Made by a program: the position numbers and the translations under genes
Assembly (NCBI GenBank): GCA_016882195.1
Contig: VGLU01000002.1
Coordinates: 107,884 to 171,883, forward strand
Direction of reading: 5' to 3'
DNA from: Thermoproteota archaeon
Lineage (GTDB): Archaea; Thermoproteota; Methanomethylicia; Methanomethylicales; Methanomethylicaceae
Length of the DNA stretch: 64,000 nucleotides
Part shown: piece by piece, positions 1-64,000 of the stretch
How the letters are laid out: each line of letters starts with the position of its first letter
How positions within the stretch are numbered: position 1 is the stretch's first letter
Notes under the pieces: generated by a model
Told to the model about the DNA's origin: nothing
Database searches by the model: none
Seen by the model: only the letters and a program-made list of their open reading frames with translations

Positions 1-483
1 ACTTTAGAGAGAACCTCCGCCCTCTGCAGGGCCGTGTTCCCGCCGCCCACTATCGCAACGCTCTTGTTGGCAGTCAGGTCTATGTCGCAGGTGAGGGAGG
101 TGTTTATGCCCTTTCCCAAGAACTTCTCCTCCCCGGGCGCGTTCAGACTCCTGGGCATCCTGCCCCCAGTGATGATGACCGTTCTGCTCAGGAAGTCCCC
201 AACCGTGCTGTGCACCCTGAAGAGGCTCCCTTCCTTCTCGACCTTCTTGACCTCGCCTATCATTATCTCCGCGCCGTACCTCCTGGCCTGCTGCTCAAAG
301 ATTATCGCCAGGCGGGGGCCGCTCTTCCCAGTATACCCGAGGTAGTTCTCAATGTTCTCGGTGAGCACAACCTGCCCCCCGATATCCATGGTTATTACAA
401 GCGTCTTTAGAAGTCTCCTCCTTGCGTAAATTGCAGCCGTCAAACCTGCGGGACCTGCGCCGACGATAATTACATCATAAATA
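1..483 (-). CDS. Thioredoxin-reductase-like FAD/NAD(P)-binding oxidoreductase, partial (3' end beyond window edge); TTG start
   Basis: Minus-strand translation from TTG at 481-483 reads MDDIYDVIIVGAGPAGLTAAIYARR...VAIVGGGNTALQRAE: two Rossmann GxGxxG/GGGN motifs typical of TrxB-type pyridine nucleotide-disulfide reductases. The ORF runs off position 1. Plus-strand ORFs 34..345 and 210..410 are antisense to it. Confidence 0.6.
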
Positions 484-523
484 TCATCCAATCAACTCAC
501 CGCTGGCTGAAGTTATCCTGATG

Positions 524-862
524 TTATCTTCTCTCGGTTTTAAATATATCCATAACCTTTTCGAATGCTGGCGCCCCCACAACAACATCGGGGATGATTG
601 CCATCTGCATACAGCTCTCTACACATAGATGGCAGTAGAGGCAGCGGAAGGGACTATACTCTATTCTCTTTTCATCTGGAAAAATTTTAATGGCTAATGA
701 GGGGCAGACCCTCTCGCAATCTTGACAAAGGTCGCATTTCTTCATGTCGAAGGTGATCTTTCCCCTGGTCCCAGGCACTGGCTCTGGCTTGACGTATGGA
801 TACCTCACCGTAGCCGGCTTCGTTATCAGGGACTTCAGCACTTTACTAAGCATTTTTGGCAT
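524..862 (-). CDS. echF: Ech-type hydrogenase 2x[4Fe-4S] ferredoxin subunit (EchF/NuoI-like)
   Basis: Two CxxCxxCxxxCP motifs (CDLCQDCERVCP, CLYCHLCVESC). Likely start MPKMLSK with ATG at 860-862. Last gene of the ech operon. Confidence 0.75.
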   Translation of the reverse strand: MPKMLSKVLKSLITKPATVRYPYVKPEPVPGTRGKITFDMKKCDLCQDCERVCPSLAIKIFPDEKRIEYSPFRCLYCHLCVESCMQMAIIPDVVVGAPAFEKVMDIFKTERR

Positions 863-875
863 CTGATCTTCCCTC

Positions 876-1973
876 CTACCGCTCAGTGCACGCAACGCAG
901 GGGTCAACCGAGAGTAATACAGGCGGTATATCCGCCACCTCATGATCAACCAGCATGGTAACAAGCGCGGGAATATTCGCCAGCGTCGGGGTCCGTATCC
1001 TGCACCGCTCAAGTTTGTTCGTGCCATTGCCCGCGACGTAGTAGAAGAGCTCTCCCCTCGGTTGCTCGATCCTAGTAATCGCCGTGCCTCGGGGAAATAC
1101 CGTGTTCTTCTGCAATATTGGACCATTCGGCATCTGGTTTAGCGCTCTATTTATCAGGTCAATGGACTGGTAGATCTCACCAATCCGCACCAGCATGCGG
1201 GAATAGGCATCCTCCATATCATATACCACAGGCTTGAAATCAAGGTATGAGTAGGCTTCGTAACCCAGGGTGCGCATATCCTGGGGGATGCCGCTCCCCC
1301 TAACGGTTGGACCAACGGCTCCCAGAAGGGAGGTTTTGTTCTTGGGAAGGATCCCCTTACCAACCAATCTTGCCTGCACCCCCCTGTCCTTGACGAAGAC
1401 CGGTGCCAGATTGTCCATTCTCTTCTTCAGCTCGGCGAGGCTGGAACGGTACTCGGCTATCAGCCTATCGTCCATGTCTTTTTTGACACCGCCGATGGTG
1501 CACGTTGACAGTTGGATGCGGTGACCAGCGGTTTTTTCATTCAGCCGCAGTACTATCTCCCGGTCTCGCCAAAGGTGCATGAAGAGGCTCTCGAAGCCGA
1601 TGGAATCCACGAACAATCCCAGCCATAGAAGGTGGCTCTGTAGACGCCCGAGCTCTGACCATATCGTGCGCAGGTACTTCGCCCTCTCCGGCACCTCTGT
1701 GTCCGTTATCATCTCTATCGACTCGCAGTAGGCCATGGCGTGCATGAAGTTGCAAATGCCACAGATCCGTTCACAGAGGGTCACATTCCGTTTGTAATCA
1801 TTCAGCTCACATGCCCGCTCCACAGCTCTGTGGACGTAGCCTATATTCGGGACGACGTCCACGATGCGCTCCCCCTCAAACTTGAACCTTAGCTGCACCG
1901 GCTCGGGCAGAACCGGGTGCTGGGGTCCAAAGGGAATGACGGTATTCACATTAACTACTGTGCCTTCATTCAT
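876..1973 (-). CDS. echE: Ech-type [NiFe] hydrogenase large subunit (NuoD/EchE-like)
   Basis: N-terminal RICGICNFMH and C-terminal DPCVACTER, the two CxxC pairs that ligate the NiFe centre. Probable start MNEGTVVNVN with ATG ending at 1973; the ORF track extends further 5' to 2180. Confidence 0.85.
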   Translation of the reverse strand: MNEGTVVNVNTVIPFGPQHPVLPEPVQLRFKFEGERIVDVVPNIGYVHRAVERACELNDYKRNVTLCERICGICNFMHAMAYCESIEMITDTEVPERAKYLRTIWSELGRLQSHLLWLGLFVDSIGFESLFMHLWRDREIVLRLNEKTAGHRIQLSTCTIGGVKKDMDDRLIAEYRSSLAELKKRMDNLAPVFVKDRGVQARLVGKGILPKNKTSLLGAVGPTVRGSGIPQDMRTLGYEAYSYLDFKPVVYDMEDAYSRMLVRIGEIYQSIDLINRALNQMPNGPILQKNTVFPRGTAITRIEQPRGELFYYVAGNGTNKLERCRIRTPTLANIPALVTMLVDHEVADIPPVLLSVDPCVACTER

Positions 1974-3735
1974 TCCAATCGCACCTCCAGCAACGGTTAG
2001 CCTCTTTGGTAGCCTCCTCCTTACTGAAGCCGAGCTCCACCTCATCAAAACTCTTGATCCGCTCAGCCATAGGAAGAACGCGGGTTGGCACTGGTGTCCT
2101 CTCAAGGATCTCTGAGCTCTTACAAGGCTTGCATACCAATTCACCCAAGTCGATGGACGGCTGGGGAAGACCCTTCCCACCGAGATACTTGTCGATGTAC
2201 GAGGCCGCTATTCTTCCGTCCTTGATGCAATCGATGACAGATGTAGGTCCAGTCATGGCGTCCCCGCCTGCCCACACCCCTTGGACACTCGTTTCGTAGG
2301 TCTCTTCATTTACAACAATGCGTCCTGCCTTGTCCACCCTCAAGCCAAAGTCTTTTGGAATCTCGACAGCTTGTCCGATTGCCTTAATGACCGTGTCAAC
2401 CTCCACCACGAATTCGCTGCCTTCTATCGGCACAAATCTGCGTCTACCGCTCTCGTCAGGCTCACCCATCCTCATGTTTTGAAATATGACCTTCAAGGGC
2501 TTGCTAGGAATGATTTTTACTGGTGACCCAAGAAACCTTAAAGAAACCCCTTCCTCCATCGCAGCCTCAACTTGTTCCGGCGTTGCAGGCATCTCTTCCC
2601 GCGATCTTCTATAGAAGATGGTAACATCTTTGGAGCCAAGCCGCTTCGCCATCCTCGCGGCGTCTACAGCACCGTTTCCACCACCTATTACGGCGACTCG
2701 ATCGCCCAGTTCAGGCCTTTCATTATGAACATTTACGGCAAAGAGAAAATTCACGCATTCAAGCACACCAGGAGAATCCTCTCCCTCAACCATGAGCCTC
2801 ATGCTCTTCCAGGCCCCAGTGCCGACGTAGATCGCGTCGAAACCCTTCTTGAACAACGCGTCCAAGTTGGTAATCTCAACTCCAGTTTCGAGTTTAACGC
2901 CCGCCTCCTCGAACCGCGCCATTACTTCTGCCTCTAGAATATTCCTGGGCAACCTGTACTTCGGTATGAACACAAACATCGCGCCCCCGCACCGCTCCAG
3001 CTTCTCGTAGACCGTTACGCTGTGCCCGAGCATCCCAAGGTAGAATGCGGCTGTTATGCCCGAGGGTCCCGCTCCTACCACCGCAACTTTTTTGCCAGTC
3101 GGCTCCATCCTCTTTACGTCGCGTTTAAGGCTACTCAACGCATCCGCCGCGTACCTCTTCAACAGCCGATTCTGTAGAGGTTTATCGTTTTTGTCCTGCC
3201 TACACCCCTCCTCGCACGGAGCAAAGCAGACTCTTCCGAGGATTGCGGGCAGGGGTGCCTGTTCTATAACCGTGTTGTAGGCTCCCTCGGGATCGCCCAA
3301 TGCTGTCTGCCGGACATATTTCGGGACGTTCACCATGGCTGGGCACTTCTCGCGGCACCTACCGAAGAACCTCATAATCGGAGGGCACTCGCCAACAACA
3401 GGCTTCAGCAGAGTCGTGGCGGACGCCGACTCCACCTTTAACATCCTGCCACCGTAATCCACATTGAGGCCTGAGATCTTGAGATTGAACAGGTCTTGTG
3501 CCTCGTTTTCGGCGATGAAGGCCGCGCTGTAGACGCCGGTGATACTGGATAACGGCTCTTCCTTATCGGTCCTCATTTTAAGATTAATAACCTCCCTTCC
3601 CTTCTCGAAGTGGTAAATCACCTCGAGCTGTTTGCCCAAATCAAGAACTGTTATGGTGAGAAATCTGGCGTCCTCCGCTCTGAGCTTGTCCAACTCTGCG
3701 AAAATGCTCGCCTTGTCGGTCAATATTTCCTGCAT
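1966..3735 (-). CDS. Fusion protein: NuoC/EchD-like domain (N-terminal ~120 aa) plus GltD/NfnB/SudA-like FAD- and NAD(P)H-binding iron-sulfur oxidoreductase (~470 aa)
   Basis: N-terminus MQEILTDK...LTITVLDLGKQLEVIYHF matches the NuoC 30 kDa family. The remainder has a Cys-rich Fe-S region (GECPP...CREKCP...CFAPCEEGC) followed by VAVVGAGPSGITAAFYL and VAVIGGGNGAVDAA dinucleotide-binding motifs, as in glutamate synthase small chain / NfnB. Start ATG ends at 3735. Confidence 0.8.
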   Translation of the reverse strand: MQEILTDKASIFAELDKLRAEDARFLTITVLDLGKQLEVIYHFEKGREVINLKMRTDKEEPLSSITGVYSAAFIAENEAQDLFNLKISGLNVDYGGRMLKVESASATTLLKPVVGECPPIMRFFGRCREKCPAMVNVPKYVRQTALGDPEGAYNTVIEQAPLPAILGRVCFAPCEEGCRQDKNDKPLQNRLLKRYAADALSSLKRDVKRMEPTGKKVAVVGAGPSGITAAFYLGMLGHSVTVYEKLERCGGAMFVFIPKYRLPRNILEAEVMARFEEAGVKLETGVEITNLDALFKKGFDAIYVGTGAWKSMRLMVEGEDSPGVLECVNFLFAVNVHNERPELGDRVAVIGGGNGAVDAARMAKRLGSKDVTIFYRRSREEMPATPEQVEAAMEEGVSLRFLGSPVKIIPSKPLKVIFQNMRMGEPDESGRRRFVPIEGSEFVVEVDTVIKAIGQAVEIPKDFGLRVDKAGRIVVNEETYETSVQGVWAGGDAMTGPTSVIDCIKDGRIAASYIDKYLGGKGLPQPSIDLGELVCKPCKSSEILERTPVPTRVLPMAERIKSFDEVELGFSKEEATKEANRCWRCDWNE

Positions 3736-3736
3736 T

Positions 3737-4183
3737 TTATCTCCCCTCAACCTTTTTCTTGCCCTTCTCGGCAAGCTTCTGCAGGCCAAGTATGAAGCCA
3801 TCGATGATCTGCTCAGGACGAGCGGCACAGCCGGGCACGTAGACATCCACAGGGACCACCTTATCCACGCCGCCAAGCACGTTCGGGCAGTTGTAGAAGA
3901 CACCGCCTGTGGATCCGCATGAACCCACAACGATTACAACTTTAGTTTCAGGCATCTGATCATAGAGGTTCTTTAGGACTCTGAAGTTTCTTCTGTTCGC
4001 CGGGCCAGTAACAAGCAGCACATCCGCCTGCTTGGGGTTACCTATGTTTATGATCCCAAAACGCTCAACATCAAATCTTGGCGCCAGGGCTGCCAGGATT
4101 TCAATATCGCAACCATTGCAGCTTCCGCAGTTGAAGTGTAGAACCCAAGGGGACTTGACCCTGGCCTTGTTCATTATGTCCAT
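3737..4183 (-). CDS. echC: Ech-type hydrogenase small subunit (NuoB/EchC-like)
   Basis: NCGSCNGCDIE and GSCGSTGG...VYVPGCAARP motifs of NuoB/hydrogenase-3 small subunit. GGAGGGG RBS ahead of ATG at 4181-4183. Confidence 0.8.
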   Translation of the reverse strand: MDIMNKARVKSPWVLHFNCGSCNGCDIEILAALAPRFDVERFGIINIGNPKQADVLLVTGPANRRNFRVLKNLYDQMPETKVVIVVGSCGSTGGVFYNCPNVLGGVDKVVPVDVYVPGCAARPEQIIDGFILGLQKLAEKGKKKVEGR

Positions 4184-4184
4184 C

Positions 4185-5057
4185 TCAGACCCCTCCCAAG
4201 AGAAATAGGGCAACGAGGTTTGCCAAGATCAGCGTGAAACCAAAGGTCCAGGTCGTCTTCAGCATCCTCTGCCACGTAAGTCTAGGATAGATGTTGTCAA
4301 CGACAAGGGAGACGAAGAATAGAAGGAGGGCCAGCCCAACCCCAATTAGTAAGTTCGGTGCCCAGAAGTATGCCATTATAGACAGTATGAGCATCATCTT
4401 GACCCAATGCCCCAGCTCGACCATCGCCATCGTATAGCCAGAGAACTCGGTGAAGACGCCGCGCACTATCTCCTGATGGGCGTGCATAGACGCAGAGATA
4501 TCGAATGGAGACTTCTTCATCTCTACAATAAGCACAAACCCCATGGCGACGAATACCCCGGGAAGAAGCAGGAGCAATGGATATGCCAAGGAGAATATGC
4601 CTCCTACGAGGAAGCTGCGCGTTGCAAAGTAGATGCTGATGATGGACATTATCATAACAGGCTCATATGACAACACCGATAGAAGCTCTCTCATCCCTCC
4701 TATGTGGCTATATGGCGACTTTGAGTTGAAGCTGGCAGCTACTAGGCAGACGTCTGCCGTGGCAACTGTGAATAGCAGCAGTAGTAGATCCAGCCTGAAA
4801 ACCAAAATTGCTGCAGCCATCAGCGAAAAGCCCAAATACCCGAAGGCAAGAACAGGCTGAAACTGGCTGGTGATGAACGGTTTCTTCCCCCAGAGCTTTA
4901 TGACATCATAAAAGGGCTGAAGAACCGGGGGACCGATTCTGCTCTGCATGTGCGCAGTGATCTTCCTATCGATGCCCCTGAGTAATCCTCCAATGAAGGG
5001 AAAGGCCGCCAAGAGCAGCACGGGGAGGGCATAGCTCAATACTGGATCGGGCATCAA
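4185..5057 (-). CDS. echB: Ech-type hydrogenase membrane subunit (NuoH/EchB-like)
   Basis: GIDRKITAHMQSRIGPP motif of the NuoH/HycD family; multi-TM protein. Confidence 0.8.
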   Translation of the reverse strand: MMPDPVLSYALPVLLLAAFPFIGGLLRGIDRKITAHMQSRIGPPVLQPFYDVIKLWGKKPFITSQFQPVLAFGYLGFSLMAAAILVFRLDLLLLLFTVATADVCLVAASFNSKSPYSHIGGMRELLSVLSYEPVMIMSIISIYFATRSFLVGGIFSLAYPLLLLLPGVFVAMGFVLIVEMKKSPFDISASMHAHQEIVRGVFTEFSGYTMAMVELGHWVKMMLILSIMAYFWAPNLLIGVGLALLLFFVSLVVDNIYPRLTWQRMLKTTWTFGFTLILANLVALFLLGGV

Positions 5058-7015
5058 AACATCACCATCAAAAACAGTAGCGCCAACAGTAGCGTCCCTC
5101 CAACCAGAGCGTATTTGTTCAAACGCCCCTCGCCTATTGAATCGAAGGACATTACGGAGACCTGAAATTCGGCCTCTGTGTCAGCCATAGTCCTGAACGC
5201 CGAGGGGTTACCCTCAACGTTCTCCCCTCCCAAGAAGGGCGGTTTCACAACGCCGCCCTTAGATTTTGCTACCGCAAAGCCAGCGATGAAAATAACCCCT
5301 ACTGCAAGCCAAAAAAGCAAGACTGGGAATGAGCCGATGGTGGTGTTTATGCTGAACAGCGGAGCCCCGATTTGAACAGAATAGCCTCCTCCAACGGTTG
5401 GGTTAACGAGATTGCTGATAAAGAAGGCTGCACCCACGCTGATGAAAAGATCTAATGACAGCAAACTCAGCAGAGAGAGCAGATAGGGGGGATGAAGTTT
5501 TTCGGCCCTCAGTTTCGTTTCTTTTACGGGAAGAATTATGAGACGTCCCAACCACCTTGCCCAGAAAAGAGTTGTAGTAGCGCTACCGATGACCATAAAA
5601 ATGATTAATAAAAATACTATTGAAGGCGGTGATGAAGCGATAACTTCCAGAGCCGCCCACTTACCGAGCAGCATGCCGAATGGGGGCAAGAACATGCTTA
5701 TCATCCCAACAATCATTATGATCGCTGTCAGCGGAAACCTTCCCAGAAGCCCCTCCCAACTCTCTATGTTCTGGCTGTGCAACCGGTTCTCAACCACGCC
5801 GGCTCCCATGAATAACAACCCTTTCGAAATTGCGTGAAATAGAAGCAGGATTAGTGCTGCCGAGTACGCTAGCGGCGTGTTTAATCCTGCGCACAATATG
5901 ATTAGACCGAGGTTGCTGATTGTGGAATAGGCTAGAATTCTCTTGGAACCCCTTTGGCTAATCGCCAACACCGCTGTTAGCATGAAGGTAAAAGCACCCA
6001 CGAGGACGACGGCCCACGTTAAATGAGTGTCCTTGATCGCGGGTGCGATCCTCAAGATCAGATAGACACCGGCATTCACCATCGTGCTTGCGTGGAGGAG
6101 AGCTGAGACCGGTGTGGGGGCAACCATTGCGCCCAGAAGCCAGCCATGAAATGGGAACTGGGCTGACTTTGTGAATGCCGCCAATGCCATAAAGGCGAAG
6201 CTGAGCAGGAGTATGGGCGCCGCGCCGGCCATGAGCAGTTCGTTAAGGGCTATGCTTCCAATGGCGTAGTAGCTAACGAAAAGCGAGGCGCTCAGGGCGA
6301 CCCCCCCCGTGAGATTCATCCAAAGGGCAACCGCGGCATTTTTCTCGGCCTCCTTTGTCCTATCGTGTCTTATGAGTTCATAGCAGCAAAGAGTAGTAAC
6401 CTCCCAGAAGAAGGCTAGCCAGAGGATATTGTTGGAGTATATTAGGCCGTTCATGGCACCAAGGAAGAGCAGCAGGAAGAAGAAAAACCTGGGTTGCCTG
6501 CTCCTCGAAAGCTGTAAAATTTCTTCATGTTCATCCATGTAGCTCAGAGCATAGACGCATATCATAGAACCCACAATGTTCACAATCAGGCTCATGAAAA
6601 TGGAGAGGTTGTCCACCATCAGAGCTGGCTCGACACTGACTCCAATTGCGGAATACTCGAAGTATGCGACGAGCAAGATCTGTAGCAGAGTAAGTCCGAT
6701 TACCAAGACGTTCTTTATCCTGAACCCTACATACAGAAAGTATGCTACCAAACAGAAGCCGAGGATAAGTGCACTCATCTCAACTAGGTAATTTGGAGAG
6801 TAGACGAAACCTCCACTGTAGAACAGCAGAAGAGAAGAGGCGATTAATGAGGCGGCCATGATGGCGATTATGGCTCTTCTGATGCCTCTCCCAGTTAGTC
6901 CTAGGCATGCTAACCCCATGATCAAGGGCAGGAGCACGTTTGTTGCTACAATGAGTTCGCCATACATCCAAACAACACCGAATAATTTGAAATGTCTATA
7001 CCGTTCTTTACACAA
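5054..7015 (-). CDS. echA: Ech-type hydrogenase antiporter-like membrane subunit (NuoL/MnhA/EchA-like)
   Basis: 653-aa polytopic membrane protein with NuoL/Mrp-antiporter-like helices. First gene of the ech operon. Confidence 0.75.
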   Translation of the reverse strand: MCKERYRHFKLFGVVWMYGELIVATNVLLPLIMGLACLGLTGRGIRRAIIAIMAASLIASSLLLFYSGGFVYSPNYLVEMSALILGFCLVAYFLYVGFRIKNVLVIGLTLLQILLVAYFEYSAIGVSVEPALMVDNLSIFMSLIVNIVGSMICVYALSYMDEHEEILQLSRSRQPRFFFFLLLFLGAMNGLIYSNNILWLAFFWEVTTLCCYELIRHDRTKEAEKNAAVALWMNLTGGVALSASLFVSYYAIGSIALNELLMAGAAPILLLSFAFMALAAFTKSAQFPFHGWLLGAMVAPTPVSALLHASTMVNAGVYLILRIAPAIKDTHLTWAVVLVGAFTFMLTAVLAISQRGSKRILAYSTISNLGLIILCAGLNTPLAYSAALILLLFHAISKGLLFMGAGVVENRLHSQNIESWEGLLGRFPLTAIIMIVGMISMFLPPFGMLLGKWAALEVIASSPPSIVFLLIIFMVIGSATTTLFWARWLGRLIILPVKETKLRAEKLHPPYLLSLLSLLSLDLFISVGAAFFISNLVNPTVGGGYSVQIGAPLFSINTTIGSFPVLLFWLAVGVIFIAGFAVAKSKGGVVKPPFLGGENVEGNPSAFRTMADTEAEFQVSVMSFDSIGEGRLNKYALVGGTLLLALLFLMVMF

Positions 7016-7055
7016 GAAAGTTAGTTATATGCTTAGTTATGTCGCTGGCTTACCA

Positions 7056-7292
7056 TCACTTCTTACCCAAGATCTTTGGACCTGGGGGAACCGTCCCGGG
7101 ACCTACAATGGAGTTGGTGACTATGGCGAAGCTCGTATACGCTGCGCACCCGGCGGTGAGGAAGCCGATGTAACCACCCAGTTGCGTCAGGCCTGCGTTT
7201 GCGAAGCTCAGCAGGAAGGCCGTGAATGCGAATGCCGCCAGCCCGAGCGGTGCTGGGTCGGCCAGTGGAGCCTTCTCCATTGGGCTACTCAT
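7056..7292 (-). pseudogene. Truncated SatP/YaaH (GPR1/FUN34) acetate-transporter-like ORF, 78 aa versus ~190 aa expected
   Basis: ADPAPLGLAAFAFT matches the N-P-[AV]-P-[LF]-G-L-x-[GSA]-F family signature, with N replaced by D. Only about 2 TM helices, then a Pro/Gly-rich tail. The downstream echA starts at 7015, so there is no room for the remaining helices. Confidence 0.45.
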
Positions 7293-9259
7293 TACTTAGT
7301 CGCCCCCATCTCCTCTATACTGCGCATTTCGGCCTTGAACTCTTCATAAGCCTTCTTTGCCTCTTCCACGCTGGTTGCGTCCTCGAGCGTCGTTGTATCA
7401 CCGATGCTCCTTTCTTCTACGACCGCCCCTATTACCCTCCTCATTATCTTGCCGCTGCGGGTTTTTGGCAGTTTGTTGACAAAGTAAAGCGACTGTGGGG
7501 CAGCTATCGGTCCGATGCTCTGCCTAATGTGGTTAACAAGCTCGGTTCTCAATTGTGGTGAGGCAACATGCCCCGGCCTGAGTATGACAAAGGCAACAGG
7601 GACCTGCATCTTTATCGGATCAGCCTTACCTATTACTGCAGACTCCGCCACGGCGGGGTGCGATATCAGTGCATCCTCCAGCTCGATGGTCCCGATCCTG
7701 TGACCTGCCACCTTGAGCACCTCATCTGCCCTGCCTAGTAGCCAGAAGTAGCCGTCCTCGTCCTTCATGGCGAAGTCTCCAGGGTAGTAGAAGCCAGGGA
7801 ACTTGGTGAAGTAGGTGCTCTTGAACCTCTCGTGGTCGCCCCACAGGGTTATGAACTGGCCTGGCCATGGCTTCCTTATCACGAGCAGCCCCTTCTCGTT
7901 GGGCTTGGCTATCCTTCTATCCTCGGTGTACACATCAGCGTCCACTCCCGGCAAGGGGAAGGTGGCTGAACCCGGTTTGAGCGGGACGAGTGCAAGACCA
8001 GGCTGAGGGGTGATCATGATCCCGCCCGTCTCGGTCTGCCACCAGGTGTCGACTATTGGGGTCCTTTCGCGACCTATGTACTTGTAGTACCAGTTCCATG
8101 CCTCGGGGTTGATGGGCTCGCCGACGGTACCGAGTATCCTGAGGGTGGAGAGGTCGTGTTTCTTAGCCCACTCCTCTCCGTACTTCATGTGCATTCTTAT
8201 TGAAGTGGGGGAGGTGTAAAAGATGGTGATTCCGTACCTCTCAACCATGTCCCACCACCTGTCTGGATGGGGGTAGTCGGGAGCACCCTCGTATAAGAAA
8301 GAGGTGACGCCGCTGATCAATGGACCGTAAACGATGTAGGTGTGACCGGTGATCCAACCGATATCTGCGGCGCACCAGTAAATGTCTTTGTCATTTACGT
8401 CAAATACCACCTTCTGGGTGAAGTCGGCCCAAACCATGTAACCCGCGGTGCCGTGCGTGGCCCCCTTCGGCTTCCCAGTTGTACCAGAGGTATAAAGGAT
8501 GAAGCTGGGGTGTGTCCCCTCAAGCCTCTCGGGCTCAACGTATGGGTCGGCGGACCCGACCAATTCGTGGTACCACATGTCTCTATCCTCCACCATGTTG
8601 ATCAGGTTGTGCCCTCTCCTCACAGCCAAGACCTTCTCTACTGTAGTGGTATGCTTGAGCGCTTCGTCCACGACCGCTTTGAGCTCAACGGTTTTGCCTC
8701 GCCTGTAACCTTCGTCAGCCGTTATGATCATTTTACTCTGTGAGTCGTTGACTCTATCAGCGATTGCCTGGGAGGTGAAGCCCGCGAATATAACGGAGTG
8801 GATCGCCCCAATCCTGACAGCCGCGAGCATACTGATCACCAACTCAGGGATCATGGGCATATATATCGTCACCCTGTCTCCCTTCCTTACCCCAAGCCTC
8901 TTGAGGATCGACGAAAACCTGTTTACTTCTCTGAATAGATCATAGTAGGTTAGAGTCCGCTTGTCTCCATTCTCTCCCTCCCAGTAGAAGGCCACCTTGT
9001 TCTTTCTCCAACTCCCCACATGCCGGTCCAATGCGTTGTATGAGATGTTTGTCCTCCTTATCGGGAACCACTTGGCGTATGGAGGCTCATCGATGGGCTG
9101 ATACGCGGGGCCATTTTTTTCGTACCAGAAGAGGTCATCAGCAAATTTCTGCCAGAAGGTCTCTGGGTCCTGTAAACTCTGCTTATGAACATCCTTCAGG
9201 ATGTTTACATCGGGATGAATAGTCCTCGATGTGGGCAGGACACCTAAAATTTTATCCAA
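7292..9259 (-). CDS. acs: Acetyl-CoA synthetase (AMP-forming)
   Basis: YTSGTTGKPKG, WWQTETGG, YYPGDFA and PKTRSGKIMRR motifs; 655 aa. Confidence 0.9.
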   Translation of the reverse strand: MDKILGVLPTSRTIHPDVNILKDVHKQSLQDPETFWQKFADDLFWYEKNGPAYQPIDEPPYAKWFPIRRTNISYNALDRHVGSWRKNKVAFYWEGENGDKRTLTYYDLFREVNRFSSILKRLGVRKGDRVTIYMPMIPELVISMLAAVRIGAIHSVIFAGFTSQAIADRVNDSQSKMIITADEGYRRGKTVELKAVVDEALKHTTTVEKVLAVRRGHNLINMVEDRDMWYHELVGSADPYVEPERLEGTHPSFILYTSGTTGKPKGATHGTAGYMVWADFTQKVVFDVNDKDIYWCAADIGWITGHTYIVYGPLISGVTSFLYEGAPDYPHPDRWWDMVERYGITIFYTSPTSIRMHMKYGEEWAKKHDLSTLRILGTVGEPINPEAWNWYYKYIGRERTPIVDTWWQTETGGIMITPQPGLALVPLKPGSATFPLPGVDADVYTEDRRIAKPNEKGLLVIRKPWPGQFITLWGDHERFKSTYFTKFPGFYYPGDFAMKDEDGYFWLLGRADEVLKVAGHRIGTIELEDALISHPAVAESAVIGKADPIKMQVPVAFVILRPGHVASPQLRTELVNHIRQSIGPIAAPQSLYFVNKLPKTRSGKIMRRVIGAVVEERSIGDTTTLEDATSVEEAKKAYEEFKAEMRSIEEMGATK

Positions 9260-9436
9260 TACTCATCACCCTTATCTTTTACCGGCGGTTGCCGGACTCA
9301 GACTTTGTGTCGGCAATTTTCGCATCCGAAGCCTTCTGTTTACAGAACAGCAAAATTTCGTTTAATCGTAGGTACATTTCCTTTGCCATAGGTCGAACCC
9401 TGCGTTGTCATACTATATAAACGTTTTCTGCAATTT

Positions 9437-9456
9437 ATAATTATAAATAATTACAA
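9437..9456. promoter_or_regulatory. Tandem direct repeat ATAATTATAA-ATAATTACAA in the divergent acs / usp-actP promoter region
   Basis: Two abutting copies of the 10-mer ATAATTAYAA. The same pair recurs at 14175-14200. Confidence 0.4.
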
Positions 9457-9587
9457 TCATTGATAATGTTTATATACTCAAAGAAATACGCTTTTCGGTA
9501 CTATGACTAAGAACGTATTTCCAAAATTAAGTGTATTCTTTCCATTAATAAGGAGAGATTACCTGATTAAAGAGGCGGCAAAAGTCT

Positions 9588-10325
9588 ATGGCTAAAGGAG
9601 CATATCGTATCCTTTTACCGACCGATGGCTCCATTCCTGCCCTGGCAGCGACAAAACATGCGGTGGAGCTGGTAAAGAAGATGGGCGGGCGGTTGATAGT
9701 GCTTACGGTAAAGGAGCCGAAGCCGATGATGCCGCTGGAGAGGCTGGCAGAGGACACAGTCCTGATGAGAGCCGAGAGGTTCGATGGGATCGAATACGCC
9801 AAGAGGCTGGCGGACCAGGAGAATGTAGCCATCGAGCTGCAGATCCGAGAGGGTTCTGTGGCGGGCGAGATAATCAAGACCGCGGAGGAGCTGGATGTGG
9901 ATATGATTGTCATGGGAAGCTCCAACCCCAAGGGGCTTTCTGGCTTCTTCTTGGGGCACATCGCCGACGCTGTGATCAAGGCTACGCCCATCTCGGTAAC
10001 GGTCATCAAGCCCAACCAAAAGGACATCCTTTCAATTAAGGAAAATGCACGCGCCTTCATAGTACCGACCGTGGAGCCGGTGGCTCCGAGGGTCGGAGAC
10101 GGGATGAAATTCAAAGTTGGATTGGCACTCTTCTTTGCGTACGCACTTGGATACATGGGCTACACCGTTTTGGGCGCCTTCAATAAGGCGATTCTGTCCA
10201 TAAGGTTAATGGGAATAAACTTGGGCCTCATCGGCGGGATGACATTGATCTTTTCAGCAATACTGATAGCGGTCATGTACAATTGGTACGCCAGCCGACT
10301 GGAAAAACGATCGGGGATTGCTTGA
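9588..10325 (+). CDS. Universal stress protein (UspA) domain fused to DUF485/YjcH-like two-TM membrane domain
   Basis: N-terminal USP fold (ILLPTDGS...MIVMGSS...GHIADAVIK). C-terminal two helices and YNWYASRLEKR resemble YjcH, the small protein that precedes actP in bacteria. Overlaps the next ORF by 8 nt. Confidence 0.6.
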   Translation: MAKGAYRILLPTDGSIPALAATKHAVELVKKMGGRLIVLTVKEPKPMMPLERLAEDTVLMRAERFDGIEYAKRLADQENVAIELQIREGSVAGEIIKTAEELDVDMIVMGSSNPKGLSGFFLGHIADAVIKATPISVTVIKPNQKDILSIKENARAFIVPTVEPVAPRVGDGMKFKVGLALFFAYALGYMGYTVLGAFNKAILSIRLMGINLGLIGGMTLIFSAILIAVMYNWYASRLEKRSGIA

Positions 10326-11811
10326 TATGGATTATAGCTTCCAGCCGCTTGCATTTGCACTATTCGTAGTGATCACAGCGATAACCCTCTTTATCTCGGT
10401 GCTGGCAGCACGCAGAATACGGACGGCAAGCCACTATTACGTCGCAGGTGGAGGCGTGAAGTGGTTTGTGAATGGGATCGCCTTCGCCGGGGACTACCTT
10501 AGCGCAGCCTCGTTTCTTGGAATAGCCGGGTTGATCGCCTTCTTCGGTTTTGATGGATTCATGTACTCCATCGGCTTCCTTGCTGGGTGGATAGTTGCGC
10601 TGCTGCTGATTGCAGAGTCGTTCCGGCGAATCGGCAGGTTCACGCTCGCGGATGCACTAGTACACCGGTTCAAGAGCAAAAGGGTTCGACTCGCCGCGGC
10701 CGTGAGCACCCTTACGGTCAGCATCTTTTATCTGATCCCGCAGATGGTTGGTGCCGGTTCGATAATCCAACCGTTGATAGGCCTACCATACGAGGTTGGG
10801 GTGGTTGTCATCGGTGCCATCGTCATCCTAATAGTTGCGACTGCTGGAATGGTCTCCACAACCTACGTGCAGTTCATCAAGGGCTTTCTGCTTCTGTTCG
10901 CCGCGTTCGGTCTGACAATCGGGGTATTGATCGTTTCGGGCTACGGACCAGTTGACTTCGTCTCTAACATAATCTCGAATCCAGAGATTGTGACACCTAA
11001 GGGTGCCGTGGTCTCAGGAGAGGTCTTCATGTCCCCAGGTTTGAAATTTAAGAACCCTCTGGACTTTGCGTCCTTGGCGCTTGCCCTCTTTCTGGGCACG
11101 GCGGCACTCCCACACATACTCATTAGATACTACACGGTGCCTAGCCCCTCAGATGCCAGGAAGTCCACGGTAATAGCGATAGGCGCCATAGGGGCATTTT
11201 ACATACTGACGTTATTCCTCGGTCTGGGTGCCCTATACTTCCGCACGTTCGATCCCGCAAATGAGAACCTGTCCGCACCATTGCTGGCGCAGTTCATAGG
11301 TGGCGAGGCCTTCTTTGCGCTGATCTCCTCCATAGCCTTCGCGACCATACTCGGGACGGTGGCCGGTCTCCTAATGGCCGCAGCGGGCGCCATAGCCCAC
11401 GACATATATACCGAATATCTTGGCAAAAATAAAAGGGGAACCAACACCCTCAGAATATCAAAAGTTACGGCTGTAGGTGTAGGAGTCATAGCAATTGTCT
11501 TGGGCGTTCTTTCCAAGGGTCAGAATGTTGCCTTCCTTGTGGGTCTGGCCTTTGCCATCGCCGCCTCCGCGAACCTGCCTGCCATAATATGTGTGCTGTT
11601 CTGGAGCAAGACGAGTGAACGGGCTATCCTCGGGGGCATCGCTACTGGCCTCATATCCTCCATAGCCCTAATCCTTGTCAGCCCCACATTGATGGGAACC
11701 AGTGCACTGTTCGCATTGAACAACCCGGGGATCGTGAGCATACCCCTTGGGTTTGCTGTGACAATTGTGGTTTCACTCTTGGATGGCAAGAAGGGGCAGC
11801 AAGCAAAATAA
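10318..11811 (+). CDS. actP: Sodium:solute symporter family, ActP-like cation/acetate symporter
   Basis: 497-aa SSS-family protein (YYVAGGGV...GDYLSAASFLG). Gene order DUF485-ActP as in bacterial yjcH-actP. Confidence 0.75.
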   Translation: MLDMDYSFQPLAFALFVVITAITLFISVLAARRIRTASHYYVAGGGVKWFVNGIAFAGDYLSAASFLGIAGLIAFFGFDGFMYSIGFLAGWIVALLLIAESFRRIGRFTLADALVHRFKSKRVRLAAAVSTLTVSIFYLIPQMVGAGSIIQPLIGLPYEVGVVVIGAIVILIVATAGMVSTTYVQFIKGFLLLFAAFGLTIGVLIVSGYGPVDFVSNIISNPEIVTPKGAVVSGEVFMSPGLKFKNPLDFASLALALFLGTAALPHILIRYYTVPSPSDARKSTVIAIGAIGAFYILTLFLGLGALYFRTFDPANENLSAPLLAQFIGGEAFFALISSIAFATILGTVAGLLMAAAGAIAHDIYTEYLGKNKRGTNTLRISKVTAVGVGVIAIVLGVLSKGQNVAFLVGLAFAIAASANLPAIICVLFWSKTSERAILGGIATGLISSIALILVSPTLMGTSALFALNNPGIVSIPLGFAVTIVVSLLDGKKGQQAK

Positions 11812-12017
11812 GGCAGCTACTTGACCTCGGTTAGATGATCCCAGAGGGAGAGCGGTCGTCCAGAAATGCTACCGCGTACTCCCTCCTGAATATGGAAGTC
11901 AGCCTCCCAGCATAATAGCTCTTCTTGCCTTGTGCGATAGCATCGAGCACTCCTCTTGCGATATTATAAGGAGTGCAAAGTATTTTGTTGGGAGACGCAA
12001 TAAAAAATAAAAAATTT

Positions 12018-12039
12018 AAGGACGGTCATCTCCGTCCTT
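12018..12039 (-). terminator. Hairpin (AAGGACGG-tcatct-CCGTCCTT) followed by an oligo-T tract on the minus strand, between convergent actP and the transporter gene
   Basis: Perfect 8-bp stem with 6-nt loop directly after the stop at 12049. T-rich run in minus-strand sense at 12001-12017. Confidence 0.45.
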
Positions 12040-12048
12040 AAATGCTCA

Positions 12049-13056
12049 TTAGACGAAGACTCCTGTGAATATCTGTGTAGCGTAGATAGCGATCCATGTA
12101 GTTACGCAAAAAGGCAACGTTAACGCAGGCATCTTATAGGGTGCGTAAATAGACATTATAGCTGCCATTATCAATGTGGAGACTATTATGAAGAAGATGG
12201 CATAAACAAGGTTTATCGGATTTAAGGTGTAAAATACGCCAAAGAGTGCTAAGGCTGTTAACACGCCGTTATACCCAAAGATGCCATGATGTACGGCTTG
12301 CTTGTCTGCTCTTAGTCCTATTGCTGTTAACGTGCCAATAACTGATCCCATAAGTGCGACCACGCCGCCTAGTCCTAATGGGAAGCCTACGTTTGTAGTA
12401 CCTCCGGGTATATGGCTGTAGCTCCATGGATAGAGGAAGTAACCGCCCAGCGTGAGGCCTATAAAGAAAACTATGCCTGTTAGCCAGTGGTCCGAGAACA
12501 TTACTTGACTCATACCACGAAAAGCTGTTTTGACGCATTCGGCAGCAGTCCACTTCTCCTCCATTGTTGGCCAAGGCATCCACCATCCAAAATCGCCCAC
12601 ATTGAGTTTTCCAAAGCCGTGAAGGACGCCTCCAGCACCAACAGCCCATAGAAGAAGCATTGTTGTAATGTTGAATGGACCTGTTAAAGCAGGTAGTCCC
12701 CATGGGACGAAGAATCTTGTCAGAAAGACCATAACTACCGCTGAGAGGGCGGTACCGAATAGTGTGTAAACAACGCTACGTTTTGATGGCTTTATAAACA
12801 GCCACAATGCTGTAGCGGTTAGCTCGCCGTTGAACCCGAATAAGCCGAAGGTAACCCACCAATTATTTCCGCCGATAGCTATCCCTACAAGAGTTGCAAC
12901 AAGTGAACCGATAAACCCCCAGAGTGCCAAGCGCCTTGAGTAGATTGCTAGACCTACGAGGAAGAGAACACCCGTGATGGCGCTGTCATGGAACTGCACT
13001 TGTCCTATTCCTTTGAATATGGAGTCTATAAATTCAATGAAGTTTATAGTTATCAT
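12049..13056 (-). CDS. Urea-transporter (UT) family-like amide/urea channel
   Basis: 335-aa polytopic membrane protein with an internally duplicated architecture and LFGFNG-type motifs. Sits immediately downstream of the amidase, as in fmd/ami loci. Confidence 0.5.
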   Translation of the reverse strand: MITINFIEFIDSIFKGIGQVQFHDSAITGVLFLVGLAIYSRRLALWGFIGSLVATLVGIAIGGNNWWVTFGLFGFNGELTATALWLFIKPSKRSVVYTLFGTALSAVVMVFLTRFFVPWGLPALTGPFNITTMLLLWAVGAGGVLHGFGKLNVGDFGWWMPWPTMEEKWTAAECVKTAFRGMSQVMFSDHWLTGIVFFIGLTLGGYFLYPWSYSHIPGGTTNVGFPLGLGGVVALMGSVIGTLTAIGLRADKQAVHHGIFGYNGVLTALALFGVFYTLNPINLVYAIFFIIVSTLIMAAIMSIYAPYKMPALTLPFCVTTWIAIYATQIFTGVFV

Positions 13057-13108
13057 TGCCCACCATCACCTCTTTCGCCATTTTATTTAAAATAAAAAAA
13101 TAAGGTTG

Positions 13109-14101
13109 TTAGTCGCCTGGTGGTTTCGTTGTAGACCTTGTTACGGCTTCGGACATCTTTCTTGCCTTGTCAACGTCTGTAATCCACGTCTTGTAGAAGT
13201 CGTATGGGCACTCGCTAACGTATCCTGGGCTTTCTCCTGCCGATTCGTATGCCGTGTAACCTCTGTGGAGTAATTTGAACAGCGTGTTGCTAGCTGTCCA
13301 GTTTCTCCTCGCATCCCTTATCGTCTGAAGCGAGAGTTGGGCGTATCCAACTTCGTCTGGGCTTGCCTCGAGTTCTGTTAAGACGTGGCCATCAAAGTCA
13401 ACGATGTTTGAGTGCCCGAAGTAGTAGTAAGTTCCATCCCAGCCAGCCATGTTTGCAACGGCTACGTAGGCAGTGTTCATCCAAGCCATTACTGGTGGGA
13501 TCGCGCGCTGTTGATCCTTCGACGGATACATGTAACCCTGGCATCTAACGATGAGTTCTGCTCCTTTCATTGCACAGTCTCGCCAGATTTCAGAGTAGTC
13601 TCCGTCGTTGCATATTATAAGGCTGACCTTCAGTCCTTTCGGACCGTCAGATACGAATGTTCGGTCCCCTGGCCACCAAGGCTCTATTGGAACCCAAGGT
13701 ATTATTTTACGGTATTTCTGAACGATCTTTCCTCGGTCATTCATTAGAATCAGTGTGTTGTATGGGTTCTTCCTCGGGTGGTCCTCGTGGAGTTCGCCAG
13801 TTAGCGAGAAAACACCCCAGACTTTATTGTCTTTGCAGCCCTCTGCAAAGATGTCAGTCTCCTCGCCGGGGCAAGTTGTGGATAGCTCCTTCCACTTTTT
13901 AGGGTTGAACCCTTGGGTGCTGTATTCTGGGAAGATCATTAGATCCAAGCCAGGCATTCCAGCCTTAGTCCCTGAAATAAAGCTGTTTATGCGTCGGCAG
14001 TTGTCTAGCACTTCCTGCTTAGAATTTACTACTGGCACTCTGTAGTTGCAGACTGCTGTACCTACAGTTGTTTTCGATGACGAAATATCTCCTTGTACCA
14101 T
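13109..14101 (-). CDS. amiE: Aliphatic amidase / formamidase (AmiE/AmiF, nitrilase superfamily)
   Basis: Near-collinear similarity to Pseudomonas AmiE from memory: [60 protein letters not shown]. Confidence 0.85.
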
Positions 14102-14174
14102 TTTTTATTCCCTCCTTTTATTTTGGTCGTGCTGTGTCGCATTATTCGGCTATTGATATTTTTAAGCATTTTTA

Positions 14175-14200
14175 ATAATTATAATTATTTATAATTACAA
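14175..14200. promoter_or_regulatory. ATAATTATAA-ttattt-ATAATTACAA in the divergent amidase / surface-protein promoter region
   Basis: Same two 10-mers as at 9437-9456, here separated by 6 nt. Confidence 0.4.
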
Positions 14201-14330
14201 ATCTATCCATGAGTGCACGCTGAGAACGGGGAATAACCACGCGACGAGGATCTTTATCGGCTCCAATCACTCCCATGAGAAAGCACCTATATAGACGGCA
14301 CTCTCAAGAAATGTCTGGAGGCGTTCATGC

Positions 14331-17300
14331 ATGGCATGCGCCGGCAGTAAAAGTCCTCCAAGGCTCGGTCGTGGAACGCACCTTGCTTATATTGCGCCCC
14401 TATTCCTTCTCTTCATAATCTCATTTACGGTCCTGCCCCCTAACCAAGTATTAGTTAGCTGCAACCCGAACGTATCCGCCTCAGAATCAGGTATCATTGC
14501 AAGATATACTGTTGAGATAACTCCTGCCGGGGCGGCCAAGCACGAGGTAAGCGTAAAGGCGGTGATCTCTCTCGGTGTAGCGACCGACCTTACGGTCACT
14601 TCACCAGATCAGGGGTTCAAGGCAAGGTGGATCACCATAGAGAAGTGCTACGACAGCACCAACAGGACAGTCTCGATCGAGCAGGTTGACAACAGGACAT
14701 GGAGGGTGTCTCCCCCCTCCCCCGGCGAGGTCACAATCGAGTACACCGCGTGCGCCGACATACCCAGCTCCATGGCGGTGGGATATTACCTGACGTACCT
14801 CTCGGAGAGCTGTGGGCTGCTGTACGCCAGCGCGATAATTCTCCGCCCGCCCACTCAGGGCGAGGTCGCGGTCAACTTTATAATGCCGTCCGGCTGGTCT
14901 GTAATAGCCGACGAGACGTGGTCTCCTGTCAACTCCACTGCCTTCACCGTCGGGACTGGTGACTTGGAGCTATTCGCCCCTGGCAACTGGTCCGTCTACA
15001 ACGGTACCTTCGGCGACAGCCAGAGGCTAAGGGTCGCGATCTGCGGGACGACAAAGCATGACAAAGGCGTTTACCTCAACAGCATAAAGACATGCTTGGA
15101 CTACTTCCACCAGCACATCGGGAAACTTCCCCAAGAGGAGCTCAATGTGGTGCTAGCAGACCTCCCTCTGCCCATGGACTACATGAGCGGGACGCCGAGG
15201 CTGGCCGTGAACCGCGCCGGCGGTGACTGGGGGATGTTCGAGGGGATGCTCTGGCACTACTGGTTCTTGAGATCGGTGCGCTACGACAGCCAGCTCGACC
15301 AGGACAGGGCGTGGTGGTTCGGCGAGGCGGCGAGCCCCTTCCTGCTCTATCCAGTCTATGAGGCGATAGGGGGGGCTTCGGAAGTCGCGACCGCCTGGGG
15401 CTTCAAGTACAATAACCTCACCTGGAAGAACTGGTACGTGGTGTACGAACAGTACGTAGGAACCAACTACAACATACCACTGGTGGACTACCCGGCGAAG
15501 AACAGGGAGACAGGCGACGTGCAGTACTACTTCCCATTGCCCTACATGAAGGGGTTCTTGGTGTTGCAGATGCTCAACCTCTCGATGGTAGAGGTGACCC
15601 ACGGTACCAAAGACATAAGGGATCTCGTGAAGTACATCTACGAGAACTACGCGGCGAAGGGCATAGGCTACAAGATCGAGGACGTCCTCAATGCGGTAAA
15701 TACCGTGTCCGGAAATAACTACACGGCATTCTTCGAGGCCTACGTATACGGTAATGAGACGCTGCCCATTCTGGAGAAGAGCGGTGACTACCTCTTTGAC
15801 TGGTCGACGTTGGGCGACAAGGCGTACAGAAGCCTCGCAAACACAGAGAAGGCACGGCCTACGCCCCAATATTGGCACGGTCAGGCCCCAGAGGGAGAGA
15901 CGGCAACACTCTTGGAGATGAAGAAGGAGAGCCAGCACTTCACGATCTACTTCCACCAGCAGGATGCTAAGATGGCTGCTCTCCTCCTGTTGGACTCCGA
16001 GAAGGCCTACGATGCCGTCACAAAGATCTATGGAGGCGAGGAGAAGCTCAAGATCAAGATGTTCATGACCTACAACAGTACCGAGTACGCCATACTCGGG
16101 GGCAACCCCAGCGCGGTCTACGACGAGTTCACAAGCGCAGGCGGGGTGGCGGTGGAGGCTGGCGACGAGATAAACTGGCTCAGGCCCATCCCAGACAGAA
16201 CGCAAACGCAGATGTATGATGTGGCAGCCCCCATCCACGAGCTGGGGCACGCCCTCCTGCGCCAAGTTTACCCCAACGTGTACAAGAACTGGGAGCAGTG
16301 GTTCAATGAGGGGATGCCCCTCTCCGAGATGGCATGGCTCGACAGCATGTGGGCTCCAGAAAGCTACTCCCCCTTCGGCGACCATGAGCCCATAAGGCAA
16401 CTTCAGACCTCGCTGATAGGCGGTTCGCCGTCCGTCATAGCGTTAACCCAGCTGGCGAAGATGGACTACGGCTCACTCAACTCCTCCGAGCAGCTACTGT
16501 TTCAGGGGGAGGGCATAACCTTCCACTTCTACATAGTGGCTAGGTACGATAATGGCCTGCAGAGGTTGCTCACTGAGTACAACAGAAGCGTGCCGCTCAG
16601 CATGGCCGCGGAGAGGGCCTTCGGAATAACCTACACAGACCTTGAGAGTGAGCTGTGGGTCACGGCGGAGAGGGCGGCTCTCCGTGTAAACTCCACCGAT
16701 GCGGTCGTCTCAAGAATAAACGGCGAAGGGGTGGACACCGGGCTTGCCGAGAGTTTGAAGCCAGAGGAGCCCTTCCTTGCGTTGCTGGTCGCGTATGCGT
16801 CGGAGACGAAGGCTGGCGTCGGTCCTGAAAAGGTGTTGTTGGGAACCATAGTTCCAGGTAGTTGGACGAGAGCAGACCTGCAAAAGACCGCAATAACGTC
16901 GCTGAACGTGAGTTCAACACAAACAGCCGCGAATGTAACGGTCTTGGTCCAAGAGGTGACGCCTGATGAGATGCCGGCAACCGCTACCGGCGAGGTTTAC
17001 CGGTACATCGAGATGACGGCGAGTGAAGGTGTTGGCCCCGCCATGATAACGTTCAAGGTTGCTAGGGCATGGGTAAACGAACACAGCACGAACAACGCAT
17101 CCATCACCTTAGAGAGGTACGTCTCAAACGATTGGGTCTTACTTTCCACCAAGAAAATCGGTGAAGACGGCGCGTACGCCTACTTCTCCGCGGAATCGCC
17201 GGGGCTGTCAACCTTCTCCATAGCCTCTGTTTCGCCTGCTGATCTGATACTGCCAAACAAAAAGGAGACGGCACACTTCATCTTTTATTTCAACACAACA

Positions 17301-19169
17301 TCTCAAGACTTCGTTGATCAATACAGCAACATCGCAGAAGGCGGCTTCTCCGGATTAGAGGTGATATTTGGCAACCTCTCAGAAAAAATAAAGGTTTACC
17401 TTTGCGAAACCGTTGAGGAGTTCCAGACCACCTCGGGGGGCTCGACGCCGCCAAATTTTGATGACAAGGTTGCGGCGGGGCAGTGTGTTGATGGAAAGGT
17501 TCAGATCTATAAGCCCACCCAGTTCTTTCCGGAAGATTATGCTATCGGCCTTCTTCACGAGATCGGTCACGCAGCATATTGGCAGCTTTATCCAACCGCC
17601 CTTGTTAAGAATAATTGGCTTAATGAAGCCTTGGCGGCGCAATCCATCAGCGGTTCAACCATCAGTTACGTCTGGGATGATGAGGTGAAGGCCGCTTTAG
17701 AGAATGGTACTTTCATACCGCTGGCGACACTTGAGAGTAATGGAGTAAGGAACGCGACTACGGAACACGGAATTAACGGCCCAGAGTACATCTCGCTGGT
17801 CAGCTTCATAGCGGGGGAGTTCGGCTTTGATAAGCTTCGCTCGGTTCTAACCTACTACAACGGGAGCGATAACATGGTCTCCTCCATAGAGAAGGGCACG
17901 GGCGTCAGCGCCGCTGTCTTTGAGCAGCGGTGGACGGCGAAGATAAGGTCCTACACCGCAGGAAACGTAACCGTGCCCACGGTAATAGAGAGCTGGGTCT
18001 CGAAGGAGCAGTTCGGTCAACCGGCGACCGCCTTCCTTCCCTCGGACGGGATATACGTCATGGTACGGAATAACGCCGAGAGCGACGATCAACCACTCGT
18101 AACCGTCCGCTTGGTGGATTCCTACGGGAATAGACTGATCGAGAGGTCATACAACGTACCTGGGCGGCACGGCACGACCGGGTTTGGCGACTATAACCCC
18201 GGGCGGTACATGACGCTTGGCATTTACCGTGTGGAGATCTGGAGCGGCGGCTCTCTGTTGCAGTCGATTGCGATATCCGTATCCACCGTAACAGCTGATA
18301 CCACGCCGCCCACCATAACCATAATCTCACCTGCAAAGGACAGCCTCCTGCAGACCAACTCCGTGTCGGTTAGCGCCTCCTACTCGGACAATGTGGGGAT
18401 TGACGTAAACTCCGTAACTATGAAGATAGACGGAGCGACCGTGACCCCCACCAAATCGCCGAATGGGGTAGAGTACACTGCCCTCCTCTCCGAGGGATCG
18501 CACACCGTTTTCCTCTCCGTGGCGGACACATCTGGCAATACTGCGGTGGCGACCTGGTCATTTACCATAAGCCTGTCATCATCCCAACAAGGTTCCCGCT
18601 GTATAATCGCCACATCGACCTATGGCTCAGAACTTGCACCCCAGGTCCAGTTCCTGAGAGAGTTCAGGGACAACCTTGCGCTAAAGACATTTGCTGGTAG
18701 CAGCTTCATGATGGTCTTCAACGCGTGGTACTACTCTTGGAGTCCTCCTGTTGCTGCCTCGATCGCACCAGATCCTTCCATCAGGGCCGTAATGCGCGTC
18801 ATCCTCCAGCCCCTTCTGAACATCCTTGAGCTGGCCGTGGCTACGTTCTCACTCTTCTCCTTCAATAGCGAACTGGGCATAGCGGTTGCTGGCATAGTCG
18901 CCTCCTCGCTGATAGGGCTCGTCTACTTCATGCCCGCAACCGTGCTGGTTCTCACCACGTTCTGCAGGCGCCGCGGCTCTGTTCCGCCGGTCAGGAAGAT
19001 CACGTTCTTGGTCGTGCCGTGGGCGGCGAGCCTCGTCCTGATCCTAGTGAGCGAGTTCGCCTCGTCGCAACTCCTGATGATGGTGGCTACTGGCACCCTC
19101 GTACTGTCGACAATAGCCCTCGTAGCAGGGGCAGTCTCGCTCGGGATAGCCCGCTATCTGCGGCGGTAA
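14331..19169 (+). CDS. Giant (1612 aa) secreted, membrane-anchored surface glycoprotein with two tandem M1-like gluzincin metallopeptidase motifs
   Basis: N-terminal signal/anchor. HELGHALL...(16 aa)...WFNEGMP and HEIGHAAYWQ...(15 aa)...WLNEALA fit HExxH-x18-E of peptidase family M1. More than 20 N-x-S/T sequons. Ig-like Ser/Thr-rich segment (TTPPTITIISPAKD...). C-terminal CIIATSTYGSELAPQVQFLREFRD motif followed by four or more hydrophobic helices. Confidence 0.7.
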   Translation: MACAGSKSPPRLGRGTHLAYIAPLFLLFIISFTVLPPNQVLVSCNPNVSASESGIIARYTVEITPAGAAKHEVSVKAVISLGVATDLTVTSPDQGFKARWITIEKCYDSTNRTVSIEQVDNRTWRVSPPSPGEVTIEYTACADIPSSMAVGYYLTYLSESCGLLYASAIILRPPTQGEVAVNFIMPSGWSVIADETWSPVNSTAFTVGTGDLELFAPGNWSVYNGTFGDSQRLRVAICGTTKHDKGVYLNSIKTCLDYFHQHIGKLPQEELNVVLADLPLPMDYMSGTPRLAVNRAGGDWGMFEGMLWHYWFLRSVRYDSQLDQDRAWWFGEAASPFLLYPVYEAIGGASEVATAWGFKYNNLTWKNWYVVYEQYVGTNYNIPLVDYPAKNRETGDVQYYFPLPYMKGFLVLQMLNLSMVEVTHGTKDIRDLVKYIYENYAAKGIGYKIEDVLNAVNTVSGNNYTAFFEAYVYGNETLPILEKSGDYLFDWSTLGDKAYRSLANTEKARPTPQYWHGQAPEGETATLLEMKKESQHFTIYFHQQDAKMAALLLLDSEKAYDAVTKIYGGEEKLKIKMFMTYNSTEYAILGGNPSAVYDEFTSAGGVAVEAGDEINWLRPIPDRTQTQMYDVAAPIHELGHALLRQVYPNVYKNWEQWFNEGMPLSEMAWLDSMWAPESYSPFGDHEPIRQLQTSLIGGSPSVIALTQLAKMDYGSLNSSEQLLFQGEGITFHFYIVARYDNGLQRLLTEYNRSVPLSMAAERAFGITYTDLESELWVTAERAALRVNSTDAVVSRINGEGVDTGLAESLKPEEPFLALLVAYASETKAGVGPEKVLLGTIVPGSWTRADLQKTAITSLNVSSTQTAANVTVLVQEVTPDEMPATATGEVYRYIEMTASEGVGPAMITFKVARAWVNEHSTNNASITLERYVSNDWVLLSTKKIGEDGAYAYFSAESPGLSTFSIASVSPADLILPNKKETAHFIFYFNTTSQDFVDQYSNIAEGGFSGLEVIFGNLSEKIKVYLCETVEEFQTTSGGSTPPNFDDKVAAGQCVDGKVQIYKPTQFFPEDYAIGLLHEIGHAAYWQLYPTALVKNNWLNEALAAQSISGSTISYVWDDEVKAALENGTFIPLATLESNGVRNATTEHGINGPEYISLVSFIAGEFGFDKLRSVLTYYNGSDNMVSSIEKGTGVSAAVFEQRWTAKIRSYTAGNVTVPTVIESWVSKEQFGQPATAFLPSDGIYVMVRNNAESDDQPLVTVRLVDSYGNRLIERSYNVPGRHGTTGFGDYNPGRYMTLGIYRVEIWSGGSLLQSIAISVSTVTADTTPPTITIISPAKDSLLQTNSVSVSASYSDNVGIDVNSVTMKIDGATVTPTKSPNGVEYTALLSEGSHTVFLSVADTSGNTAVATWSFTISLSSSQQGSRCIIATSTYGSELAPQVQFLREFRDNLALKTFAGSSFMMVFNAWYYSWSPPVAASIAPDPSIRAVMRVILQPLLNILELAVATFSLFSFNSELGIAVAGIVASSLIGLVYFMPATVLVLTTFCRRRGSVPPVRKITFLVVPWAASLVLILVSEFASSQLLMMVATGTLVLSTIALVAGAVSLGIARYLRR

Positions 19170-19181
19170 CCTCATTTCAGA

Positions 19182-19574
19182 TCAGATGGGCTTGTCCTTT
19201 GCCTTCAGAAGGAGCCACTGCCTCTCTCCCGCCTTCTTGAATCTGGTAAGCACGTACCTACCATGGAGTCTATCGCCACTTAGAACGAACTCTATCGTGT
19301 CCTTGCTCCAGACCAGCGGCTCATAGGAGCCCTTGTCCCATATCCTCACGGTCCCTGCTCCGTACTGCCCCTCTGGTATTGTCCCCTCAAACTCCCTGTA
19401 TTTTAATGAATGGTCCTCGACCTCGATGGCAAGCCTCTTCTCGCCGGGCTCTTCTGGGAGACCTTTCGGGACAGCCCAGCTCTTGAGGACCCCTCCCTTC
19501 TCCAGCCGGAAATCATAGTGGAGCCTCCTGGCATGATGCTCGTGTACAACAAAGGATCTTCCTTCCACCTTCAT
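19182..19574 (-). CDS. Standalone LigD-type 3'-phosphoesterase (PE) domain protein
   Basis: HHARRLHYDFRLE signature and ~130 aa size, as in archaeal standalone PE proteins. Confidence 0.75.
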   Translation of the reverse strand: MKVEGRSFVVHEHHARRLHYDFRLEKGGVLKSWAVPKGLPEEPGEKRLAIEVEDHSLKYREFEGTIPEGQYGAGTVRIWDKGSYEPLVWSKDTIEFVLSGDRLHGRYVLTRFKKAGERQWLLLKAKDKPI

Positions 19575-19642
19575 CCCCCAGCATAATACTTCACTCGCTA
19601 TTCTGCCTTCTTTAATATCAAGAAGAGGGAATTAAAATAAGT

Positions 19643-19717
19643 GGGCCCGGAGGGATTTGAACCCTCGACCACTCGATTATCAGTCGAGTGCTCATACCAA
19701 ACTGAGCTACGAGCCCT
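19643..19717 (-). tRNA. tRNA-Ile (anticodon GAT)
   Basis: Reverse complement folds as a cloverleaf: GGGCTCG acceptor, anticodon loop CTGATAA, T-loop TTCAAAT, discriminator A. Confidence 0.8.
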
Positions 19718-19804
19718 CACCATCAAGAGATAATCCACTACGGATTTATTCTTTTTGCCCTAAAGAAAGTTTAAATTACTGGGCATAGCCATTCCATCTG
19801 ACGA

Positions 19805-19879
19805 GGGCCGGTAGATCAGTCGCAGATCGCCCGCCTCGCACGCGGGAGGCCGTGGGTTCAAGTCCCGCCCGGTCCACCA
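19805..19879 (+). tRNA. tRNA-Ala (anticodon CGC), 3'-CCA encoded
   Basis: GGGCCGG acceptor with the G3:U70 Ala identity pair, anticodon loop CTCGCAC, T-loop TTCAAGT, CCA at 19877-19879. Confidence 0.8.
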
Positions 19880-20006
19880 TCCCCTTTCTTGTATCCCTAA
19901 GCCCCCAAAGTCGAGTATTATTGTTAAAATATCCAAGAAGACATAACAAAAGTATGTAACAATATTTCATAAAGCTCTAATTATATAGTCAATCTAGCAG
20001 GGGGCG

Positions 20007-20642
20007 GTGATACAAATGGAAATAAACGCATCGGAAAAATTCAAGAGGGAGTTGAGGAGCTTCACCGCCCTCTCCGTGATAAGTCTGGTGTTCGGCGCGA
20101 TAGCGATAGCACTTTCAGTCTTCTTCACGGTCATGAACATCACACCGCTGGTGCAGCTGAAGCCCGGCTTCTACACGAACGCGATATCTGTATTTCTCGG
20201 GTTTGTAGCCGCTGCCTTCTCCATAAAGTGGCTCCTGTCCAGCACCGAGATCTTCAGCGGTCTGGACGACATAAGAGACGAGAGCAAGAAGCTCGGTCCC
20301 AGTCCTGACAGCGAGAAGCTCACGGGCTTGATAGTGCGGCTGATGTCCATGTACCGCCAGGAGAGGCCGACCATCAATAGGATGATCTTGCTGAGCAAGC
20401 TTGCCGGCGCCTGCTTCATAGCGAACGGTGTGGTCTTGGCAATTTCCTTGGTCGTAGGTCTCTATACGGGTGGCGCGGACATGTTACAGTCGGTCGCCGG
20501 GATCTTGATAAGCCTGGCCGTAGGGGCGGTGGGCCTCTACCTCCCCTCCTCTTTTCAGAGATACGCCGCCGCCTGGGATGCCCGATTGCAAGGCAGCGAC
20601 AGCGCCGAGAAGGAACTATCAACGTTAGTGGGAGTGGGTTGA
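20007..20642 (+). CDS. Hypothetical 4-TM membrane protein
   Basis: 211 aa, four hydrophobic helices with a charged central loop. No motif recognised. Confidence 0.45.
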   Translation: MIQMEINASEKFKRELRSFTALSVISLVFGAIAIALSVFFTVMNITPLVQLKPGFYTNAISVFLGFVAAAFSIKWLLSSTEIFSGLDDIRDESKKLGPSPDSEKLTGLIVRLMSMYRQERPTINRMILLSKLAGACFIANGVVLAISLVVGLYTGGADMLQSVAGILISLAVGAVGLYLPSSFQRYAAAWDARLQGSDSAEKELSTLVGVG

Positions 20643-20643
20643 G

Positions 20644-20919
20644 GTGGAGGGCAACAGAACTCAGTACGAGATCTACTGGGAGATACTCTCCTTCTGCAAG
20701 ACGCCTAGGTCCATAACCCAGATAATCCAGCGTTGCGACCTCAACTCCAAGACGGTTCAAAAGTACATCGGCTTCTTGGAGTCCAAGGGCTACCTCTTAA
20801 AGACCGCCGAGGAAGACCGGACCCTATATGCAACGATGCCCGCCGCCAGGGAGTTCCTAAATTTATTCATGAGGGTTTATTTGGAACTATATAACAACAG
20901 CCCGGAGTTTAAGCTATAA
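20644..20919 (+). CDS. Small winged-helix DNA-binding protein
   Basis: 91 aa (SITQIIQRCDLNSKTVQKYIGFLESKGYLLK, HTH-like). Begins 2 nt after the preceding membrane ORF. Confidence 0.5.
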   Translation: MEGNRTQYEIYWEILSFCKTPRSITQIIQRCDLNSKTVQKYIGFLESKGYLLKTAEEDRTLYATMPAAREFLNLFMRVYLELYNNSPEFKL

Positions 20920-21177
20920 TCGAGTGACTAATTTCTCTCCTAACAGTAAGGAAAACGTAGGCCTTCAATGGTTGACGTCCCTTCAGGTGAACTTCAATTA
21001 GACTTTTATAAGGTGAGGAGACCTACGAGCCTAATCGAGGCGATGCACCTTAATCGAAGGGCCGTTCCATTGAAGAATTAACCAAGATAATACGAGCAAT
21101 ATATTAACCTTTCTGCGAGTATCTGACAGAAGGCTTTTACTTATTCTCTGAAGCGCAACGATTAATAGTTAATAGGC

Positions 21178-21810
21178 ATGAATGAAGACTATACTGGGGG
21201 GCAAAATATGAAGATTGGGCAAGAATTCCATCCAGATCCGAGGATGAAGCCGCTCTTCTTTACGTACCTCTCGCTCATCGTCATCCCTCTCTTCGTGTTT
21301 GGTTTGGCGCTCACGGCGTACCTCTACCTCATAGGAGAACATCTGGCTGCGTCGGTGCTGGCGTTAGTCTACATCTTGCCGCTCGTGGTGATGATGCTCT
21401 TCGTCGGCTACTGGATCCCGAAGTACTACTCCTCAATCAAGTACGTCTTTGGCGAGAACGAGGTAAGGGTCGAGAGGGGGGTCTGGTGGAAGATGCGTCA
21501 CGCCATCCCCTACTCTAGGGTGATGAGCGTGGACACGATCCAGGGTCCGATATCGCGGCGTCTGGGCATCGGCACGGTGGACATATACACCGCGGGCTAC
21601 ACGGGGCAGGCTGGCGGGGGCGGCAGACCAGGGATGAGGAGGTCGGAGGCGACCATAATGCACGTCCCCAACTTCTTGGCGCTGAGAGAGGAGATACTGG
21701 GCGTCGTCAGGGGAAGACCACTCTTCGCCGCGCCGGGCTCGGGCTCAGACAGCATAGGTCAGCAGATGCTTGAAGAACTCAGGGAGATCCGAAAGCTGCT
21801 GAAGTCATAA
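21178..21810 (+). CDS. Membrane protein with bacterial PH (bPH_2/YdbS-like) domain
   Basis: Two N-terminal TM helices, then a PH-like segment (VRVERGVWWKMRHAIPYSRVMSVDTIQGPISRRLGIGTVDIYTAG). Confidence 0.55.
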   Translation: MNEDYTGGQNMKIGQEFHPDPRMKPLFFTYLSLIVIPLFVFGLALTAYLYLIGEHLAASVLALVYILPLVVMMLFVGYWIPKYYSSIKYVFGENEVRVERGVWWKMRHAIPYSRVMSVDTIQGPISRRLGIGTVDIYTAGYTGQAGGGGRPGMRRSEATIMHVPNFLALREEILGVVRGRPLFAAPGSGSDSIGQQMLEELREIRKLLKS

Positions 21811-21884
21811 AACCTCTCTTTTTCCCTTGCGCCACTCAAAATCTTAAATATCAACATGCATCTTGTTTAACAGAGCGTGGTTCT

Positions 21885-22718
21885 ATGGTCGTCGATGAGG
21901 GCGCTTCCCGTAAAGAGCAGAGGTGTAGGAGGGATCTAAAGTCCGCAAAGCTGGTCGTCGTCAAGATCGGGGGCTCATCACTCTCCAACGCATCCGGCGC
22001 TCTAGACCTCGGAAAGATAGGGCTACTGTGCGATGAACTGGCAAACCTGAAGAGGCGTGGAATTGATGTCGTGCTCGTCTCTTCCGGTGCCATAAGGGGG
22101 GGCAGGGCCATTATGCGCGACCGCATCAAGAACGGCGAGATCCCCGGTCTCCAGGCGCTCGCTGCGATAGGGCAGGTGGTGCTCATGGAGGCGTACCGAG
22201 ACACCATGGCAGGTAAGGGTTACAACGTCGCTCAGATACTGCTGACGTGGGACGACTTCAGGAACAAGAGGCGTCTCAGGAACCTGCTCAACACGTTCAA
22301 CATCCTGCTCTCGCTGGGCGTCATCCCAGTCATAAACGAGAACGATACCATAGCCGTTGACGAGATAAAGTTTGGGGACAACGACACCCTCTCCGCCCTC
22401 GTAGCCAAGTACATGCAGGCAGACCTCCTCATCCTGCTCTCCGACGTGAACGGCCTGTATACGGGAGATCCGAAGAGCACCAGCTCAAGGCTGATATCCT
22501 GCGTGGAGACGATAACGCCAGAGATCGAGAGGCTAACCTCTGGAGGTCATGGTGGGTTTGGGGGTATGAGGGCCAAGCTGAAGGCTGCCAAGCTCGCGAC
22601 GGACGCCAGCATCCCGATGGTTGTCGCAAATGGCGCAGGTGAGAATGTACTTGAGCGAATAATCGCTGGTGAAAGGGTCGGCACCATATTCATCCCGAGG
22701 GATCCCCATGAGCAGTAA
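21885..22718 (+). CDS. proB: Glutamate 5-kinase (short form, no PUA domain)
   Basis: VVVKIGGSSL...VVLVSSGAI...NDT aspartokinase-fold motifs; 277 aa. Confidence 0.85.
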   Translation: MVVDEGASRKEQRCRRDLKSAKLVVVKIGGSSLSNASGALDLGKIGLLCDELANLKRRGIDVVLVSSGAIRGGRAIMRDRIKNGEIPGLQALAAIGQVVLMEAYRDTMAGKGYNVAQILLTWDDFRNKRRLRNLLNTFNILLSLGVIPVINENDTIAVDEIKFGDNDTLSALVAKYMQADLLILLSDVNGLYTGDPKSTSSRLISCVETITPEIERLTSGGHGGFGGMRAKLKAAKLATDASIPMVVANGAGENVLERIIAGERVGTIFIPRDPHEQ

Positions 22719-24054
22719 AGAGTTGGCGGAAAAGGTATCCGAAGCAAGAAGGGCCAGCCTCCAGCTCGCGCAGCTCCCCCGTGAGGTGAAGGACAGGGCT
22801 CTGAGATCCGCAGCCAAGGCTATCTTGGGACATCAAGAGGAAATACTCGATGCCAACAAAAAGGATATGGCGGCTGGGAAAACTCTTCTTGAGGAGGGGA
22901 AGCTCTCCAAACCCCTTCTGGACCGCCTGAAGCTCGACAAGACGAAGCTTCTTGAGATATCAAAGATGGTCGACGGCGTCGCTGATCTCGACGATCCAGC
23001 GGGGAGGACGCTCTACGCGATGAAGCTGGATGCGGGGCTGGAACTATTCAAGGTAACCGTACCCTTCGGCGTGATCGTCTCGATCTTCGAGAGCAGGCCA
23101 GACGCTCTCCCACAGATAGCCTCCTTATGCATCAAATCCGGAAACTCCGTCCTGCTCAAGGGTGGCTCTGAGGCGCAGGAATCCAACAGGGCGATCTACC
23201 AGGTCATGAGCGAGGCGTTCGTTGCCGATGGCCTGCCCATTGGTTGCATGCATCTGGTGGAGGGTCGGTCCGCAGTCAGCGAGCTACTGAAGATGGAGGG
23301 GCTAGTCGATCTCATAATACCGCGAGGAAGCAACGAGTTCGTCAGGTACATACAGGAGAACACGGAGATCCCAGTGCTGGGCCACTCCTCCGGCATGTGC
23401 CACATATACGTCGACAGAGCTGCCGACCCAAAGAAGGCGGTGGAGATGTGCCATGACGCCAGGGTCCAGTACCCTGCCGCCTGCAACTCCATGAAGATCC
23501 TGCTCATCGACGAGAGAGTTGCCCCAGAACTACTACCACAGATCACCAAGAGGCTCGTGGATAGCGGGGTCAGAATAAAGGGTTGCGACAAGACCATGAA
23601 GATCCTGAGGTCACACGGCATCCCCGCGGAGAGGGCAGGAGAGAAGGACTGGTCCACCGAGTACCTAGAACTGGTGCTTCCGGTAAAGGTCGTCGGCGGC
23701 GTGGACGAGGCCATCGAGCACATAAACTGCCACAGTTCCAAGCATACCGACTCCATCATCTCCGAGGACAGGGCATCGGTCAAGAGGTTCCTGAACATGG
23801 TGGACTCCTCCACCGTCATCCACAACGCCTCAACCCGTTTCAGCGACGGATATCGGTACGGGTTGGGTGCTGAGGTTGGTATAAGCACAAATAAGGTGCA
23901 TGCCAGGGGCCCCGTGGGGCTGGAGGGTCTCGTCACTACAAAGTACGTACTGCTGGGCTCAGGCCAGAAGGTGTCGGACTACGTCGGAAAGGGTTCCAAG
24001 CCCTTTCTCCATAAAAAGGCGACTGGGGACTGGAAAGGGAGGTTAGGCACGTGA
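22708..24054 (+). CDS. proA: Gamma-glutamyl phosphate reductase
   Basis: ALDH-family sequence with the catalytic Cys region (PAACNSMKILLI). ATG at 22708 overlaps proB by 11 nt; the ORF track starts earlier at 22669. Confidence 0.85.
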   Translation: MSSKELAEKVSEARRASLQLAQLPREVKDRALRSAAKAILGHQEEILDANKKDMAAGKTLLEEGKLSKPLLDRLKLDKTKLLEISKMVDGVADLDDPAGRTLYAMKLDAGLELFKVTVPFGVIVSIFESRPDALPQIASLCIKSGNSVLLKGGSEAQESNRAIYQVMSEAFVADGLPIGCMHLVEGRSAVSELLKMEGLVDLIIPRGSNEFVRYIQENTEIPVLGHSSGMCHIYVDRAADPKKAVEMCHDARVQYPAACNSMKILLIDERVAPELLPQITKRLVDSGVRIKGCDKTMKILRSHGIPAERAGEKDWSTEYLELVLPVKVVGGVDEAIEHINCHSSKHTDSIISEDRASVKRFLNMVDSSTVIHNASTRFSDGYRYGLGAEVGISTNKVHARGPVGLEGLVTTKYVLLGSGQKVSDYVGKGSKPFLHKKATGDWKGRLGT

Positions 24055-24863
24055 AGAAGATAAGTTTTGGTGTTGTGGGTTATGGCAAGATGGGCTCCTC
24101 CCTTGTTAAGGGGGCCTTGAACTCTGGCTTATTGTCCGTAAAAAGCACGAAGGTCTATGACCTAGACGGCGCAAGGATCAAACTCGCGAAGAGAGATGGT
24201 CTTCTTACAGTCGACAGCTTGGCTGGGATAGCAGGCTCAGACATCATTTTACTGGCCGTGAAACCCAAGGATATGCCAAAGTTGCTGGACGAACTCAAGG
24301 CGTTGGTCCCGGCAGGAAAGGCGCTCTTCATCTCCATCGCCGCAGGGATAAAAATTGCCACGATGGAGTCCAGGCTCGGCGAGGGCTCGAGGATCGTGCG
24401 AATGATGCTAAACATCGCCGCATCGGTAAATGAGGCCGCCTCGGTCTTTGTGCTAAACCGCTGGGCCCGAGCATCTGACATCAAGTTCACAACATCGCTC
24501 CTGGAAGGCATCGGAGTAGCCCACAGGCTTGACAACGAATCGCTGATAGACGCTGTGACCGGCATCAGCGGTAGCGGGCCCGCCTACTTCCTCCTTATGA
24601 TGAAGGCCCTCGAAGATGCCGGCAAGAGGTCCGGCCTTTCCGACGATCTGATCCGATCGCTGGTCTCGCAAACCTGTAGGGGTGCGGGGACCCTTGCCCT
24701 CCGTTCAAGCGATTCACTTGACCAACTCATCAAGACTGTCGCCTCTCCCGGCGGAACCACTGAGGAGGCCCTAAAGGTCATGGAGTCCAAGGGCTTCTCT
24801 CAGACTGTAATAGATGCGGTCGTCGCCGCAACAGAGAAATCTAAAAAAATGAACTACTCCTGA
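24051..24863 (+). CDS. proC: Pyrroline-5-carboxylate reductase
   Basis: FGVVGYGKMGSSL Rossmann motif and C-terminal P5CR dimerisation region. 4-nt overlap with proA. Confidence 0.85.
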   Translation: MKKISFGVVGYGKMGSSLVKGALNSGLLSVKSTKVYDLDGARIKLAKRDGLLTVDSLAGIAGSDIILLAVKPKDMPKLLDELKALVPAGKALFISIAAGIKIATMESRLGEGSRIVRMMLNIAASVNEAASVFVLNRWARASDIKFTTSLLEGIGVAHRLDNESLIDAVTGISGSGPAYFLLMMKALEDAGKRSGLSDDLIRSLVSQTCRGAGTLALRSSDSLDQLIKTVASPGGTTEEALKVMESKGFSQTVIDAVVAATEKSKKMNYS

Positions 24864-26104
24864 GACGCGTACCTCAGTATCGCGACGATCCCGCCGAATG
24901 ATCCGAGGAGCATCTTGCCCTCATCCGTCTCGGTTGATACTACCTCAACCCTGGCGTTTGTGTTCTCCGCCATAGTCGCAAGCTCGTCCACTATGCTCTT
25001 GATCTCCAACTCCTCCATCATCCCGCCACACTTGTCGCAGCTCTCCCTTCCTCCCTTTGCCAGTAGCGCCTCCTTTTTCAGCGTTTCCTGCCTCAAGTTG
25101 CCGCAGACTTGGCACCTGTAACCGACCCTATATGTTTCGATGCCTCCCGAGAGGAGTAGCATCCTGACGATCCCCTTCTCAAGCTTCTCCCTTACCTCCT
25201 TCTCGCCATATGTCACCTGATTGGGGCTCTTGGCCAAGAGAAGCAAAAAGCTTTGAACGAACTTCTTCTCCTTCACGTACTCAACGTTCTTCAGCGCCTC
25301 CTTCGACTTCTCAAGAAGCTCGTATACTCCTGGCTCCTCCGTGTACCCGAGGTCCTCCACGCTCAAGACCTTCTTCTGGAGCTGGTAGTGCAGGTACTGC
25401 CCTCCGTAGAAGTCGCTCTTGGTAGGGCCGGGTCCACCGATGATTATTCCCTTCAGGTTCTCTATGGGCAGGAAGATCTTCTCGGCATGGGCCGCCACCC
25501 TCTTGTTGAACTCGGCGGCCGCGATCTCGATCAGCCTCTGGAACCTCCTTGCCGACTGTCCTCCTGCGTCGTGCTTGCTCGGGACACCCGACGTTATCGT
25601 CTCCGCAACCTCCACCCTGCGCCCCCTCAGCAGCGCAAAGGTCGCGTCGCTCCTGTCCATAACTATCAGACCGTAGATGTCCTTCTCGGCGAGGATGTCC
25701 TTTATTGGATCTAGGTAGAACTTGGAGTCGCACCTGTAGTAGTATATGCTGATGGGCTCCGGCGGCTCGATGACGTACGTCTCCATCTTCTCCGTCCCGG
25801 GTCCGCCCCGCGGTATCGCGCCGCTGAATATAACGAGCCCATTCTCTGGCGGCATCCGGAAGAGCTTGAGCCTCTGGAGAATGCTCTCTATGGCGTCTTG
25901 GACGTTCTTCCGTGTTGACTTTGACTTTATGTTGGCCGCTGTGCCGTACTCCTCCCTGAGGTTGTTAGCGGCGTCGGAGATCTGCCTGCCCGGAGGGACG
26001 TAGAGCGATACGAGTTCTGTTGCCCTCCCCTCCTTAGACTCGAGCTCCTCCACCAGCCTCCTGAGCCTGTACAGCTCGAGCGAACTCCTCTTTGTCTCCG
26101 ACAA
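24854..26104 (-). CDS. prf1: Peptide chain release factor aRF1
   Basis: NIKSKSTRKN (NIKS) and GGQSARRF (GGQ) motifs, C-terminal Zn-ribbon cysteines. Confidence 0.9.
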   Translation of the reverse strand: MSETKRSSLELYRLRRLVEELESKEGRATELVSLYVPPGRQISDAANNLREEYGTAANIKSKSTRKNVQDAIESILQRLKLFRMPPENGLVIFSGAIPRGGPGTEKMETYVIEPPEPISIYYYRCDSKFYLDPIKDILAEKDIYGLIVMDRSDATFALLRGRRVEVAETITSGVPSKHDAGGQSARRFQRLIEIAAAEFNKRVAAHAEKIFLPIENLKGIIIGGPGPTKSDFYGGQYLHYQLQKKVLSVEDLGYTEEPGVYELLEKSKEALKNVEYVKEKKFVQSFLLLLAKSPNQVTYGEKEVREKLEKGIVRMLLLSGGIETYRVGYRCQVCGNLRQETLKKEALLAKGGRESCDKCGGMMEELEIKSIVDELATMAENTNARVEVVSTETDEGKMLLGSFGGIVAILRYASQE

Positions 26105-26172
26105 TTGCAGCGACCTCGGCGTTATCGAGAAACATTCAACCTTTATATAACTTGCACTATTAAGTTTCTGCG

Positions 26173-26862
26173 GTGGATGCCATGAAAGTCACCATTAAGC
26201 TGAGCGGGCACATCCTCTTTCCTACTTTGGGGGCGACGCCCGACCTCAAGGGATACGTCGCTGCCATAAAAAAAGTCAAGGCCCTCGGGCACAGCCCCTT
26301 CGTTGTGGTCGGTGGGGGCGAGCCAGCCCGTTACTACATCCGTCTGGCAAGGCAGCAGGGGGCTGACGAGTCGACCTGCGACCAGATCGGGATAACCATA
26401 GCGATCCTCAACGCCAGGATCCTCGTAAGTGCCATGGGTGAGGACGCCTGCCAGTTCGTACCCAAAAACTTCGATGAGCTGGACAGAGCCCTCTCGACCG
26501 GAAAGGTTGTGGTGATGGGCGGACTACAGCCTGGTCAATCCACAAACGCGGTCTCCTGCATCCTCGCCGAGCGCTCCAGGTCAAAACTCTTCATCAATAC
26601 CACCACGGTGGACGGGGTGTATAGCAAAGACCCCAAGAAGGACCCCTCGGCAAAGAGGTACGAGAAGATAAGTGTAGCAGAGCTGACAAAGCTCCTCGAC
26701 AGGCTGGGAGCAAGGGCCGGTGAGTACGATCTCCTGGATCCGGTTGCCCTAAAGATCATCCAGCGCTCCAAGATAACGACCAAGGTGATAGATGGCAGGG
26801 AGCCGAAGAATATTTTAAGGGCAATCAAGGGTGAAAGGGTAGGCACAACGATTGTGCCATAA
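26173..26862 (+). CDS. pyrH: UMP kinase (archaeal type)
   Basis: ~225-aa amino-acid-kinase fold: VVVGGGE...GGLQPGQSTNAV. Confidence 0.8.
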   Translation: MDAMKVTIKLSGHILFPTLGATPDLKGYVAAIKKVKALGHSPFVVVGGGEPARYYIRLARQQGADESTCDQIGITIAILNARILVSAMGEDACQFVPKNFDELDRALSTGKVVVMGGLQPGQSTNAVSCILAERSRSKLFINTTTVDGVYSKDPKKDPSAKRYEKISVAELTKLLDRLGARAGEYDLLDPVALKIIQRSKITTKVIDGREPKNILRAIKGERVGTTIVP

Positions 26863-27113
26863 TGGTGTCAGTCATGTCAAAGAGAAGAGACGAAGACAAA
26901 TGGGGACCGCACTCCCACTGTCTGATCTGTGGTGAGGCCATACCCGAGGGCGAGAAGACCTGCTCTGAGGAATGTGCAAAGAAGTATGAAGGCGAGGCGA
27001 AGCGCTACAAACGGCAGCAGACCATGAACTTCATGTTCATCGCTGCCATGGGCGGGCTGGTGGTCATATTCTTCCTGTTTTCCTACCTATTCCCTGGCAT
27101 GTTTGGCCGTTAA
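26862..27113 (+). CDS. Small zinc-ribbon protein with C-terminal TM helix
   Basis: CLICGE...CSEEC cysteine pairs, KR-rich linker and a hydrophobic tail. Confidence 0.45.
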   Translation: MVSVMSKRRDEDKWGPHSHCLICGEAIPEGEKTCSEECAKKYEGEAKRYKRQQTMNFMFIAAMGGLVVIFFLFSYLFPGMFGR

Positions 27114-27147
27114 AAGTTAAATACGTCAGCTCCCCCTCTTTATGTGA

Positions 27148-27247
27148 GCGGGGGTTCCCTAGCCAGGTTAAAGGGGAAGGACTCAAGATCTGAAGATGGG
27201 TTATCCTTTGGCGTAGGCCTTCGAGGGTTCAAATCCCTCCCCCCGCA
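27148..27247 (+). tRNA. tRNA-Leu (anticodon CAA), class II, with 15-nt intron (27188-27202) after position 37
   Basis: GCGGGGG/CCCCCGC acceptor, D-stem CCCT/AGGG, anticodon stem AAGGA/TCCTT interrupted by ATCTGAAGATGGGTT, 14-nt variable arm, T-loop TTCAAAT. Confidence 0.7.
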
Positions 27248-27621
27248 CTACATTTTAGACATGGGTTGAGTTTCTATTACAATGTTGCTTTCTCTGCCGG
27301 CAAAGAACAGAATATAAACACAATTATCTCAATAGTGAGGATCGTTTTCAATATTGAGGACAGCACACCTCTTGCTAGGGTGAAGCTGAAGCGGGAATAA
27401 TTCTCATTGCCGAAATGAACTTACCGGGGAGACCATCTTCCTTGCCTCATCCAAGCTTACTGACTTATAGCTATACTCTCCAAAGTCTGGCAACACGGGA
27501 GAACGTGTCAGATAAACCTTCAGTCAGGGTTCACGCTAAATTATTGTTATCACATTAAAAAGTTATAAAAATTGTTAATTATCTATAACTACACATAGTC
27601 GTATAAAATCGGGGAAGACCT

Positions 27622-28065
27622 TTGTCCTCATTCAGAACAGAAAAGTCTGCCGGTTTTCTAATCTTCAAGAGGGACGGCACGGTGCGTTATCTCTTTCTTA
27701 AGAACAGGGGCAGGTTCGATGTGCCTAAGGGCCTCCAACAGCCGGGCGAGGACGATCTTGCCTCTGGGCTGAGGGAGCTGAAAGAGGAGACCGGCATTAC
27801 CAACGCGGCGATAATCCCTGTCTTCAAAAAGACTTCGCGCTACTTCTACCGATGGGAGAAATCACTCGTGAGGAAGGAGGTCGTTTACTTCCTCGCCGAG
27901 TTCAAGTCAGGGGAGATCAGGGTGTCGGAGGAGCATGACGGCTACACTTGGATGACCAAGGAGGAGGCTCTGGCTAACGTGCGATATCAGAACCTGAAGG
28001 AACTCGTTGAGGAGGCAGATCGAATCCTCCGCCCCAAATCAACAACACAACCCTCAAATTTATAA
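27622..28065 (+). CDS. NUDIX hydrolase
   Basis: Nudix box GLRELKEETGI. Confidence 0.75.
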   Translation: MSSFRTEKSAGFLIFKRDGTVRYLFLKNRGRFDVPKGLQQPGEDDLASGLRELKEETGITNAAIIPVFKKTSRYFYRWEKSLVRKEVVYFLAEFKSGEIRVSEEHDGYTWMTKEEALANVRYQNLKELVEEADRILRPKSTTQPSNL

Positions 28066-28098
28066 AAGCCCAAGTCTTTCCTCATCTAGGTGCGATGA

Positions 28099-28704
28099 TT
28101 GAAACTGCCAGAACTCTATGGTTTACTGATCTCTTGGATCGTCATCAGCCTCTGCTTCTCCATATCCTACCTCATTAACTACCCCGCCCTCTTCATCCTT
28201 GCATTTCTGTTATCCGCCGCCTCTGCTGGGCTCGGATTTATCCTCCACGAACTGGCCCACAGAGCTATTGCTAGGAGGCATGGCTGTTACGCCCACTACC
28301 AGGTCTGGTGGTGGGGCATCGTCCTGGCCCTAGCAGTAGCGATTCTTACACAGGGGCAGTTCATATTCGCAGCACTGGGGGCAGTTTACATCTCTCCCAT
28401 GGTCACATCCGTGTTGTTTGACGCCGATGCTCTCAAGAAGGTCTTTGGAATAATCTCCCTCGCCGGTCCCTCCATGAACCTCCTGCTGGTTGCGGCGTTC
28501 TACGTCCTATCATATGCCGGCGGTCTGTTCGCGGTTTTGGCGATAATCGGCATCCGGATAAACCTCTGGTTGGCGGCATTCAACCTCATACCCGTCCCAC
28601 CGTTCGATGGGTCAAAGATATTCAACTGGTCAAAGCTCGTGTGGGCCCTCTTTGCCGTTCCTGCGTGGCTTCTGACGTTATTTCCCAACCTGCTCCTTCC
28701 ATAA
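28099..28704 (+). CDS. Site-2-protease-like intramembrane metalloprotease (peptidase M50 family)
   Basis: HELAH inside a TM helix and the downstream NLIPVPPFDGSKI (LDG-type) motif. Confidence 0.7.
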   Translation: MKLPELYGLLISWIVISLCFSISYLINYPALFILAFLLSAASAGLGFILHELAHRAIARRHGCYAHYQVWWWGIVLALAVAILTQGQFIFAALGAVYISPMVTSVLFDADALKKVFGIISLAGPSMNLLLVAAFYVLSYAGGLFAVLAIIGIRINLWLAAFNLIPVPPFDGSKIFNWSKLVWALFAVPAWLLTLFPNLLLP

Positions 28705-28748
28705 AACCCTTAAATCCACTGGCGGCAGAATCTTATCTGGTGTTGCGA

Positions 28749-29921
28749 ATGACAGGAATCGATTATGAGCTCTCCATTCTCAAGGAATTGGTCACGATAG
28801 ACACCGATGTCACCAAGAAGACGGGGTACTCTGAGTGTGCCTCTCTACTGTCAAATAGAATGCGCGAACTCGACTTGAAGGTGGAGATCTTCGATCCCGT
28901 GGATAAGGTAGGGGATGGAAAACCAAGACCCAACGTCATAGGAACGTTGGATGTGGGAGCAGAAGAGACAATAGGGCTTATCACCCACTATGACGTGGTT
29001 CCCCTAGGGGGCAACTGGACCAAGGATCCATTCAAGCTTACCGTTGAGGGCGATAGGGCATATGGCAGGGGCGCCGCCGACGACAAGAGCGCCATAGCTG
29101 CCTGCCTCGGCGCCATCAACCTCGTCAGGGATACCGCAAGGTTCAACGTCAAGTTGATCGCATCGCCGGAGGAGGAGATCGGGGGCGGATGGGGGATAGG
29201 CTACATCATGGGCGAGGTGGGCTTAAGGTTCAACTTTGGGGTCGTGGTGGATTCCATGCCAAACTTCATCTCCATCGGCGCCAGCGGGGTCTTCTTCGGC
29301 GAGATCAGGGTATTCGGCAAACAGGGGCACGCAGGTTATCTGCACAGAGCAGACAACCCTATACCCAAACTGTCCAGACTCATCACTGCCTTTGATGAGT
29401 TCGCGAGGATGCGGGAACGTAAACTATCCGTGGTGGACGCCCCGCCCGACTCTCCCAAGAAGAAGGTCTGGGGGAGGATTTCCTTTACCATGATGGGAGG
29501 TGGAGAGAAGGAGAACATCATCCCAGGGGAGGCTTGGACAAGGTTTGATATGCGCCTGCTTCCCGACGAGGACCCTGACGAGGCGCGCTTCGAGTTGCTC
29601 GCCTTCTTCGACAAGACGAAGGAGAAGCTCAAGATAGACGCAAAACTCTCCTTCGGCAATTTTAGTGCGGGGTACCTCACAAACCCCTCAGAGCCCTTCG
29701 TCAGGCGTTTTGCAGACGCAACCGCCTCCGTCTTCGGCTCCCCTCTGCCCATCGCCGCCTCCTTGGGAGGGGACGACGGGAAGTTCCTCGCCGACAAAAA
29801 TATCCCGGTCATCAGCTATGGCGCCATAGCCGAGGACTCTCACTTCCACGGGGTCGACGAGTTTGTGCGCCTCAAGGACCTTCAGAACGTGAGAGACGTC
29901 TTCGTCCGCCTCATCGGATAG
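28749..29921 (+). CDS. M20-family metallopeptidase / deacylase (ArgE/DapE-like)
   Basis: HYDVVP, GAADDK and EEEIGG motifs. ATG at 28749; the ORF track begins earlier at 28641 inside the preceding gene. Confidence 0.75.
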   Translation: MTGIDYELSILKELVTIDTDVTKKTGYSECASLLSNRMRELDLKVEIFDPVDKVGDGKPRPNVIGTLDVGAEETIGLITHYDVVPLGGNWTKDPFKLTVEGDRAYGRGAADDKSAIAACLGAINLVRDTARFNVKLIASPEEEIGGGWGIGYIMGEVGLRFNFGVVVDSMPNFISIGASGVFFGEIRVFGKQGHAGYLHRADNPIPKLSRLITAFDEFARMRERKLSVVDAPPDSPKKKVWGRISFTMMGGGEKENIIPGEAWTRFDMRLLPDEDPDEARFELLAFFDKTKEKLKIDAKLSFGNFSAGYLTNPSEPFVRRFADATASVFGSPLPIAASLGGDDGKFLADKNIPVISYGAIAEDSHFHGVDEFVRLKDLQNVRDVFVRLIG

Positions 29922-29952
29922 TTTTTAAACCTCCATCCATTTACCTCCTTTT

Positions 29953-31053
29953 ATGAAACCCTTCCTCGTCATAGCCACGATCAATGAACTCGCCAACCTT
30001 AAGGGGCTGATTGAGGAACTGTGCACCACCTCGACCAAGGTTATAGTCGTAGACGAGGGCGACGAGTCCATCAGGGCTCGGAACGAAAGGATCCTTAAGA
30101 GCGTAAATAGGGCATACTACGGTCCCAGAGAGAGAAGGGAGTGGTTCAGGGAAAGGTTTGGTAAAAACTACGAGAAGTTCCTATCGGTAATTCCTGAAAG
30201 GGCGCACGCAGAGACGAGCTTCGGCTTCCTTGTTGCCTATGAGGAGGGCGCAGACTTCATTATCGAGCTTGATGATGATGTTTTTATGAAAGGCCTAATC
30301 GAAGGTCACAGGTTCAACCTATTCGGCGAGACTGGAGAGACGGTCTCTTCAGGGTCAAGATGGTACAATACCATGGACGCCATTGCTCTGAACGAGAAAG
30401 GCAGGTTCTTCCCGAGGGGGCATCCGTACTCTCCCGAGACCAGGGTCGAGGACTACAAGTGGAGCAAAACAGGTGGCAGATGCGTACTCAATATGGGGCA
30501 CTGGATAGGCAACCCAGACTTCGACGCCCTGACAGTCCTGTACCACGGCGGTCTCGATGGCAGATGTCACATTAAGGGAACCAAGCTAAAGCAAGACAAG
30601 GTGATCCTCGGCAAGGGGACGTACTTTGCCGTCTGTAGCATGAATGCAGCCTTTATACCAAAGGCGGTTCCTGCCTTCTACCAGCTCTACATGAACACGA
30701 TGGGCGTAGACCGGTTCGACGACATATGGTCGGGAATATTCCTGAAGAGGGTGGCGGACCATCTGGGCGACAGAGTATGCCTCGGTAGACCTGTCGGCAT
30801 CCACGACAAGAGACCAAGGAGCATCTTCAAGGACCTGAAGAAGGAGATGGATGGAATGATAATGAACGAAACGGTCTGGCGAATGATGGAAGGTGACATT
30901 GAGGGCACCTCCTACTCCGACGCTTACCTCTCTCTTACACACCTCCTGGAGACTGGAGCCGCGAAACTTGATGACGAAAATTACCGGCGGTTTCTCAGAC
31001 TACAGGTAGAGAAGATGCGTCTCTGGGTCGAGGCAGTGTCCACTATAGGATGA
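29953..31053 (+). CDS. RGP / UDP-L-arabinopyranose mutase (GT75) family protein
   Basis: Collinear motif matches to plant reversibly glycosylated polypeptide, recalled from memory: VIVVDEGDES ~ IIVQDGDPS, IIELDDDVF ~ FTIDDDCFV, FFPRGHPYS ~ FVRGYPFS, RFDDIWSGIF..DHLG ~ RYDDMWAGWC..DHLG. Confidence 0.65.
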   Translation: MKPFLVIATINELANLKGLIEELCTTSTKVIVVDEGDESIRARNERILKSVNRAYYGPRERREWFRERFGKNYEKFLSVIPERAHAETSFGFLVAYEEGADFIIELDDDVFMKGLIEGHRFNLFGETGETVSSGSRWYNTMDAIALNEKGRFFPRGHPYSPETRVEDYKWSKTGGRCVLNMGHWIGNPDFDALTVLYHGGLDGRCHIKGTKLKQDKVILGKGTYFAVCSMNAAFIPKAVPAFYQLYMNTMGVDRFDDIWSGIFLKRVADHLGDRVCLGRPVGIHDKRPRSIFKDLKKEMDGMIMNETVWRMMEGDIEGTSYSDAYLSLTHLLETGAAKLDDENYRRFLRLQVEKMRLWVEAVSTIG

Positions 31054-31531
31054 GCCCGAAACCTAGGACCGCCACGGTCACTATTACAGCTACCCCCAGT
31101 ACACCAAGGACAATTGCGGCAAATGCCCTCTTGATCTCCATGCCAAAAAGGTACGCTATGACGCTGCTGGTCCACGCCCCTGTACCGAGGATGGGCACCG
31201 CAACAAATATCACCAAGCCCCAGAAACCGTACCTGTCAACCTGGGACTTAGACTTCTTTGAGAGACTGAGAATATACCTCACAAATGCCCTCTTCACGGG
31301 GTTTTCGTCTTTTCTCCTCATTATCCATCCTTCGATCTTGCTCAGAAAGATCAACAGGAAGGGCACAGGCAATATGTTGCCAAGGAGCGACACCAGAAAG
31401 ACCGTTGGCACATCAATGCCTGCAAAGATCCCATACGGTATAGATCCCCTACACTCCAAAATTGGCGAAATCGCGATCAGCAAGACGTATAGGATCTGGG
31501 GAACGTCCATCTCTTCAGCCTCTCCTGTCAA
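31043..31531 (-). CDS. Small multi-TM membrane protein (Sm_multidrug_ex / COG2426-like)
   Basis: ISPILECRGSIPYG resembles the conserved E-L-R-G-x-I-P segment of that family. Confidence 0.45.
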   Translation of the reverse strand: MTGEAEEMDVPQILYVLLIAISPILECRGSIPYGIFAGIDVPTVFLVSLLGNILPVPFLLIFLSKIEGWIMRRKDENPVKRAFVRYILSLSKKSKSQVDRYGFWGLVIFVAVPILGTGAWTSSVIAYLFGMEIKRAFAAIVLGVLGVAVIVTVAVLGFGLIL

Positions 31532-31605
31532 ATCTGTCTTTTTTTGATAGAGGTAAACCTCTGCCTTTAAAATTATTTATAGAATGCCATACCTAAATAC
31601 TCGCA

Positions 31606-32358
31606 GTGGCGAGAATGAGGGCTATAATACTGGCTGGTGGCTACGCAAAGCGGCTGTGGCCCCTAACCCTTGAACGACCAAAACCGCTATTGCCGATAGG
31701 CGACGGCTACATCCTTGACTTCATAATTGCAAAAATTAAAGCCATCGAAGAGATCAAGGATATTATTATATCTACCAACAAGCGGTTTGAGGGCAAGTTT
31801 ATCGAATGGGTGAACGAGAGGGGGCATCGCAACATCGCGGTATTCCCCGAACCATCCCTTAAGGAGGAGGAGAAGCTTGGTCCTGTAAAGGCGTTGGATC
31901 TGATTTTGGGGGATGTTGCACCCGATGACTGCCTCATCGCCGCCGGTGACAACCTATTCTCCCTCGACCTAACCAAGATGGTCTACTTTTACACGAAGAT
32001 GAGGTCGCCCGTCATAGCACTCTACGAGGTCGCCAGCCCGGAACTTGCAAAACAGTATGCGTGCGTGGAGCTCGACAAGCAGTCCCGCATAAGGGGTTTC
32101 ACGGAGAAGCCCGCTCAGCCGAGGAGCCTCTTGGCATCTACGGGAATATACCTTCTGCCATGGAGCAGCCTATCAAAAATTAAGGCATACTTGGCGGAGG
32201 GCAATCCGCCTGATCCCATCGGACGATTTATTGGGTGGCTCACAGAGCATGAGCGCGCCTACGGATTCAAGTTCTCGGGCTACTGGTGCGACATAGGTTC
32301 GATGGAGTCCTACAGGTCCGCCCAAGAAGACTTCAAGGGCAGATCATATAGATCCTGA
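31606..32358 (+). CDS. Sugar-1-phosphate nucleotidylyltransferase (NTP_transferase)
   Basis: AIILAGGYAKRLWPLT...KPLLPI signature. Confidence 0.8.
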   Translation: MARMRAIILAGGYAKRLWPLTLERPKPLLPIGDGYILDFIIAKIKAIEEIKDIIISTNKRFEGKFIEWVNERGHRNIAVFPEPSLKEEEKLGPVKALDLILGDVAPDDCLIAAGDNLFSLDLTKMVYFYTKMRSPVIALYEVASPELAKQYACVELDKQSRIRGFTEKPAQPRSLLASTGIYLLPWSSLSKIKAYLAEGNPPDPIGRFIGWLTEHERAYGFKFSGYWCDIGSMESYRSAQEDFKGRSYRS

Positions 32359-32378
32359 TAAAACAGGCAAGCAAATAT

Positions 32379-33368
32379 CTAGCAGCAAGACTGTCGCGAG
32401 TGTTTTCTCTCCCCGCCAATGGGTCCGATCTTCTCCTCGAACCACTCTAAGGTTCTGAGCAGCCCTTCCCTTATGCCCGTCTTCGCCCTCCATCCAAGTT
32501 CTCGCTCTGCCTTGCTGACATCCGGCTGGGTCAGTTCCATGTCGCCAAGCCACGCAACACCACCCCTCGCCGTTACCTCCACACCCCTCAGACCAAGGAT
32601 GCCGAGCATCATCTCCGCCAACTGGAACACGGTATAGGACTCCCCCAAACCGATGTTGTAGGCCTCGCCCTTGCATGCTGCCTTCTCAGGCGCCATCAGG
32701 AGAGCCTCGACTGCGTCGTCTATGTACAGGTAGTCCTTTAACTGATTGCCACTCCCCAACACCTCAAGCCTCCCTGGGTCCCTCAACAGCCTTCTATAAA
32801 GGTCTATCATTACTCCCTTGTTGGTCCCGGGACCATAGATGTTGAAGAGTCGCAGGGTGACGGTTGGCACCCCGAACAACTCGCTATAAACCCTGCAGTA
32901 GTTCTCAGCCGCCATCTTTGACAGCCCGTAGAAGGAGTAGGGCACCAGGGACTCGTCCTCCGGCGTCGGGGTCTTGTTCACCCTCCCGTAGACAGCCGCC
33001 GATGAGGCAAAAACGACCTTACTTCCAGAATCCTTGGCAGCTCTTAAAACGTTTAGAGTTCCCTCTATATTGATCTCCATGTCCAGGTCTGGCCTCTCTG
33101 TTGAAACTGGCACGAGCGACTGTGCTGCTAGGTGATAGATCAGGTTACATCCCTTCGCCGCCTCGCTGACCGCCCTTGCGTCCCTGACATCCCCCTTGAC
33201 GAACTCCACAGCCCCTGTCTTGATCAGTTCTGATATGTTCGAAAGGCTACCTGTTGAGAGATCATCAAGTACCCTGACGAGATCTCCCCTCTCCACGAGG
33301 CGCCCTATTAGTTTTGGACCTATGAACCCTGCCCCCCCAGTCACGAGAACCAGCAATGGCAATGGCAC
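32379..33368 (-). CDS. NAD-dependent nucleotide-sugar epimerase/dehydratase (SDR)
   Basis: [11 protein letters not shown] Rossmann motif, YxxxK region. Confidence 0.8.
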   Translation of the reverse strand: MPLPLLVLVTGGAGFIGPKLIGRLVERGDLVRVLDDLSTGSLSNISELIKTGAVEFVKGDVRDARAVSEAAKGCNLIYHLAAQSLVPVSTERPDLDMEINIEGTLNVLRAAKDSGSKVVFASSAAVYGRVNKTPTPEDESLVPYSFYGLSKMAAENYCRVYSELFGVPTVTLRLFNIYGPGTNKGVMIDLYRRLLRDPGRLEVLGSGNQLKDYLYIDDAVEALLMAPEKAACKGEAYNIGLGESYTVFQLAEMMLGILGLRGVEVTARGGVAWLGDMELTQPDVSKAERELGWRAKTGIREGLLRTLEWFEEKIGPIGGERKHSRQSCC

Positions 33369-33551
33369 CTATCCAATAAGAGATGGGAGGGGGGCGGTAT
33401 TAATAATGTTACGGTCTTGGCGTTATCGGCTATCTGAGGGCTGGAACGCCATCCATTAAATGAGCGCTCAAAACTCGATATCTGCGAGCGTTGCCCTTTT
33501 ATAAGTTAAAGATAACCTTTAATTAGGCAAGCATTAAATCTTAAACAAAAA

Positions 33552-34742
33552 TTGCAGAAAGGATCTAACTTGAGATACTTCACGAGCCCATACAACTTTC
33601 TCCAGCAGGAGTGTAGGAGGGTCAAGATCTATGATACTACGCTCAGAGACGGTGAGCAGACCCCAGGCGTAAAGTTCACCAAAGAGCAGAAGGTACAGAT
33701 CGCCAAGAAGCTTGACGAGCTGGGGGTGAACACCATTGAGGCAGGCTTCCCAGTGATCTCTCCCTTTGATGAGGAGGCCGTTAAGGCCGTTGCATCTGAA
33801 CGCCTCAGCGCCGACGTTATCTGCCTCTGTCGATCGAAGCAGAAGGACATAGACGCTGCGCTGAGGGCTGACGTTGATGGTGTTATAATATTCCTCGCGG
33901 TTTCTGATCTGCACCTAAAGTATAAACTCCACACGGATCTGATGAGCGCTGTAAATATGGCGGCAGAGTCCATCACGTACGCCAAGAGTCATGGGCTCTT
34001 CGTGCAGCTCTCGGCCGAGGACGCAACAAGGACCTCCATGGATTCTCTGACCGCCCTCTACAGCGCTGCCGAGGAGAGGGGGGCGGACAGGCTGGGCATA
34101 GCGGACACCACCGGCTGCATAAGGCCGAGAGGAATGTATTACTTGGTAGAGTCTCTAAGGAAGATCTTTGATCTGGAGCTCTCCGTACACTGCCACGATG
34201 ACTTCGGTCTAGCCGTGGCGAACTCCCTTGCAGCCTACGAGGCCGGCATCGATGCGATCTCGGTCTCGGTCAACGGTCTCGGGGAGAGGTGTGGGAATGC
34301 CTCTCTGGAGGAGGTGGTGATGTCCCTCTACGCTTTATACGGGGTGGATCTCAAGTTCAGAATCAAGGCGTTAAGGGAACTCTCCGAAATGGTGTCCCGA
34401 TTCTCCGGCGTCCCAATACCAATCAACAAGGCGGTAGTAGGAACAAACGCCTTTAGGCACGAGTCAGGCATACACGTTGCTGCCATAATGAAGAACCCGT
34501 TTACCTACGAATCCTATGAGCCACAGCTGGTTGGGCAGGAGAGGGCATTGGTGTTCGGCAGGCACTCTGGAACAGATGGTGTAAGGCTGAAGATCGAATC
34601 CCTCGGCTACAAGGTTACCGATGAGGAACTTGCCGAAATAATCAAGAGATTAAAAACATTGCCAATAGATGCCCCCATTATAGACAACAGTAGTCTCTGC
34701 AACTTCGTAAAGAAGGTGCTCTCTGAGAGGACTCAAAGGTGA
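33552..34742 (+). CDS. Short 2-oxoacid:acetyl-CoA condensing enzyme (homocitrate/citramalate/isopropylmalate synthase family, AksA/NifV-like, no regulatory domain)
   Basis: VKIYDTTLRDGEQTPGV and HCHDDFGLAVANSLAA DRE-TIM motifs. 396 aa, which is too short for LeuA. TTG start per the ORF track. Confidence 0.75.
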   Translation: MQKGSNLRYFTSPYNFLQQECRRVKIYDTTLRDGEQTPGVKFTKEQKVQIAKKLDELGVNTIEAGFPVISPFDEEAVKAVASERLSADVICLCRSKQKDIDAALRADVDGVIIFLAVSDLHLKYKLHTDLMSAVNMAAESITYAKSHGLFVQLSAEDATRTSMDSLTALYSAAEERGADRLGIADTTGCIRPRGMYYLVESLRKIFDLELSVHCHDDFGLAVANSLAAYEAGIDAISVSVNGLGERCGNASLEEVVMSLYALYGVDLKFRIKALRELSEMVSRFSGVPIPINKAVVGTNAFRHESGIHVAAIMKNPFTYESYEPQLVGQERALVFGRHSGTDGVRLKIESLGYKVTDEELAEIIKRLKTLPIDAPIIDNSSLCNFVKKVLSERTQR

Positions 34743-35569
34743 GCAACAACCTCTACTCCCTGGCAACATCTAATAGAGCAAAGGTGGCCATAGGGGTCGA
34801 CTCAAAACTGCCATCCGCAGAGATGGTCATTAACTCCGCCCTCTTTGCCAGGAGGGAGGGCTATGCAGAGCCCGTGCTGATTTCCGACGGAAAGATAAGC
34901 GACGTTCTCTCGCCCGGTGGGATCGTTGGTAATGAGATACCACTCATAATAGACAAAACTCCGGAGAGGACCTTCGTGGAACTCTTGAAGGAGGGTGCTG
35001 TGGACGTCGCCGTCAGGGGGAACCTCGGCTCCAGAATACTCATCCCGCTACTTCGCTCAGAGTTCAAATGTAAGAACCTATGCCGCGTGACGATTCTCGA
35101 TGTTGGTGGCAGGCTTGTAATGCTAGCCCCCGTGGGGATAGAGGAGGGAGACTCACTGGAGGACCTGCTGACAATAGCCAGGCACTGCATGTGGCTTGCT
35201 GTAAAATTAGGCATTCCGTATAAGATAGCGGTTCTCTCGGGCGGCAGGATCGAGGATAAGGGACGCAGCAAGAAGGTTGACAGAATGCTCTCCACGTCGG
35301 CTTTGCTGACGCGTACCCTTAGGAAAAAGGGAATGGACGCAGAGAACTTCGGCATTGAGCTGGAGAGGGGTGTGGATGGCGACGCCACTCTGCTCTTAGC
35401 CCCAGATGGCATCCTCGGGAACATTATCTTCAGATCCCTCGTTCTTGTGGCAAACGTGGAGAGCTTCGGTGCCTATGCTGCGGCACTTCCAAGGGTTTAT
35501 ATCGACACCTCAAGGGCAAAGGCCAGTTACTTATTACCGATAATCCTTGCCAGCGCGCTCAGTAAATAA
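34739..35569 (+). CDS. PTA/PTB (phosphate acyltransferase fold)-like protein, function unknown
   Basis: VAIGVDSKLPSAEMVINSALFARREGYAEPVLISDG resembles the N-terminus of phosphotransacetylase-family proteins. Confidence 0.4.
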   Translation: MSNNLYSLATSNRAKVAIGVDSKLPSAEMVINSALFARREGYAEPVLISDGKISDVLSPGGIVGNEIPLIIDKTPERTFVELLKEGAVDVAVRGNLGSRILIPLLRSEFKCKNLCRVTILDVGGRLVMLAPVGIEEGDSLEDLLTIARHCMWLAVKLGIPYKIAVLSGGRIEDKGRSKKVDRMLSTSALLTRTLRKKGMDAENFGIELERGVDGDATLLLAPDGILGNIIFRSLVLVANVESFGAYAAALPRVYIDTSRAKASYLLPIILASALSK

Positions 35570-35676
35570 CTGGCGATTGAGCGCTAGAACAGATTTCTGG
35601 CAATAACATTGAAAAGGGATCATGCTCTACGACAACTAAAAATATTCGCCCACCTTGTTAATAAGATGAGGTTCCA

Positions 35677-36915
35677 ATGTTGGGCAGCACTGCCGTAGAG
35701 AAGATCATCGCCAACGCTGTCGGTCGGAGGGTCCGCGTGGGGGAGTTCGTTGAGGTCCCCGTGGACTTCTCATACTTCCACGACGGAACGGGTCCGTTGA
35801 TCATCGACGCACTCAAGAGGATGGGCGTTGAGAAGATCAAGGATCCAGACAGGGTGGGTATAGTTTTTGACCACTCGGTGCCCCCCTACAGCGACCAGGC
35901 GGCAACGCTCCAGGCAAAGGTGAGGAAGTTCGCAAGGGATCAGGGCATACCAAAGTTCCACGACTTAGGGGAGGGGATCTGCCACCAAGTCGTACCAGAG
36001 ATGGGATACGTCTCACCGGGCATGGTAGTTATAGGGGCGGACTCGCACAGCTGCACGCTCGGATGCTTCGGTCTCTTCTCAACGGGGGTCGGAGCCACCG
36101 ACCTTGCCTACATATTGGCAACGGGAAGGATCTGGCTGAAGGTTCCCGAGACCCTTGGGATAGACTGCAAAGGAAGGCTGAGCGGGAAGGTCTCGTCCAA
36201 GGACCTCATACTTGAGATAGTGCGAATGGTGGGAACCGATGGCGCAACCTACAAGGCGCTCGAGTTCTCCGGAGCGGCAGTCAGACATATGTCCCAGTCC
36301 TCTAGGATGACCGTGTCCAACATGGCGGTGGAGATGGGGGCAAAGACGGGGTTCATAGAGGCCGACTTGAAGACCTTTGAGTTTCTGGGGAGGGAGGGGA
36401 AGACCTTCAGGACCGATACCAAAGTGGAGAGGATAAGGGTGGACGCGGGGTCCCTCGAACCAAAGGTCGCATGCCCCGGCAGTGTTGCGAACGTGAAACC
36501 CGTCTATGAGGTTGAGGGCACCCACATCGACCAAGCGTTCTTGGGCTCCTGCACCAACGGAAGGTACGAGGATCTGTTCGAGGCCGCAAAGATTGTAAGG
36601 GGAAGGAAGGTTCACAGGGATACGCGCTTCATAGTGATCCCGGCGTCCAAGTCCACCTACCTGAAGGCTCAGAAGGACGGTCTAATGGACATATTCTTGA
36701 AAGCCGGGGCCATAATAGGCGTCACGGGCTGCGGACCGTGCCTTGGGGTCCACATGGGTGTTCTTGGCGATAATGAGGTATGCATCTCAACGTCGAACAG
36801 GAACTTCATCGGAAGGATGGGTAGCGTCAAGTCCTCGGTCTACCTGGCATCGGCGCAGACCGTGGCTGCCTCCGCGGTTGAGGGCAGGATCACCGACCCA
36901 AGGAGGTTCTCTTAA
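35677..36915 (+). CDS. 3-isopropylmalate/homoaconitate dehydratase large subunit (LeuC/HacA-like)
   Basis: Aconitase-family motifs with Fe-S cysteines ([25 protein letters not shown]). Confidence 0.8.
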
Positions 36916-37400
36916 TGATAAAGGGAAGTGTATGGAAGTTCGGGGACGATGTGGATACCGACGTGATAATACCCGCGAAGTACCTGCGGTCGGTTGATCA
37001 GACGGTCTGGCCGAAGCACCTCCTCGAGGGGCTGGATCCGACATTCAGCTCCAAGGTTAAGACAGGGAACATAATCGTCGCTGGCAGGAACTTCGGCTGC
37101 GGATCCAGCAGGGAGCAGGCCGCGCTCGCCATAAAGTGGGCGGGGGTCTCCGCCGTCGTTGCAGAATCCTTCGCCAGGATATTCTTCCGGAATGCGATAA
37201 ACAACGGGCTGCCTTTGGTAGAGTGCAAGGGCATAAGCAAGGCCGTTGACGAGGGGGACGTCATAGAGATAGACCTCGACAGCGGCAATGTAAAAACAAA
37301 GAAGGGCATCCTAAGATCATCGCCGCTCCCTCCCTTCCTCAAGGAGATACTGAAGAGCGGCGGTCTGGTGGAGTATTACAAAGCAAAGAGGGCGGTGTGA
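36915..37400 (+). CDS. 3-isopropylmalate/homoaconitate dehydratase small subunit (LeuD/HacB-like)
   Basis: 161-aa aconitase swivel domain ([26 protein letters not shown]). Start overlaps the leuC-like stop. Confidence 0.8.
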
Positions 37401-39010
37401 CCACTTTGCCAAAATCCGCATCCTCGACCGGCGGCCCTCCGAACACATCCGAGGTCGTAGTGAAGGCCCTCGAGAGGTTCGGCATTGGGGTGGCCTTCGG
37501 TATGCCAGGGATGTGGTCCCTTCCGCTATATGATGCGCTCTCCACCTCAAAGATAAGGCACATCCTAGTCAGGCATGAGCAGTTTGCGGTCTATGCCGCA
37601 GATGGATACGCGAGGGTCTCTGGAAAACCTGGCTTTTGCATAGGCACCGCAGGTCCTGGCGCCGTAAACATAGCCGCCGGCATGGCCGTGCCTTACCGCG
37701 ACCACTCTCCAGTGATCGCCGTAACCGGGCAGGTCCCGACCTACGAGCAGGGCAAGGGCTGGATAGAAGATCTGGATCTGCAGGCAATATTCAAGCCGAT
37801 CACGAAGTTTACCGCCCAGGTTACAGATCCTGCGTCCGCCTACGATCTCTTGGCTACCGCCTTCCTTTCATCCGTGGAGGGATGTCCAGGCCCGTCACAC
37901 GTCAGCGTACCTGGAGACGTCCAAAAGTTACCCTCAAGGGCTAAGGATTACATCCCAGTTCCATCAAAGCCCGAGCCAGACCCTGCTACGATCGATCTTG
38001 TAATAGACGCGGTCTCCTCCTCAAGGGTTCCGCTGATCTTGGCGGGGTGGGGGGCGGTCCAGTCGGGCGCCTCTGAGGGCGTAATGAAGCTAGCAGAGGC
38101 CATACGCTCTCCCGTCGCAACCTCGTACATGGGGAGGGGAATAATCCCAGAGGATAGCCGGCTCGCCCTTGGTCCGGCTGGCAGGAGGGGAACCAAGGCT
38201 GCCAATGCCGCTCTGGCCTCCTGTGACCTGCTGATAGCCCTTGGCTGTAGGCTTACCAACCTCACGGTTGACACCGCAATAAACTGCAAGGTGATCCAGG
38301 TGGATGTCGATGATGGGAACTTCTCGGTCCTGGCCTCGATAAAGGTGAGAAGCGACGTCTCCCTCTTCATAGATGCTGTTCTGCCCCGCCTCAAATCAAT
38401 GAGGCGCGCTTCCACCCCTGTGGCTAGACCCGCTGGTGTGGCTAAGGAAGTGGAAGGCAAGGCGCCAGAATTCGCAAGGGCTCTGTCGTCCTTCTCCGAT
38501 GCCATATTCTCGGTGGACATAGGACAGCACACCATATGGCTGATGCAGGCGTTAAAGGTCAAGCGACCCAGGCACGTCCTCTTCTCCGGAAACCTCTCCG
38601 CCATGGGCTACTCCCTGCCCGCTGCCATAGGTGCCAAGGCGGCGTCCCCCAGGAGCAAGGTGATCGTTGTAACGGGCGATGGGGGCTTCCAGATGACCGC
38701 CCCGGAGCTCTCAACCATGAAGGAGAACGGAATAAACGTGGCGGTCTGCGTCTTCAACAACAGATCCCTAGGTCTGATAAGGCAGCTTCAGGAGAGGACG
38801 TACGGAAGATCGCACGGCGTGGACTACTCTGCGCCTCCAGACTACGTCAAGCTGGCGGAGGCCTACGGCGTCATGGGCATCAAGGCGGACTCTCCGTCCG
38901 ACGTGGTAGATGCTCTGCGGGTTGTGGACGAGCCCATTGTCGTGGAGATTCCCATCCCGAGGAAGGAGGGGGTCGAGATGTCAAGACCGAGGACCCTCGA
39001 CAAAGAATGA
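37397..39010 (+). CDS. Thiamine-diphosphate-dependent enzyme, acetolactate-synthase-large-subunit-like (three-domain)
   Basis: N-terminal Pyr domain, central domain and C-terminal [10 protein letters not shown]-binding motif; 537 aa. Confidence 0.75.
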
Positions 39011-39059
39011 TAATTAATATGAGAAGCCACAAAACTAAACAAGCGGGGGCCTTCCTTCC

Positions 39060-40025
39060 TTGACCGAATTCTATGACAGAGACGCCATCCGGCAGCTCCT
39101 CTCATCAAAGAAGTGGATCTCGCCGCATAAAAGGGTCGTCGTGGCGGTGGACGAGAAGGCTGGCGTGGCCGAGCTGATAGAGGACCACGCCAGGGGGATG
39201 TGTCTGGGCGGGTCTGCATGGTCGCTATACCACTACACCAAGAACAGCAGATCGGTGTTCTGGTCCAAGCGGGAGGGGTCGCGCCTCTTCTATAAGCTTA
39301 GGCTTTCAAAGGAGAGCACTGCGAGCAGGCTCGAGCCCAGCTATAAGCCCGCATCTATCGAGTCGGTAATCTCGGATGGGGAAAAGGTGAGGGTCACCTA
39401 CTCCGGGCTGGCGGGTGCGGGCGTGGCGGCGCTCAGCAGGGGCATGGCGGAGGGCGTGGAGGGGGTGGAGATCCTCGAATGGGGAGGCGGAAAGAAGCTT
39501 GGAAGGGCCACGATAATCCTCCCGAGGAAGGAGAAGATAATAATCGGCGTGGACGACACCGACAAGGCAGATGAGGGCGCCACATGGTCGCTCGTCAACG
39601 AGATAGCCTTCGAGATCTCGAGGCACAAGGGCGTGGACTACCTGGAGCACGCCATAGTCCAGCTCTACCCTCAGAACCCCTTCAAGACCCAGAACTGTGT
39701 CTCCATCTCCGTCTCCTTCGCTGTTCCGCCGGAGCTAAAGGATCCTATTGTGAAGGAGTTCAAGGAGGCGATGACCGATAGGACCTTCTCCAAGGAGACC
39801 GGAATGGCTTACCTGCCGGGCATAATGATCCAGGACGGCCTGATGTCCTTCGCGAGGAGGGCGAAGTCTGGTATGGTAACGGTGGAGGATGCCGAGAAGG
39901 CAGCCACGGAGAATAACGTGAAGGTCTACCGGATAACAGGAAGCAGGGGGGTCATAGGGGCCGTGGCTGCCATACCCTACGTAGAGTATCCCGACGAGGC
40001 CGTGCGGATCGCCGGTGATGATTAA
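39060..40025 (+). CDS. Hypothetical protein with TiaS-kinase-like (DUF1743-type) domain
   Basis: Central IIIGVDDTDKADEGATWSLVNEIA resembles the N-terminal IGIDDTDSxxGxCTTxLA kinase motif of tRNA(Ile2) agmatidine synthetase. It is preceded by a ~150-aa unrelated N-terminal domain. TTG start. Confidence 0.45.
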   Translation: MTEFYDRDAIRQLLSSKKWISPHKRVVVAVDEKAGVAELIEDHARGMCLGGSAWSLYHYTKNSRSVFWSKREGSRLFYKLRLSKESTASRLEPSYKPASIESVISDGEKVRVTYSGLAGAGVAALSRGMAEGVEGVEILEWGGGKKLGRATIILPRKEKIIIGVDDTDKADEGATWSLVNEIAFEISRHKGVDYLEHAIVQLYPQNPFKTQNCVSISVSFAVPPELKDPIVKEFKEAMTDRTFSKETGMAYLPGIMIQDGLMSFARRAKSGMVTVEDAEKAATENNVKVYRITGSRGVIGAVAAIPYVEYPDEAVRIAGDD

Positions 40026-41202
40026 TTTGTTCGACTTCATAGTCGTGGGCTCCGGCGCAGGAGGAGCCACCGTGGCAAAGGAGCTCTCCGCCGCGGGCAG
40101 GAGCGTCCTGCTTCTCGAGGGTGGGAAGGAGGTTCCCCAGGGGCGAGCCTCGAGCGCCTATACAGTTCTTCCCGCTGATGTCGAGGTCTGGCAGACCGTC
40201 TGCCTGGGCGGGACCACCACGGTGTCTATGGGAAACGCCGTCCGTGCCAAGATAGATGGCGCGCTTGAACGGTTCTACGCTGAGGCGGAAAAGGAGATGG
40301 CTGTGCGGCCGGTTCCTGAGTCCCACATGGGCTCTGCCACCAGGTCGTTGCTCCTCGCGTCCAAGGACTGGAAGGTCATGCCAAAGGCAATAGACTTCAG
40401 CAAGTGCAAACACTGCGGTCATTGTCCCCTCGGCTGTCCGTCCGCCGCAAAGTGGGACGCCACTGCCTACGTCAGGGAGGCGGTATCGCATGGCTGCTCC
40501 CTCTACACTGAAACGCCTGTAAAGAGGGTCATAACCCAAGGAGGGAGGGCCGTAGGCGTGGAGTCCTTCAATGGCAGAACCTTCAATGGCAGGGGTGTGA
40601 TCCTAGCGGCGGGGGCTGTGGAAACTCCTCGAATCCTCATGAGGTCGGGCTTCGAGTCTGTAGGTAAGGGGCTCTTTGTGGACACCTTCGTAACGGTCGG
40701 CGGGGTCAAGAAGGGGGCCCGTTTGAACGCTGAGCTGGGCATGGCTCTATACATGAAGAGGAGGGGATACATGCTCTCGCCCCACTACTCCAGCTTCCTT
40801 GTGCCTCAATTTGCTAAAAAGGGCATAAAGATTCAGCCTTCTGACCTGTTGGGAATAATGGTTAAGATCGAGGACGAGCCCACCGGCGAGGTGAGACCTG
40901 AAAAGATCATCAAGGGGCTCTCCCACAAGGATCTAGAGCTTGTGGAGAGGGGCAGGAGGGAGGCCTCAGAGATCCTCAACGGAGTGGGGGTTGATCCAGA
41001 GACCATAGTCTCGACCTATCCAAGGGGGGCGCATCCAGGAGGCACCTGCACCCCACTCGTAGACCGTTCCTTCGAGACAGATTTCGAGTCCCTTTACATA
41101 TCCGACGCGAGCATCATACCCAAACCGTTGGGCATGCCGCCGATGCTGTCCATAGTGGCCAGGTCCAAGAAACTCTCAAAGCTACTACTTGGAAGGGCCT
41201 AG
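40015..41202 (+). CDS. FAD-dependent oxidoreductase, short GMC-like
   Basis: FDFIVVGSGAGGATVA dinucleotide motif, Cys cluster CKHCGHCPLGC, C-terminal PRGAHPGGTC resembling the GMC C-terminus. Confidence 0.55.
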   Translation: MMINLFDFIVVGSGAGGATVAKELSAAGRSVLLLEGGKEVPQGRASSAYTVLPADVEVWQTVCLGGTTTVSMGNAVRAKIDGALERFYAEAEKEMAVRPVPESHMGSATRSLLLASKDWKVMPKAIDFSKCKHCGHCPLGCPSAAKWDATAYVREAVSHGCSLYTETPVKRVITQGGRAVGVESFNGRTFNGRGVILAAGAVETPRILMRSGFESVGKGLFVDTFVTVGGVKKGARLNAELGMALYMKRRGYMLSPHYSSFLVPQFAKKGIKIQPSDLLGIMVKIEDEPTGEVRPEKIIKGLSHKDLELVERGRREASEILNGVGVDPETIVSTYPRGAHPGGTCTPLVDRSFETDFESLYISDASIIPKPLGMPPMLSIVARSKKLSKLLLGRA

Positions 41203-41640
41203 CAGATATTTGACGATCTCCTCGTGGATCGTGCAGGGCCGTTCCTTGTACCCCTTTGGCGTCCAGCTCCTGACCTGCAGAATCTTCTCCTCCAGTTGGC
41301 TCAGCTCTGGGCACAGCAGTATGTGTCCCTCCTTGCTGAGCTTCATAATGATGTCCGGATTGTGGACCACCTTTGGGTTCGGCACGGATATCGCCTTCTT
41401 CCCCATCTTCAGGATCTCGAAGAGGGTGCCCGCCCCGCTGTGCGTGATTATGAACTCTGCAGGGCGGTAGAACTCGGTCAAATCTATCTTGAACCTGAAC
41501 CATTCCGCATTTTTAGGGACATAGGTGCCGTTAGCGATCTGGACCACAACGTCGCCCACGACGCCCTTCTCTGCCAGCCTGTCCACCTCCCTTATCAGGT
41601 CGTCAAAGGGGGCTACAGAACCGACCGTAACGAAGATCAT
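41185..41640 (-). CDS. Alg13-like glycosyltransferase subunit (GT28 C-terminal domain)
   Basis: IFVTVGS...ITHSGAGT. Likely start MIFVTV at 41640, abutting the alg14-like stop. Confidence 0.7.
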   Translation of the reverse strand: MIFVTVGSVAPFDDLIREVDRLAEKGVVGDVVVQIANGTYVPKNAEWFRFKIDLTEFYRPAEFIITHSGAGTLFEILKMGKKAISVPNPKVVHNPDIIMKLSKEGHILLCPELSQLEEKILQVRSWTPKGYKERPCTIHEEIVKYLLGPSK

Positions 41641-41641
41641 T

Positions 41642-42118
41642 TCATTGCAACCTCCCCGCATAGATGCCCCTTGAATATACCGACTTCATCTCGGGCCACT
41701 GGACGAAGAACAGGTCGGCGAACCTGTATATGATCTTCCCGGATGTGGAACCTTTGTATACCCTGGACCAACTCTCCACAAAGACAACCTTCTTACCAAA
41801 GATCTTGCCGATCATGGATATGGGCACAGCCATCCCCGGACCCGCGCTGAGTATGACCTCTGGCTTGGTTCTCCTAACGACCCCGAGCGACTCCCAAAAC
41901 AGCCTAATCGCCTTGAAGAAGGTAACTATGACGTTGTCGCCATGATTTCTCGCCCTGTGGACGACGCAGATCTCCCCCTTTCTGGCTATCTTCTCTGCTG
42001 AGAGTTTGTCCCCCTTGCCCACAAGGTAGACGTACTCGAACCTCTCCCCCAGCAGATCAACAAGCTTTAGCATCTGGGCCGTGTGCCCGCCGCTGCCTAG
42101 AACTACAAGGATCTTCAA
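41642..42118 (-). CDS. Alg14-like membrane-anchoring glycosyltransferase subunit
   Basis: VVLGSGGHTAQML signature. Confidence 0.7.
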   Translation of the reverse strand: MKILVVLGSGGHTAQMLKLVDLLGERFEYVYLVGKGDKLSAEKIARKGEICVVHRARNHGDNVIVTFFKAIRLFWESLGVVRRTKPEVILSAGPGMAVPISMIGKIFGKKVVFVESWSRVYKGSTSGKIIYRFADLFFVQWPEMKSVYSRGIYAGRLQ

Positions 42119-42124
42119 GTCGCT

Positions 42125-43234
42125 TCACGGGTTCTTCTTAGTCTTCTTTATTATCTCAGCCATCCTGTCCAAGTCTTTCTCTGTTACAGCGGGGTTAACA
42201 GGCAGAGATAGCACTGTCTGGGCCGCCCTCTCCGACGCGGGTAGCTTCAATGTTCCGTAGCCGAGGCCTGCATAGAGGGGGATTCTGTGGACCGGTGTCG
42301 GGTAATAAACAGTTGCCCCTATCCCTCCCTCTAGGAGCCTCGACATGAATCTCTCCCTCTCCGCTGCCGTTTTGCACCTAACCGTGAATAGATACCAATT
42401 ATGCCTGCAATACTCTGGTACCTCTGGCAGCACTAACCCTGCCCCATCCAGTTTTTCCTTCAGCGCATTTGCGTTCCTAGCCCTCGCTGCGAGAAAGCCT
42501 GGAAGCTTCTTCAGCTGCGCCCTACCTATGGCTGCCTCTATCTCCGGCATCCTGAAATTTCCGCCGAGGATCACGGAGTCGTTGCCCTTCACCTGGCCGT
42601 GCGTCCTTATCCTCCCCAGCTTCTCGGCCAGCGCATCGTCGTCCGTTATTATCGCGCCCCCCTCCCCAGTGGTCATTACCTTTGTCGGGTAGAAGCTGAG
42701 GCAGCCTATGTCTCCCAAGGTCCCCGCCATCCTTCCCCTGTAGGAGGCTCCTAGGGCTTGGCAGGCGTCCTCTATAACCGTGATCCCGTGCTCCTCGGCA
42801 ATCTCCCCAATCTCATCCATCTCGGCAGGAAGACCGTACAGGTCAACGGGGATCACTGCCTTTGTCCTCTTGGTTATCACCTTCTTGAAGGCCCTTGGCA
42901 TCATGTTGTAGCTACTCAGGTCGATGTCCACAAAGACAGGCTTTGCCCCGGCTAAGACGGCGGCACCCGCGGTGGCCGCAAAGGTAAAGGATGGCATGAC
43001 CACCTCGTCCCCTAGCCTGATCCCCGATGCCAAGAGCGCCGTGTGGAGGGCAGCCGTCCCTGAGTTGACCGCAACAACATGCCTCGCGTTAAGGTGTCTC
43101 GCCAGCTCCCTCTCGAAGGCCCTGACATTCGGCCCGCCCTCAGGGGAGGAGTTCGTCATGATGCCGCCCTCTATAACCTTCAGAACCCCCTCCTTCTCCT
43201 CAACCCCGAGCAATGGCTTGTTTATTGGCAGCAT
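42125..43234 (-). CDS. DegT/DnrJ/EryC1/StrS family PLP-dependent sugar aminotransferase (WbpE-like)
   Basis: PLP-fold, ~370 aa, conserved Lys region (SFYPTKVMTTGEGG). Confidence 0.8.
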   Translation of the reverse strand: MLPINKPLLGVEEKEGVLKVIEGGIMTNSSPEGGPNVRAFERELARHLNARHVVAVNSGTAALHTALLASGIRLGDEVVMPSFTFAATAGAAVLAGAKPVFVDIDLSSYNMMPRAFKKVITKRTKAVIPVDLYGLPAEMDEIGEIAEEHGITVIEDACQALGASYRGRMAGTLGDIGCLSFYPTKVMTTGEGGAIITDDDALAEKLGRIRTHGQVKGNDSVILGGNFRMPEIEAAIGRAQLKKLPGFLAARARNANALKEKLDGAGLVLPEVPEYCRHNWYLFTVRCKTAAERERFMSRLLEGGIGATVYYPTPVHRIPLYAGLGYGTLKLPASERAAQTVLSLPVNPAVTEKDLDRMAEIIKKTKKNP

Positions 43235-43283
43235 TGCCGCTCACACGGGATAAATTGTCCTGTCTACCTATTAATCGTTTGAG

Positions 43284-43982
43284 TTATTGTTGGGACAGGT
43301 AGTCCCTCTGCTTCCTGTTGTACTCTTCCCTGCTCATTATGACCTTCGCCGGGACGCCCAGCACGACGGTTCTTGGTTGGACGTCCTTGGTGACGATGGC
43401 CCCAGCGCCTATCATCGCCCCCTCGCCCACCCGGATGCCTGCTATGAGGACCGCCCTCGACCCCACCGCGGCGTTGTCCTCTATGGTTACGCCGGAGACT
43501 TTGGGCGATGGCGGATACCTGTCGTTCGTCACCGTAACGTAGGGGCCCATGAAGACGTTGGATCCTATGACCGTCCCGGGCGGTATGTAGACCCCCGTCT
43601 GTATGTTGTTCTTACCGCCTATCTTCACGTTGCCGTCTATCACCGTGTAAGTACCGATCCTAGTCCCGTTCCCTATGACCGTTCCCTCCCTGATCAGGAC
43701 GCCGTGGCCCGTCTCAATGTTGTCCCCGATCTGGGTGCCCTCGTACACGATGCTTCCGGCCCTGATCACGCATCCCCTTCCTATGGTGCTGCCCTCGCTA
43801 ACGCCGTCATAAGCCTCGAATGTCGGCTTCTCAAGGCTCAGTACCTTCTTCTGGACGGGATACCCGATGATGACCCCGTCCCCTATGACCGTCTTAGCCC
43901 CTATACGCGTGGACCCTAGGATCCTCGCCTCGCCCTCCAAGAGCCCTCCAATTTTTGCCCTCTTGGATATGTACAATAGCAT
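43284..43982 (-). CDS. Hexapeptide-repeat sugar N-acetyltransferase (WbpD/PglD-like)
   Basis: Left-handed beta-helix hexapeptide repeats throughout. Confidence 0.75.
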   Translation of the reverse strand: MLLYISKRAKIGGLLEGEARILGSTRIGAKTVIGDGVIIGYPVQKKVLSLEKPTFEAYDGVSEGSTIGRGCVIRAGSIVYEGTQIGDNIETGHGVLIREGTVIGNGTRIGTYTVIDGNVKIGGKNNIQTGVYIPPGTVIGSNVFMGPYVTVTNDRYPPSPKVSGVTIEDNAAVGSRAVLIAGIRVGEGAMIGAGAIVTKDVQPRTVVLGVPAKVIMSREEYNRKQRDYLSQQ

Positions 43983-44036
43983 CCCTTCTCGCGTCAGGGA
44001 GATTCTCTATCCGATCTTATTTATAAAAAAGGCGTT

Positions 44037-45389
44037 TCAAGCGCCGGGCCTTCCGATTCCGCTATAGAGGCTCCCGCGTGGCAGCCTTGCCGGATCCAGC
44101 ACATTCTTTCCGTCCACCACTGTCAGCCTCTTCTTGCACCATCCAAGGTCTAGGCTCTTGAACTCCCTGTGGTCTGTGGCCACAACCAATGCGTCGGCCC
44201 ATTCTACAATCTCCTGCAGGCTCCTGCACGTCTCCACACCGTTCATGCTCCTGATGAGCGGGTCATACGCCCTCACGCCGGCAACCTTCCCCCTCAGAAG
44301 ATTGATAAAGTCCATGGCAGGCGAGAGTCTGGCGTCCTTTACATCGCCCCTGAACGCCAACCCGAGCACCCCAACCTTGGCATCCTTCATCCCGATCCCT
44401 GCCCTCCTCAAGGCCTTCTTGAGCAGTCCGAGGGTGTACTCGGGCATCCCCTCGTTCGTCTCCCTCGCCCTTCTGGTGATCTCAAGTGTTAGCCCTGCCC
44501 TCTCGGCCACATCCATCAGGAAGTAGGGGTAAACCGGAATGCACAACCCTCCGACCCCTATTCCGGGCAGGTGGAGGTGACAGAAGGGCTGACTGTTGGC
44601 CGCCCTCCTCGCCTCTATAAAGTCGATGCTGAGGGCGTCACAGAGCTTTGCGAACTCGTTGGCGAGGGCTATGTTGGCGTCCCTGTAGACCCCCTCAAAT
44701 ATCTTTGATGCCTCCGCCTCCCTAGCGCTGGCGAGCTTTATCACCCCTTTCTTGGCGATGCCCTCGTAGAGCGCCGCCACCGTCTCGGTGCTCCTCGGGC
44801 CAACGCCGCCGACGACCTTCGGGTAGTTCACCTCGATGTCCTGAAGCGCCCTGCCCTCATAGATCCTCTCCGGGCTGTAAGCAAGACCAAAGTCCCTCTC
44901 AGCCGTAAGTCCGCTCTCCTCCTCCAATATGGGCTTTGCAAGACCCTCCGTGGTCAGGGGAGGCACCGTGCACTCTATTATCACAACGTCACCCGGCTTG
45001 AGGCCCTTCCCGATGCTCCTGATGACTGACTCCATGTTCCTGTTGTCGAGCCTCTTATGGGTGTTCAGGGTCGTGGGTATGACGACTATCTTTACGTCTG
45101 ACCTCCTGGAGCCGTCGGTGCCGTCCGTGGTCGCGGAGAACCTCCCCTCCGCAATCCCCTTCCTGATCCCCTCCTCTATCCCCGGCTCGTCGTCAAAGGG
45201 GATAATGCCTCTGTTCAGCCCATCAACAAGATCCACGTTTATATCCACGCCTATGACCTTAGCACCCGCCCTCAGCCAGGCCACCGCTATGGGCGATCCC
45301 ACCCTTCCCATGCCATAGACCGCTGTTGTGATACTCCCCTCAGCGAGTGCCCTCTTCAGATCTTCAGGCGCCCTACCGAGTAGCCTCAT
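44037..45389 (-). CDS. UDP-N-acetyl-hexosamine 6-dehydrogenase (UDP-glucose/GDP-mannose dehydrogenase family, WbpA/WecC-like)
   Basis: AVYGMGRVGSPIAVAW NAD motif and catalytic Cys region. Start probably MRLLG at 45389; the ORF track runs on to 45482. Confidence 0.75.
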   Translation of the reverse strand: MRLLGRAPEDLKRALAEGSITTAVYGMGRVGSPIAVAWLRAGAKVIGVDINVDLVDGLNRGIIPFDDEPGIEEGIRKGIAEGRFSATTDGTDGSRRSDVKIVVIPTTLNTHKRLDNRNMESVIRSIGKGLKPGDVVIIECTVPPLTTEGLAKPILEEESGLTAERDFGLAYSPERIYEGRALQDIEVNYPKVVGGVGPRSTETVAALYEGIAKKGVIKLASAREAEASKIFEGVYRDANIALANEFAKLCDALSIDFIEARRAANSQPFCHLHLPGIGVGGLCIPVYPYFLMDVAERAGLTLEITRRARETNEGMPEYTLGLLKKALRRAGIGMKDAKVGVLGLAFRGDVKDARLSPAMDFINLLRGKVAGVRAYDPLIRSMNGVETCRSLQEIVEWADALVVATDHREFKSLDLGWCKKRLTVVDGKNVLDPARLPRGSLYSGIGRPGA

Positions 45390-46303
45390 CCGGCACCCCT
45401 CCTCAAAGCGGTCAAAGCCACCTTCAGGTTCATCAACCCCTCTCTTCCATCCACCAGCGGCCTCTTTTTCTTGCTCACACACTCGATAAAGTGCTCCAGC
45501 TCCACCTTGAGTGGCTCCTTCTTGTTCACGTCCACCGTACGCCTCGTCGCGCCGCTGCAGACCTCGATGCTCTGTTGTATGTAGTCTAGGCAGACCATGG
45601 CCTCCGAGCCCGTGGCCACGAGGGTCCTCACCTTGTACGGCGTGAATCGGCTGGCCTCTATACTGGCTATGGTCTCCCCGTAGTCTAGGAGTATGAGCGC
45701 GTAATCCTCCACATCCCGTCTGTACTTACCATAACCCGCATAGACGGCCTTCGGCTCCCTTCCGACCAGGAACCGCGTGACGTCGATATCATGGGTTGCC
45801 AGATCCACTATTATTCCAACATCCTTTATTCTGGGAGAGAACGGTCCGGAGCGCTTGGTGGACAGAATGAAGAGCCTGCCGAGCTCCCCCGCCTGTATCA
45901 TCTCCTTCAGCTTCAGGACCGCAGGGTTGAACCTCTCTATGTGCCCCACCATCAAGATCGCTCCACCCTTCTTGGCGGCCATGATTATTGCCTCGGCGTC
46001 CTTGATCGTAGGGGCGATCGGCTTCTCGACGAGGCAACTTATCCCCTCCCTCAGGAAGATGGGCGTAACCTCCTTATGCAGCGATGTAGGCACGGCGATG
46101 CTAACGGCGTCCGGTCTCTGTCTTACCATCTCATCGATGGAATCGATCACTACCGTTCCGTACGCGCTGGCCACCTCTCTTGCACGCGCGTCGTCTTTAT
46201 CAACAATGCCGATGAGTTTGCAGTTTTTAATCTCCGAGTATACCCTGGCATGGTGTTGGCCCATCATCCCCACGCCAACTATGCCAACCCGCAACGCCGC
46301 CAC
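45386..46303 (-). CDS. Gfo/Idh/MocA oxidoreductase (WbpB-like UDP-GlcNAcA 3-dehydrogenase)
   Basis: LRVGIVGVGMMGQHHARVY N-terminal Rossmann motif; 305 aa. Confidence 0.7.
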   Translation of the reverse strand: MAALRVGIVGVGMMGQHHARVYSEIKNCKLIGIVDKDDARAREVASAYGTVVIDSIDEMVRQRPDAVSIAVPTSLHKEVTPIFLREGISCLVEKPIAPTIKDAEAIIMAAKKGGAILMVGHIERFNPAVLKLKEMIQAGELGRLFILSTKRSGPFSPRIKDVGIIVDLATHDIDVTRFLVGREPKAVYAGYGKYRRDVEDYALILLDYGETIASIEASRFTPYKVRTLVATGSEAMVCLDYIQQSIEVCSGATRRTVDVNKKEPLKVELEHFIECVSKKKRPLVDGREGLMNLKVALTALRRGAG

Positions 46304-46362
46304 CGCTTAAAAGATGTCGGCGTATACCCTTAAATACATTCTTTAACTCTACCTTTTACAAT

Positions 46363-47382
46363 GTGTGCCAGCATGGAATGGTGCCGGCTATGAACCCTCT
46401 GGTCTTGCTTGTCTTCCCGATCTCATTCATCGTCACCTATTGGCTCACCTTAAATTGGATAAGGGTCGCCAAGAGGTCGAACATCCTAGGGAAGGACCTG
46501 AATAAGCCGGGCAATCCCCTCGTTCCTGAGATGGGCGGCATACCGGTGATAGGCGGCTTTCTAAGTGGCCTCCTCTACTATGTTGCGTTGAACACCTTCT
46601 TCTTAAACCAAGCAACCTACAACGTGTACGTGCTGGGCGCCATTGCCACGGCCCTGATAATATTCGTCATCGGCATGATCGATGACATGCTGGGGTGGAA
46701 GATCGGTCTCTCCAAGCTCCAAAAACCGCTTTTGACGATACCAGCGGCCATCCCCATGATGGTCATAAACGCCGGCCAGTCCACCATAGCCCTCCCCTTC
46801 ATTGGCACCGTGAGCTTGGGCGTCCTGTACCCCCTCCTGTTTGTGCCCGTGGGCACGGTCGGGGCGGCGAACGCCTTCAACTTGCTCGCTGGGTACAACG
46901 GTCTCGAGTGCGGTATGGGCATAATAATTATACTCGCCATATCCTTCGTGTGTTATATGACTGGAAGCACTTGGGTCGCAGTCATAGGTGGAATAATTGT
47001 TTCGGCGCTCATTGCCTTCCTCATATTCAACTGGTACCCGGCAAAAGTCTTCCCTGGCAACTCCTTCACATACATGGTCGGGTCGATGATTGCCGTGCTA
47101 GCAATACTTGGGAACGTTGAGAAACTGGCGCTCTTTCTATTCATACCCTATTACTTGGACTTTCTCCTACCATTGAGGAAAAGGATGAAGGTTGAGGCCT
47201 TTGCAAAAGTGAACCCGGATGGCAGTTTGGATATGCCATATGAGCCTGTATATGATGTTGCGCATCTGGCCATAAAGGTGCTAAAGCGTATAAAGACCAA
47301 AGTTTATGAAAGGGATGTGGTTGGCATCATATTGATCACCGAAGTGATTCTAACACTCCTCGGCATCCTGCTTTATGTTTAG
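46363..47382 (+). CDS. GT4 MraY/WecA-family polyprenyl/dolichyl-phosphate HexNAc-1-phosphate transferase (AglH-like)
   Basis: Polytopic protein with an MraY-like NAFNLLAGYNGLE motif. Confidence 0.75.
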   Translation: MCQHGMVPAMNPLVLLVFPISFIVTYWLTLNWIRVAKRSNILGKDLNKPGNPLVPEMGGIPVIGGFLSGLLYYVALNTFFLNQATYNVYVLGAIATALIIFVIGMIDDMLGWKIGLSKLQKPLLTIPAAIPMMVINAGQSTIALPFIGTVSLGVLYPLLFVPVGTVGAANAFNLLAGYNGLECGMGIIIILAISFVCYMTGSTWVAVIGGIIVSALIAFLIFNWYPAKVFPGNSFTYMVGSMIAVLAILGNVEKLALFLFIPYYLDFLLPLRKRMKVEAFAKVNPDGSLDMPYEPVYDVAHLAIKVLKRIKTKVYERDVVGIILITEVILTLLGILLYV

Positions 47383-47451
47383 AAGGCATTTCTAACTCAT
47401 TACACGCGAAAGGCCTTGCCCCTAAAGTTTGGTCATTAACCAGCGCTGGCT

Positions 47452-48192
47452 TCAGCGTTCCTTTTTTGCAACTATTATCATTTCATTTGGCTTCAGATCA
47501 AAGAGGTCGCTAACAAATCTTCTCGTGCGAAGATACGTTGCCTGTATCCAATGTCTTGGGGTTGCATATATCCAGGTCTTCTTTAATACAATGGTCTTGA
47601 AGCCGCTATCCGTGAGGAGTTTTTGCATCTTCCCTTCATTAAAGCTCTGAATGTGTTGCACTGGATGAAATACCGCATAACATTCGGGGCATAAAACCTT
47701 GTGAGCCTCCAGATCCTCTGCGTAGGGGGAGGTCATCAACAATAAGCCGCTTCGTTTGAGAACTCGGTTTATCTCTTTAAACCCATCCCTTACCTCATGA
47801 TCGAAGAGGTGTTCAAACAATTCCATGGTGAAGACCCTGTCAAACTTTTCGTCAGCATAAGGCATACGCGTCACATTTCCCACATCTGCCTCCACATTGA
47901 CCTTCTCCATGACTACTCTCTTTTTGAACTCGCTAACAGTTTTTGTTGACGCGTCAATACCATAACAATCGTGCCCCATCTTCGAGAGATCGATCAATAT
48001 CTTACCAGAGGCAAAGCCGACGTCTAGAATTGATAGTTTGCCTTCAAAATATGGCCGAAACACGTTCATTGGAATCTGAAAGTAGTTCTCTGAGAAGTGC
48101 GCTGTATGAAATATTGGAATAGAGGCCCAAACATTCCAAAACTTTTCTCGACGGTTTTCGTCCCATTTGAATTCATGACCTTCATCTACCAT
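47452..48192 (-). CDS. Class I SAM-dependent methyltransferase
   Basis: ILDVGFASGK motif I. Confidence 0.65.
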   Translation of the reverse strand: MVDEGHEFKWDENRREKFWNVWASIPIFHTAHFSENYFQIPMNVFRPYFEGKLSILDVGFASGKILIDLSKMGHDCYGIDASTKTVSEFKKRVVMEKVNVEADVGNVTRMPYADEKFDRVFTMELFEHLFDHEVRDGFKEINRVLKRSGLLLMTSPYAEDLEAHKVLCPECYAVFHPVQHIQSFNEGKMQKLLTDSGFKTIVLKKTWIYATPRHWIQATYLRTRRFVSDLFDLKPNEMIIVAKKER

Positions 48193-48307
48193 TTATTCGA
48201 CCACACGAGAATGGTACTATTAAATCGCATTTTAAATATATCGGTTTAAGAAATTACGGCAATTTTTGTAGTTTTCCCACGTCCGTAACGTGTATGCCAT
48301 CTTGAAA

Positions 48308-49462
48308 TCATGCTAGTCTGTCCAGCGCCTCTCTGAGTTTTATAAAGTTGCGGTCCCAATCTGCCCTCTCAAAAACGGTCGATCTCGCATTTCTACTCAA
48401 AGTCTGCCGCAGCTTACTATCCGAAAGGAGCGCGATCAGCGTCGCAGCAAGCTCTTTTTTATCCTTCACAGGAAACAAGATTCCGTTTTCTCCGTTGAGA
48501 ATCCATTCCCTGTTTCCAGGGATATCGCTTACAACCGGTGGCGTTCCAACAACCATTGCCTCCATCAGACTCGCAGAAGAGCCGTCGGTAAGCGATGTCG
48601 AGACGTAAACGTCAGACAACGCCACCATTTTTATTATCTCATCTCTGGATATCCAATTTAAGACAGAAAAGTTACTCGCAAGACCCCGCGTCTCGATCCT
48701 CTCCCTCAATTTAGAGTCCTGCATCCCCCCTCCGATCAGTATGAAACGAGCGTTGTGTATTTTCATTACAACATCTTTCGCGGCCTCTACAAGCGTCTCA
48801 ACGTCATAAATTGGCTCAAATCTCCTTGTGCAAATTATGATCGGATCAGACGCTCCCCATCCCATCTTGGTACGCAGGTCATCTCGTTCTCTCTGATTCT
48901 TCCTTTTCGCAGAGATTGCTACTACCTCTTTGGGATCGAACCAAGGGAATATTATGAGCTTCTTGGGATCACAACCAAGTCTTAAGGCAGCCCTTGCTTG
49001 AACCAAACTGTCTAACAAAACGAGCTTCGCCCTCTTTACGCTAAACATTACTAGTGCCTTATATAGCAGAAATTTTGGTCCAAGTAGAACATCAGAACCC
49101 CAGACAAATAGGACATAATTTTGCTTTGACCAGAGCGCAGAGTAAAAACCATATGTCAAGGCCCAGTTGCCGATAAGAAGGTCATGTTTTATATGCCTTA
49201 GGTACAGATCAAATATGAAAATCCTCGTTACGAAACCTAGCGCTCTGGTAAATACCTTTGAGTAAAATCCCTCTTTATTACTAAATTTAAAGGGCACATC
49301 TGGCATCGTTATGACTTTGGCCTCTGGGACTAGCTCTTTGACGTACTCTTCTGCTTTGGGATCAAAAGTAAGTAGAATGGTTTTATAGTCATGTGAGAGG
49401 TGCTTTAGGAAGAGCACATCATAGGGAGAAGTACCGTGGTTCGCGTAAATAAGGGTCTTCAA
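48308..49462 (-). CDS. Glycosyltransferase family 1 (GT-B)
   Basis: C-terminal GGM...ASNFSV...LTDGSSASLMEAMVVGTPPVVSD, the E-x7-E-type GT1 region. Confidence 0.7.
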   Translation of the reverse strand: MKTLIYANHGTSPYDVLFLKHLSHDYKTILLTFDPKAEEYVKELVPEAKVITMPDVPFKFSNKEGFYSKVFTRALGFVTRIFIFDLYLRHIKHDLLIGNWALTYGFYSALWSKQNYVLFVWGSDVLLGPKFLLYKALVMFSVKRAKLVLLDSLVQARAALRLGCDPKKLIIFPWFDPKEVVAISAKRKNQRERDDLRTKMGWGASDPIIICTRRFEPIYDVETLVEAAKDVVMKIHNARFILIGGGMQDSKLRERIETRGLASNFSVLNWISRDEIIKMVALSDVYVSTSLTDGSSASLMEAMVVGTPPVVSDIPGNREWILNGENGILFPVKDKKELAATLIALLSDSKLRQTLSRNARSTVFERADWDRNFIKLREALDRLA

Positions 49463-49747
49463 CTATTGACACCGTGAACGTTCTATTCTCTCTTTTATAT
49501 CTATGGTATAGTGCATTCTTTTTTAATCTTCGCTCATACTATACTGCAAGACCATTAAAGCACATATTCCCTTTGCAAGCACGCTTCATCATTAAGAGTC
49601 ATGAGCACTTCGGATCTTGCTTGTACAGAAAATGAAACAAAATCGCTTTCCCTTACTTCTTTATAACGAACACTAGCCTAGCATATTCTTCGAATGCACA
49701 ACGCTCGTTTCTTGGAGTGAGCTCCCCGCTCTCACTTGCAACCATGA

Positions 49748-50377
49748 TCAAAAAAGAATAGCGGTCGCCAAGGTGCTCGTAAATGCTGTTTGGGGACGTT
49801 GGCGTTTCATGCACAACAAAACACCAGATAGGCATCTCTCGACGCAAAAAATCCTATTTATAAAGTTCTTTACAACTCGAATAGCCCTCCTTGCCCCTGC
49901 ACTCTCAAGCACCCTCTTACGGTAACCTTCTGCTATTTTCTTATTGTTAAGATTCTCGATGTCAAATATGACCACTCCACCAGAACGGGCCACTCTTAGC
50001 ATCTCATCAATCACCACATTCAAATTAGGGAAGTACCAAGTCGAGTGAAAACAGTATACGCAATCGAAGCTGTTGTCTGTATAGTATAAATTTTCTGCAT
50101 CCCCAACCTCGCATTTGATATTTGGGTTTAACCGTCCACACTCTTCAATAAGATCAGAGGAGATGTCCACTCCATAAATTTCATACCCTGTCTTTTGAAG
50201 AAAATCCGCAATAGGATAACCCGTTCCTATTGCGACCTCTAGGAGCTTTGAGCCTGTCGGTACGTTTTTACAGATGTAATTACAGAGATTCCTGTCGTAC
50301 TGGATGAATCCCATCGCTTTTCTTTCTTTAATCCAGTACTTTGAATAAACATCCTTCATGAACGTTTTTCTGTCCAT
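49748..50377 (-). CDS. Class I SAM-dependent methyltransferase
   Basis: LLEVAIGTGYP motif I. Confidence 0.6.
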   Translation of the reverse strand: MDRKTFMKDVYSKYWIKERKAMGFIQYDRNLCNYICKNVPTGSKLLEVAIGTGYPIADFLQKTGYEIYGVDISSDLIEECGRLNPNIKCEVGDAENLYYTDNSFDCVYCFHSTWYFPNLNVVIDEMLRVARSGGVVIFDIENLNNKKIAEGYRKRVLESAGARRAIRVVKNFINRIFCVERCLSGVLLCMKRQRPQTAFTSTLATAILF

Positions 50378-50451
50378 AACTTCTCATAATTCTGCCCATT
50401 CATATAGTATTTATCCTTTGCACACGAAGAACTAGCCCTGAGCCTGTAAAA

Positions 50452-51342
50452 TTATTTTTTAGCCTTCACATAGGCCACGTATTTTCTTAAACCCTCCTTG
50501 AATGTGTGTTTTGCCTCCCAGCCGAGAAGCTCCTTGGCCTTGGCGGCGCTGACGATCATCCCTTTGAAGTCTCCGGGTCTAGGTGGCTTATGCTCTATGG
50601 GAATATCGCCGAACATCTCCTTGAGTCTCCCCACAATCTGAAACATCGTTACGAATTCCTTTCCGGAGAGGTTGAATATCTGATTTTTTCCGCCGGGTTT
50701 CATTGCTGCAACATTGCCCTCCACAAGATCCTCGACATAGACCCAGTTCCTTCCCTGACTGCCGTCACCCATTATTGTGATCGGTTCCTTCGACATCGCC
50801 TTTCTCGTAAATATGGCGATGGCCATGTTTGAGCGCATCCTTGGCCCGTATGGGATATCGTACCTCAATATGGTGTATGGGAGACCGTACTGAGAGTTCC
50901 ATGCCGTTAACAGATGTTCCTGCCCAATCTTCGTCTTGGTGTAGACGTGATCGGGGTGAGGTAGCGGCGTATTCTCATCAACCCTCTCCCTGAGCTTCCC
51001 ATAGACCCACGTCGATGATGCCAACAAAACCCTCTCGACCTCCTTAGCCATGCCCGCCCTTACGACATTCAGCGTGCCTACCTCGTTCACCTGTATGCAT
51101 AGTTGGGGATTGGCTATGGCCATGTTGACATCGGCGATGGCCGCGAGGTGGAATATCTGATTCACATCCGTGCAGGCCTCTACAACCTCGTCCTCATTGA
51201 GGAGGCTGCCATTGACCCATTGTACATCCTCGCGGTGCGGCTTCACCTTATCGAACACCCTTACATCGTATCCCTTCTTAATCAGCTTATCCACCAAATG
51301 GCTGCCGATGAAACCTGAACCGCCTGTGACTAAGACGACCAT
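50452..51342 (-). CDS. NAD-dependent nucleotide-sugar epimerase/dehydratase
   Basis: VLVTGGSGFIGSHLV; 296 aa. Confidence 0.75.
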   Translation of the reverse strand: MVVLVTGGSGFIGSHLVDKLIKKGYDVRVFDKVKPHREDVQWVNGSLLNEDEVVEACTDVNQIFHLAAIADVNMAIANPQLCIQVNEVGTLNVVRAGMAKEVERVLLASSTWVYGKLRERVDENTPLPHPDHVYTKTKIGQEHLLTAWNSQYGLPYTILRYDIPYGPRMRSNMAIAIFTRKAMSKEPITIMGDGSQGRNWVYVEDLVEGNVAAMKPGGKNQIFNLSGKEFVTMFQIVGRLKEMFGDIPIEHKPPRPGDFKGMIVSAAKAKELLGWEAKHTFKEGLRKYVAYVKAKK

Positions 51343-51353
51343 CTTTCTCCCTC

Positions 51354-52490
51354 CTAGGATAACTCTTCCTTTAACGTATTAATAACATACTCCGCGTCCT
51401 CTTTTGGCATATCTGCATATATTGGCAACTCCACCATCCGTGCACAGACATCTTCTGCGACTGGGAAGTCTCCCTCCTTCACTCCCAACAGTTTCCGATA
51501 TGCCGGTTGCATATGAAGAGGCGGCCAGTAGACCTCGCCGCCACATCTGACCCCCTTCTCACGCATCCTCTTCTTGAAACCATCACGGTCGATGCCCTTC
51601 CTCAACAGGATCGTGTATTTGTAGTAGTTGTGGACGAAGCCCTCGGGGACCTCTATCAACTCTACCCTCTCAAAATTCGAGAGTTCCCTGTCGTACAACC
51701 GTGCCACAATGTTGCGCTTCTCAATTATCTCGGGTAACCGCTTCAACTGAGAGAGGCCTATGGCGGCGCTTATCTCATTCAGTCGCCAGTTGTATCCCAG
51801 CTCCACGATTATATTGCTGTTGAAGGACTCCTTACCTTGGTCTCTCAACACTCTGGCCTTCTCAACAACCTCTTGGTCGTCAGTTGTTATTATGCCTCCC
51901 TCGGCGGTAGTCATGACCTTTGTTGGATAGAAACTGAAGCATCCCGCCGTGCCGAAGGAACCAGCGAACCTTCCAAAGGCCTTGCAACCTTGGGCGTGGG
52001 CCGCGTCCTCTACCAATGCGATTTTTTTATCCTCGCAGATCTCCTTTATCGCCCTGATATCAGGGCAGATGAGCCCGCCAATATGAACTACCATAACCGC
52101 CTTCGTTTTATTTGTTATGGCGCCCTTCACGTCCTCCTCTCCTATACAGAGCGAGCTGGCTTGAACATCGGTGAATACTGGCTTGCCGCCAGCAAAAACT
52201 ATGGAAGCAGCGGTGGCCGTGAAGGTGTTTGTAGGGACTATGACCTCCCAACCTCTCAGTCTTAAAGAACGGAGTACGATCTCCAAGGCACTGGTGCCTG
52301 AGTTTACTGCTACCCCGTATTTCATTCCATGATAGCTGGCATAATCCTCCTCAAATTTTTTGGTGTACTCCCCCATCGTGAGCATACCGCTACTAAGTAT
52401 CTTCTCCACGTCGATCTTAATGGACTCTATGTCCTCGGGCAAGAAGTAAAGCCTCAAAGGCGGAACATTCCTCAAAATGATCCCTCGCAA
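51354..52490 (-). CDS. DegT/DnrJ/EryC1/StrS family sugar aminotransferase
   Basis: SFYPTKVMTTAEGG Lys region; 378 aa. Confidence 0.8.
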   Translation of the reverse strand: MRGIILRNVPPLRLYFLPEDIESIKIDVEKILSSGMLTMGEYTKKFEEDYASYHGMKYGVAVNSGTSALEIVLRSLRLRGWEVIVPTNTFTATAASIVFAGGKPVFTDVQASSLCIGEEDVKGAITNKTKAVMVVHIGGLICPDIRAIKEICEDKKIALVEDAAHAQGCKAFGRFAGSFGTAGCFSFYPTKVMTTAEGGIITTDDQEVVEKARVLRDQGKESFNSNIIVELGYNWRLNEISAAIGLSQLKRLPEIIEKRNIVARLYDRELSNFERVELIEVPEGFVHNYYKYTILLRKGIDRDGFKKRMREKGVRCGGEVYWPPLHMQPAYRKLLGVKEGDFPVAEDVCARMVELPIYADMPKEDAEYVINTLKEELS

Positions 52491-52658
52491 TGGAATAGTG
52501 TAATTATTATAATATTAATTGTTTTGGGAGAACTCCAATCTATTTAAGCCTTTATAGTTACATGTCATTTCTTCTAGAACACATCACAAAAACAAGACGT
52601 AGCACCGCAATTGTAAAACGATCTGATGGCAACTACACATCAACTAGAACTCAATCGA

Positions 52659-53639
52659 TCACTGCCCTTCTTGTAGTCCTAGCTCCCGATTGACCTCATC
52701 CATCTTAAGTTCCTCAAGGTCTCTCAAATGTCTCAGCACTATGCCGATGGACTTTAGGAAGTATGTGGTTGCTCTTGCGTCCCTGCTCGAGAATGATTTA
52801 CCAAGGCAGAAAAGAAACTTCCCGAGTTGGGATCGGAGGAGAACGGTGAAACTTCCAAAGTCATGAGGCATATTCTTGAAGAATAAATAGAAACTGTAAA
52901 CGTTGCACATCTTTATGCGGGCATAATTGGTCATGCGCGCCTCCATCGAGGTCTTATGCACAAGCCTAGCAGTCGGGACGCAGAAGAGCCTGTCTGTAAA
53001 CCTCTTGTGAACGCGGTATGAAAAGTCAAGATCCTCCTTACAGGCCCATCTTAATAGCGCCTCATCAAAATGGAAATAATTGAACACCATGCGTCTGTAA
53101 CTCTGGTTACTTCCGGCGAGACGCTCGCACACAAACGGGTGGTCTTGATTGTATGGCAGAACCTCCTCTGTTGAGGAAAGCACCCTTACCCTACGATCAT
53201 ATCTGTAGTGAGTTAGAGCAAAAAACGCTCGAAAGGCATTATTTCGTCCTGTTATCGGGAGATCGTTGATGGTTGTTCCCTGTGCACCAACGGCCTTTGG
53301 GTGCGACTCGTAGAAACTACGGATCTCCGACAGATAGTTGGGCGCCAACTCAACATCATCATCTATGAAGAGTATGATATCTCCGGAGGTCTTACTACTC
53401 CCGATATTGCGGGCCACGGTCAAGCTCCGTGCTCGAGTATTTCGAAAATAAATAAACGTCGTCCCTTGTTTCTTGAACTCGTCCTGATAGGATCTGACGA
53501 GCTCCTCCGTCTCGTTCTCGCTGCTATCGTCTATCACCACCACTTCATGGGGAGCCTCAGACTGCCGTAAGAGCGATAACAAAGCGTCCTGAAGATCCTT
53601 CTCACGTTTATAGGTGGCTATTACGACAGAGATCTCCAT
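52659..53639 (-). CDS. Glycosyltransferase family 2
   Basis: ISVVIATYKR...VVIDDSS...LFIDDDV (DxD) GT-A motifs. Confidence 0.75.
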   Translation of the reverse strand: MEISVVIATYKREKDLQDALLSLLRQSEAPHEVVVIDDSSENETEELVRSYQDEFKKQGTTFIYFRNTRARSLTVARNIGSSKTSGDIILFIDDDVELAPNYLSEIRSFYESHPKAVGAQGTTINDLPITGRNNAFRAFFALTHYRYDRRVRVLSSTEEVLPYNQDHPFVCERLAGSNQSYRRMVFNYFHFDEALLRWACKEDLDFSYRVHKRFTDRLFCVPTARLVHKTSMEARMTNYARIKMCNVYSFYLFFKNMPHDFGSFTVLLRSQLGKFLFCLGKSFSSRDARATTYFLKSIGIVLRHLRDLEELKMDEVNRELGLQEGQ

Positions 53640-53739
53640 AACTTTTAGATCCGACTGTTACGGATAAAAAGCTGTCCCCCCCACAAAACTATTTAAAATT
53701 CGGGCAATACTATGGGCAACTTGGGGGTTAACAGAGACA

Positions 53740-55143
53740 ATGATCAGATTGGCCTTGGTGAGCCTCAACCAGACCTCCTCTGATCCCCCGCTCGGTCTGG
53801 CGTATCTAGCCTCATACCTAAGGAAAAACATGGAGATCGATGTCGTCATCGTGGATAAAGAAGACCTCCTTGCCGGAACCGTAAGGTCAAAGCCCGATGC
53901 TGTGGGCATATCCGCGATGTCTACAGAATACCCGGTTGCGAGAAGTCTTGCTAGGGCCTTGCGACAGGAATTGGAAGTCCCGCTAATGCTTGGGGGCCAT
54001 CACATCACCGCCATGCCATCCCATGTCGTTGACTTTGACGTCGGCATCATTGGCGAAGGAGAACAGACTCTGTTGGAGGTCATGTGTCTCATCGAGATGG
54101 ATGGGGGTCTAAGCCAAGACAAGTTAAAGTTGATAAAAGGCGTGGCGGGGCACGGCTTTGTAACTGAAAGGAGGGGCCTGATCGATCCAATCGACGCGAT
54201 CCCCTATCCCGCAAGGGACCTTCTGAGGATGAAGGACGTTTATCTTGTACCCAGAAGGCTCGATTTTAGCAAGTTCTCGGTTGGCACCACTCTGTTCACG
54301 AGCAGGGGGTGCCCATACGATTGCACGTTCTGTTCCTCTTGGTGCTTCTGGGGGAGGAAGATCCGCTTCCACTCCGCCGGGTATGTGGTGGGCGAGATAA
54401 AGGAACTGGTTGACAGATGGCACGTAAAGGAATTCCTCATTTATGACGATCTGTTTGCCATGAACTTGAAGCGGCTTGAGGACATTGTCAATAAACTAGG
54501 GGAAGAAGGACTGCGAGGTGAAGTCGAATTCCTTGCTCTTGGCCGAGCAAATCTCATCAACGATAAGGTATGCGACCTGCTCAAGAGGATGGGCGTCCGA
54601 ACCATGGGCTTTGGCCTTGAGTCTGGCTCGGAGAAGACGCTTAGCTTTCTAAAAGGCAAGAGCGTTACGGTAAAACAGAACTGGGACGCGGTAAGGCTCT
54701 GCAAGAAATACGGCTTTAATGTCACGGGTAGCTTTATTATAGGCAATCCTGGCGAAACCGAGGAGGATCTCGAGCAAACCTACAAGCTTATGGCAAGTCC
54801 CTACATAGACTTTATAGAACTGAACCAGCTCACCCCTCTGCCTGCAACCGAGCTGTGGGACTTTGCCAAGTCAAAGGGGCTGGTCGACGACTCTCCAGAC
54901 TTTGACTACACTAAACTCTTCGTCACCCACTTCAAGTCCGACTTTTATCTGGGCGACCTAGACATCAAGACGTACCACAAATGGTTCGAGAAACTGGAGG
55001 TCTTGAAGCGACAGAAGAATTATCGGAGACTGACTATTAATCTCGCTTTCTTAAAGTGGATCTTTAACCCTGCCTTTATCAAAAAGGCGATGCGCCATCT
55101 CAATGAGATCCCGACCTACATCCGAAACGTATTCAGACACTAA
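53740..55143 (+). CDS. B12-binding-domain radical SAM enzyme (class-B rSAM methyltransferase-like)
   Basis: N-terminal cobalamin-binding-like domain, then SRGCPYDCTFCSS (CxxxCxxC). Confidence 0.7.
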   Translation: MIRLALVSLNQTSSDPPLGLAYLASYLRKNMEIDVVIVDKEDLLAGTVRSKPDAVGISAMSTEYPVARSLARALRQELEVPLMLGGHHITAMPSHVVDFDVGIIGEGEQTLLEVMCLIEMDGGLSQDKLKLIKGVAGHGFVTERRGLIDPIDAIPYPARDLLRMKDVYLVPRRLDFSKFSVGTTLFTSRGCPYDCTFCSSWCFWGRKIRFHSAGYVVGEIKELVDRWHVKEFLIYDDLFAMNLKRLEDIVNKLGEEGLRGEVEFLALGRANLINDKVCDLLKRMGVRTMGFGLESGSEKTLSFLKGKSVTVKQNWDAVRLCKKYGFNVTGSFIIGNPGETEEDLEQTYKLMASPYIDFIELNQLTPLPATELWDFAKSKGLVDDSPDFDYTKLFVTHFKSDFYLGDLDIKTYHKWFEKLEVLKRQKNYRRLTINLAFLKWIFNPAFIKKAMRHLNEIPTYIRNVFRH

Positions 55144-55176
55144 AAAATGAAAGGCACGCAAAATAAAAATCTCAGG

Positions 55177-55251
55177 TGGGCCCGGAGGGATTCGAACCCT
55201 CGACCAACAGATTATGAGTCTGTCGCTATGGCCGGACTAAGCTACGGGCCC
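55177..55251 (-). tRNA. tRNA with CAT anticodon, probably tRNA-Ile2 (agmatidine-modified) rather than elongator Met
   Basis: Reverse complement has the cloverleaf with anticodon loop CTCATAA. Its acceptor and T-arm (GGGCCCG...GGTCGAGGGTTCGAATCCCTCCGGGCCCA) are nearly identical to tRNA-Ile(GAT) at 19643-19717. Confidence 0.7.
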
Positions 55252-55410
55252 TCGCATGAAAAAACACACTTCGTGAATTTATCCCTTTTGGGTCTGGCTC
55301 TGATTCAAAAAACACACGCCGCAGGCTATGTTTGGTCTTCTATACATTAAAAACATCCAAAACCTCATTACCCGAACCATTGAAGTGCGACGGGTCTCCT
55401 CCACCGCGTT

Positions 55411-56484
55411 TTACATTTTTAGTGCGTACTCAAAAATATCTGAAAACCGCTTTTCATAGGTATGCTCTCTCAGAACCCTTTCATAGCCTCTCTGGGCTAT
55501 TTCCTCCCTCTCCCCTTCGTTTGCCAAATAATACTTTATCTTCTCGGTGGCGTCATCCATGTCTTGATAGGTTACGATCTCCTTACCTGACGTGAGGTAC
55601 TCTGCTATCTCCCTTGTATCTTTTGTTAGCAGCAGGCTTCCGCACCCCACCGATTCAAAATCTCTTCCTTTAACACAAAAGACTCTTTCATCCGTCCAAG
55701 CAAACGATATGTTTAGAATTATCTTACTCTGATTGAATATCTTTATCAGATCCGACTGTGTAACTCTGCCACCTTCTCTCCAGCCCTGCCCAAAAGCCGC
55801 TACATTTATCCCCTTCTTTCTTAAAGTCTCAACAAAATTCTCTCTCTCGCCGTAACATCTTCCTACAAAACACACGTCGTATTTCTTTGGTAGGTTCAAT
55901 TTTCTATAAATAAAATGGTTGTAGCCCCACTGGCTCAGGAACACGTTATTGAAGCCTTCTCTTATCCTTCTCTCATAACCGTTCTTTTCGGTCGTAACAA
56001 CGAGGTTGAATAGTTCCCAAACAGCCCTCTCACTTTCGTAGTTTACGTGATCATCAGACAACCAAATAACCGTCTTAGTAGGCAACTCTTCGGAGATCTC
56101 CTTTATAACGTCATGACTGATCCAGTCATGATAATGACAGTAGAACAGGACGTCGGGCTGATAGTAGTAGACCGCCTCGCGCAGAATTTTGGACATCTTT
56201 TCAAGACCAAATCTTTGTTTTAACCGGTCGCTAACAAAGTAGATCAAGGAAAGGTCCATGTTGAGAAGAGTGTAAAAGAAATTGTAGTGCTCAAAACTTA
56301 ATCCCATGTTTTTCTTTTCATAATCGTACCTGGTGCCTATGTACAAAATCTTCTTTTTACCCTGTTTTATATGCCTCTCCAGCTCCTCCTCCATTAACAC
56401 CTCAATTGAGCGATTGTCTAACATCCCGCGAAAACGGTCTAACCCTCTGTAGCCTTTGCCTATGGCCCTGCTTAATACGTCCAT
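55411..56484 (-). CDS. CgeB-like glycosyltransferase (DUF3880 + Glyco_trans_1_2)
   Basis: C-terminal KIFNQSKIILNISF...GSLLLT pattern of the CgeB family. Confidence 0.5.
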   Translation of the reverse strand: MDVLSRAIGKGYRGLDRFRGMLDNRSIEVLMEEELERHIKQGKKKILYIGTRYDYEKKNMGLSFEHYNFFYTLLNMDLSLIYFVSDRLKQRFGLEKMSKILREAVYYYQPDVLFYCHYHDWISHDVIKEISEELPTKTVIWLSDDHVNYESERAVWELFNLVVTTEKNGYERRIREGFNNVFLSQWGYNHFIYRKLNLPKKYDVCFVGRCYGERENFVETLRKKGINVAAFGQGWREGGRVTQSDLIKIFNQSKIILNISFAWTDERVFCVKGRDFESVGCGSLLLTKDTREIAEYLTSGKEIVTYQDMDDATEKIKYYLANEGEREEIAQRGYERVLREHTYEKRFSDIFEYALKM

Positions 56485-56631
56485 GTTCTCACCTTTAGAA
56501 AGGTCAATCCCATAACGCTCAAATGCTTCCTTTGGTTCTCTCTTAAATTAACTTTAACCCTCTTCCTCTACCTTGTCTAACCCAAACCGCTTCTGGTCTG
56601 CCAATGCCTTAACTGCTCATTATTTCTGTCA

Positions 56632-59471
<2,840 letters not shown>

Positions 59472-59718
59472 CCTCTCTTTCTAATCCTTTCACCACAATA
59501 AATATTTTTTACTCTACGGCGTCTTTTGATAGTTTAATAATTTCTTCCTTATACCATAATTGATGTGCTTAAACCCTCTTAGTATGTTGTTTGTACCTCC
59601 TTCTGGGAGAAAACGCAGGCTATTTGCTGCTTACCATAATGGCATCTTTCATGAACAATGAAAACTTGTCTTAAATAATCCGTAAGTCCTTTTATTGCCG
59701 TAATACAGAGTAATTAAT

Positions 59719-60486
59719 ATGCGAAAGTTCAACAGCATAAGCTATGTGGTGCTTAGATGGGCAAGGGAAGTGGCCGATCCCATCAAATTCATAACGTCAG
59801 GTCCAAGGTACTTGGACTTTTTTATGGATTGGCACCGGTATTCCAGGCTGAAAGGTGCTGAGCCTATCAAGATCTCCGAGACATGGCCGTGCATTCACGA
59901 TAAGACGGAAACGACCGATTTTGATCATCACTATTTCTATCAGGACATATGGGCCTTCAACAAAATTTACAAATCAAAAGTTGACTGCCATGTCGATGTC
60001 GGCTCACTAGTCTACTTTGTTGGCTTCTTGACGAGAATCACAAAGGTGATCTTTATCGACATCAGACCATTGATGGCGACTCTTGATAATTTTGAATCGA
60101 GAAGGGGCAGCGTACTCTCCTTGCCGTTTGAGGACAGCTCCGTGAAGTCCTTATCCTGCCTTCATGTGGCTGAGCACATAGGTCTAGGGAGATATGGTGA
60201 TCCACTCGAGCCGCTTGGGACAAAGAAGGCGTGCAAAGAGTTATCCCGGATCCTGGCCGTAAATGGGAATCTTTATTTCTCAATACCCGTCGGCAGGCCT
60301 AGGCTGTGCTTCAACGGTTGCCGCGTCCACGCCCCAAGGCAAATAGTTGAATACTTCAATGATCTCGAACTCGTCGAGTTCTCAGGAGTAGACGATGGTG
60401 GAAACTATCTGAATAATATTGATCTGTCAAAATTGGAAGATTCCGATTATGCATGTGGGTTCTTTTGGTTCACGAAGAAAAAATGA
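59719..60486 (+). CDS. DUF268-like putative methyltransferase
   Basis: HVDVGS and LHVAEHIGLGRYGD motifs recalled for DUF268. Confidence 0.45.
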   Translation: MRKFNSISYVVLRWAREVADPIKFITSGPRYLDFFMDWHRYSRLKGAEPIKISETWPCIHDKTETTDFDHHYFYQDIWAFNKIYKSKVDCHVDVGSLVYFVGFLTRITKVIFIDIRPLMATLDNFESRRGSVLSLPFEDSSVKSLSCLHVAEHIGLGRYGDPLEPLGTKKACKELSRILAVNGNLYFSIPVGRPRLCFNGCRVHAPRQIVEYFNDLELVEFSGVDDGGNYLNNIDLSKLEDSDYACGFFWFTKKK

Positions 60487-60624
60487 GCCCTCCAAATCGC
60501 AACCGATCGCTCTCGCCCAAACTCTCGCGATTATGGCGCATTTTGCCAAACGAGAGAAGGATGATTATGCAAAATATAATATTATGTTATGCCGTGATAG
60601 CATAATTGTTAGTGGGGTACAACC

Positions 60625-62172
60625 TTGACCGGCAATGCGCCAACCGAGGATCGCCTTGGGCTGAACGTTCGCCTTAGGTACGCCTCCATCTTGAACTACG
60701 TCCTGAACATCGGAGGCATCTTCTTTGGATTCCTCTTCATCACCTTGGTGGCTAGAAGACTGACCGTAGAGGAGTACGGCGTCTGGGTCATGATATTGAG
60801 GTATGTTAGCTACCTCATAATACCTGGCGCGATCTACTCGTATTGGTTGCCCCGAAACATCAGCAGGGGTCAGAACACGTCCAGAACCGGGCTCTACACC
60901 TCGATTGTCTTTGGCTTTATCTTAGTGCCCTTCTACTTCCTAATGGTTCAGACAGTCTCGAGGGAACTGGATCAGCCCATATTCCCCTTGGCACTATCTT
61001 CCATCATCCTCCTCCTCGAATACATAAACACCTCCTTGGGCCCCATATCTTCTGGTCACGCACCGCAGATCACCGGATATGGGACTCTTGTTCTTAAGAT
61101 CGGTCAGGCGGTCTCTGCCTACCTGCTCATAGGCTTCTGGTCACTCGGGCTGGCGGGTGCCGTAATCGCCGCCGTGATAGGCAGAGTCTGCTTGAACGTC
61201 GTCTCCTTAATGATGAACAGGCACATCCTAAGGGGTTCAAGGTTCGATCCATCTGTACTCCGCTCGTGGCTCAGGGCGTCTTGGCTACCAATTTTTGCTG
61301 CCATCACACTCTTCATACCCACCTTCGACGTAGTCGTCGTGAGGATCTTCTTTGGTAGCGAGGTGCCTGTTGCCTATTACGGCATAGCGACGGGCCTGCT
61401 ATCCATCGCGCTTGTAACTGCCGTCGTATCGACCTCTCTATATCCAAAGATACTTGCGAAGAGGAATCTGGAGGATCTGAGGGAGGGGATCTGGTTGATA
61501 CTACTGCTGTCTCTGCCGGTTCTCTACCTCATCCTGCTCTACGCAGAGCCGTTATCTGCCTTATTCGGGGTGAAATATCTGCCGGTGGCCTGGCCTTTGC
61601 GGGTCCTCGCCGTGGCCTCCCTGCTCCAGCTGCTCTCTGGACTTGCGGGGATAGCCTACTTTGGACTGGAGGGCGCAGACGAGGAGGCCCTTTCGTCGAA
61701 GATTCTGCTCAGGTCTGCCATATTTAAGAGCAACTTGGTGAACTTCATCATTGGCTTACTCTATTTGGCCTCTTTGGCGGCGCTCTCCTTCTTGGCTCTT
61801 ACCGCAACGTCGTACGTGGAGCTCTGGGGGGTAGCCTCGATAATCTCTTATGCCCTCTCATTTGTTATCCTAACAATGTTGATCAAGAGGGACTTCGGTC
61901 AAACCTTCCCCTTCCGAACCATTGCAAGAGATTTTGTAACCTTCACAGTGCCTGCCATTCCCATGTGCATTCCATTCCTGTTGTTCAGAGTGCAGGTGGC
62001 GGAGATCTTCTACCAGATGGTATTGAACCTAATCCCTCCGGCTCTTGCGTCTCTTCTGCTTTACTTTGCGACGTTATACGCTATAGAAGGTAAGTTCAGG
62101 TCTACGGTAAGGGATGCCGTAAGGAGGCTCCTCTTCATCAATAACAAACAAAGAAATGGCATTGGTACCTGA
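60625..62172 (+). CDS. Oligosaccharide/polysaccharide flippase (MOP/Wzx-like)
   Basis: 515 aa, roughly 12-14 TM helices typical of Wzx/MATE-like flippases. Confidence 0.65.
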   Translation: MTGNAPTEDRLGLNVRLRYASILNYVLNIGGIFFGFLFITLVARRLTVEEYGVWVMILRYVSYLIIPGAIYSYWLPRNISRGQNTSRTGLYTSIVFGFILVPFYFLMVQTVSRELDQPIFPLALSSIILLLEYINTSLGPISSGHAPQITGYGTLVLKIGQAVSAYLLIGFWSLGLAGAVIAAVIGRVCLNVVSLMMNRHILRGSRFDPSVLRSWLRASWLPIFAAITLFIPTFDVVVVRIFFGSEVPVAYYGIATGLLSIALVTAVVSTSLYPKILAKRNLEDLREGIWLILLLSLPVLYLILLYAEPLSALFGVKYLPVAWPLRVLAVASLLQLLSGLAGIAYFGLEGADEEALSSKILLRSAIFKSNLVNFIIGLLYLASLAALSFLALTATSYVELWGVASIISYALSFVILTMLIKRDFGQTFPFRTIARDFVTFTVPAIPMCIPFLLFRVQVAEIFYQMVLNLIPPALASLLLYFATLYAIEGKFRSTVRDAVRRLLFINNKQRNGIGT

Positions 62173-62656
62173 GGGGCATACCTGGCACTAATCGCCCCTC
62201 CTTTTGCAACTGCTTCGGGCTCAAGAACTCCACGTATTTGGCGAGCTCCTCTTGCCTCTTCTCCCGCATAAAATCTAGAACCTTCTTCATTAACGCGGAA
62301 CTGCCAACGAACTCCGTATGCGCCCTCGACATGACCGCCGCGCTTCCTCTAACGTCGTTCGCAGCAAGTAGCCTCTTCCCTTCTCTATAATGTTCCTCTA
62401 TCTTGGCGCTCCATACCTTGAGCGCCTCCGCATCCTCCTTCATCTCCTCGGGCAGGCTCTTCCCTAACAGTAAGAGCCCTCCAGCTAATGCCTCCAGCTC
62501 CTTCAGGTGCAGCTCCGCCAGCGCGAAGTCCTTCGTTGAATTCGGGTTCTTGAGGGTCCCTATGCCCTCCCGGTACGACGCCATCCTGCCAGCTTTTGCC
62601 CCCATATCGACGAGATCTGAGGTTCCAATGGGGCAACTGTCTGCCAGACTCAGCAA
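62138..62656 (-). CDS. Hypothetical soluble protein
   Basis: 172 aa, K/E-rich helical composition. TTG start. Convergent 35-nt overlap with the flippase 3' end. Confidence 0.35.
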   Translation of the reverse strand: MLSLADSCPIGTSDLVDMGAKAGRMASYREGIGTLKNPNSTKDFALAELHLKELEALAGGLLLLGKSLPEEMKEDAEALKVWSAKIEEHYREGKRLLAANDVRGSAAVMSRAHTEFVGSSALMKKVLDFMREKRQEELAKYVEFLSPKQLQKEGRLVPGMPLRYQCHFFVCY

Positions 62657-63001
62657 TGACGCAACCCGTTTTCCCTCACCGCTGACCTTTCACCCTCCTC
62701 TTAAGGAAGTCGCCCTCCCTCTCCTCCTCCAGCAGTCCTGCCTTCTTTACAAGGCGCTCGTATATCTCCTCGCGCAACAATAGCGTCGTCTTTACAGGCA
62801 ATCGGTCACCGTATATGTACACCGTACAATATCTAGTAAATCTTACTGGTTCGCATTAGAGACCTTTCAGAAACCCCAAACCTTCCCCGTCTTGGCAAGT
62901 CCCAACCCATTTGAGTCGTTTCGCTCGCTGGGGTCAGGTATCTTAGTATCATACGTTGCCTTATGCAGCGTTATGCGTAAGTGGCTCCCGAAATAGACAC
63001 T

Positions 63002-63940
63002 TTATTTTTGGTTGCGGTAGTACTCGACCGTCCTCCTGATCCCTTCCTTTAGGGATACCTTAGCCCGAAAGGTCAGGAGGCGCTGGGCTTTCGCCGTGTC
63101 TGCCTGCGTGTTCATGACGTAGTTCTTTATCGGGTTGGGGACGTAGGTGGGCTTAATGGAGGTGCCGAGTTCCTTGTTGAGGAGTTCTATTATCGTGTTG
63201 AAGGAGGTGGCGATGCCGGTGCCGACGTTTACGACCTCCCCCTTCAGACCGGACTTCATCGCCAAAATGCTCGCCTCGACAACGTCCTTCACGAATGTGA
63301 AGTCCCTCGTTTGGGTCCCGTCGCCGTAGATAACCGGTCTCTCCCCCTTCATCATCCCCCACAGGAACTGGGAGATGTTGTTCGCGTACCTCCCCTTGTA
63401 CTCCTCCTGGGGACCGTAGACGCTGAAGTACCTGAGCCCCACCACGCGGAGACCGTAGAGCTCTGCGTAGAGCGAGGTAGCGAGCTCCCTGGCATAGAAG
63501 GAGTACTCGTAGAAGCTCCCTGGCATTACAAGCATGTCCTCGCGGTGGGGCGGCTTGCACCTGCCGTAGAGGCTGCTCGTGGAGGCGTACACAACCGGGA
63601 AGTCCCTCCGCCGGGCGGCGTCCATGACATTCAAGAAGCCCTTCAGGTTTACTTCTATCCCCTCCCTAGGGTCTGGAGAGAACATGGGTGCCGAGCTCCT
63701 CGCTGCTACGTGGAAGACCCCTGCAACATCCTTCGTCAGCTCCTCCACAAGGCTCGCGTCCCTCACGTCGCCTATTACAAGACTGACCTTCTTGGACGGG
63801 AGCCCCTTGAGGTTCTCCTCCTTCCCTAGGCTCATGTCGTCTAGGACCGCGACCTCATAATCCTCTCTCACGAGCCTCCGCACGATGTTACATCCTATGA
63901 AGCCTGCTCCGCCAATCACCAGAAACTTCATACCATTCAC
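63002..63940 (-). CDS. NAD-dependent nucleotide-sugar 4-epimerase (WbpP/GalE-like)
   Basis: FLVIGGAGFIGCNIV Rossmann motif, YxxxK region; 312 aa. Confidence 0.8.
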   Translation of the reverse strand: MNGMKFLVIGGAGFIGCNIVRRLVREDYEVAVLDDMSLGKEENLKGLPSKKVSLVIGDVRDASLVEELTKDVAGVFHVAARSSAPMFSPDPREGIEVNLKGFLNVMDAARRRDFPVVYASTSSLYGRCKPPHREDMLVMPGSFYEYSFYARELATSLYAELYGLRVVGLRYFSVYGPQEEYKGRYANNISQFLWGMMKGERPVIYGDGTQTRDFTFVKDVVEASILAMKSGLKGEVVNVGTGIATSFNTIIELLNKELGTSIKPTYVPNPIKNYVMNTQADTAKAQRLLTFRAKVSLKEGIRRTVEYYRNQK

Positions 63941-64000
63941 TGTAAATTATTCTCCTCTCTGTATTTATAAAAGTCATTCAAACATCAAATGAAACAGAAT

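Follow-up and report, generated by a model that had tools for sequence, protein, structure and literature searches.

Canonical Ech hydrogenase, a six-subunit enzyme (EchABCDEF) of the type found in Methanosarcina barkeri and Thermoanaerobacter kivui, is, to our knowledge, known only as a ferredoxin-dependent enzyme. In the 64,000-nucleotide stretch of archaeal DNA analysed here (the window), an ech operon encodes an EchD subunit that continues into a pyridine nucleotide-type flavoprotein, which raises the question of whether this hydrogenase can also exchange electrons with NAD(P)(H). A reading of the sequence alone had claimed a candidate NAD(P)(H)-coupled energy-converting hydrogenase, and homology supports that claim through a StnC-like flavoprotein with kept FAD, NADP(H), Arg, and Fe-S motifs. 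Based on homology and gene context, the locus on balance probably encodes a six-subunit, ion-translocating Ech-type [NiFe] hydrogenase that is NADP(H)-linked and would act as a reversible H2:NADP+ oxidoreductase.

The operon lies on the minus strand (524-6967) and is tightly packed in the order echA-B-C-[D-fusion]-E-F (Table 1). Its intergenic junctions are operon-like: the start of echB overlaps the echA stop codon, echB and echC as well as echC and the fusion gene are spaced by 1 nt, the fusion gene overlaps echE by 8 nt, and 13 nt lie between echE and echF. The ATG of echC follows the echB stop and has a GGAGGGG motif on its 5' side; an alternative longer ORF with a TTG start extends to 4213, and the 148-aa gene call is also found in the loci of the window's own lineage (L066-L069). 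The six co-oriented echA-F-like genes of the sequence-only reading were thus borne out by coordinates, strand, and Pfam matches, although that reading had missed a further co-oriented gene at the window edge (1-491).

Table 1. Genes of the ech locus and segments of the fusion protein (positions in the window)
Feature	Position	Strand	Description
echA	5054-6967	-	637 aa; NuoL/MrpA-like antiporter-type membrane subunit; PF00361 (E 7.9e-51) and PF00662
echB	4185-5057	-	290 aa; NuoH-like membrane subunit; PF00146 (E 6.6e-43)
echC	3737-4183	-	148 aa from ATG at 4183; NuoB-like hydrogenase small subunit; PF01058 (E 8.1e-29)
EchD-GltD fusion gene	1966-3735	-	589 aa, single ORF
echE	876-1973	-	365 aa; [NiFe] large subunit; PF00346 (E 6.2e-57) and PF00374
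echF	524-862	-	112 aa; NuoI-like 2x[4Fe-4S] subunit; Fer4_7, Fer4_10, and Fer4 matches
Seventh co-oriented gene	1-491 (cut by window edge)	-	start TTG at 491; thioredoxin-reductase-like flavoprotein without CxxC disulfide
Fusion aa 1-112	3400-3735	-	complete EchD/NuoC (30 kDa) domain including C-terminal tail; PF00329
Fusion aa 113-123	3367-3399	-	short junction, ~10 residues, from end of EchD homology to Fe-S domain; alignments
Fusion aa 124-205	3121-3366	-	Fer4_20 Fe-S domain; PF14691
Fusion aa 206-523	2167-3120	-	FAD- and NADP(H)-binding Rossmann domains; PF07992
Fusion aa 524-589 and stop	1966-2166	-	C-terminal segment ending RCWRCDWNE

The hydrogenase core is intact, with all [NiFe] and Fe-S ligands of EchE, EchC, and EchF and the key charged residues of EchA in place. 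Both NiFe-ligating CxxC pairs reported earlier for EchE were confirmed (L1, RICGICNFMH; L2, DPCVACTER, at which the protein exactly ends), and they are intact in every EchE that is complete at that position among 62 related loci. Cys32, 35, 99, and 129 of EchC (ORF numbering) are kept in 50-51 of 51 loci. EchF, the usual entry point for ferredoxin, is kept unchanged, with all eight cysteines in 56 of 56 sequences. Aligned to MrpA (7qru_A/6z16_A), EchA retains the TM5 Glu (FWEVT), TM7 Lys (TKSAQFPFH), TM8 His (LLHAST), and TM12 Lys (HAISKG). No hyp maturation genes were found among the 44 larger ORFs scanned outside the operon within the window, and they may lie elsewhere in the genome. In gene order, subunit sizes, ligands, and NuoL- and NuoH-like membrane subunits the complex resembles canonical Ech; of the sequenced examples found, an operon from Chloroflexi/Dehalococcoidales (L063) with an unfused EchD comes closest (74% identity for EchC, 56% for EchE). 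The difference resides in EchD, which canonically is a free protein of ~120-140 aa without a cofactor and here carries a 470-aa FAD/NADP(H)/2x[4Fe-4S] extension.

The fusion ORF (1966-3735) runs without an internal stop, and the hidden stop or frameshift that might have separated its two halves is absent; the junction is moreover conserved in homologues. Domain searches matched all three expected families, namely Complex1_30kDa (aa 7-89, E 3.6e-9), Fer4_20 (aa 126-200, E 4.5e-21), and Pyr_redox_2 (aa 215-507, E 7.7e-29), in line with the claims of a NuoC-like N-terminus, here a complete EchD/NuoC domain, and of a GltD/NfnB/SudA-type module with two dinucleotide folds, here a GltD/NfnB-type Fe-S flavoprotein (aa 124-589). 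The N-terminal domain and the unfused EchD (139 aa) of the Chloroflexi operon align over their full length (to TLLKP / LLRER-stop). AF2 pLDDT values are ~77-92 for aa 1-90, ~40 for aa 91-120, and >90 for aa 206-523, and the junction residues G115, P118, and R122 are kept in at least 90% of 32 homologues. Because the whole of EchD is retained and only ~10 residues lead to the first cluster ligand, the flavoprotein would have a fixed position on the complex.

Alignment of the 32 homologues showed that C127, C131, C170, C174, C178, C582, and C585 are invariant, the last two within the terminal RCWRCDWNE-stop. The CxxC...CxxC tail noted previously therefore holds for the RCWRC pair, whereas the CKPC pair (C543, C546) is present only in the window's sequence. 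An additional cluster at RCWRC was considered and rejected, as the pair corresponds to the first, N-terminal CxxC of the canonical GltD/NfnB cluster motif in circularly permuted position: aa 558-585 of the fusion align with aa 28-55 of a canonical NfnB-like protein (E 2e-6), aa 544-586 with residues 6-46 of NfnI-L, and aa 556-586 with residues 13-43 of Thermotoga maritima NfnB. Taken together, the seven cysteines match the ligand set of canonical GltD/NfnB, with their order permuted. Also conserved are an FAD motif (G221xG223xxG226), an NADP(H)-type motif (G351xG353xxA356 with Y375-R376-R377), and R261, which aligns with R201 of Pyrococcus furiosus NfnI-L; the meaning of the FAD and NADP(H) motifs follows the Stn literature (PMC7483475). 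From these residues we infer NADPH rather than NADH as the likely partner of the flavoprotein half.

The flavoprotein half is closest to the NADPH-oxidizing domain of StnC/NfnABC. Its nearest solved relatives, both by sequence and by fold, are the NADPH-binding domains in NfnABC (9bov_A, 354 bits; 9n5u_A) and StnC (8oh5_C), with sequence matches spanning 314-354 bits, and recombinant StnC binds FAD and oxidizes NADPH (PMC7483475). The large subunits of Sporomusa ovata StnABC and of NfnABC share the circularly permuted GltD topology, in which RCxxC follows the flavin domains, as well as the motifs for NADP(H) and FAD, but have an N-terminal [2Fe-2S]-type domain where the fusion has EchD, extend into a NuoG/formate-dehydrogenase-like domain where the fusion stops at RCWRCDWNE, and act in soluble bifurcating transhydrogenases with NuoE/F-like partners that are absent here. 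The small subunits NfnB, SudA, and GltD (5jca_L, 4ylf_B, 6s6s_G) have in common the Fer4_20 and Pyr_redox_2 fold (35-38% identity), the conserved Arg near the FAD, and the seven Cys ligands; in contrast to the fusion, their first CxxC is N-terminal and they pair with NfnA or GltB, neither of which the operon encodes. The permuted module also occurs in fusions with many further redox partners (DHO dehydrogenase, OYE, ferredoxin domains, and molybdopterin enzymes); it behaves as a general NAD(P)H plug-in.

The survey of gene neighbourhoods revealed a constant position for the NuoC-GltD fusion, between echC and echE in 62 of 62 species-level genome loci. Upstream lie echA and echB in all loci whose contig extends that far, apart from five type-II loci. 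The architecture is shared by more than 120 protein clusters (52-94% identity); the carriers are mostly Bathyarchaeia, with others among the Methanomethylicia/Verstraetearchaeota, Korarchaeia, Odinarchaeia, and one bacterial lineage. As echA and echB are missing from the five related type-II loci, the ion-translocating part is apparently dispensable for the existence of the redox module. Database labels of the homologues are generic ('FAD-dependent oxidoreductase', 'GltD-like', 'hypothetical protein'), so that the fusion is not a routinely annotated ferredoxin-only Ech variant, and surveys label such enzymes ferredoxin-coupled. The sequence-only reading knew of no earlier account of the architecture, and likewise a full-text search found no description of an EchD-GltD fusion in the searchable literature. 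The fusion, which is conserved in many uncultured archaea, suggests that the enzyme exchanges electrons with NADPH, and not with ferredoxin alone as is now assumed.

In the proposed mechanism, NADPH would transfer a hydride to the FAD of the module that extends the cofactor-free, NuoC-like EchD at its C-terminus and that is predicted to hold the FAD, the NADP(H) site, and two [4Fe-4S] clusters. Electrons would then pass one by one through these two clusters to the EchF clusters, the proximal cluster of EchC, and the [NiFe] site of EchE, and the path could be reversed from H2 to NADP+. The EchD part would serve as a permanent anchor that sets the flavoprotein on the peripheral arm, comparable to NuoEFG on complex I, while turnover would be coupled to ion movement via EchA and EchB. 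Docking geometry, physiological direction, and ion coupling of the fusion enzyme are those we infer for this model. With E0' values of -414 mV for H+/H2 and -320 mV for NADP+/NADPH, the reduction of NADP+ by H2 yields about -18 kJ/mol, roughly enough for one translocated ion and reversible at low H2.

Several known complexes offer partial parallels. Among solved catalytic subunits, EchE is closest to P. furiosus MbhL (6cfw_L, 240 bits), with Escherichia coli HycE (7z0s) at 208 bits, and Mbh and formate hydrogenlyase have the same type of peripheral arm. Mbh, however, comprises 14 subunits with an Mrp-type sodium module, and formate hydrogenlyase receives its electrons from formate dehydrogenase via HycB/HycF and has its NuoC domain fused to NuoD instead of a flavoprotein. 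Functional analogues are the N-module of respiratory complex I (NuoEFG) and the soluble NAD(P)-linked hydrogenases of groups 3b/3d ([NiFe]) and A2 ([FeFe], with a GltD-like subunit; HydDB defines this group by a GltD-like neighbour), in which a pyridine-nucleotide/flavin/Fe-S input module is joined to either a hydrogenase or a NuoB/D-type core. In these systems, either the flavoprotein is of an unrelated kind (NuoF with FMN, or HoxF) or the hydrogenase is a soluble one of no close kinship, and an EchD-GltD fusion in a group-4 membrane enzyme occurs in none of them. Placing a pyridine-nucleotide module on a group-4-type complex has partial precedent and is not wholly new, because mbx-like operons of Thermotoga and of some proteobacteria were noted in 2015 to include a separate gltD-like gene, whose product was proposed as an NAD(P)+ site (Degli Esposti, PMC4758237). 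In these operons, too, a complex-I/group-4-type membrane complex is associated with an NAD(P)-binding flavoprotein of the GltD type; by that paper's description, the separate gene replaces NuoI and the NuoD homologue has only vestigial NiFe cysteines and is not a hydrogenase (PMC4758237). Here, in contrast, the flavoprotein is joined to NuoC/EchD, and both NuoI/EchF and an intact NiFe site are retained.

Ferredoxin may still be a substrate of the fusion enzyme, possibly the main one, because EchF is retained unchanged. It is accordingly possible, if rather unlikely, that the complex is a dual-donor or ferredoxin:NADP+ oxidoreductase in which ferredoxin enters at EchF and the flavoprotein adds another port to the same Fe-S wire, either serving mainly for ion-pumping electron transfer from reduced ferredoxin to NADP+ (Rnf-/Mbx-like) or combining reduced ferredoxin and NADPH for H2 formation, with the [NiFe] site as an overflow valve. 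The eight EchF cysteines, the 56-74% identity of the core to canonical Ech (presumed ferredoxin-dependent), and the published proposal that the gltD-like flavoprotein of mbx-like operons is where a ferredoxin-oxidizing complex reduces NAD(P)+ (PMC4758237) are consistent with this, as are the nfnAB-like and glutamate dehydrogenase genes that adjoin the operon in 10-12 Bathyarchaeia loci and point to ferredoxin/NADPH balancing. However, the NiFe ligands are strictly kept in all members, unlike in Mbx/Ehr-type complexes that abandoned H2 chemistry, no ferredoxin-binding surface is identifiable from the sequences, and EchF is reduced to 88 aa in the type-II variant.

Flavin-based bifurcation or confurcation at the NfnB-like FAD, in which one share of the NADPH electrons would enter the low-potential Fe-S chain towards the hydrogenase and the other would go to a distinct high-potential acceptor, seems improbable. 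The glutamate synthase GltD uses the same fold without bifurcation, an NfnA-type partner ([2Fe-2S] and a second FAD) was not found by tblastn in the operon or the whole window, and the nearby NfnA-like genes, where present, are accompanied by their own canonical NfnB. In favour of bifurcation are the homology of the module to NfnB, in which bifurcation takes place at the FAD, the equivalence of R261 to the NfnI-L arginine thought to tune a low-potential semiquinone (PMC7483475), and the electron split proposed at the StnC FAD (PMC7483475).

Function is deduced from homology only, and sulfide dehydrogenase activity has been attributed to homologues of SudA/NfnB (PMC11631310, PMC7483475), so that the flavoprotein half might instead be no substrate port at all, being a redox-sensing/regulatory appendage or assembly scaffold on an ordinary ferredoxin-dependent Ech, or might reduce another acceptor such as polysulfide in a SudA-like manner. 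This is very improbable: the FAD and NADP(H) motifs, the seven cluster ligands, and the Arg are (near-)invariant at 52-94% identity, which is hard to square with a non-catalytic role, and every relative of the permuted module that has been characterized is an NAD(P)H:Fe-S oxidoreductase domain. That a misassembly, sequencing frameshift, or wrong gene call joined two separate genes, as the metagenome-assembled source and the NCBI call ('hypothetical protein' with a different start, 626 aa) could suggest, has next to no probability and is already refuted by recurrence, given the continuous ORF, the identical protein on 10 contigs from several samples, and the conserved junction across the 62 species-level genomes and the >120 clusters.

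The seventh gene begins 33 nt past the echF stop codon and is found only in the window's own lineage (L066-L069); whether its product is part of the enzyme is uncertain. The complete copy in L068 (311 aa) reaches 303 bits against TIGR01292 and so falls short of the cut-off (343); it has an NADPH-type HRREQFRS motif and SLTCD where CxxC would be expected.

The gene set, compiled from an ORF listing, translation, and Pfam and NCBIfam scans, comprises six co-oriented and near-abutting genes that all have Pfam matches and stand in the order echABCDEF (NuoL-, NuoH-, NuoB-, NuoC-, NuoD- and NuoI-like), which is also the order in related loci and bears out the six echA-F-like genes of the sequence-only reading. 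The junctions are typical of a single operon: one base separates the echB stop codon from the ATG of echC and the echC stop codon from the ATG of the next gene, that gene overlaps echE by 8 nt (ATGAATGA), and GGAGG-like motifs precede the gene starts. Instead of the small, free-standing and cofactor-free EchD of Ech hydrogenases, an EchD domain (residues 1-112) runs into a 470-aa flavoprotein within one ORF. Pfam places Complex1_30kDa at residues 7-89, Fer4_20 at 126-200 and Pyr_redox_2 at 215-507, all above gathering cut-offs. The sequence-only reading had described a 590-aa protein, NuoC-like and then GltD-like, in place of EchD, and had proposed a search for these three domains; the single protein is confirmed at 589 aa, and the stop or frameshift that might have separated its two parts was looked for and is absent from the continuous ORF. 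NCBI annotates the gene as a "hypothetical protein" (MBM5804810.1).

Coordinates of the ech genes and of neighboring or related features in the window and in other ech loci (L-numbers, loci from other genomes or contigs)
Locus	Feature	Position	Strand	Description
window	echA	5054-6967	minus	637 aa, NuoL/MrpA-like
window	echB	4185-5057	minus	290 aa, NuoH-like
window	echC	3737-4183	minus	148 aa, NuoB-like
window	fusion	1966-3735	minus	589 aa; Complex1_30kDa + Fer4_20 + Pyr_redox_2
window	echE	876-1973	minus	365 aa, NuoD/[NiFe] large subunit
window	echF	524-862	minus	112 aa, NuoI-like 2x[4Fe-4S]
window	seventh gene	1-491	minus	thioredoxin-reductase-like flavoprotein
window	SatP-type (Gpr1/Fun34/YaaH) channel remnant	within 7056-11811		78 aa
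window	AMP-forming acetyl-CoA synthetase	7292-9259
window	Usp-DUF485 (YjcH-like) fusion	9588-10325
window	ActP-like sodium:solute symporter	10318-11811
window	large ORF	14331-19169	plus	1612 aa
window	tRNA	27148-27247	plus	100 nt
window	sugar-modification/glycosyltransferase block	42000-60000
L068	echA called as two genes	6770-8682		224 + 422 aa
L029	type II cluster	7525-11142
L029	two ~125-aa proteins	6784-7164, 7133-7516
L001	~125-aa pair fused as one ORF	3865-4551		228 aa
L008	divergent upstream nfn/gdh genes (and equivalents)	1971-2873
L011	divergent upstream nfn/gdh genes (and equivalents)	569-2005
L014	divergent upstream nfn/gdh genes (and equivalents)	2985-4364
L011	HdrA-MvhD fusion / CCG-domain protein region	12586-14946
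L046	HdrA-MvhD fusion / CCG-domain protein region	15265-16155

The seventh co-oriented gene starts 33 nt past the echF stop codon. Its product (311 aa in L068, a locus of the same lineage) has an NADPH-type HRRxxxR motif and SLTCD in place of the CxxC redox disulfide, and scores under the TrxB cut-off; the gene is confined to the window's own lineage (L066-L069) and was not found as a conserved neighbor in the 62 fusion loci described below. The echA gene, intact as one ORF in the window, is split by a frameshift or sequencing error in L068, a separate contig whose fusion protein is identical to that of the window.

Among 5.8 billion proteins searched, over 120 clusters with lengths of 583-607 aa and identities of 52-94% were recovered, nearly all with the same three Pfam domains, and full-length fusions amount to only about five among 1.84 billion 50%-identity representatives. 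In a scan of one genome per GTDB species, 62 fusion loci were recovered, most of them from Bathyarchaeia, including Hecatellales, and the remainder from Methanomethylicus, Korarchaeum, a "Nitrososphaerales" bin and a few bins labeled bacteria. ORFs were called for the whole set of 62 and compared with the six proteins of the window; the fusion gene lies between echC and echE-echF in every locus, with echA-echB upstream wherever the contig reaches, five "type II" loci excepted. A survey of gene neighborhoods had been suggested for NuoC-GltD fusions, and it returned a recurrent arrangement. The same arrangement occurs on an Odinarchaeia contig, and several samples yielded 10 contigs that encode the identical 589-aa protein. 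In sequence the family is compact; across genomes it is widespread. A misassembly or frameshift artefact is ruled out by the continuous ORF, the conserved junction, the 62 loci and the identical reads on 10 contigs. One divergent fusion operon (L050, 44% identity) lies on a contig that also encodes ClpX; this contig is therefore bacterial, and the fusion is thus not restricted to archaea. In this divergent type (L050 and L062), EchE has 359 aa and carries HVCGICNFMH.

Within the flavoprotein half, PF14691 (75 bits) and PF07992 (101 bits) exceed their gathering cut-offs and identify Fer4_20 followed by FAD/NAD(P)H Rossmann domains. The FAD motif G221xG223xxG226, the second nucleotide motif G351xG353xxA356 with the subsequent Y375-R376-R377, and R261, which aligns with R201 of NfnI-L, are all invariant or nearly so. 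Together with Foldseek matches to NfnB, GltD and DPD at probability 1.00, these features agree with the GltD/NfnB/SudA-type module with two dinucleotide folds recognized earlier. In the Stn paper, GxGxxA is read as NADP(H)-specific and the arginine equivalent to NfnI-L R201 as a tuner of the flavin potential (PMC7483475).

An alignment of 32 homologues shows C127, C131, C170, C174, C178, C582 and C585 to be invariant, and C117, C543 and C546 to be peculiar to the window's sequence. Of the "CxxC...CxxC tail" claimed for the C-terminus, the terminal pair in RCWRCDWNE is therefore conserved and the CKPC pair (C543/C546) is not. In BLASTP against the canonical NfnB-like protein of a related locus, residues 126-523 of the fusion correspond to canonical residues 59-475 and residues 558-585 to canonical residues 28-55 (E 2e-6); the same C-terminal stretch also aligns to residues 6-46 of Pyrococcus furiosus NfnI-L and 13-43 of Thermotoga maritima NfnB. 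The module is therefore a circular permutant, in which the first CxxC of the canonical N-terminus is now C-terminal. All seven cysteines of the canonical order (N-terminal CxxC...C...CP, then CxxxCxxxC) are present, so that the ligand set for two predicted [4Fe-4S] clusters is complete in permuted order. An additional Fe-S cluster in the C-terminal tail is ruled out, with CKPC unconserved and RCWRC being the permuted canonical pair.

Among solved relatives, the large subunits of NfnABC from Caldicellulosiruptor (9bov_A, 354 bits) and Thermococcus sibiricus (9n5u_A, 335 bits) and of StnABC from Sporomusa ovata (8oh5_C, 314 bits) outrank NfnB, GltD and DPD by sequence, and the Foldseek order is identical. 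Their alignments begin at about residue 104 and extend through RCxxC, and these subunits therefore share the permutation, with another N-terminal domain in the place of EchD. Both they and the fusion have a permuted GltD core with RCxxC behind the flavin domains. In contrast to StnC and the NfnABC large subunit, the fusion has EchD rather than an N-terminal [2Fe-2S] domain, lacks the NuoG/formate-dehydrogenase-like C-terminal domain (it ends four residues past RCWRC) and is encoded in an operon without NuoE/F genes. Recombinant StnC binds FAD and oxidizes NADPH (PMC7483475). Residues 124-587 also match PRK12814 (E 1.3e-125) and PRK12771 (E 1e-121), both under the curated cut-offs, and the next-best library representatives share only this region, joined to dihydroorotate-dehydrogenase-like, OYE, ferredoxin-type, SdhB-like or molybdopterin domains. 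The permuted module is therefore a much re-used NAD(P)H:Fe-S plug-in, for which EchD is one further partner.

At the other end of the protein, the N-terminal 125 residues were aligned to a free-standing EchD (139 aa) from a canonical ech operon of Chloroflexi, and homology extends to about residue 112 (TLLKP versus LLRER-stop); the entire EchD, including its C-terminal tail, has therefore been kept. Only about 10 residues separate the end of EchD from C127, the first cluster ligand. A single-chain AlphaFold2 model (mean pLDDT 87.9) consists of two confident domains with low-confidence residues 91-120 between them, which would fit a tail whose folding depends on contact with a partner subunit.

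The hydrogenase itself appears functional, judged from its conserved residues. Both NiFe-ligating CxxC pairs quoted in the sequence-only reading are present in EchE, the first in RICGICNFMH (L1) and the second in DPCVACTER (L2) at the C-terminal end. Of 60 recovered EchE ORFs, 57 contain L1 and 56 contain L2; the misses are ORFs cut by a contig end (L013, L014, L028 and L054) or, in the divergent operons L050 and L062, a histidine in place of the arginine of L1. No complete EchE among the 62 loci, those of type II among them, has lost any of the four NiFe ligand cysteines. The proximal [4Fe-4S] ligands of EchC (Cys32, 35, 99 and 129) are retained by 50-51 of 51 sequences and all eight cysteines of EchF (two CxxCxxCxxxC(P) motifs) by 56 of 56. 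Aligned with MrpA (7qru_A, 6z16_A), EchA retains the TM5 glutamate (FWE), TM7 lysine (TKSAQFPFH), TM8 histidine (LLHAST) and TM12 lysine (HAISKG). An Mbx/Mbs/Ehr-type relative that has abandoned H2 chemistry is ruled out, the four NiFe cysteines being present and conserved. Pfam scans of the 44 larger ORFs outside the operon in the 64-kb window detected no hyp, nfnA or other hydrogenase-related genes, and the absence of hyp from such a genome sample says little. The window EchE ends exactly at DPCVACTER (876-878), as in L048, L050 and L062, and most family members have 7-10 more residues past TER, which suggests that maturation requires C-terminal endopeptidase cleavage in some members but not in the window EchE.

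The nearest solved structures to EchE are MbhL (6cfw_L) and HycE (7z0s_E), and the JGI name for its homologues is "ech hydrogenase subunit E". EchE identity is at least 60% within fusion operons and then falls to about 56% in a sizable set of 359-aa proteins. One of these, from Chloroflexi, is encoded in a canonical echABCDEF operon whose 139-aa EchD is unfused, and EchC of the window and Chloroflexi share 74% identity. An ordinary Ech therefore forms the core, and the fused and unfused forms are closely related. By pairwise identities, with gene context known for few unfused homologues, the fused archaeal, fused bacterial and unfused Chloroflexi enzymes are roughly equidistant.

On balance, we slightly favor, as the most parsimonious, a reading in which the module supplies the peripheral arm of Ech with its own NADP(H) site and the complex is an NADPH-linked Ech. 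The NAD(P)(H)-coupled energy-converting hydrogenase envisaged by the sequence-only reading stands as a candidate, supported by architecture and conservation, and its function is a proposed one. A hydride would pass to the FAD of the module, and single electrons would travel through its two clusters and those of EchF and EchC to the NiFe site, or in reverse, with turnover coupled to EchA/B. With E0' values of -414 mV for H+/H2 and -320 mV for NADP+/NADPH, electron transfer from H2 to NADP+ would yield about 18 kJ/mol, enough for approximately one ion, and at low H2 pressure the reverse reaction from NADPH to H2 becomes feasible. More tentatively, and as something we would not quite bank on, such a chemiosmotically coupled H2:NADP+ oxidoreductase might constitute an unrecognized energy-conserving or energy-consuming site, with an Ech pump driven by or driving the ~90 mV span between H2 and NADPH and the GltD-type flavoprotein as a counterpart of the complex I N-module that evolved independently.

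The main rival, rather unlikely in our judgment, is an enzyme in which ferredoxin remains a substrate at EchF and the flavoprotein provides a second port, making the complex a ferredoxin:NADP+ oxidoreductase or a dual-donor hydrogenase, in a role similar to the one put forward for mbx-like operons that contain a gltD-type gene (PMC4758237). The nfnA-like, canonical nfnB-like and glutamate dehydrogenase genes that adjoin the operon in 10-12 Bathyarchaeia loci point to such NADPH/ferredoxin balancing, but they would suit an NADPH-linked Ech equally, with H2 yielding NADPH and Nfn then passing electrons to ferredoxin and NADH. Electron bifurcation at the module flavin is very improbable because no NfnA-type partner ([2Fe-2S] plus a second FAD) occurs in the operon or, by tblastn with an NfnA-like query, in the window; NfnA-like genes near some homologous loci come with their own canonical NfnB.

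NAD(P)-linked hydrogenases are well known as soluble enzymes, and the new element here is an Ech with a covalently attached substrate module, which is not a categorically new class. No description of an EchD/NuoC-GltD fusion was found in the searchable full-text literature, in accord with the earlier impression that the architecture had not been described, although most subscription journals lie outside that scope and a prior description is possible. The nearest precedent is a separate gltD-like gene in mbx-like operons of Thermotoga (PMC4758237). Bathyarchaeota hydrogenases have been reported as group 4e or 4g, and surveys assign ferredoxin as the partner by default: HydDB predicts ferredoxin coupling for a Bathyarchaeota group 4g enzyme, and in a survey of Bathyarchaeota a 4e enzyme appears as "ferredoxin-coupled, Ech-type". 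Loh et al. (2021), whose work concerns another enzyme, the 11-subunit Hfo, state that no group 4g enzyme has been characterized and that 4g is presumed ferredoxin-dependent.

Published reconstructions classify the large subunit alone and then label the enzyme "ferredoxin-coupled, Ech-type" or "group 4g, unknown", while the fused gene may be counted on its own as gltD, sud or nfn. In anoxic sediments, Bathyarchaeia rank among the most abundant archaea, and their energy metabolism is known from genomes alone. A built-in NADPH port would alter the predicted electron flow (H2 <-> NADPH rather than H2 <-> ferredoxin), the energy yield and the conditions for H2 production or consumption. If the proposal is true, "ferredoxin-coupled Ech" is mis-assigned in models of Bathyarchaeia, Methanomethylicia, Korarchaeia and Odinarchaeia, and H2 feeds or drains the NADPH pool at the membrane, with Nfn relaying electrons to ferredoxin where nfnAB adjoins. 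The architecture is conserved over several major uncultured archaeal lineages and contradicts the default annotation in metabolic models, and the complex I superfamily would gain, by fusion to a NuoC-like subunit, another electron-input module beside NuoEFG, FpoF and direct ferredoxin docking. The proposal can be tested directly, since the fusion offers one well-defined protein as a target.

The five type II clusters (L029, L030, L034, L037 and L040) consist of echC, the EchD-GltD fusion, echE and an 88-aa echF, with intact NiFe motifs. Flanks of up to 7.5 kb upstream and up to 6 kb on the other side contain neither echA nor echB in L029, L030 and L034; L037 and L040 have less flank. Each type II cluster shares its MAG with a full type I operon, which has echA/echB (L029 with L033, L030 with L049, L034 with L055, L037 with L025 and L040 with L058), and type II may represent a group-4 enzyme turned into a soluble, NADP(H)-linked hydrogenase. 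Directly upstream and on the same strand in 17 of the 62 loci, of both types, are genes for two small conserved proteins of ~125 aa, which are fused in L001, have no Pfam match and are absent from the window by tblastn; conceivable roles are those of an assembly factor, a regulator or an extra subunit. The NfnA-like, canonical (non-permuted) NfnB/GltD-like and glutamate dehydrogenase genes lie divergently upstream in one Bathyarchaeia group, and in 7-8 loci an HdrA-MvhD fusion and a CCG-domain (HdrB-like) protein are encoded downstream of the operon.

In the window, the operon is adjoined by an acetate uptake and activation cluster, and an acetyl-CoA synthetase gene is also found near the canonical Chloroflexi ech locus L063. 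Further away, the 1612-aa ORF matches only a bacterial Ig-like domain and, weakly, Peptidase_MA_2, and may encode a large secreted or surface protease-like protein. The 100-nt tRNA was detected by Rfam (42 bits) and not reported by ARAGORN, consistent with an intron-containing archaeal tRNA. The sugar-modification block encodes DegT aminotransferases, epimerases, UDP-glucose dehydrogenase, GT1/GT2/GT4 glycosyltransferases, methyltransferases and a B12-radical SAM enzyme; G+C falls to 0.43-0.49 from ~46 kb on, and the block looks like a variable surface-glycan island.

Follow-up and report, generated by a model that had tools for sequence, protein, structure and literature searches.

The window, by which we mean the whole 64,000-nucleotide stretch of DNA analysed here, contains a complete open reading frame (Table 1) whose product is identical to NCBI MBM5804820.1, titled 'PGF-pre-PGF domain-containing protein [Candidatus Verstraetearchaeota archaeon]'. 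The TATATA box ahead of its start codon is a candidate promoter element, offered as a lead only. Because the upstream neighbour is divergent and the downstream neighbour convergent, the gene is read as monocistronic. Every domain of the protein is under purifying selection, with a dN/dS of 0.18 overall and of 0.09–0.32 in the individual domains when the gene is compared with the 91%-identical gene at locus L006.

Together with 18 relatives found among 5.8 billion clusters, the protein forms a family set of 19. The rare family core is an M61-like probable pseudo-peptidase fused to a gluzincin of the Peptidase_MA_2 type, and the 1612-residue protein, with its additional domains, is an unusual combination of known parts, not a new kind of system. 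The genes beside family members vary by lineage: proBAC and LigD_N lie at the query locus, while elsewhere the neighbours are CRISPR adaptation genes (L007), an M28 peptidase (L008) or CoA-biosynthesis genes (L009). We looked beside the family members for a conserved partner, for instance a transporter or an enzyme of the sortase kind, and found none; the neighbourhoods are not conserved and give no hint of function. Within the window, our search found no other gene with a CFI box or with HExxH followed by W-x-x-E, and a glycosylation gene island is present.

Table 1. Features of the gene and its 1612-residue product, in window positions
Feature	Residues	Nucleotides	Strand	Basis
Candidate archaeal TATA-like box (TATATA)		14288..14293	+	38 nt 5' of the ATG, read from the letters
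Complete ORF, ATG start, 1612 aa plus stop		14331..19169	+	ORF reading
Predicted N-terminal export signal	1 to ~50	14331..14480	+	Hydropathy
M61-type N-terminal beta-sandwich domain	~55-238	14493..15044	+	Pfam, AF2, Foldseek
M61/M1-like thermolysin-fold 'catalytic' domain, degenerate zinc site	~240-520	15048..15890	+	Foldseek, profile
Gluzincin domain 1 (Peptidase_MA_2 type) with helical extension	~528-830	15912..16820	+	Pfam, AF2, invariance
Putative active site of domain 1: HELGH; Glu660		16236-16250; 16308-16310	+	
PGF-pre-PGF beta domain	851-965	16881..17225	+	NCBIfam TIGR04213
Gluzincin domain 2 (Peptidase_MA_2 type), lineage-specific insertion	~966-1217	17226..17981	+	BLASTP, Pfam, alignments
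Putative active site of domain 2: HEIGH; Glu1099		17556-17570; 17625-17627	+	
Unnamed domain, motifs GWVS…FG…GDYNPG	~1218-1320	17982..18290	+	Alignments
Ig-like stalk domain (Big_7 / Big_13 / HYR-like)	1327-1413	18309..18569	+	Pfam
CFI-box-CTERM domain	1424-1495	18600..18815	+	NCBIfam NF041770
Membrane part of the C-terminal module	1496-1612	18816..19166	+	Hydropathy, AF2

The N-terminus has a basic n-region (K7, R11, R14) followed by a hydrophobic core at residues 15-45, a pattern consistent with export of the protein; in the AF2 model, pLDDT is below 50 at residues 40-53 and the first strand begins at residue 55. N-X-S/T sequons number 23, against 11.2 +/- 3.0 expected from 1000 shuffles (z ~4), and all of them lie within residues 47-1212, leaving the last 400 residues without any. 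The original prediction of about 25 sequons was slightly off in the count, and its general picture of a large, exported, membrane-anchored and sequon-rich protein agrees with the N-terminal hydrophobic signal, the sequons and the transmembrane tail. The ectodomain is probably N-glycosylated, as far as can be judged from sequon enrichment, and the glycosylation gene island in the window would provide the capacity for it. An N-terminal lipoprotein was also considered, with LVSC at residues 41-44 resembling a lipobox, and was rejected, the Cys not being kept in P0006, P0008 and P0009.

The peptidase-like modules

The M1/M61-like fold of the protein resides in an N-terminal module of about 500 residues that the original prediction had overlooked, and in which the HExxH motif has been lost. 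Its first domain, all-beta in the AF2 model, is matched by Pfam Peptidase_M61_N (PF17899) at residues 105-191, with 24.0 bits in the whole protein and 26.8 bits in the segment against a cut-off of 23; the same model matches 14 of the 19 family members. In a Foldseek search of the PDB, the best three matches were all M61 structures (7xyo, E 7.5e-17; 4fgm, 3.4e-16; 8j9c, 3.1e-14), with M1 enzymes ranking after them. A profile of residues 225-525 also matches 4fgm (E 7.7e-5), aligning WWFGEG with LWFYEG.

In its two-domain fold (TM-score 0.61 on the target), its N-domain and its third-ligand motif, in the query WWFGEA, which likewise aligns with LWFYEG, the module resembles the glycyl aminopeptidase-like family M61 of MEROPS. 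It differs from M61 in its low identity (12-14%), in being fused to further peptidase domains and, above all, in its zinc site. The position of HExxH reads G305-M-L-W-H309 in the query and G-M-L-W-H in 19/19 members, which leaves the site without its first zinc-binding His and without the catalytic Glu, while the third-ligand Glu332 is kept. There is no HExxH anywhere in residues 1-635, and the active-site helix reads FEGMLWHYWF in all family members. Residues E304, G305, W308, H309, Y310, W328, W329 and E332 are invariant across the 19 sequences. The module is probably a pseudo-peptidase whose HExxH has degenerated to GMLWH, and since its catalytic domain lacks HExxH, we do not class the protein as an active M61 peptidase.

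Exactly two complete HExxH-plus-Glu gluzincin motifs occur in the 1612 residues, just as had been predicted, and they lie 440 residues apart rather than the approximately 430 first estimated. The first consists of HELGH (residues 636-640), 16 residues and WFNEG, placing Glu660 19 residues past the second His; in the second, HEIGH (1076-1080), 15 residues and WLNEA follow one another, with Glu1099 18 residues past the second His. All 19 family members, at identities as low as 36%, keep H636, E637, H640 and E660 of domain 1, and dN/dS in this domain is 0.11 relative to the L006 gene. The AF2 model that includes this domain (pLDDT 83.5) puts HExxH on a helix that lies behind a beta-sheet, the arrangement seen in zincins. 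The H, E, H and E of the zinc site are likewise invariant in 5/5 domain-2 sequences; for domain 2 of the query, dN/dS by the same comparison with L006 is 0.30.

Both regions align with Peptidase_MA_2 (PF13485, clan MA), at model positions 43-108 and 71-199 respectively, and share with it HExxH and the downstream Glu in W-x-x-E. The query differs from that family in its score, which falls short of Pfam's curated gathering cut-off of 32.4 bits (16.7 for domain 1, 19.0 for domain 2 and 28.2 as the sum of two stretches), and in carrying two such domains on one membrane-anchored chain, behind an M61-like module. Across the relatives, PF13485 matches 13 of the 19 domain-1 family members (best E 3.6e-11) and four of the five domain-2 sequences (best E 5.5e-7). 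On the strength of these profile matches and motifs, we assign both HExxH domains to the gluzincins, probably of the Peptidase_MA_2 type, and not to M1. Neither HExxH domain had a match in the PDB by sequence, whether the search used the whole protein, the profile of the family or that of domain 2, and a literature search found no biochemistry relevant to PF13485-type domains or to this family.

Judged by BLASTP (23% identity over 272 residues, E 3e-9), domains 1 and 2 are homologous. The original prediction had described them as a tandem duplication, which does not hold: the low identity, the absence of domain 2 from 16 of the 18 relatives and its resemblance to stand-alone proteins together lead us to regard it as a lineage-specific insertion and not as an in-place duplicate. 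Among the 19 family proteins only the query, P0001 and P0002 have it, and its closest relatives are the stand-alone proteins P0139 (60%), P0140/1 (~55%) and P0142 (48%), of 322-425 residues.

The stalk and the C-terminal module

Between the two gluzincin domains, residues 851-965 match the PGF-pre-PGF model TIGR04213 at 85.1 bits (cut-off 28), as do 12 of the 19 family members. Behind domain 2 lies an unnamed domain, probably a beta-sandwich to judge from its sequence, for which Pfam gives no match; it directly follows the PGF-pre-PGF domain in relatives without domain 2, and follows the peptidase in the stand-alone P0139. It is 85% identical to its counterpart in P0003, an ortholog without the insert, and 49% identical to that in P0139. 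A Thr-rich linker leads into the Ig-like stalk domain; here the expectation of an Ig-like segment proved correct, with Pfam Big_7 matching residues 1327-1393 at 32.4-37.7 bits (cut-off 24.1). The domain is doubled in P0004, and absent from P0002, P0005, P0008 and P0009.

The Cys motif CIIATSTYGSELAPQVQFLREFRD begins at Cys1424 and opens the C-terminal module. The original prediction called this anchor unusual. Its head is in fact the named NCBIfam domain CFI-box-CTERM: NF041770 scores 68.3 bits at residues 1424-1495 (model positions 1-68 of 69; cut-off 40). The full multi-helix form is moreover common: a limit of E<=1e-30 gives 2107 clusters or more. The expectation that the Cys module would recur in other surface proteins was well founded, since many archaeal surface proteins end in the whole helical module. 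NF041770 matches 120 of 120 module homologs, with the Cys present in 107/107 sequences, and the motifs comprise this invariant Cys1424, IATATxGSE, VQFLRxFRD and FMxxFNAWYYSFSP. The module thus agrees with NF041770 in its invariant Cys, its ATA-x-GS and LR-x-FRD motifs and its strictly C-terminal position, whereas the model spans only the first 69 residues of what is here a helical module of about 190 residues with three further transmembrane helices. It runs 117 residues past the 69-position model to the last residue of the query, and in each of the 150 best matches listed the alignment stops no more than a few residues short of the C-terminal end.

As predicted, four hydrophobic segments follow the Cys motif (Kyte-Doolittle >1.6; residues 1486-1510, 1513-1546, 1554-1588 and 1579-1611) in place of a single PGF-CTERM helix. 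The region is predicted to be membrane-embedded rather than soluble, as hydropathy and the AF2 helices both indicate: its membrane part takes in the last stretch of a hydrophobic helical hairpin, followed by three firm transmembrane helices (1513-1546, 1561-1577 and 1580-1611). The basic loop at residues 1546-1556 and the basic C-terminal tail are predicted to be cytoplasmic. The loop averages 5.6 K+R family-wide against about 0 in the other loops, and this positive-inside pattern also holds family-wide. AF2 models the module as eight packed helices (pLDDT 94.9, pTM 0.88), with pLDDT ~95 for the CFI-box domain and 95-98 for the membrane helices. Foldseek against the PDB found no relative of it (best E 2.2). 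Conservation is focused on the CFI box and the first helices, the last two transmembrane helices being poorly conserved, and dN/dS in the CFI-box domain is 0.09 relative to the L006 gene. Searches of the literature for CFI-box-CTERM and the motif strings found no paper describing the module, and those on PGF-pre-PGF, M61 structures and the Methanomethylicia envelope found nothing usable.

The same module is found elsewhere on unrelated ectodomains (Ig repeats, CBM96, a transglutaminase-like domain, MG2), while the orthologs P0010-P0018 have single-transmembrane tails in its place. Because orthologs swap in such tails and the module carries unrelated ectodomains, we attribute a probable anchoring role to it. 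With the substrates of PGF-CTERM and archaeosortase A, the query shares the PGF-pre-PGF domain and the character of a sequon-rich archaeal surface protein. It differs from them in lacking both the PGF motif, there being no PGF tripeptide in the 1612-residue frame, and the single-helix tripartite tail, for it ends in three or more transmembrane helices; its PGF-pre-PGF domain also sits mid-protein, 460 residues from the anchor. The likeness is closer in P0010 and P0011, which end in PG[YN]P, a transmembrane helix and a basic tail. NCBIfam does not confirm PGF-CTERM proper in these two, and we describe their tails as PGF-CTERM-like only. The conserved polar residues of the module are E, Q, R, R, D, N, Y, Y, S, S, E and Y; against a passive anchor, these polar residues and the invariant Cys are conserved more strongly than such a tether would require.

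A proposed surface protease and its alternatives

Our favoured reading, which we hold to be probable rather than firm, is that the protein acts outside the cell as a zinc metalloprotease of Verstraetearchaeota, probably N-glycosylated and permanently anchored in the membrane. The N-terminal signal would export an ectodomain of about 1370 residues, in which the M61-like two-domain module, presumably non-catalytic, could serve as a platform for binding peptides or substrates. Gluzincin domain 1, with its invariant HELGH…E, would represent the family's ancestral catalytic centre. Domain 2, on the far side of the PGF-pre-PGF beta domain, would have been gained by insertion of a domain akin to stand-alone small secreted peptidases, adding a second active site, presumably of other specificity. 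The unnamed, probably beta, domain and the Ig-like domain would form a stalk, and the CFI-box module, with its invariant Cys at the membrane interface, its conserved amphipathic or re-entrant helices and its three transmembrane helices, would tether the ectodomain to the cell surface in an N-out/C-in topology. What the analysis shows is the domain architecture with its fold assignments, the invariance of the motifs, the purifying selection and the signals of membrane topology; catalysis, glycosylation, the physiological substrate and the permanence of the anchor we infer. The physiological substrates would be extracellular proteins or peptides degraded for uptake or, alternatively, envelope proteins undergoing processing.

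The original prediction cast the two HExxH regions as M1-type domains duplicated in tandem, which would make them two catalytic domains of M1-family aminopeptidases. The spacing it relied on is real: HEIGH-x18-E1099 and HELGH-x19-E660, in their W[FL]NE[GA] context, resemble the M1 signature HExxH-x18-E, and M1 aminopeptidases (ERAP1/2, IRAP, tricorn-interacting factor F3), which also belong to clan MA(E), are among the secondary Foldseek matches (E ~1e-14 to 1e-12). The M1 identity itself is not supported, and a duplicated M1 pair is highly improbable. A regular-expression search for G.MEN, [GA].MEN and MEN found none of them in the 1612 residues, so that GxMEN is missing; Pfam Peptidase_M1 (PF01433) does not match the query even at E<=10 on segments, and matches only 1 of the 19 family members (E 0.0011), with MA_2 matching instead. 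The M1/M61-like fold matches fall on the N-terminal module, which has no HExxH, and those to M1 have TM-scores of about 0.3 and an rmsd of 22-27 A, while the HExxH-bearing domains are much smaller than M1 enzymes and lack the M1 N-domain. Further, the spacer from HExxH to Glu is variable, being some 20 residues longer in distant family members, and domain 2 is an insertion missing from most relatives and not a copy made in place. A quite different view would deny catalysis altogether and make the protein a structural envelope or adhesin protein, with its three peptidase-like modules as binding scaffolds and both HExxH motifs as relics. One of these modules is indeed highly conserved without a zinc site, archaeal envelope proteins typically carry Ig-like and PGF-pre-PGF domains, and NCBI annotates a PGF-pre-PGF domain protein only. 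One would nevertheless expect a relic motif to drift, as happened in the N-terminal module, whereas the four catalytic or zinc-binding residues of domain 1 are invariant throughout the family, its dN/dS is low, and domain 2 and its stand-alone relatives keep the corresponding residues without exception; we therefore consider a non-catalytic protein very unlikely.

The fate of the C-terminus is the point at which the metalloprotease reading meets an alternative, namely that the CFI module is a sorting or processing signal, comparable to PGF-CTERM with archaeosortase, whose transmembrane helices are discarded after cleavage at or near Cys1424. The ectodomain would then be joined covalently to a lipid or envelope component, or would process itself by an N-to-S acyl shift where the small residue meets the Cys. 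The curators' '-CTERM' name places the module among sorting signals, a small residue or a Ser/Gly/Pro linker as a rule stands before the invariant Cys, conservation fades toward the last two transmembrane helices, and the orthologs P0010 and P0011 bear PGF-CTERM-like tails instead. Known tripartite signals are, however, about 25-35 residues long, as against the eight confidently packed helices of a module of some 190 residues; its all-helical build sets it apart from Hint and other self-processing folds; no partner enzyme was found beside any family member; and the literature search yielded no support. On balance, we regard both cleavage near the Cys and either of these fates as unlikely. It is also doubtful, if conceivable, that the module does more than a passive tail and is a previously uncharacterised, autonomous device with which Thermoproteota and related archaea anchor or process surface proteins; in one possible variant, the invariant Cys would attach or hand over the ectodomain, be it by lipidation, by thioester chemistry or by a covalent link with the envelope.

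Methanomethylicia (Verstraetearchaeota) are newly recognised methanogens outside Euryarchaeota, and to our knowledge almost nothing is known of their cell envelope and nutrient acquisition. If the metalloprotease reading is correct, a surface protease bearing two active sites would directly document extracellular protein or peptide degradation in this group, and the family core would illustrate how an apparently dead aminopeptidase scaffold can be retained beside a live protease. The CFI module may be the larger payoff, as it is abundant, predicted with very high confidence and without a solved relative by Foldseek: deciding between anchor and processing signal would clarify the display of many archaeal surface proteins, and a dedicated device, should it be one, would be shared by a great many different surface proteins.

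The composition of the insertion bears on its source. GC3 is 0.54-0.67 in domain 2 as compared with 0.75-0.86 in the core of the gene. P0139, the closest stand-alone relative, was considered as the direct donor and rejected: its GC3 is 0.74, and its downstream domain is 49% identical to that of the query, as against 85% for P0003. From these comparisons, the inserted piece is taken to be the peptidase domain only, derived from a donor other than P0139.

Architecture of the ectodomain

The original prediction of a 1612-aa ORF is genuine: it starts with ATG, and the description was accurate apart from small numerical differences. An identical protein is already deposited at NCBI (MBM5804820.1), where it bears only a generic name. 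The protein's exported ectodomain comprises several domains, among them two gluzincins whose sites are intact and an M61-like module that is degenerate; a stalk connects this ectodomain to a membrane module of several helices. The N-terminus of the protein, a basic stretch followed by a hydrophobic one (aa 15–45), fits an export signal. At the end of this signal is a lipobox-like LVSC (aa 41–44), common to the closest relatives P0002 and P0005; a conserved site of lipidation here is unlikely, as the Cys is missing in the relatives P0006, P0008 and P0009. N-X-S/T sequons number 23 (about 25 had been predicted) against 11.2 ± 3.0 in shuffled sequence, all of them confined to aa 47–1212. The excess (z about 3–5) is common to closer relatives and absent from distant ones. 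On these features of its sequence, the protein would lie on the cell surface and be N-glycosylated.

The Pfam M61 N-terminal domain scores above its cut-off in this protein and is matched by 14 members of the 19-sequence family that it forms with 18 relatives (P0001–P0018). In an AF2 model of aa 40–850 built on the family alignment (pLDDT 83.5, pTM 0.78), the closest PDB structures are M61 aminopeptidases (7xyo, E 7.5e-17; 4fgm, 3.4e-16; 8j9c, 3.1e-14), with M1 enzymes (IRAP, ERAP1/2, F3) ranking after them. By sequence, a profile of aa 225–525 matches 4fgm (E 7.7e-5), aligning WWFGEG with LWFYEG, and Glu332 is therefore equivalent to the third zinc ligand. No HExxH was found in the N-terminal module. 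The helix expected to bear it reads F-E304-G-M-L-W-H309-Y-W-F in all 19 sequences, and we take H309 to be the second His, given the M61 motif (HExxHxW…) and the helix order in the model. The module is probably M61-like with a degenerate zinc site, a pseudo-peptidase, and its very high conservation argues that a binding function has been retained.

Exactly two HExxH…W[FL]NE[GA] motifs are present, as predicted, although 440 rather than about 430 aa apart. In gluzincin domain 1, HELGH (aa 636–640) is followed after 16 residues by WFNEG, placing Glu660 19 residues past the second His; in domain 2, HEIGH (aa 1076–1080) is followed after 15 residues by WLNEA, placing Glu1099 18 residues past it. 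Pfam Peptidase_MA_2 (PF13485) matches domain 1 weakly in this protein, and 13/19 of the family overall (best E 3.6e-11). H636, E637, H640 and E660 are invariant in 19/19 sequences, down to 36% identity. The modelled domain 1 has a beta-sheet, then the HExxH helix, then the Glu helix, which in the model is the zincin arrangement. The predicted Ig-like segment corresponds to a Pfam Big_7 domain, whose copy number differs from ortholog to ortholog.

Table. Features of the protease (aa) and of the surrounding window (nt)
Feature	Position	Strand	Remarks
Protease ORF	14331–19169	+	monocistronic
M61-like module	aa ~55–520
Gluzincin domain 1	aa ~528–830
PGF-pre-PGF domain	aa 851–965		85 bits, cut-off 28
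Gluzincin domain 2	aa ~966–1217
Unnamed stalk domain, 'GWVS…GDYNPG'	aa ~1218–1320		no Pfam match; probably a beta-sandwich, judged by sequence
Big_7 Ig-like domain	aa 1327–1393
CFI-box-CTERM (NF041770)	aa 1424–1495		68 bits, cut-off 40
Firm TM helices (predicted)	aa 1513–1546, 1561–1577, 1580–1611
LVSC	14451–14462		lipobox-like
Complex-I/membrane-bound-hydrogenase-like module	876–7015	-	includes 49-kDa/NiFe large-subunit-like, NADHdh and Proton_antipo_M genes
Unusual 653-aa fusion in this module	1966–3930	-	Complex1_30kDa + Fer4_20 + pyridine-nucleotide-disulphide oxidoreductase
Acetate-uptake and activation cluster	7292–11811
Acetyl-CoA synthetase	7292–9259	-
Usp + DUF485 fused protein	9588–10325
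SSF symporter	10318–11811		ActP type
Urea transporter	12049–13056		adjoins acetate cluster
CN-hydrolase	13109–14101		adjoins acetate cluster; upstream of protease gene, divergent
LigD_N 3'-phosphoesterase	19182–19574	-	stand-alone domain, 130 aa; downstream of protease gene, convergent
Glycosylation/surface-polysaccharide island	42000–59500		several GT1-type transferases, two DegT/DnrJ aminotransferases, UDP-glucose/GDP-mannose dehydrogenase
GT4 in this island	46363–47382
B12-binding radical SAM enzyme in this island	53740–55143

Origin and roles of the gluzincin domains

Domain 2 is homologous to domain 1 (E 3e-9, 23% identity over 272 aa), and the original prediction regarded the pair as M1-type domains duplicated in tandem. 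This reading is contradicted on both counts. Neither a GxMEN motif nor a Pfam Peptidase_M1 match was found in the protein, and distant relatives have a HExxH-to-Glu spacer longer by about 20 residues. Domain 2 is carried only by this protein, P0001 and P0002; in the other 16 relatives PGF-pre-PGF leads straight to the next domain. Closest to domain 2 are proteins that stand alone and carry a signal sequence: P0139 (425 aa, 60% identical), P0140 and P0141 (both 322 aa) and P0142 (347 aa). The active-site H, E, H and E do not vary among them, and PF13485 is matched by 4/5 domain-2 sequences. GC3 around aa 900–1200 (0.54–0.67) is below that of the core (0.75–0.86), which lends modest support to a separate history of this segment. 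The restriction to three proteins, the stand-alone relatives and the GC3 together indicate a lineage-specific acquisition rather than a tandem duplication. The insertion, as read from the alignments, comprised the peptidase domain alone; the domain after it is 85% identical to that of the insert-free ortholog P0003 and 49% to the equivalent in P0139. The catalytic residues are all invariant, which speaks against a purely structural protein. One or both zinc sites would cut extracellular proteins or peptides, with the M61-like module serving as a putative substrate-binding platform and the inserted domain 2 perhaps widening specificity.

P0139 (locus L005, CAYUMT010000012.1, 6001–8786) consists of a signal sequence, the peptidase, a 'GWVS…GDLNPG' domain and a TM helix. 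Directly downstream of its gene is one for a monomethylamine methyltransferase (MtmB), and P0139 is therefore also from a methylotrophic methanogen.

Compared with a 91%-identical gene at another locus (L006), dN/dS is 0.18 overall (0.11 in gluzincin domain 1) and below 0.35 in each domain, thus the whole architecture is under purifying selection. The same architecture is found again in independent assemblies (P0001, P0002). Between the two genes (14331–19166 versus L006 44–4876) dS is strongly mosaic, at 0.67 in domain 1, 0.09 in domain 2 and 0.13–0.14 in the C-terminal module, a pattern that suggests between-strain recombination inside the gene.

The CFI-box C-terminal module

A recurring Cys-containing C-terminal family, suspected but left unnamed in the original prediction, does exist as CFI-box-CTERM. 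The Cys motif begins at Cys1424, and the predicted hydrophobic C-terminus follows it as four hydrophobic segments. A search with aa 1415–1612 returned 441 proteins, many covering 90–100% of the segment including the TM helices, and 120/120 aligned homologs pass NF041770. When 1.84 billion cluster representatives were searched exhaustively with a profile, 23,511 matched at E<=1e-3, 12,515 at <=1e-10 and 2,107 at <=1e-30, the weaker counts possibly including proteins that match only the ~100 upstream Ig-like columns of the profile. In each of the best 150 of the 23,511, the match ends at the protein C-terminus. Homologs with source names are all archaeal (Bathyarchaeota, Thermoproteota, Verstraetearchaeota). 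Extracellular passengers elsewhere include Big_3_5 repeats, CBM96, CarboxypepD_reg, transglutaminase-like and MG2 domains, and several module-bearing fragments carry the JGI label peptide/nickel substrate-binding protein. We found nothing on the module in the literature searched.

AF2 on a 120-sequence alignment predicts an all-helical fold of eight helices (pLDDT 94.9, pTM 0.88), for which Foldseek found no similar structure in the PDB (best E 2.2). Family-wide, Lys+Arg average 5.6 in the loop that follows the long TM helix and 1.7 in the C-terminal tail, with about none in other loops, so that under the positive-inside rule the module is predicted to be N-out/C-in. A hairpin, outer-leaflet or re-entrant, is the most likely arrangement of the helices at 1454–1478 and 1482–1508.

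Tails vary within the protease family: P0001–P0009 end in the CFI module, P0010 and P0011 in PG[YN]P, a TM helix and a basic tail, and P0012, P0014, P0015 and P0018 in a recurring 'FPWPL(L/V)', a single TM helix and a Lys-rich tail. Such swapping of tails is the best evidence for a tethering or sorting role of the CFI module. The module may be a cleavable sorting or processing signal acting through its Cys rather than a permanent anchor: Cys1424 is invariant in 107/107 sequences and conservation is weighted to the head of the module; it peaks in the CFI box, in the helix FMxxFNAWYYSFSP and along the first long TM helix (E1514, G, LIG, Y1532), whereas the two TM helices nearest the C-terminus vary. 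However, its size, the packed fold predicted with high confidence and the fact that no partner gene was found speak against cleavage. The 'FPWPL(L/V)' tail, which has no NCBIfam match, could be one more archaeal motif, as yet unnamed, for anchoring or sorting at the C-terminus.

Each part of the protein is of a known kind (MA-clan gluzincin, M61-like fold, PGF-pre-PGF, Big_7, CFI-box-CTERM). What is new is their combination on one protein; the rare family core joining an M61-like pseudo-peptidase to an MA_2 gluzincin, with 18 relatives among 5.8 billion clusters; the documented gain of a second protease domain by insertion in one lineage; and the recognition of a 'CTERM' domain as the head of a large, abundant membrane module lacking a structural match in the PDB. 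The CFI-box module, rather than the protease motifs, is the part worth pursuing.

Gene context

Relatives of the protease occur in Ca. Methanomethylicales/Methanomethylicaceae and Bathyarchaeia MAGs; no conserved neighbourhood was found among them, and neighbourhoods add nothing on function. A TATATA box 38 nt before the ATG is, judged by sequence alone, a candidate promoter, and the convergent arrangement with the LigD_N gene is kept in L006. The glycosylation island (GC 0.43–0.49 versus 0.53–0.58 elsewhere in the window) may, on circumstantial grounds, furnish this and similar surface proteins with glycans.

In another Methanomethylicaceae MAG (L007, JAULTD010000002.1, 8001–12092) the ortholog is split exactly within the CFI box: P0007 (1185 aa) stops at '…CIIATATYGSEIAP', and P0020, an ORF of its own with 165 aa, begins 'MKTFAGSSFM…', the split being a frameshift, an assembly error or genuine. 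This ortholog gene lies amid CRISPR adaptation genes (Cas6, Cas2, Csa1, Cas1, Cas4).

Follow-up and report, generated by a model that had tools for sequence, protein, structure and literature searches.

An archaeal GT75/RGP-family gene with a complete catalytic residue set, predicted to encode a flavin-independent NDP-sugar pyranose/furanose mutase

To our knowledge, only two enzyme types make furanose sugars. Glf/UGM, an FAD-dependent UDP-galactopyranose mutase, is the source of UDP-Galf in bacteria, fungi and protozoa, and GT75 enzymes carry out a flavin-free conversion of six-membered-ring into five-membered-ring sugar nucleotides, the known products being UDP-L-Araf, UDP-Galf, GDP-L-Galf and GDP-L-Fucf. 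For the GT75 type, whose members depend on a metal and an arginine, we are aware of studies only from plants and from two antibiotic pathways of actinomycetes. The bacterial members MtdL (Marinactinospora thermotolerans; PDB 7XPR-7XPV, 7YUA) and Hyg20 (Streptomyces hygroscopicus) are GDP-L-galactose/GDP-L-fucose pyranose mutases. Archaeal GT75 entries are already present in Pfam and in CAZy, which held 43 archaeal sequences in 2019 (PMC6861824), so the archaeal occurrence itself is not new. No characterised archaeal GT75 enzyme was found in PMC9937993 or in literature searches, which were equally uninformative on where archaeal furanoses come from.

The gene described here occupies positions 29953-31053 on the forward strand of a 64,000-nucleotide stretch of a Thermoproteota archaeon genome (the window); it begins with ATG and encodes 366 amino acids without interruption. 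The sole Pfam match of the product is PF03214 (RGP), with amino acids 85-361 covering profile positions 77-336 of 342 (E=2.3e-16); its 60.3 bits lie well above the gathering cut-off of 23.8 bits. This search had been named beforehand as the one by which the proposed RGP/GT75 homology could be refuted, and its significant match, together with the results below, upholds that proposal. Both motifs quoted in the first-pass annotation of this DNA, IIELDDDVF and RFDDIWSGIF...DHLG, occur in the translation, at amino acids 102-111 (FIIELDDDVF) and 254-272 (RFDDIWSGIFLKRVADHLG), respectively. A single-sequence phmmer search of the PDB matched MtdL at E=1e-29, which improved to 9e-40 with a 28-sequence profile, and precomputed annotation assigns PF03214 to 120 of 120 homologues among the matches listed. 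Judged by these scores, the resemblance to RGP and MtdL lies far beyond chance. The NCBIfam search gave no usable name for the protein. An open reading frame on the opposite strand (30586-30942) overlaps the gene and is probably only a shadow of its coding frame. The window gene is an intact archaeal member of the GT75/RGP family.

The AlphaFold2 model (pLDDT 90.1, pTM 0.90) displays the three-region GT75 fold, comprising an N-terminal GT-A Rossmann-like region, a family-specific core and a C-terminal helical domain. In Foldseek comparisons, MtdL (7xps_B) superposed on the model over the full length (~370 residues) with a TM score of 0.89 and an rmsd of 2.5 Å, compared with 0.66 (E=1e-14) for rice UAM2 (8cid) and at most 0.39 for generic GT-A folds. 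By both phmmer and Foldseek, the closest solved structure is thus bacterial MtdL and no plant enzyme. The Pfam scan detected neither a GLF nor an FAD-binding domain, and the fold search yielded GT-A proteins only, with no FAD-binding fold.

Residue mapping onto MtdL recovers the full set known from mutagenesis to serve catalysis and the binding of metal and phosphate: D107/D108/D109, R155, D189, R254, D257 and H284 (all codons below are on the forward strand). The DDD (DxD) motif for metal and diphosphate, Asp107-Asp108-Asp109 (30271-30279), corresponds to MtdL Asp109-111, for which the role in metal/diphosphate binding has been described (PMC9937993); it does not vary among 119 close homologues and is present in 116-117 of 117 distant ones. 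Arg155 (30415-30417), within FPRGHP, corresponds to MtdL Arg159 and to the autoglycosylated arginine of plant UAMs, is the proposed nucleophile towards the anomeric carbon, and is invariant in all 236 aligned homologues. Asp189 (30517-30519) is the counterpart of MtdL Asp195, a contact to the catalytic arginine, and the Arg254-Phe-Asp-Asp257 segment (30712-30723) provides the counterparts of MtdL Arg257, which binds the beta-phosphate and the sugar, and Asp260, the proposed general base (PMC9937993). His284 (30802-30804) corresponds to MtdL His287, the second metal ligand. The MtdL substitutions R159K, D195N, R257K and D260N each abolish activity, and the inactive AtRGP5 lacks the equivalents of Arg257 and His287 (PMC9937993). 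Since Arg254 and His284 are both kept, the window protein does not appear to be a dead paralogue. No residue of the catalytic set varies among the 119 close homologues or in any archaeal locus, and the set is retained across more than 50% sequence divergence.

The specificity positions depart from both characterised groups. Relative to MtdL, the window protein carries Thr13 to Ala8, Asn42 to Asp37, Ser86 to Ala84, Asp87 to His85, Arg90 to Thr88, Asn112 to Val110, Gln229 to Met230, Arg289 to Lys286 and His292 to Arg289. The guanine-selectivity residues of MtdL (Thr13, Asn42 and Ser86) are therefore replaced by Ala8, Asp37 and Ala84, in a mapping of the N-terminal base contacts that comes from the MAFFT family alignment alone because HMMER left the first ~78 residues unaligned to MtdL. 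The essential sugar-site residues Asp87 and Gln229 are replaced by His85 (codon 30205-30207, forward strand, placed by alignment) and Met230. The former position is Ser91 in AtRGP2, and this plant class-1 serine and the accompanying base-selectivity Pro/Asp are absent as well, with His85, Ala8 and Ala84 in their places. MtdL D87S, D87N and Q229A are each inactive, as are AtRGP2 S91D and S91Y (PMC9937993). All 119 close homologues carry His85, as does each TACK or Asgard locus, Met230 is invariant within the archaeal clade, and together with Thr88 and Val110 these two form the invariant residues peculiar to the archaeal subfamily at specificity positions.

By local scoring, the archaeal clade shows a median identity of 31% (128 bits) to the plant-type group and 28% (125 bits) to the MtdL-type bacterial group, and in a rough neighbour-joining tree it falls closer to the plant-type grade than to the MtdL-type clade. 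By these comparisons the window protein belongs to a third, coherent archaeal GT75 subfamily, about as far from the GDP-sugar group typified by MtdL as from the plant-type, UDP-sugar group. A reading of the protein as nearer bacterial MtdL than plant enzymes, drawn at first from PDB E-values of 1e-29 versus 7e-5, was dropped because 8cid is a divergent rice UAM2 and the two groups are equidistant by local scoring. The description of the protein as a eukaryote-like homologue of plant RGP proved misleading in its turn, given this archaeal clade, the similar identities to both groups and a closest structure that is bacterial. The subfamily spans Methanomethylicia, Bathyarchaeia, Thermoprotei and the Asgard archaeon Borrarchaeum, and the complete genomes of Ca. 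Methanosuratincola petrocarbonis LWZ-6 (CP130488) and Ca. M. verstraetei LCB70 (CP186953), which we take to be recently cultured strains, encode orthologues of 72-73% identity.

A candidate archaeal TATA box, TTTTTAAA (29922-29929, forward strand), lies 24 nt 5' of the ATG, and a TTTTAA-type box at equal spacing is found in most Methanomethylicales loci. This suggests that the gene is transcribed from a promoter of its own into an mRNA with a short leader or none; scans for sigma-70 promoters and for terminators gave only background-level signals. Within 2.4 kb of the gene lie a 250-amino-acid sugar-1-phosphate nucleotidyltransferase (31606-32358, forward strand; PF00483, E=8e-38), a candidate NDP-sugar supplier, and a 329-amino-acid GalE-like SDR (32379-33368, reverse strand; PF01370, E=3e-56), a candidate maker of the mutase substrate. 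The nucleotidyltransferase is RmlA-like in the PDB search, with every NCBIfam match far under its cut-off. The SDR is probably an NDP-hexose 4-epimerase: it contains SSAAVYG and YxxxK without the Asp-Glu dehydratase pair, as read from its sequence, and its 54 PDB matches are 4-epimerases and 4,6-dehydratases. None of these 54 is a GDP-mannose 3,5-epimerase, and a full GDP-L-Gal pathway (ManC, GDP-mannose 3,5-epimerase and mutase), which we take to be the route in A201A biosynthesis, was rejected. The best PDB match of the SDR is the GDP-sugar 4-epimerase PhGal4E_1 (E=1e-60), with key residues Pro80, Arg83, Tyr145, Asn174 and His182 (PMC12171764). Assignment of the SDR as a GDP-sugar 4-epimerase was rejected, and the SDR was not used for nucleotide assignment, because three of these five residues differ (Pro80 to Ser, Arg83 to Pro and His182 to Lys; Tyr and Asn are kept).

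The pyrophosphorylase and epimerase neighbours claimed by the first-pass annotation are therefore both at hand, but the three genes do not form one operon, since a convergent membrane-protein gene (31043-31531, reverse strand) separates the nucleotidyltransferase from the GT75 gene, and the epimerase gene runs in the opposite direction. The placement of the gene at the head of a glycan island also has to be given up: between the small GT75 cluster at 29.9-33.4 kb and the actual island at 41.6-64 kb stand genes of unrelated kinds, ~8 kb in all (homocitrate-synthase-like, aconitase-like, TPP-enzyme, TiaS-like and GMC-oxidoreductase). The island contains a Gmd gene (PF16363, 461 bits), next to which an Fcl-like SDR is encoded (57476-59471 for the pair), with gmd ~27 kb from the GT75 gene. 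Pfam and NCBIfam searches identified no UDP-xylose synthase/UDP-xylose 4-epimerase pair beside the gene, and no Glf-type flavoenzyme was found among the window ORFs scanned.

Gene neighbourhoods were compared across 64 loci. An orthologue of the nucleotidyltransferase lies within 2.6 kb of the GT75 gene in 17 Methanomethylicia loci and one of the SDR within 3.4 kb in 15, and conservation of this neighbourhood is limited to Methanomethylicia. An M20 deacylase and a membrane protein, for which a part in sugar metabolism is not evident, belong to it as well, and the arrangement could be inherited gene order with no functional link. In 21 archaeal loci, mostly of Bathyarchaeia and additionally of the deep Methanomethylicia branch L025, a GT2 gene follows the GT75 orthologue, which bears the same signature, at a distance of 0-41 bp, and in Thermofilaceae L056 the gene is part of a GT2-GT75-GT1-GT1-GT1 operon. 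The GT75-GT2 pairing recurs in plant-type relatives of Patescibacteria and Planctomycetota; in Sulfolobales loci the gene lies among amino-acid transporter genes. Placement beside GT2 genes or in glycosyltransferase operons in other lineages supports a role in furanosyl-donor supply. The partner GT2 was considered as a galactofuranosyltransferase, but only generic GT2 matches were obtained, and the window holds no clear orthologue of it, the best being a GT2 at 52659-53639 with at most 27% identity. A Gmd orthologue linked to the GT75 gene was found in none of the 64 loci, where only weak cross-matches to the SDR appeared.

An intact GT75 gene, the nearby nucleotidyltransferase and epimerase, and no Glf among the scanned ORFs make NDP-furanose formation the best reading, in agreement with the furanose-forming role without a Glf flavoenzyme proposed earlier. 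We infer, with a probability of about two in three, that the product of the window gene is a GT75 pyranose/furanose mutase of NDP-sugars that is cytoplasmic, depends on Mn2+/Mg2+ and uses no flavin. Our best guess at the substrate, a tentative one, is NDP-D-galactose produced by the adjoining nucleotidyltransferase and GalE-like 4-epimerase. By analogy with MtdL, the diphosphate would be bound by a metal coordinated by His284 and Asp109, with Asp107 contributing via water, and Arg254 would contact both beta-phosphate and sugar. Arg155, its guanidinium activated by Asp257 and Asp189, would attack C1 and expel the NDP, forming a covalent arginyl-sugar; this would open, reclose via O4 and be released as NDP-furanose upon re-attack by the NDP. 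A glycosyltransferase, in sister lineages presumably the GT2 encoded directly downstream, would then place the furanose in a surface glycan or glycolipid. The chemistry is extrapolated from MtdL, since His85 and Met230 differ from both characterised groups and identity is ~26%; for some GT75 proteins, moreover, autoglycosylation is the only activity. It is possible, though rather unlikely, that the His85/Met230 clade makes an NDP-furanose unlike the known GT75 products and serves as a main flavin-independent furanose route in the surface glycans of these archaea, the adjacent GT2 being a new furanosyltransferase family.

The protein might instead be self-glycosylating, or an arginine/acceptor glycosyltransferase without mutase activity that primes or regulates glycan synthesis, for which plant class-2 RGPs, or AtRGP2 acting on UDP-Glc, would be precedents. 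Autoglycosylation of the conserved arginine in GT75 enzymes, which is the sole activity with some substrates (PMC9937993), the GT-A-like fold, and specificity residues (His85, Met230) unlike those of characterised enzymes are all compatible with this idea, and adjacency to glycosyltransferase genes fits a priming protein too. Nevertheless, the Arg257 and His287 equivalents missing from inactive AtRGP5 are invariant here, the whole mutase residue set has survived more than 50% sequence divergence, and the only solved class-2 protein, rice UAM2, matches at a TM score of 0.66 versus 0.89 for active MtdL, so that we regard it as unlikely.

Two more specific mutase assignments fare worse. A GDP-L-fucose/GDP-L-galactose mutase of the MtdL/Hyg20 kind, with the island's GDP-mannose 4,6-dehydratase and fucose-synthase-like genes providing its substrate, would draw on MtdL as the closest solved structure, on the presence of Gmd and its adjacent Fcl-like SDR in the window, and on the preference of PhGal4E_1, the nearest relative of the neighbouring SDR among characterised enzymes, for GDP-sugars including GDP-L-Fuc (PMC12171764). 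It is nonetheless improbable: six MtdL guanine-selectivity and sugar-binding positions are changed, including Asp87 and Gln229, where substitution kills MtdL (PMC9937993), gmd is distant here and linked in none of the 64 loci, the SDR lacks three of the five PhGal4E_1 residues, and the archaeal clade is no closer to the MtdL-type than to the plant-type group. A plant-style UDP-L-arabinopyranose mutase, the option suggested by the first-pass annotation, which shares the plant state at Met230 and Asp37 and agrees with the rough tree, is less probable still and can almost be set aside, as plant Pro13/Asp86/Ser87/Gly228 (MtdL numbering) are Ala8/Ala84/His85/Ser229 here, changes at the His85-equivalent position inactivate AtRGP2 (S91D, S91Y; PMC9937993), and the UDP-xylose gene pair was not identified beside the gene.

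The preferred reading, an NDP-sugar pyranose/furanose mutase, would mean one more step in the biosynthesis of archaeal surface glycans and could give a thermostable enzyme for rare NDP-furanoses. The archaeal GT75 subfamily keeps the whole catalytic apparatus and is genetically coupled to glycosyltransferases, and its own invariant residues fall exactly where mutagenesis shows the known groups not to be interchangeable. It leaves the known picture of the GT75 family unchanged; were its product a novel NDP-furanose, it would represent a flavin-independent furanose route in largely uncultured archaea. If LWZ-6 and LCB70 are indeed cultured strains, the orthologues would make the substrate and a furanose glycan directly testable.

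Compared with known systems, the window protein shares with MtdL the three-part fold, the DDD motif, the nucleophilic arginine, two catalytic aspartates, the phosphate-binding arginine, the metal-binding histidine and the lack of a flavin-binding domain. The two differ at the specificity positions, and the window gene resides on an archaeal chromosome near primary-metabolism and surface-glycan genes, whereas the MtdL/Hyg20 type belongs to antibiotic clusters. Plant class-1 mutases (OsUAM1, AtRGP1-3) belong to the same Pfam and CAZy family and carry the same Arg/DDD/Asp/Arg/His set, and plant-type relatives are ~30% identical. The likeness extends to a Met after Ser/Gly at 229-230 and to Asp at the Asn42 position, but His85 replaces the essential Ser91, Ala8 a Pro, Ala84 an Asp and Val110 a Cys; PMC9937993 is the source for part of these plant states. 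Rice UAM2 (8CID), a plant class-2 member of the same family that is presumably non-catalytic, is a far weaker structural match than MtdL, and class-2 AtRGP5 lacks both residues that the window protein retains as Arg254 and His284. Glf/UGM is a functional analogue that performs the same kind of sugar-nucleotide ring contraction, but has an unrelated fold and uses FAD where GT75 enzymes use a metal and an arginine.

The ORF at 29953-31053 (+ strand) is uninterrupted, starts with ATG and encodes a 366-aa protein whose translation contains both motifs quoted in the first-pass annotation: FIIELDDDVF at residues 102-111 and RFDDIWSGIFLKRVADHLG at residues 254-272. RGP (PF03214) is the sole Pfam-A family in the protein (E=2.3e-16; 60.3 bits, with a gathering cut-off of 23.8 bits; residues 85-361), and this significant match confirms the proposed GT75/RGP membership. 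No NCBIfam model was found for it. A PDB sequence search returned only GT75 proteins: the bacterial NDP-pyranose mutase MtdL (7XPR-7XPV, 7YUA and 8HL8; E=1e-29 with the single sequence and 9e-40 with a 28-sequence profile) and 8CID, a "UDP-arabinopyranose mutase" that is rice UAM2 (E=7e-5 and 1.9e-11, respectively). UAM2, a divergent class-2 protein, is the sole plant structure available, which accounts for the large gap between MtdL and the plant match. The AlphaFold2 model of the protein (from alignment A1; mean pLDDT 90.1, pTM 0.90) was fitted full-length to MtdL by Foldseek (TM 0.89, rmsd 2.5 A, 26% identity), followed by 8CID (TM 0.66) and generic GT-A transferases (TM <=0.39). The full-length superposition implies that the N-terminal ~80 residues, unaligned by HMMER, also match the family fold. 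Judged by its sequence, the window protein is an uncharacterised new member of the known GT75 family.

The functional residues of MtdL, defined by crystallography and mutagenesis (PMC9937993), were mapped onto the window protein via an HMMER alignment. The Mn2+- and diphosphate-binding Asp109-111 of MtdL correspond to Asp107-109; Arg159, the proposed nucleophile and the autoglycosylated arginine of plant enzymes (R159K inactive), to Arg155; Asp195, which contacts the catalytic arginine (D195N inactive), to Asp189; Arg257, which binds the beta-phosphate and sugar (R257K inactive), to Arg254; Asp260, the proposed general base (D260N inactive), to Asp257; and His287, the second Mn2+ ligand, to His284. 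A MAFFT alignment of 236 full-length relatives showed no variation at these positions among the 119 close homologues and almost none among the 117 distant ones. The inactive plant protein AtRGP5 lacks the equivalents of Arg257 and His287 (PMC9937993); since the window protein keeps both, it is not a degenerate paralogue.

Immediately upstream of the GT75 gene, across a 31-nt gap, lies a gene for an M20 (DapE/ArgE-like) deacylase. A TTTTTAAA box 24 nt 5' of the GT75 ATG, with a similar box kept in related loci, suggests that the gene may have its own promoter. At its other end, the gene runs 11 nt into the 3' end of a PF06695 membrane-protein gene that converges on it (31043-31531, minus strand). 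The NDP-sugar pyrophosphorylase and epimerase reported nearby were recovered as a 250-aa sugar-1-phosphate nucleotidyltransferase (31606-32358, + strand), ~550 nt further on, and a convergent SDR (32379-33368, minus strand) that follows it. The nucleotidyltransferase was RmlA-like in a PDB search and all its NCBIfam matches fell far under their cut-offs; its assignment from sequence is ambiguous. The SDR carries SSAAVYG and YxxxK and is without the Asp-Glu dehydratase pair, and so reads as a GalE-like 4-epimerase. Its closest structural relative in the PDB, PhGal4E_1 (E=1e-60), prefers GDP-sugars (PMC12171764). This likeness was not used to assign a nucleotide, because the SDR departs from PhGal4E_1 at three of that enzyme's five key residues, with Ser for Pro80, Pro for Arg83 and Lys for His182.

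Gene context was compared across 64 loci from GTDB species representatives. The order M20, GT75, PF06695, nucleotidyltransferase and SDR was kept in 15-20 Methanomethylicia loci and nowhere else; being confined to one class, it is indistinguishable from inherited gene order. A GT2 (PF00535) gene lies 0-41 bp 3' of GT75 on the same strand in 21 archaeal loci, mostly from Bathyarchaeia but including a deep Methanomethylicia branch (L025), and this pairing extends to two distant bacterial loci whose GT75 bears the plant-type signature, from Patescibacteria (L061) and Planctomycetota (L063). The partner, ~340 aa across these 23 loci (L021-L047, e.g. L021:11120-12142; L025:1373-2401; L061:10788-11786; L063:3173-4096), is similar to generic GT2 enzymes only and is a candidate for a dedicated furanosyltransferase family; no clear orthologue was found in the window (best identity <=27%). 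In a Thermofilaceae MAG, GT75 belongs to a same-strand GT2-GT75-GT1-GT1-GT1 block (L056:9111-14554), and in a Sulfolobales locus (L048) it sits among branched-chain amino-acid transporter genes. Such tight, repeated pairing with glycosyltransferases, in distant lineages and two subfamilies, provides the best contextual support for a putative donor-supplying role.

The GT75 gene had been placed at the head of a glycan island. The island is real, but it lies apart at ~41.6-64 kb (41642-64000), and the unrelated homocitrate-synthase-like, aconitase-like, TPP-enzyme, TiaS-like and GMC-oxidoreductase genes at 33.5-41.2 kb intervene, so the GT75 gene does not head it. Much of this large surface-glycan island is low in G+C (0.43-0.49, compared with 0.53-0.58 in the flanks). 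It encodes an Alg14-like protein, two DegT aminotransferases, a hexapeptide acetyltransferase, a UDP-sugar dehydrogenase, a Gfo/Idh/MocA oxidoreductase, GT4 (GPT/AglH-like), GT1 and GT2 transferases, three methyltransferases, a B12-binding radical SAM enzyme (53740-55143), Gmd with an Fcl-like SDR (57476-59471) and further SDRs; the gene set at 42125-46303 resembles the WbpA/B/E/D route to di-N-acetylated glucuronic acid. A 515-aa ORF inside it (60625-62172), without a Pfam match, could by its position be a polymerase- or flippase-like membrane protein.

Elsewhere in the window, a block at 33552-37400, syntenic with the GT75 region in Methanomethylicia, contains a homocitrate/isopropylmalate-synthase-like gene, a 276-aa ORF without a Pfam match, and large and small aconitase-family subunits; the lineage being methanogen-related, it could serve 2-oxoacid elongation (coenzyme B) or lysine/leucine biosynthesis. 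A complex-I/Mbh-like module (876-7015, minus strand) includes a 654-aa ORF with an unusual fusion of a Complex1_30kDa-like segment to Fer4_20 and Pyr_redox_2 (GltD-like); its ~215-nt overlap with the next ORF makes the start codons uncertain. At 7292-11811, an acetyl-CoA synthetase-like gene adjoins a Usp-DUF485 fusion and an SSF-family symporter, an arrangement suggestive of a module for taking up and activating acetate. The 1612-aa ORF at 14331-19169, with weak peptidase MA/M61-like and Big_7 matches, probably encodes a large protease, either secreted or at the cell surface.

The analysis shows that the window protein is a GT75 member with the family fold and every catalytic residue, and that GT75 genes are genetically coupled to glycosyltransferases; a mechanism can be proposed by analogy with MtdL. 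Mn2+/Mg2+ held by Asp109 and His284 would grip the diphosphate; Asp257 and Asp189 would activate Arg155 to attack C1, giving an arginyl-sugar; and ring opening, reclosure through O4 and return of the NDP would yield an NDP-furanose. Among prokaryotic furanoses, D-galactofuranose is the commonest, and some archaeal glycoconjugates are reported to contain it. The simplest local route, which we propose tentatively (probability about 0.35), would convert Glc-1-P to NDP-Glc by the nucleotidyltransferase, then to NDP-Gal by the GalE-like SDR and finally to NDP-Galf by the GT75 protein. GDP-L-Fuc, which the Gmd/Fcl pair of the island could supply, is a possible substrate but is disfavoured by the non-MtdL specificity residues of the window protein, and UDP-L-Ara is an unlikely one. 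No Glf-type gene was found among the ORFs scanned in the 64-kb window. The observation in the first-pass annotation holds; its interpretation is supported in part.

A word-indexed search gave 955 relatives, the best (88% identical) from a metagenome; nearly all are annotated as "hypothetical protein", and every relative among the matches listed has a precomputed PF03214 domain. Named relatives were from Methanomethylicus, Methanosuratus and Methanomethyliaceae (62-72% identity), followed by Bathyarchaeia, Baldrarchaeia and Nitrososphaeria (52-58%). Among 50%-identity representatives, an exhaustive search found 590 clusters at E<=1e-10, and 1110 when the threshold was relaxed to E<=1e-3. Orthologues at 72-73% identity occur in two complete Methanosuratincola genomes, those of the cultured strains LWZ-6 and LCB70, and would make the substrate prediction testable. 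The MAG Ca. Methanosuratincola sp. GD_Cm_T35_P0_bin.90 has a GT75 gene, with M20 upstream, on each of two contigs (L009 and L012); either the gene is duplicated or the bin is mixed. CAZy already held 43 archaeal GT75 sequences in 2019 (PMC6861824), MtdL and Hyg20 were the only characterised non-plant members as of 2023 (PMC9937993), and our literature search turned up no characterised archaeal member. The archaeal subfamily is distinct, and its existence is already recorded in Pfam and CAZy.

At positions tied to substrate choice (PMC9937993), as mapped through the HMMER and MAFFT alignments, the window protein differs from MtdL: Thr13 is replaced by Ala8, Asp40 by Glu35, Asn42 by Asp37, Ser86 by Ala84, Asp87 by His85, Arg90 by Thr88, Asn112 by Val110, Gln229 by Met230, Arg289 by Lys286 and His292 by Arg289. 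The specificity positions split the family into three groups: (i) MtdL-type, with Thr/Arg/Asn/Gln/His at 8, 88, 110, 230 and 289 and Asp, Ile or Val at 85; (ii) plant-type, with Pro/Ser/Lys-or-Arg/Cys/Met, which takes in the Patescibacteria and Planctomycetota loci; and (iii) window-type, with Ala-or-Pro/His/Thr/Val/Met/Arg, comprising all loci from Methanomethylicia, Bathyarchaeia, Sulfolobales/Desulfurococcales and Thermofilaceae, together with the Asgard Borrarchaeum, where position 110 is Thr. The most informative site is position 85: it is an invariant His in the archaeal clade, and D87S and D87N inactivate MtdL, as S91D and S91Y do AtRGP2 (PMC9937993). In a rough NJ tree the window-type clade holds together, and it is about equally distant from the MtdL-type (median 125 bits, 28% identity) and plant-type (median 128 bits, 31% identity) groups. 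These distances, together with its own position states, place the window protein in a third, archaeal GT75 subfamily; its description as a homologue of plant RGP therefore holds at the family level and not beyond it. The protein is of moderate interest, since neither characterised group reveals the substrate that its specificity residues predict.
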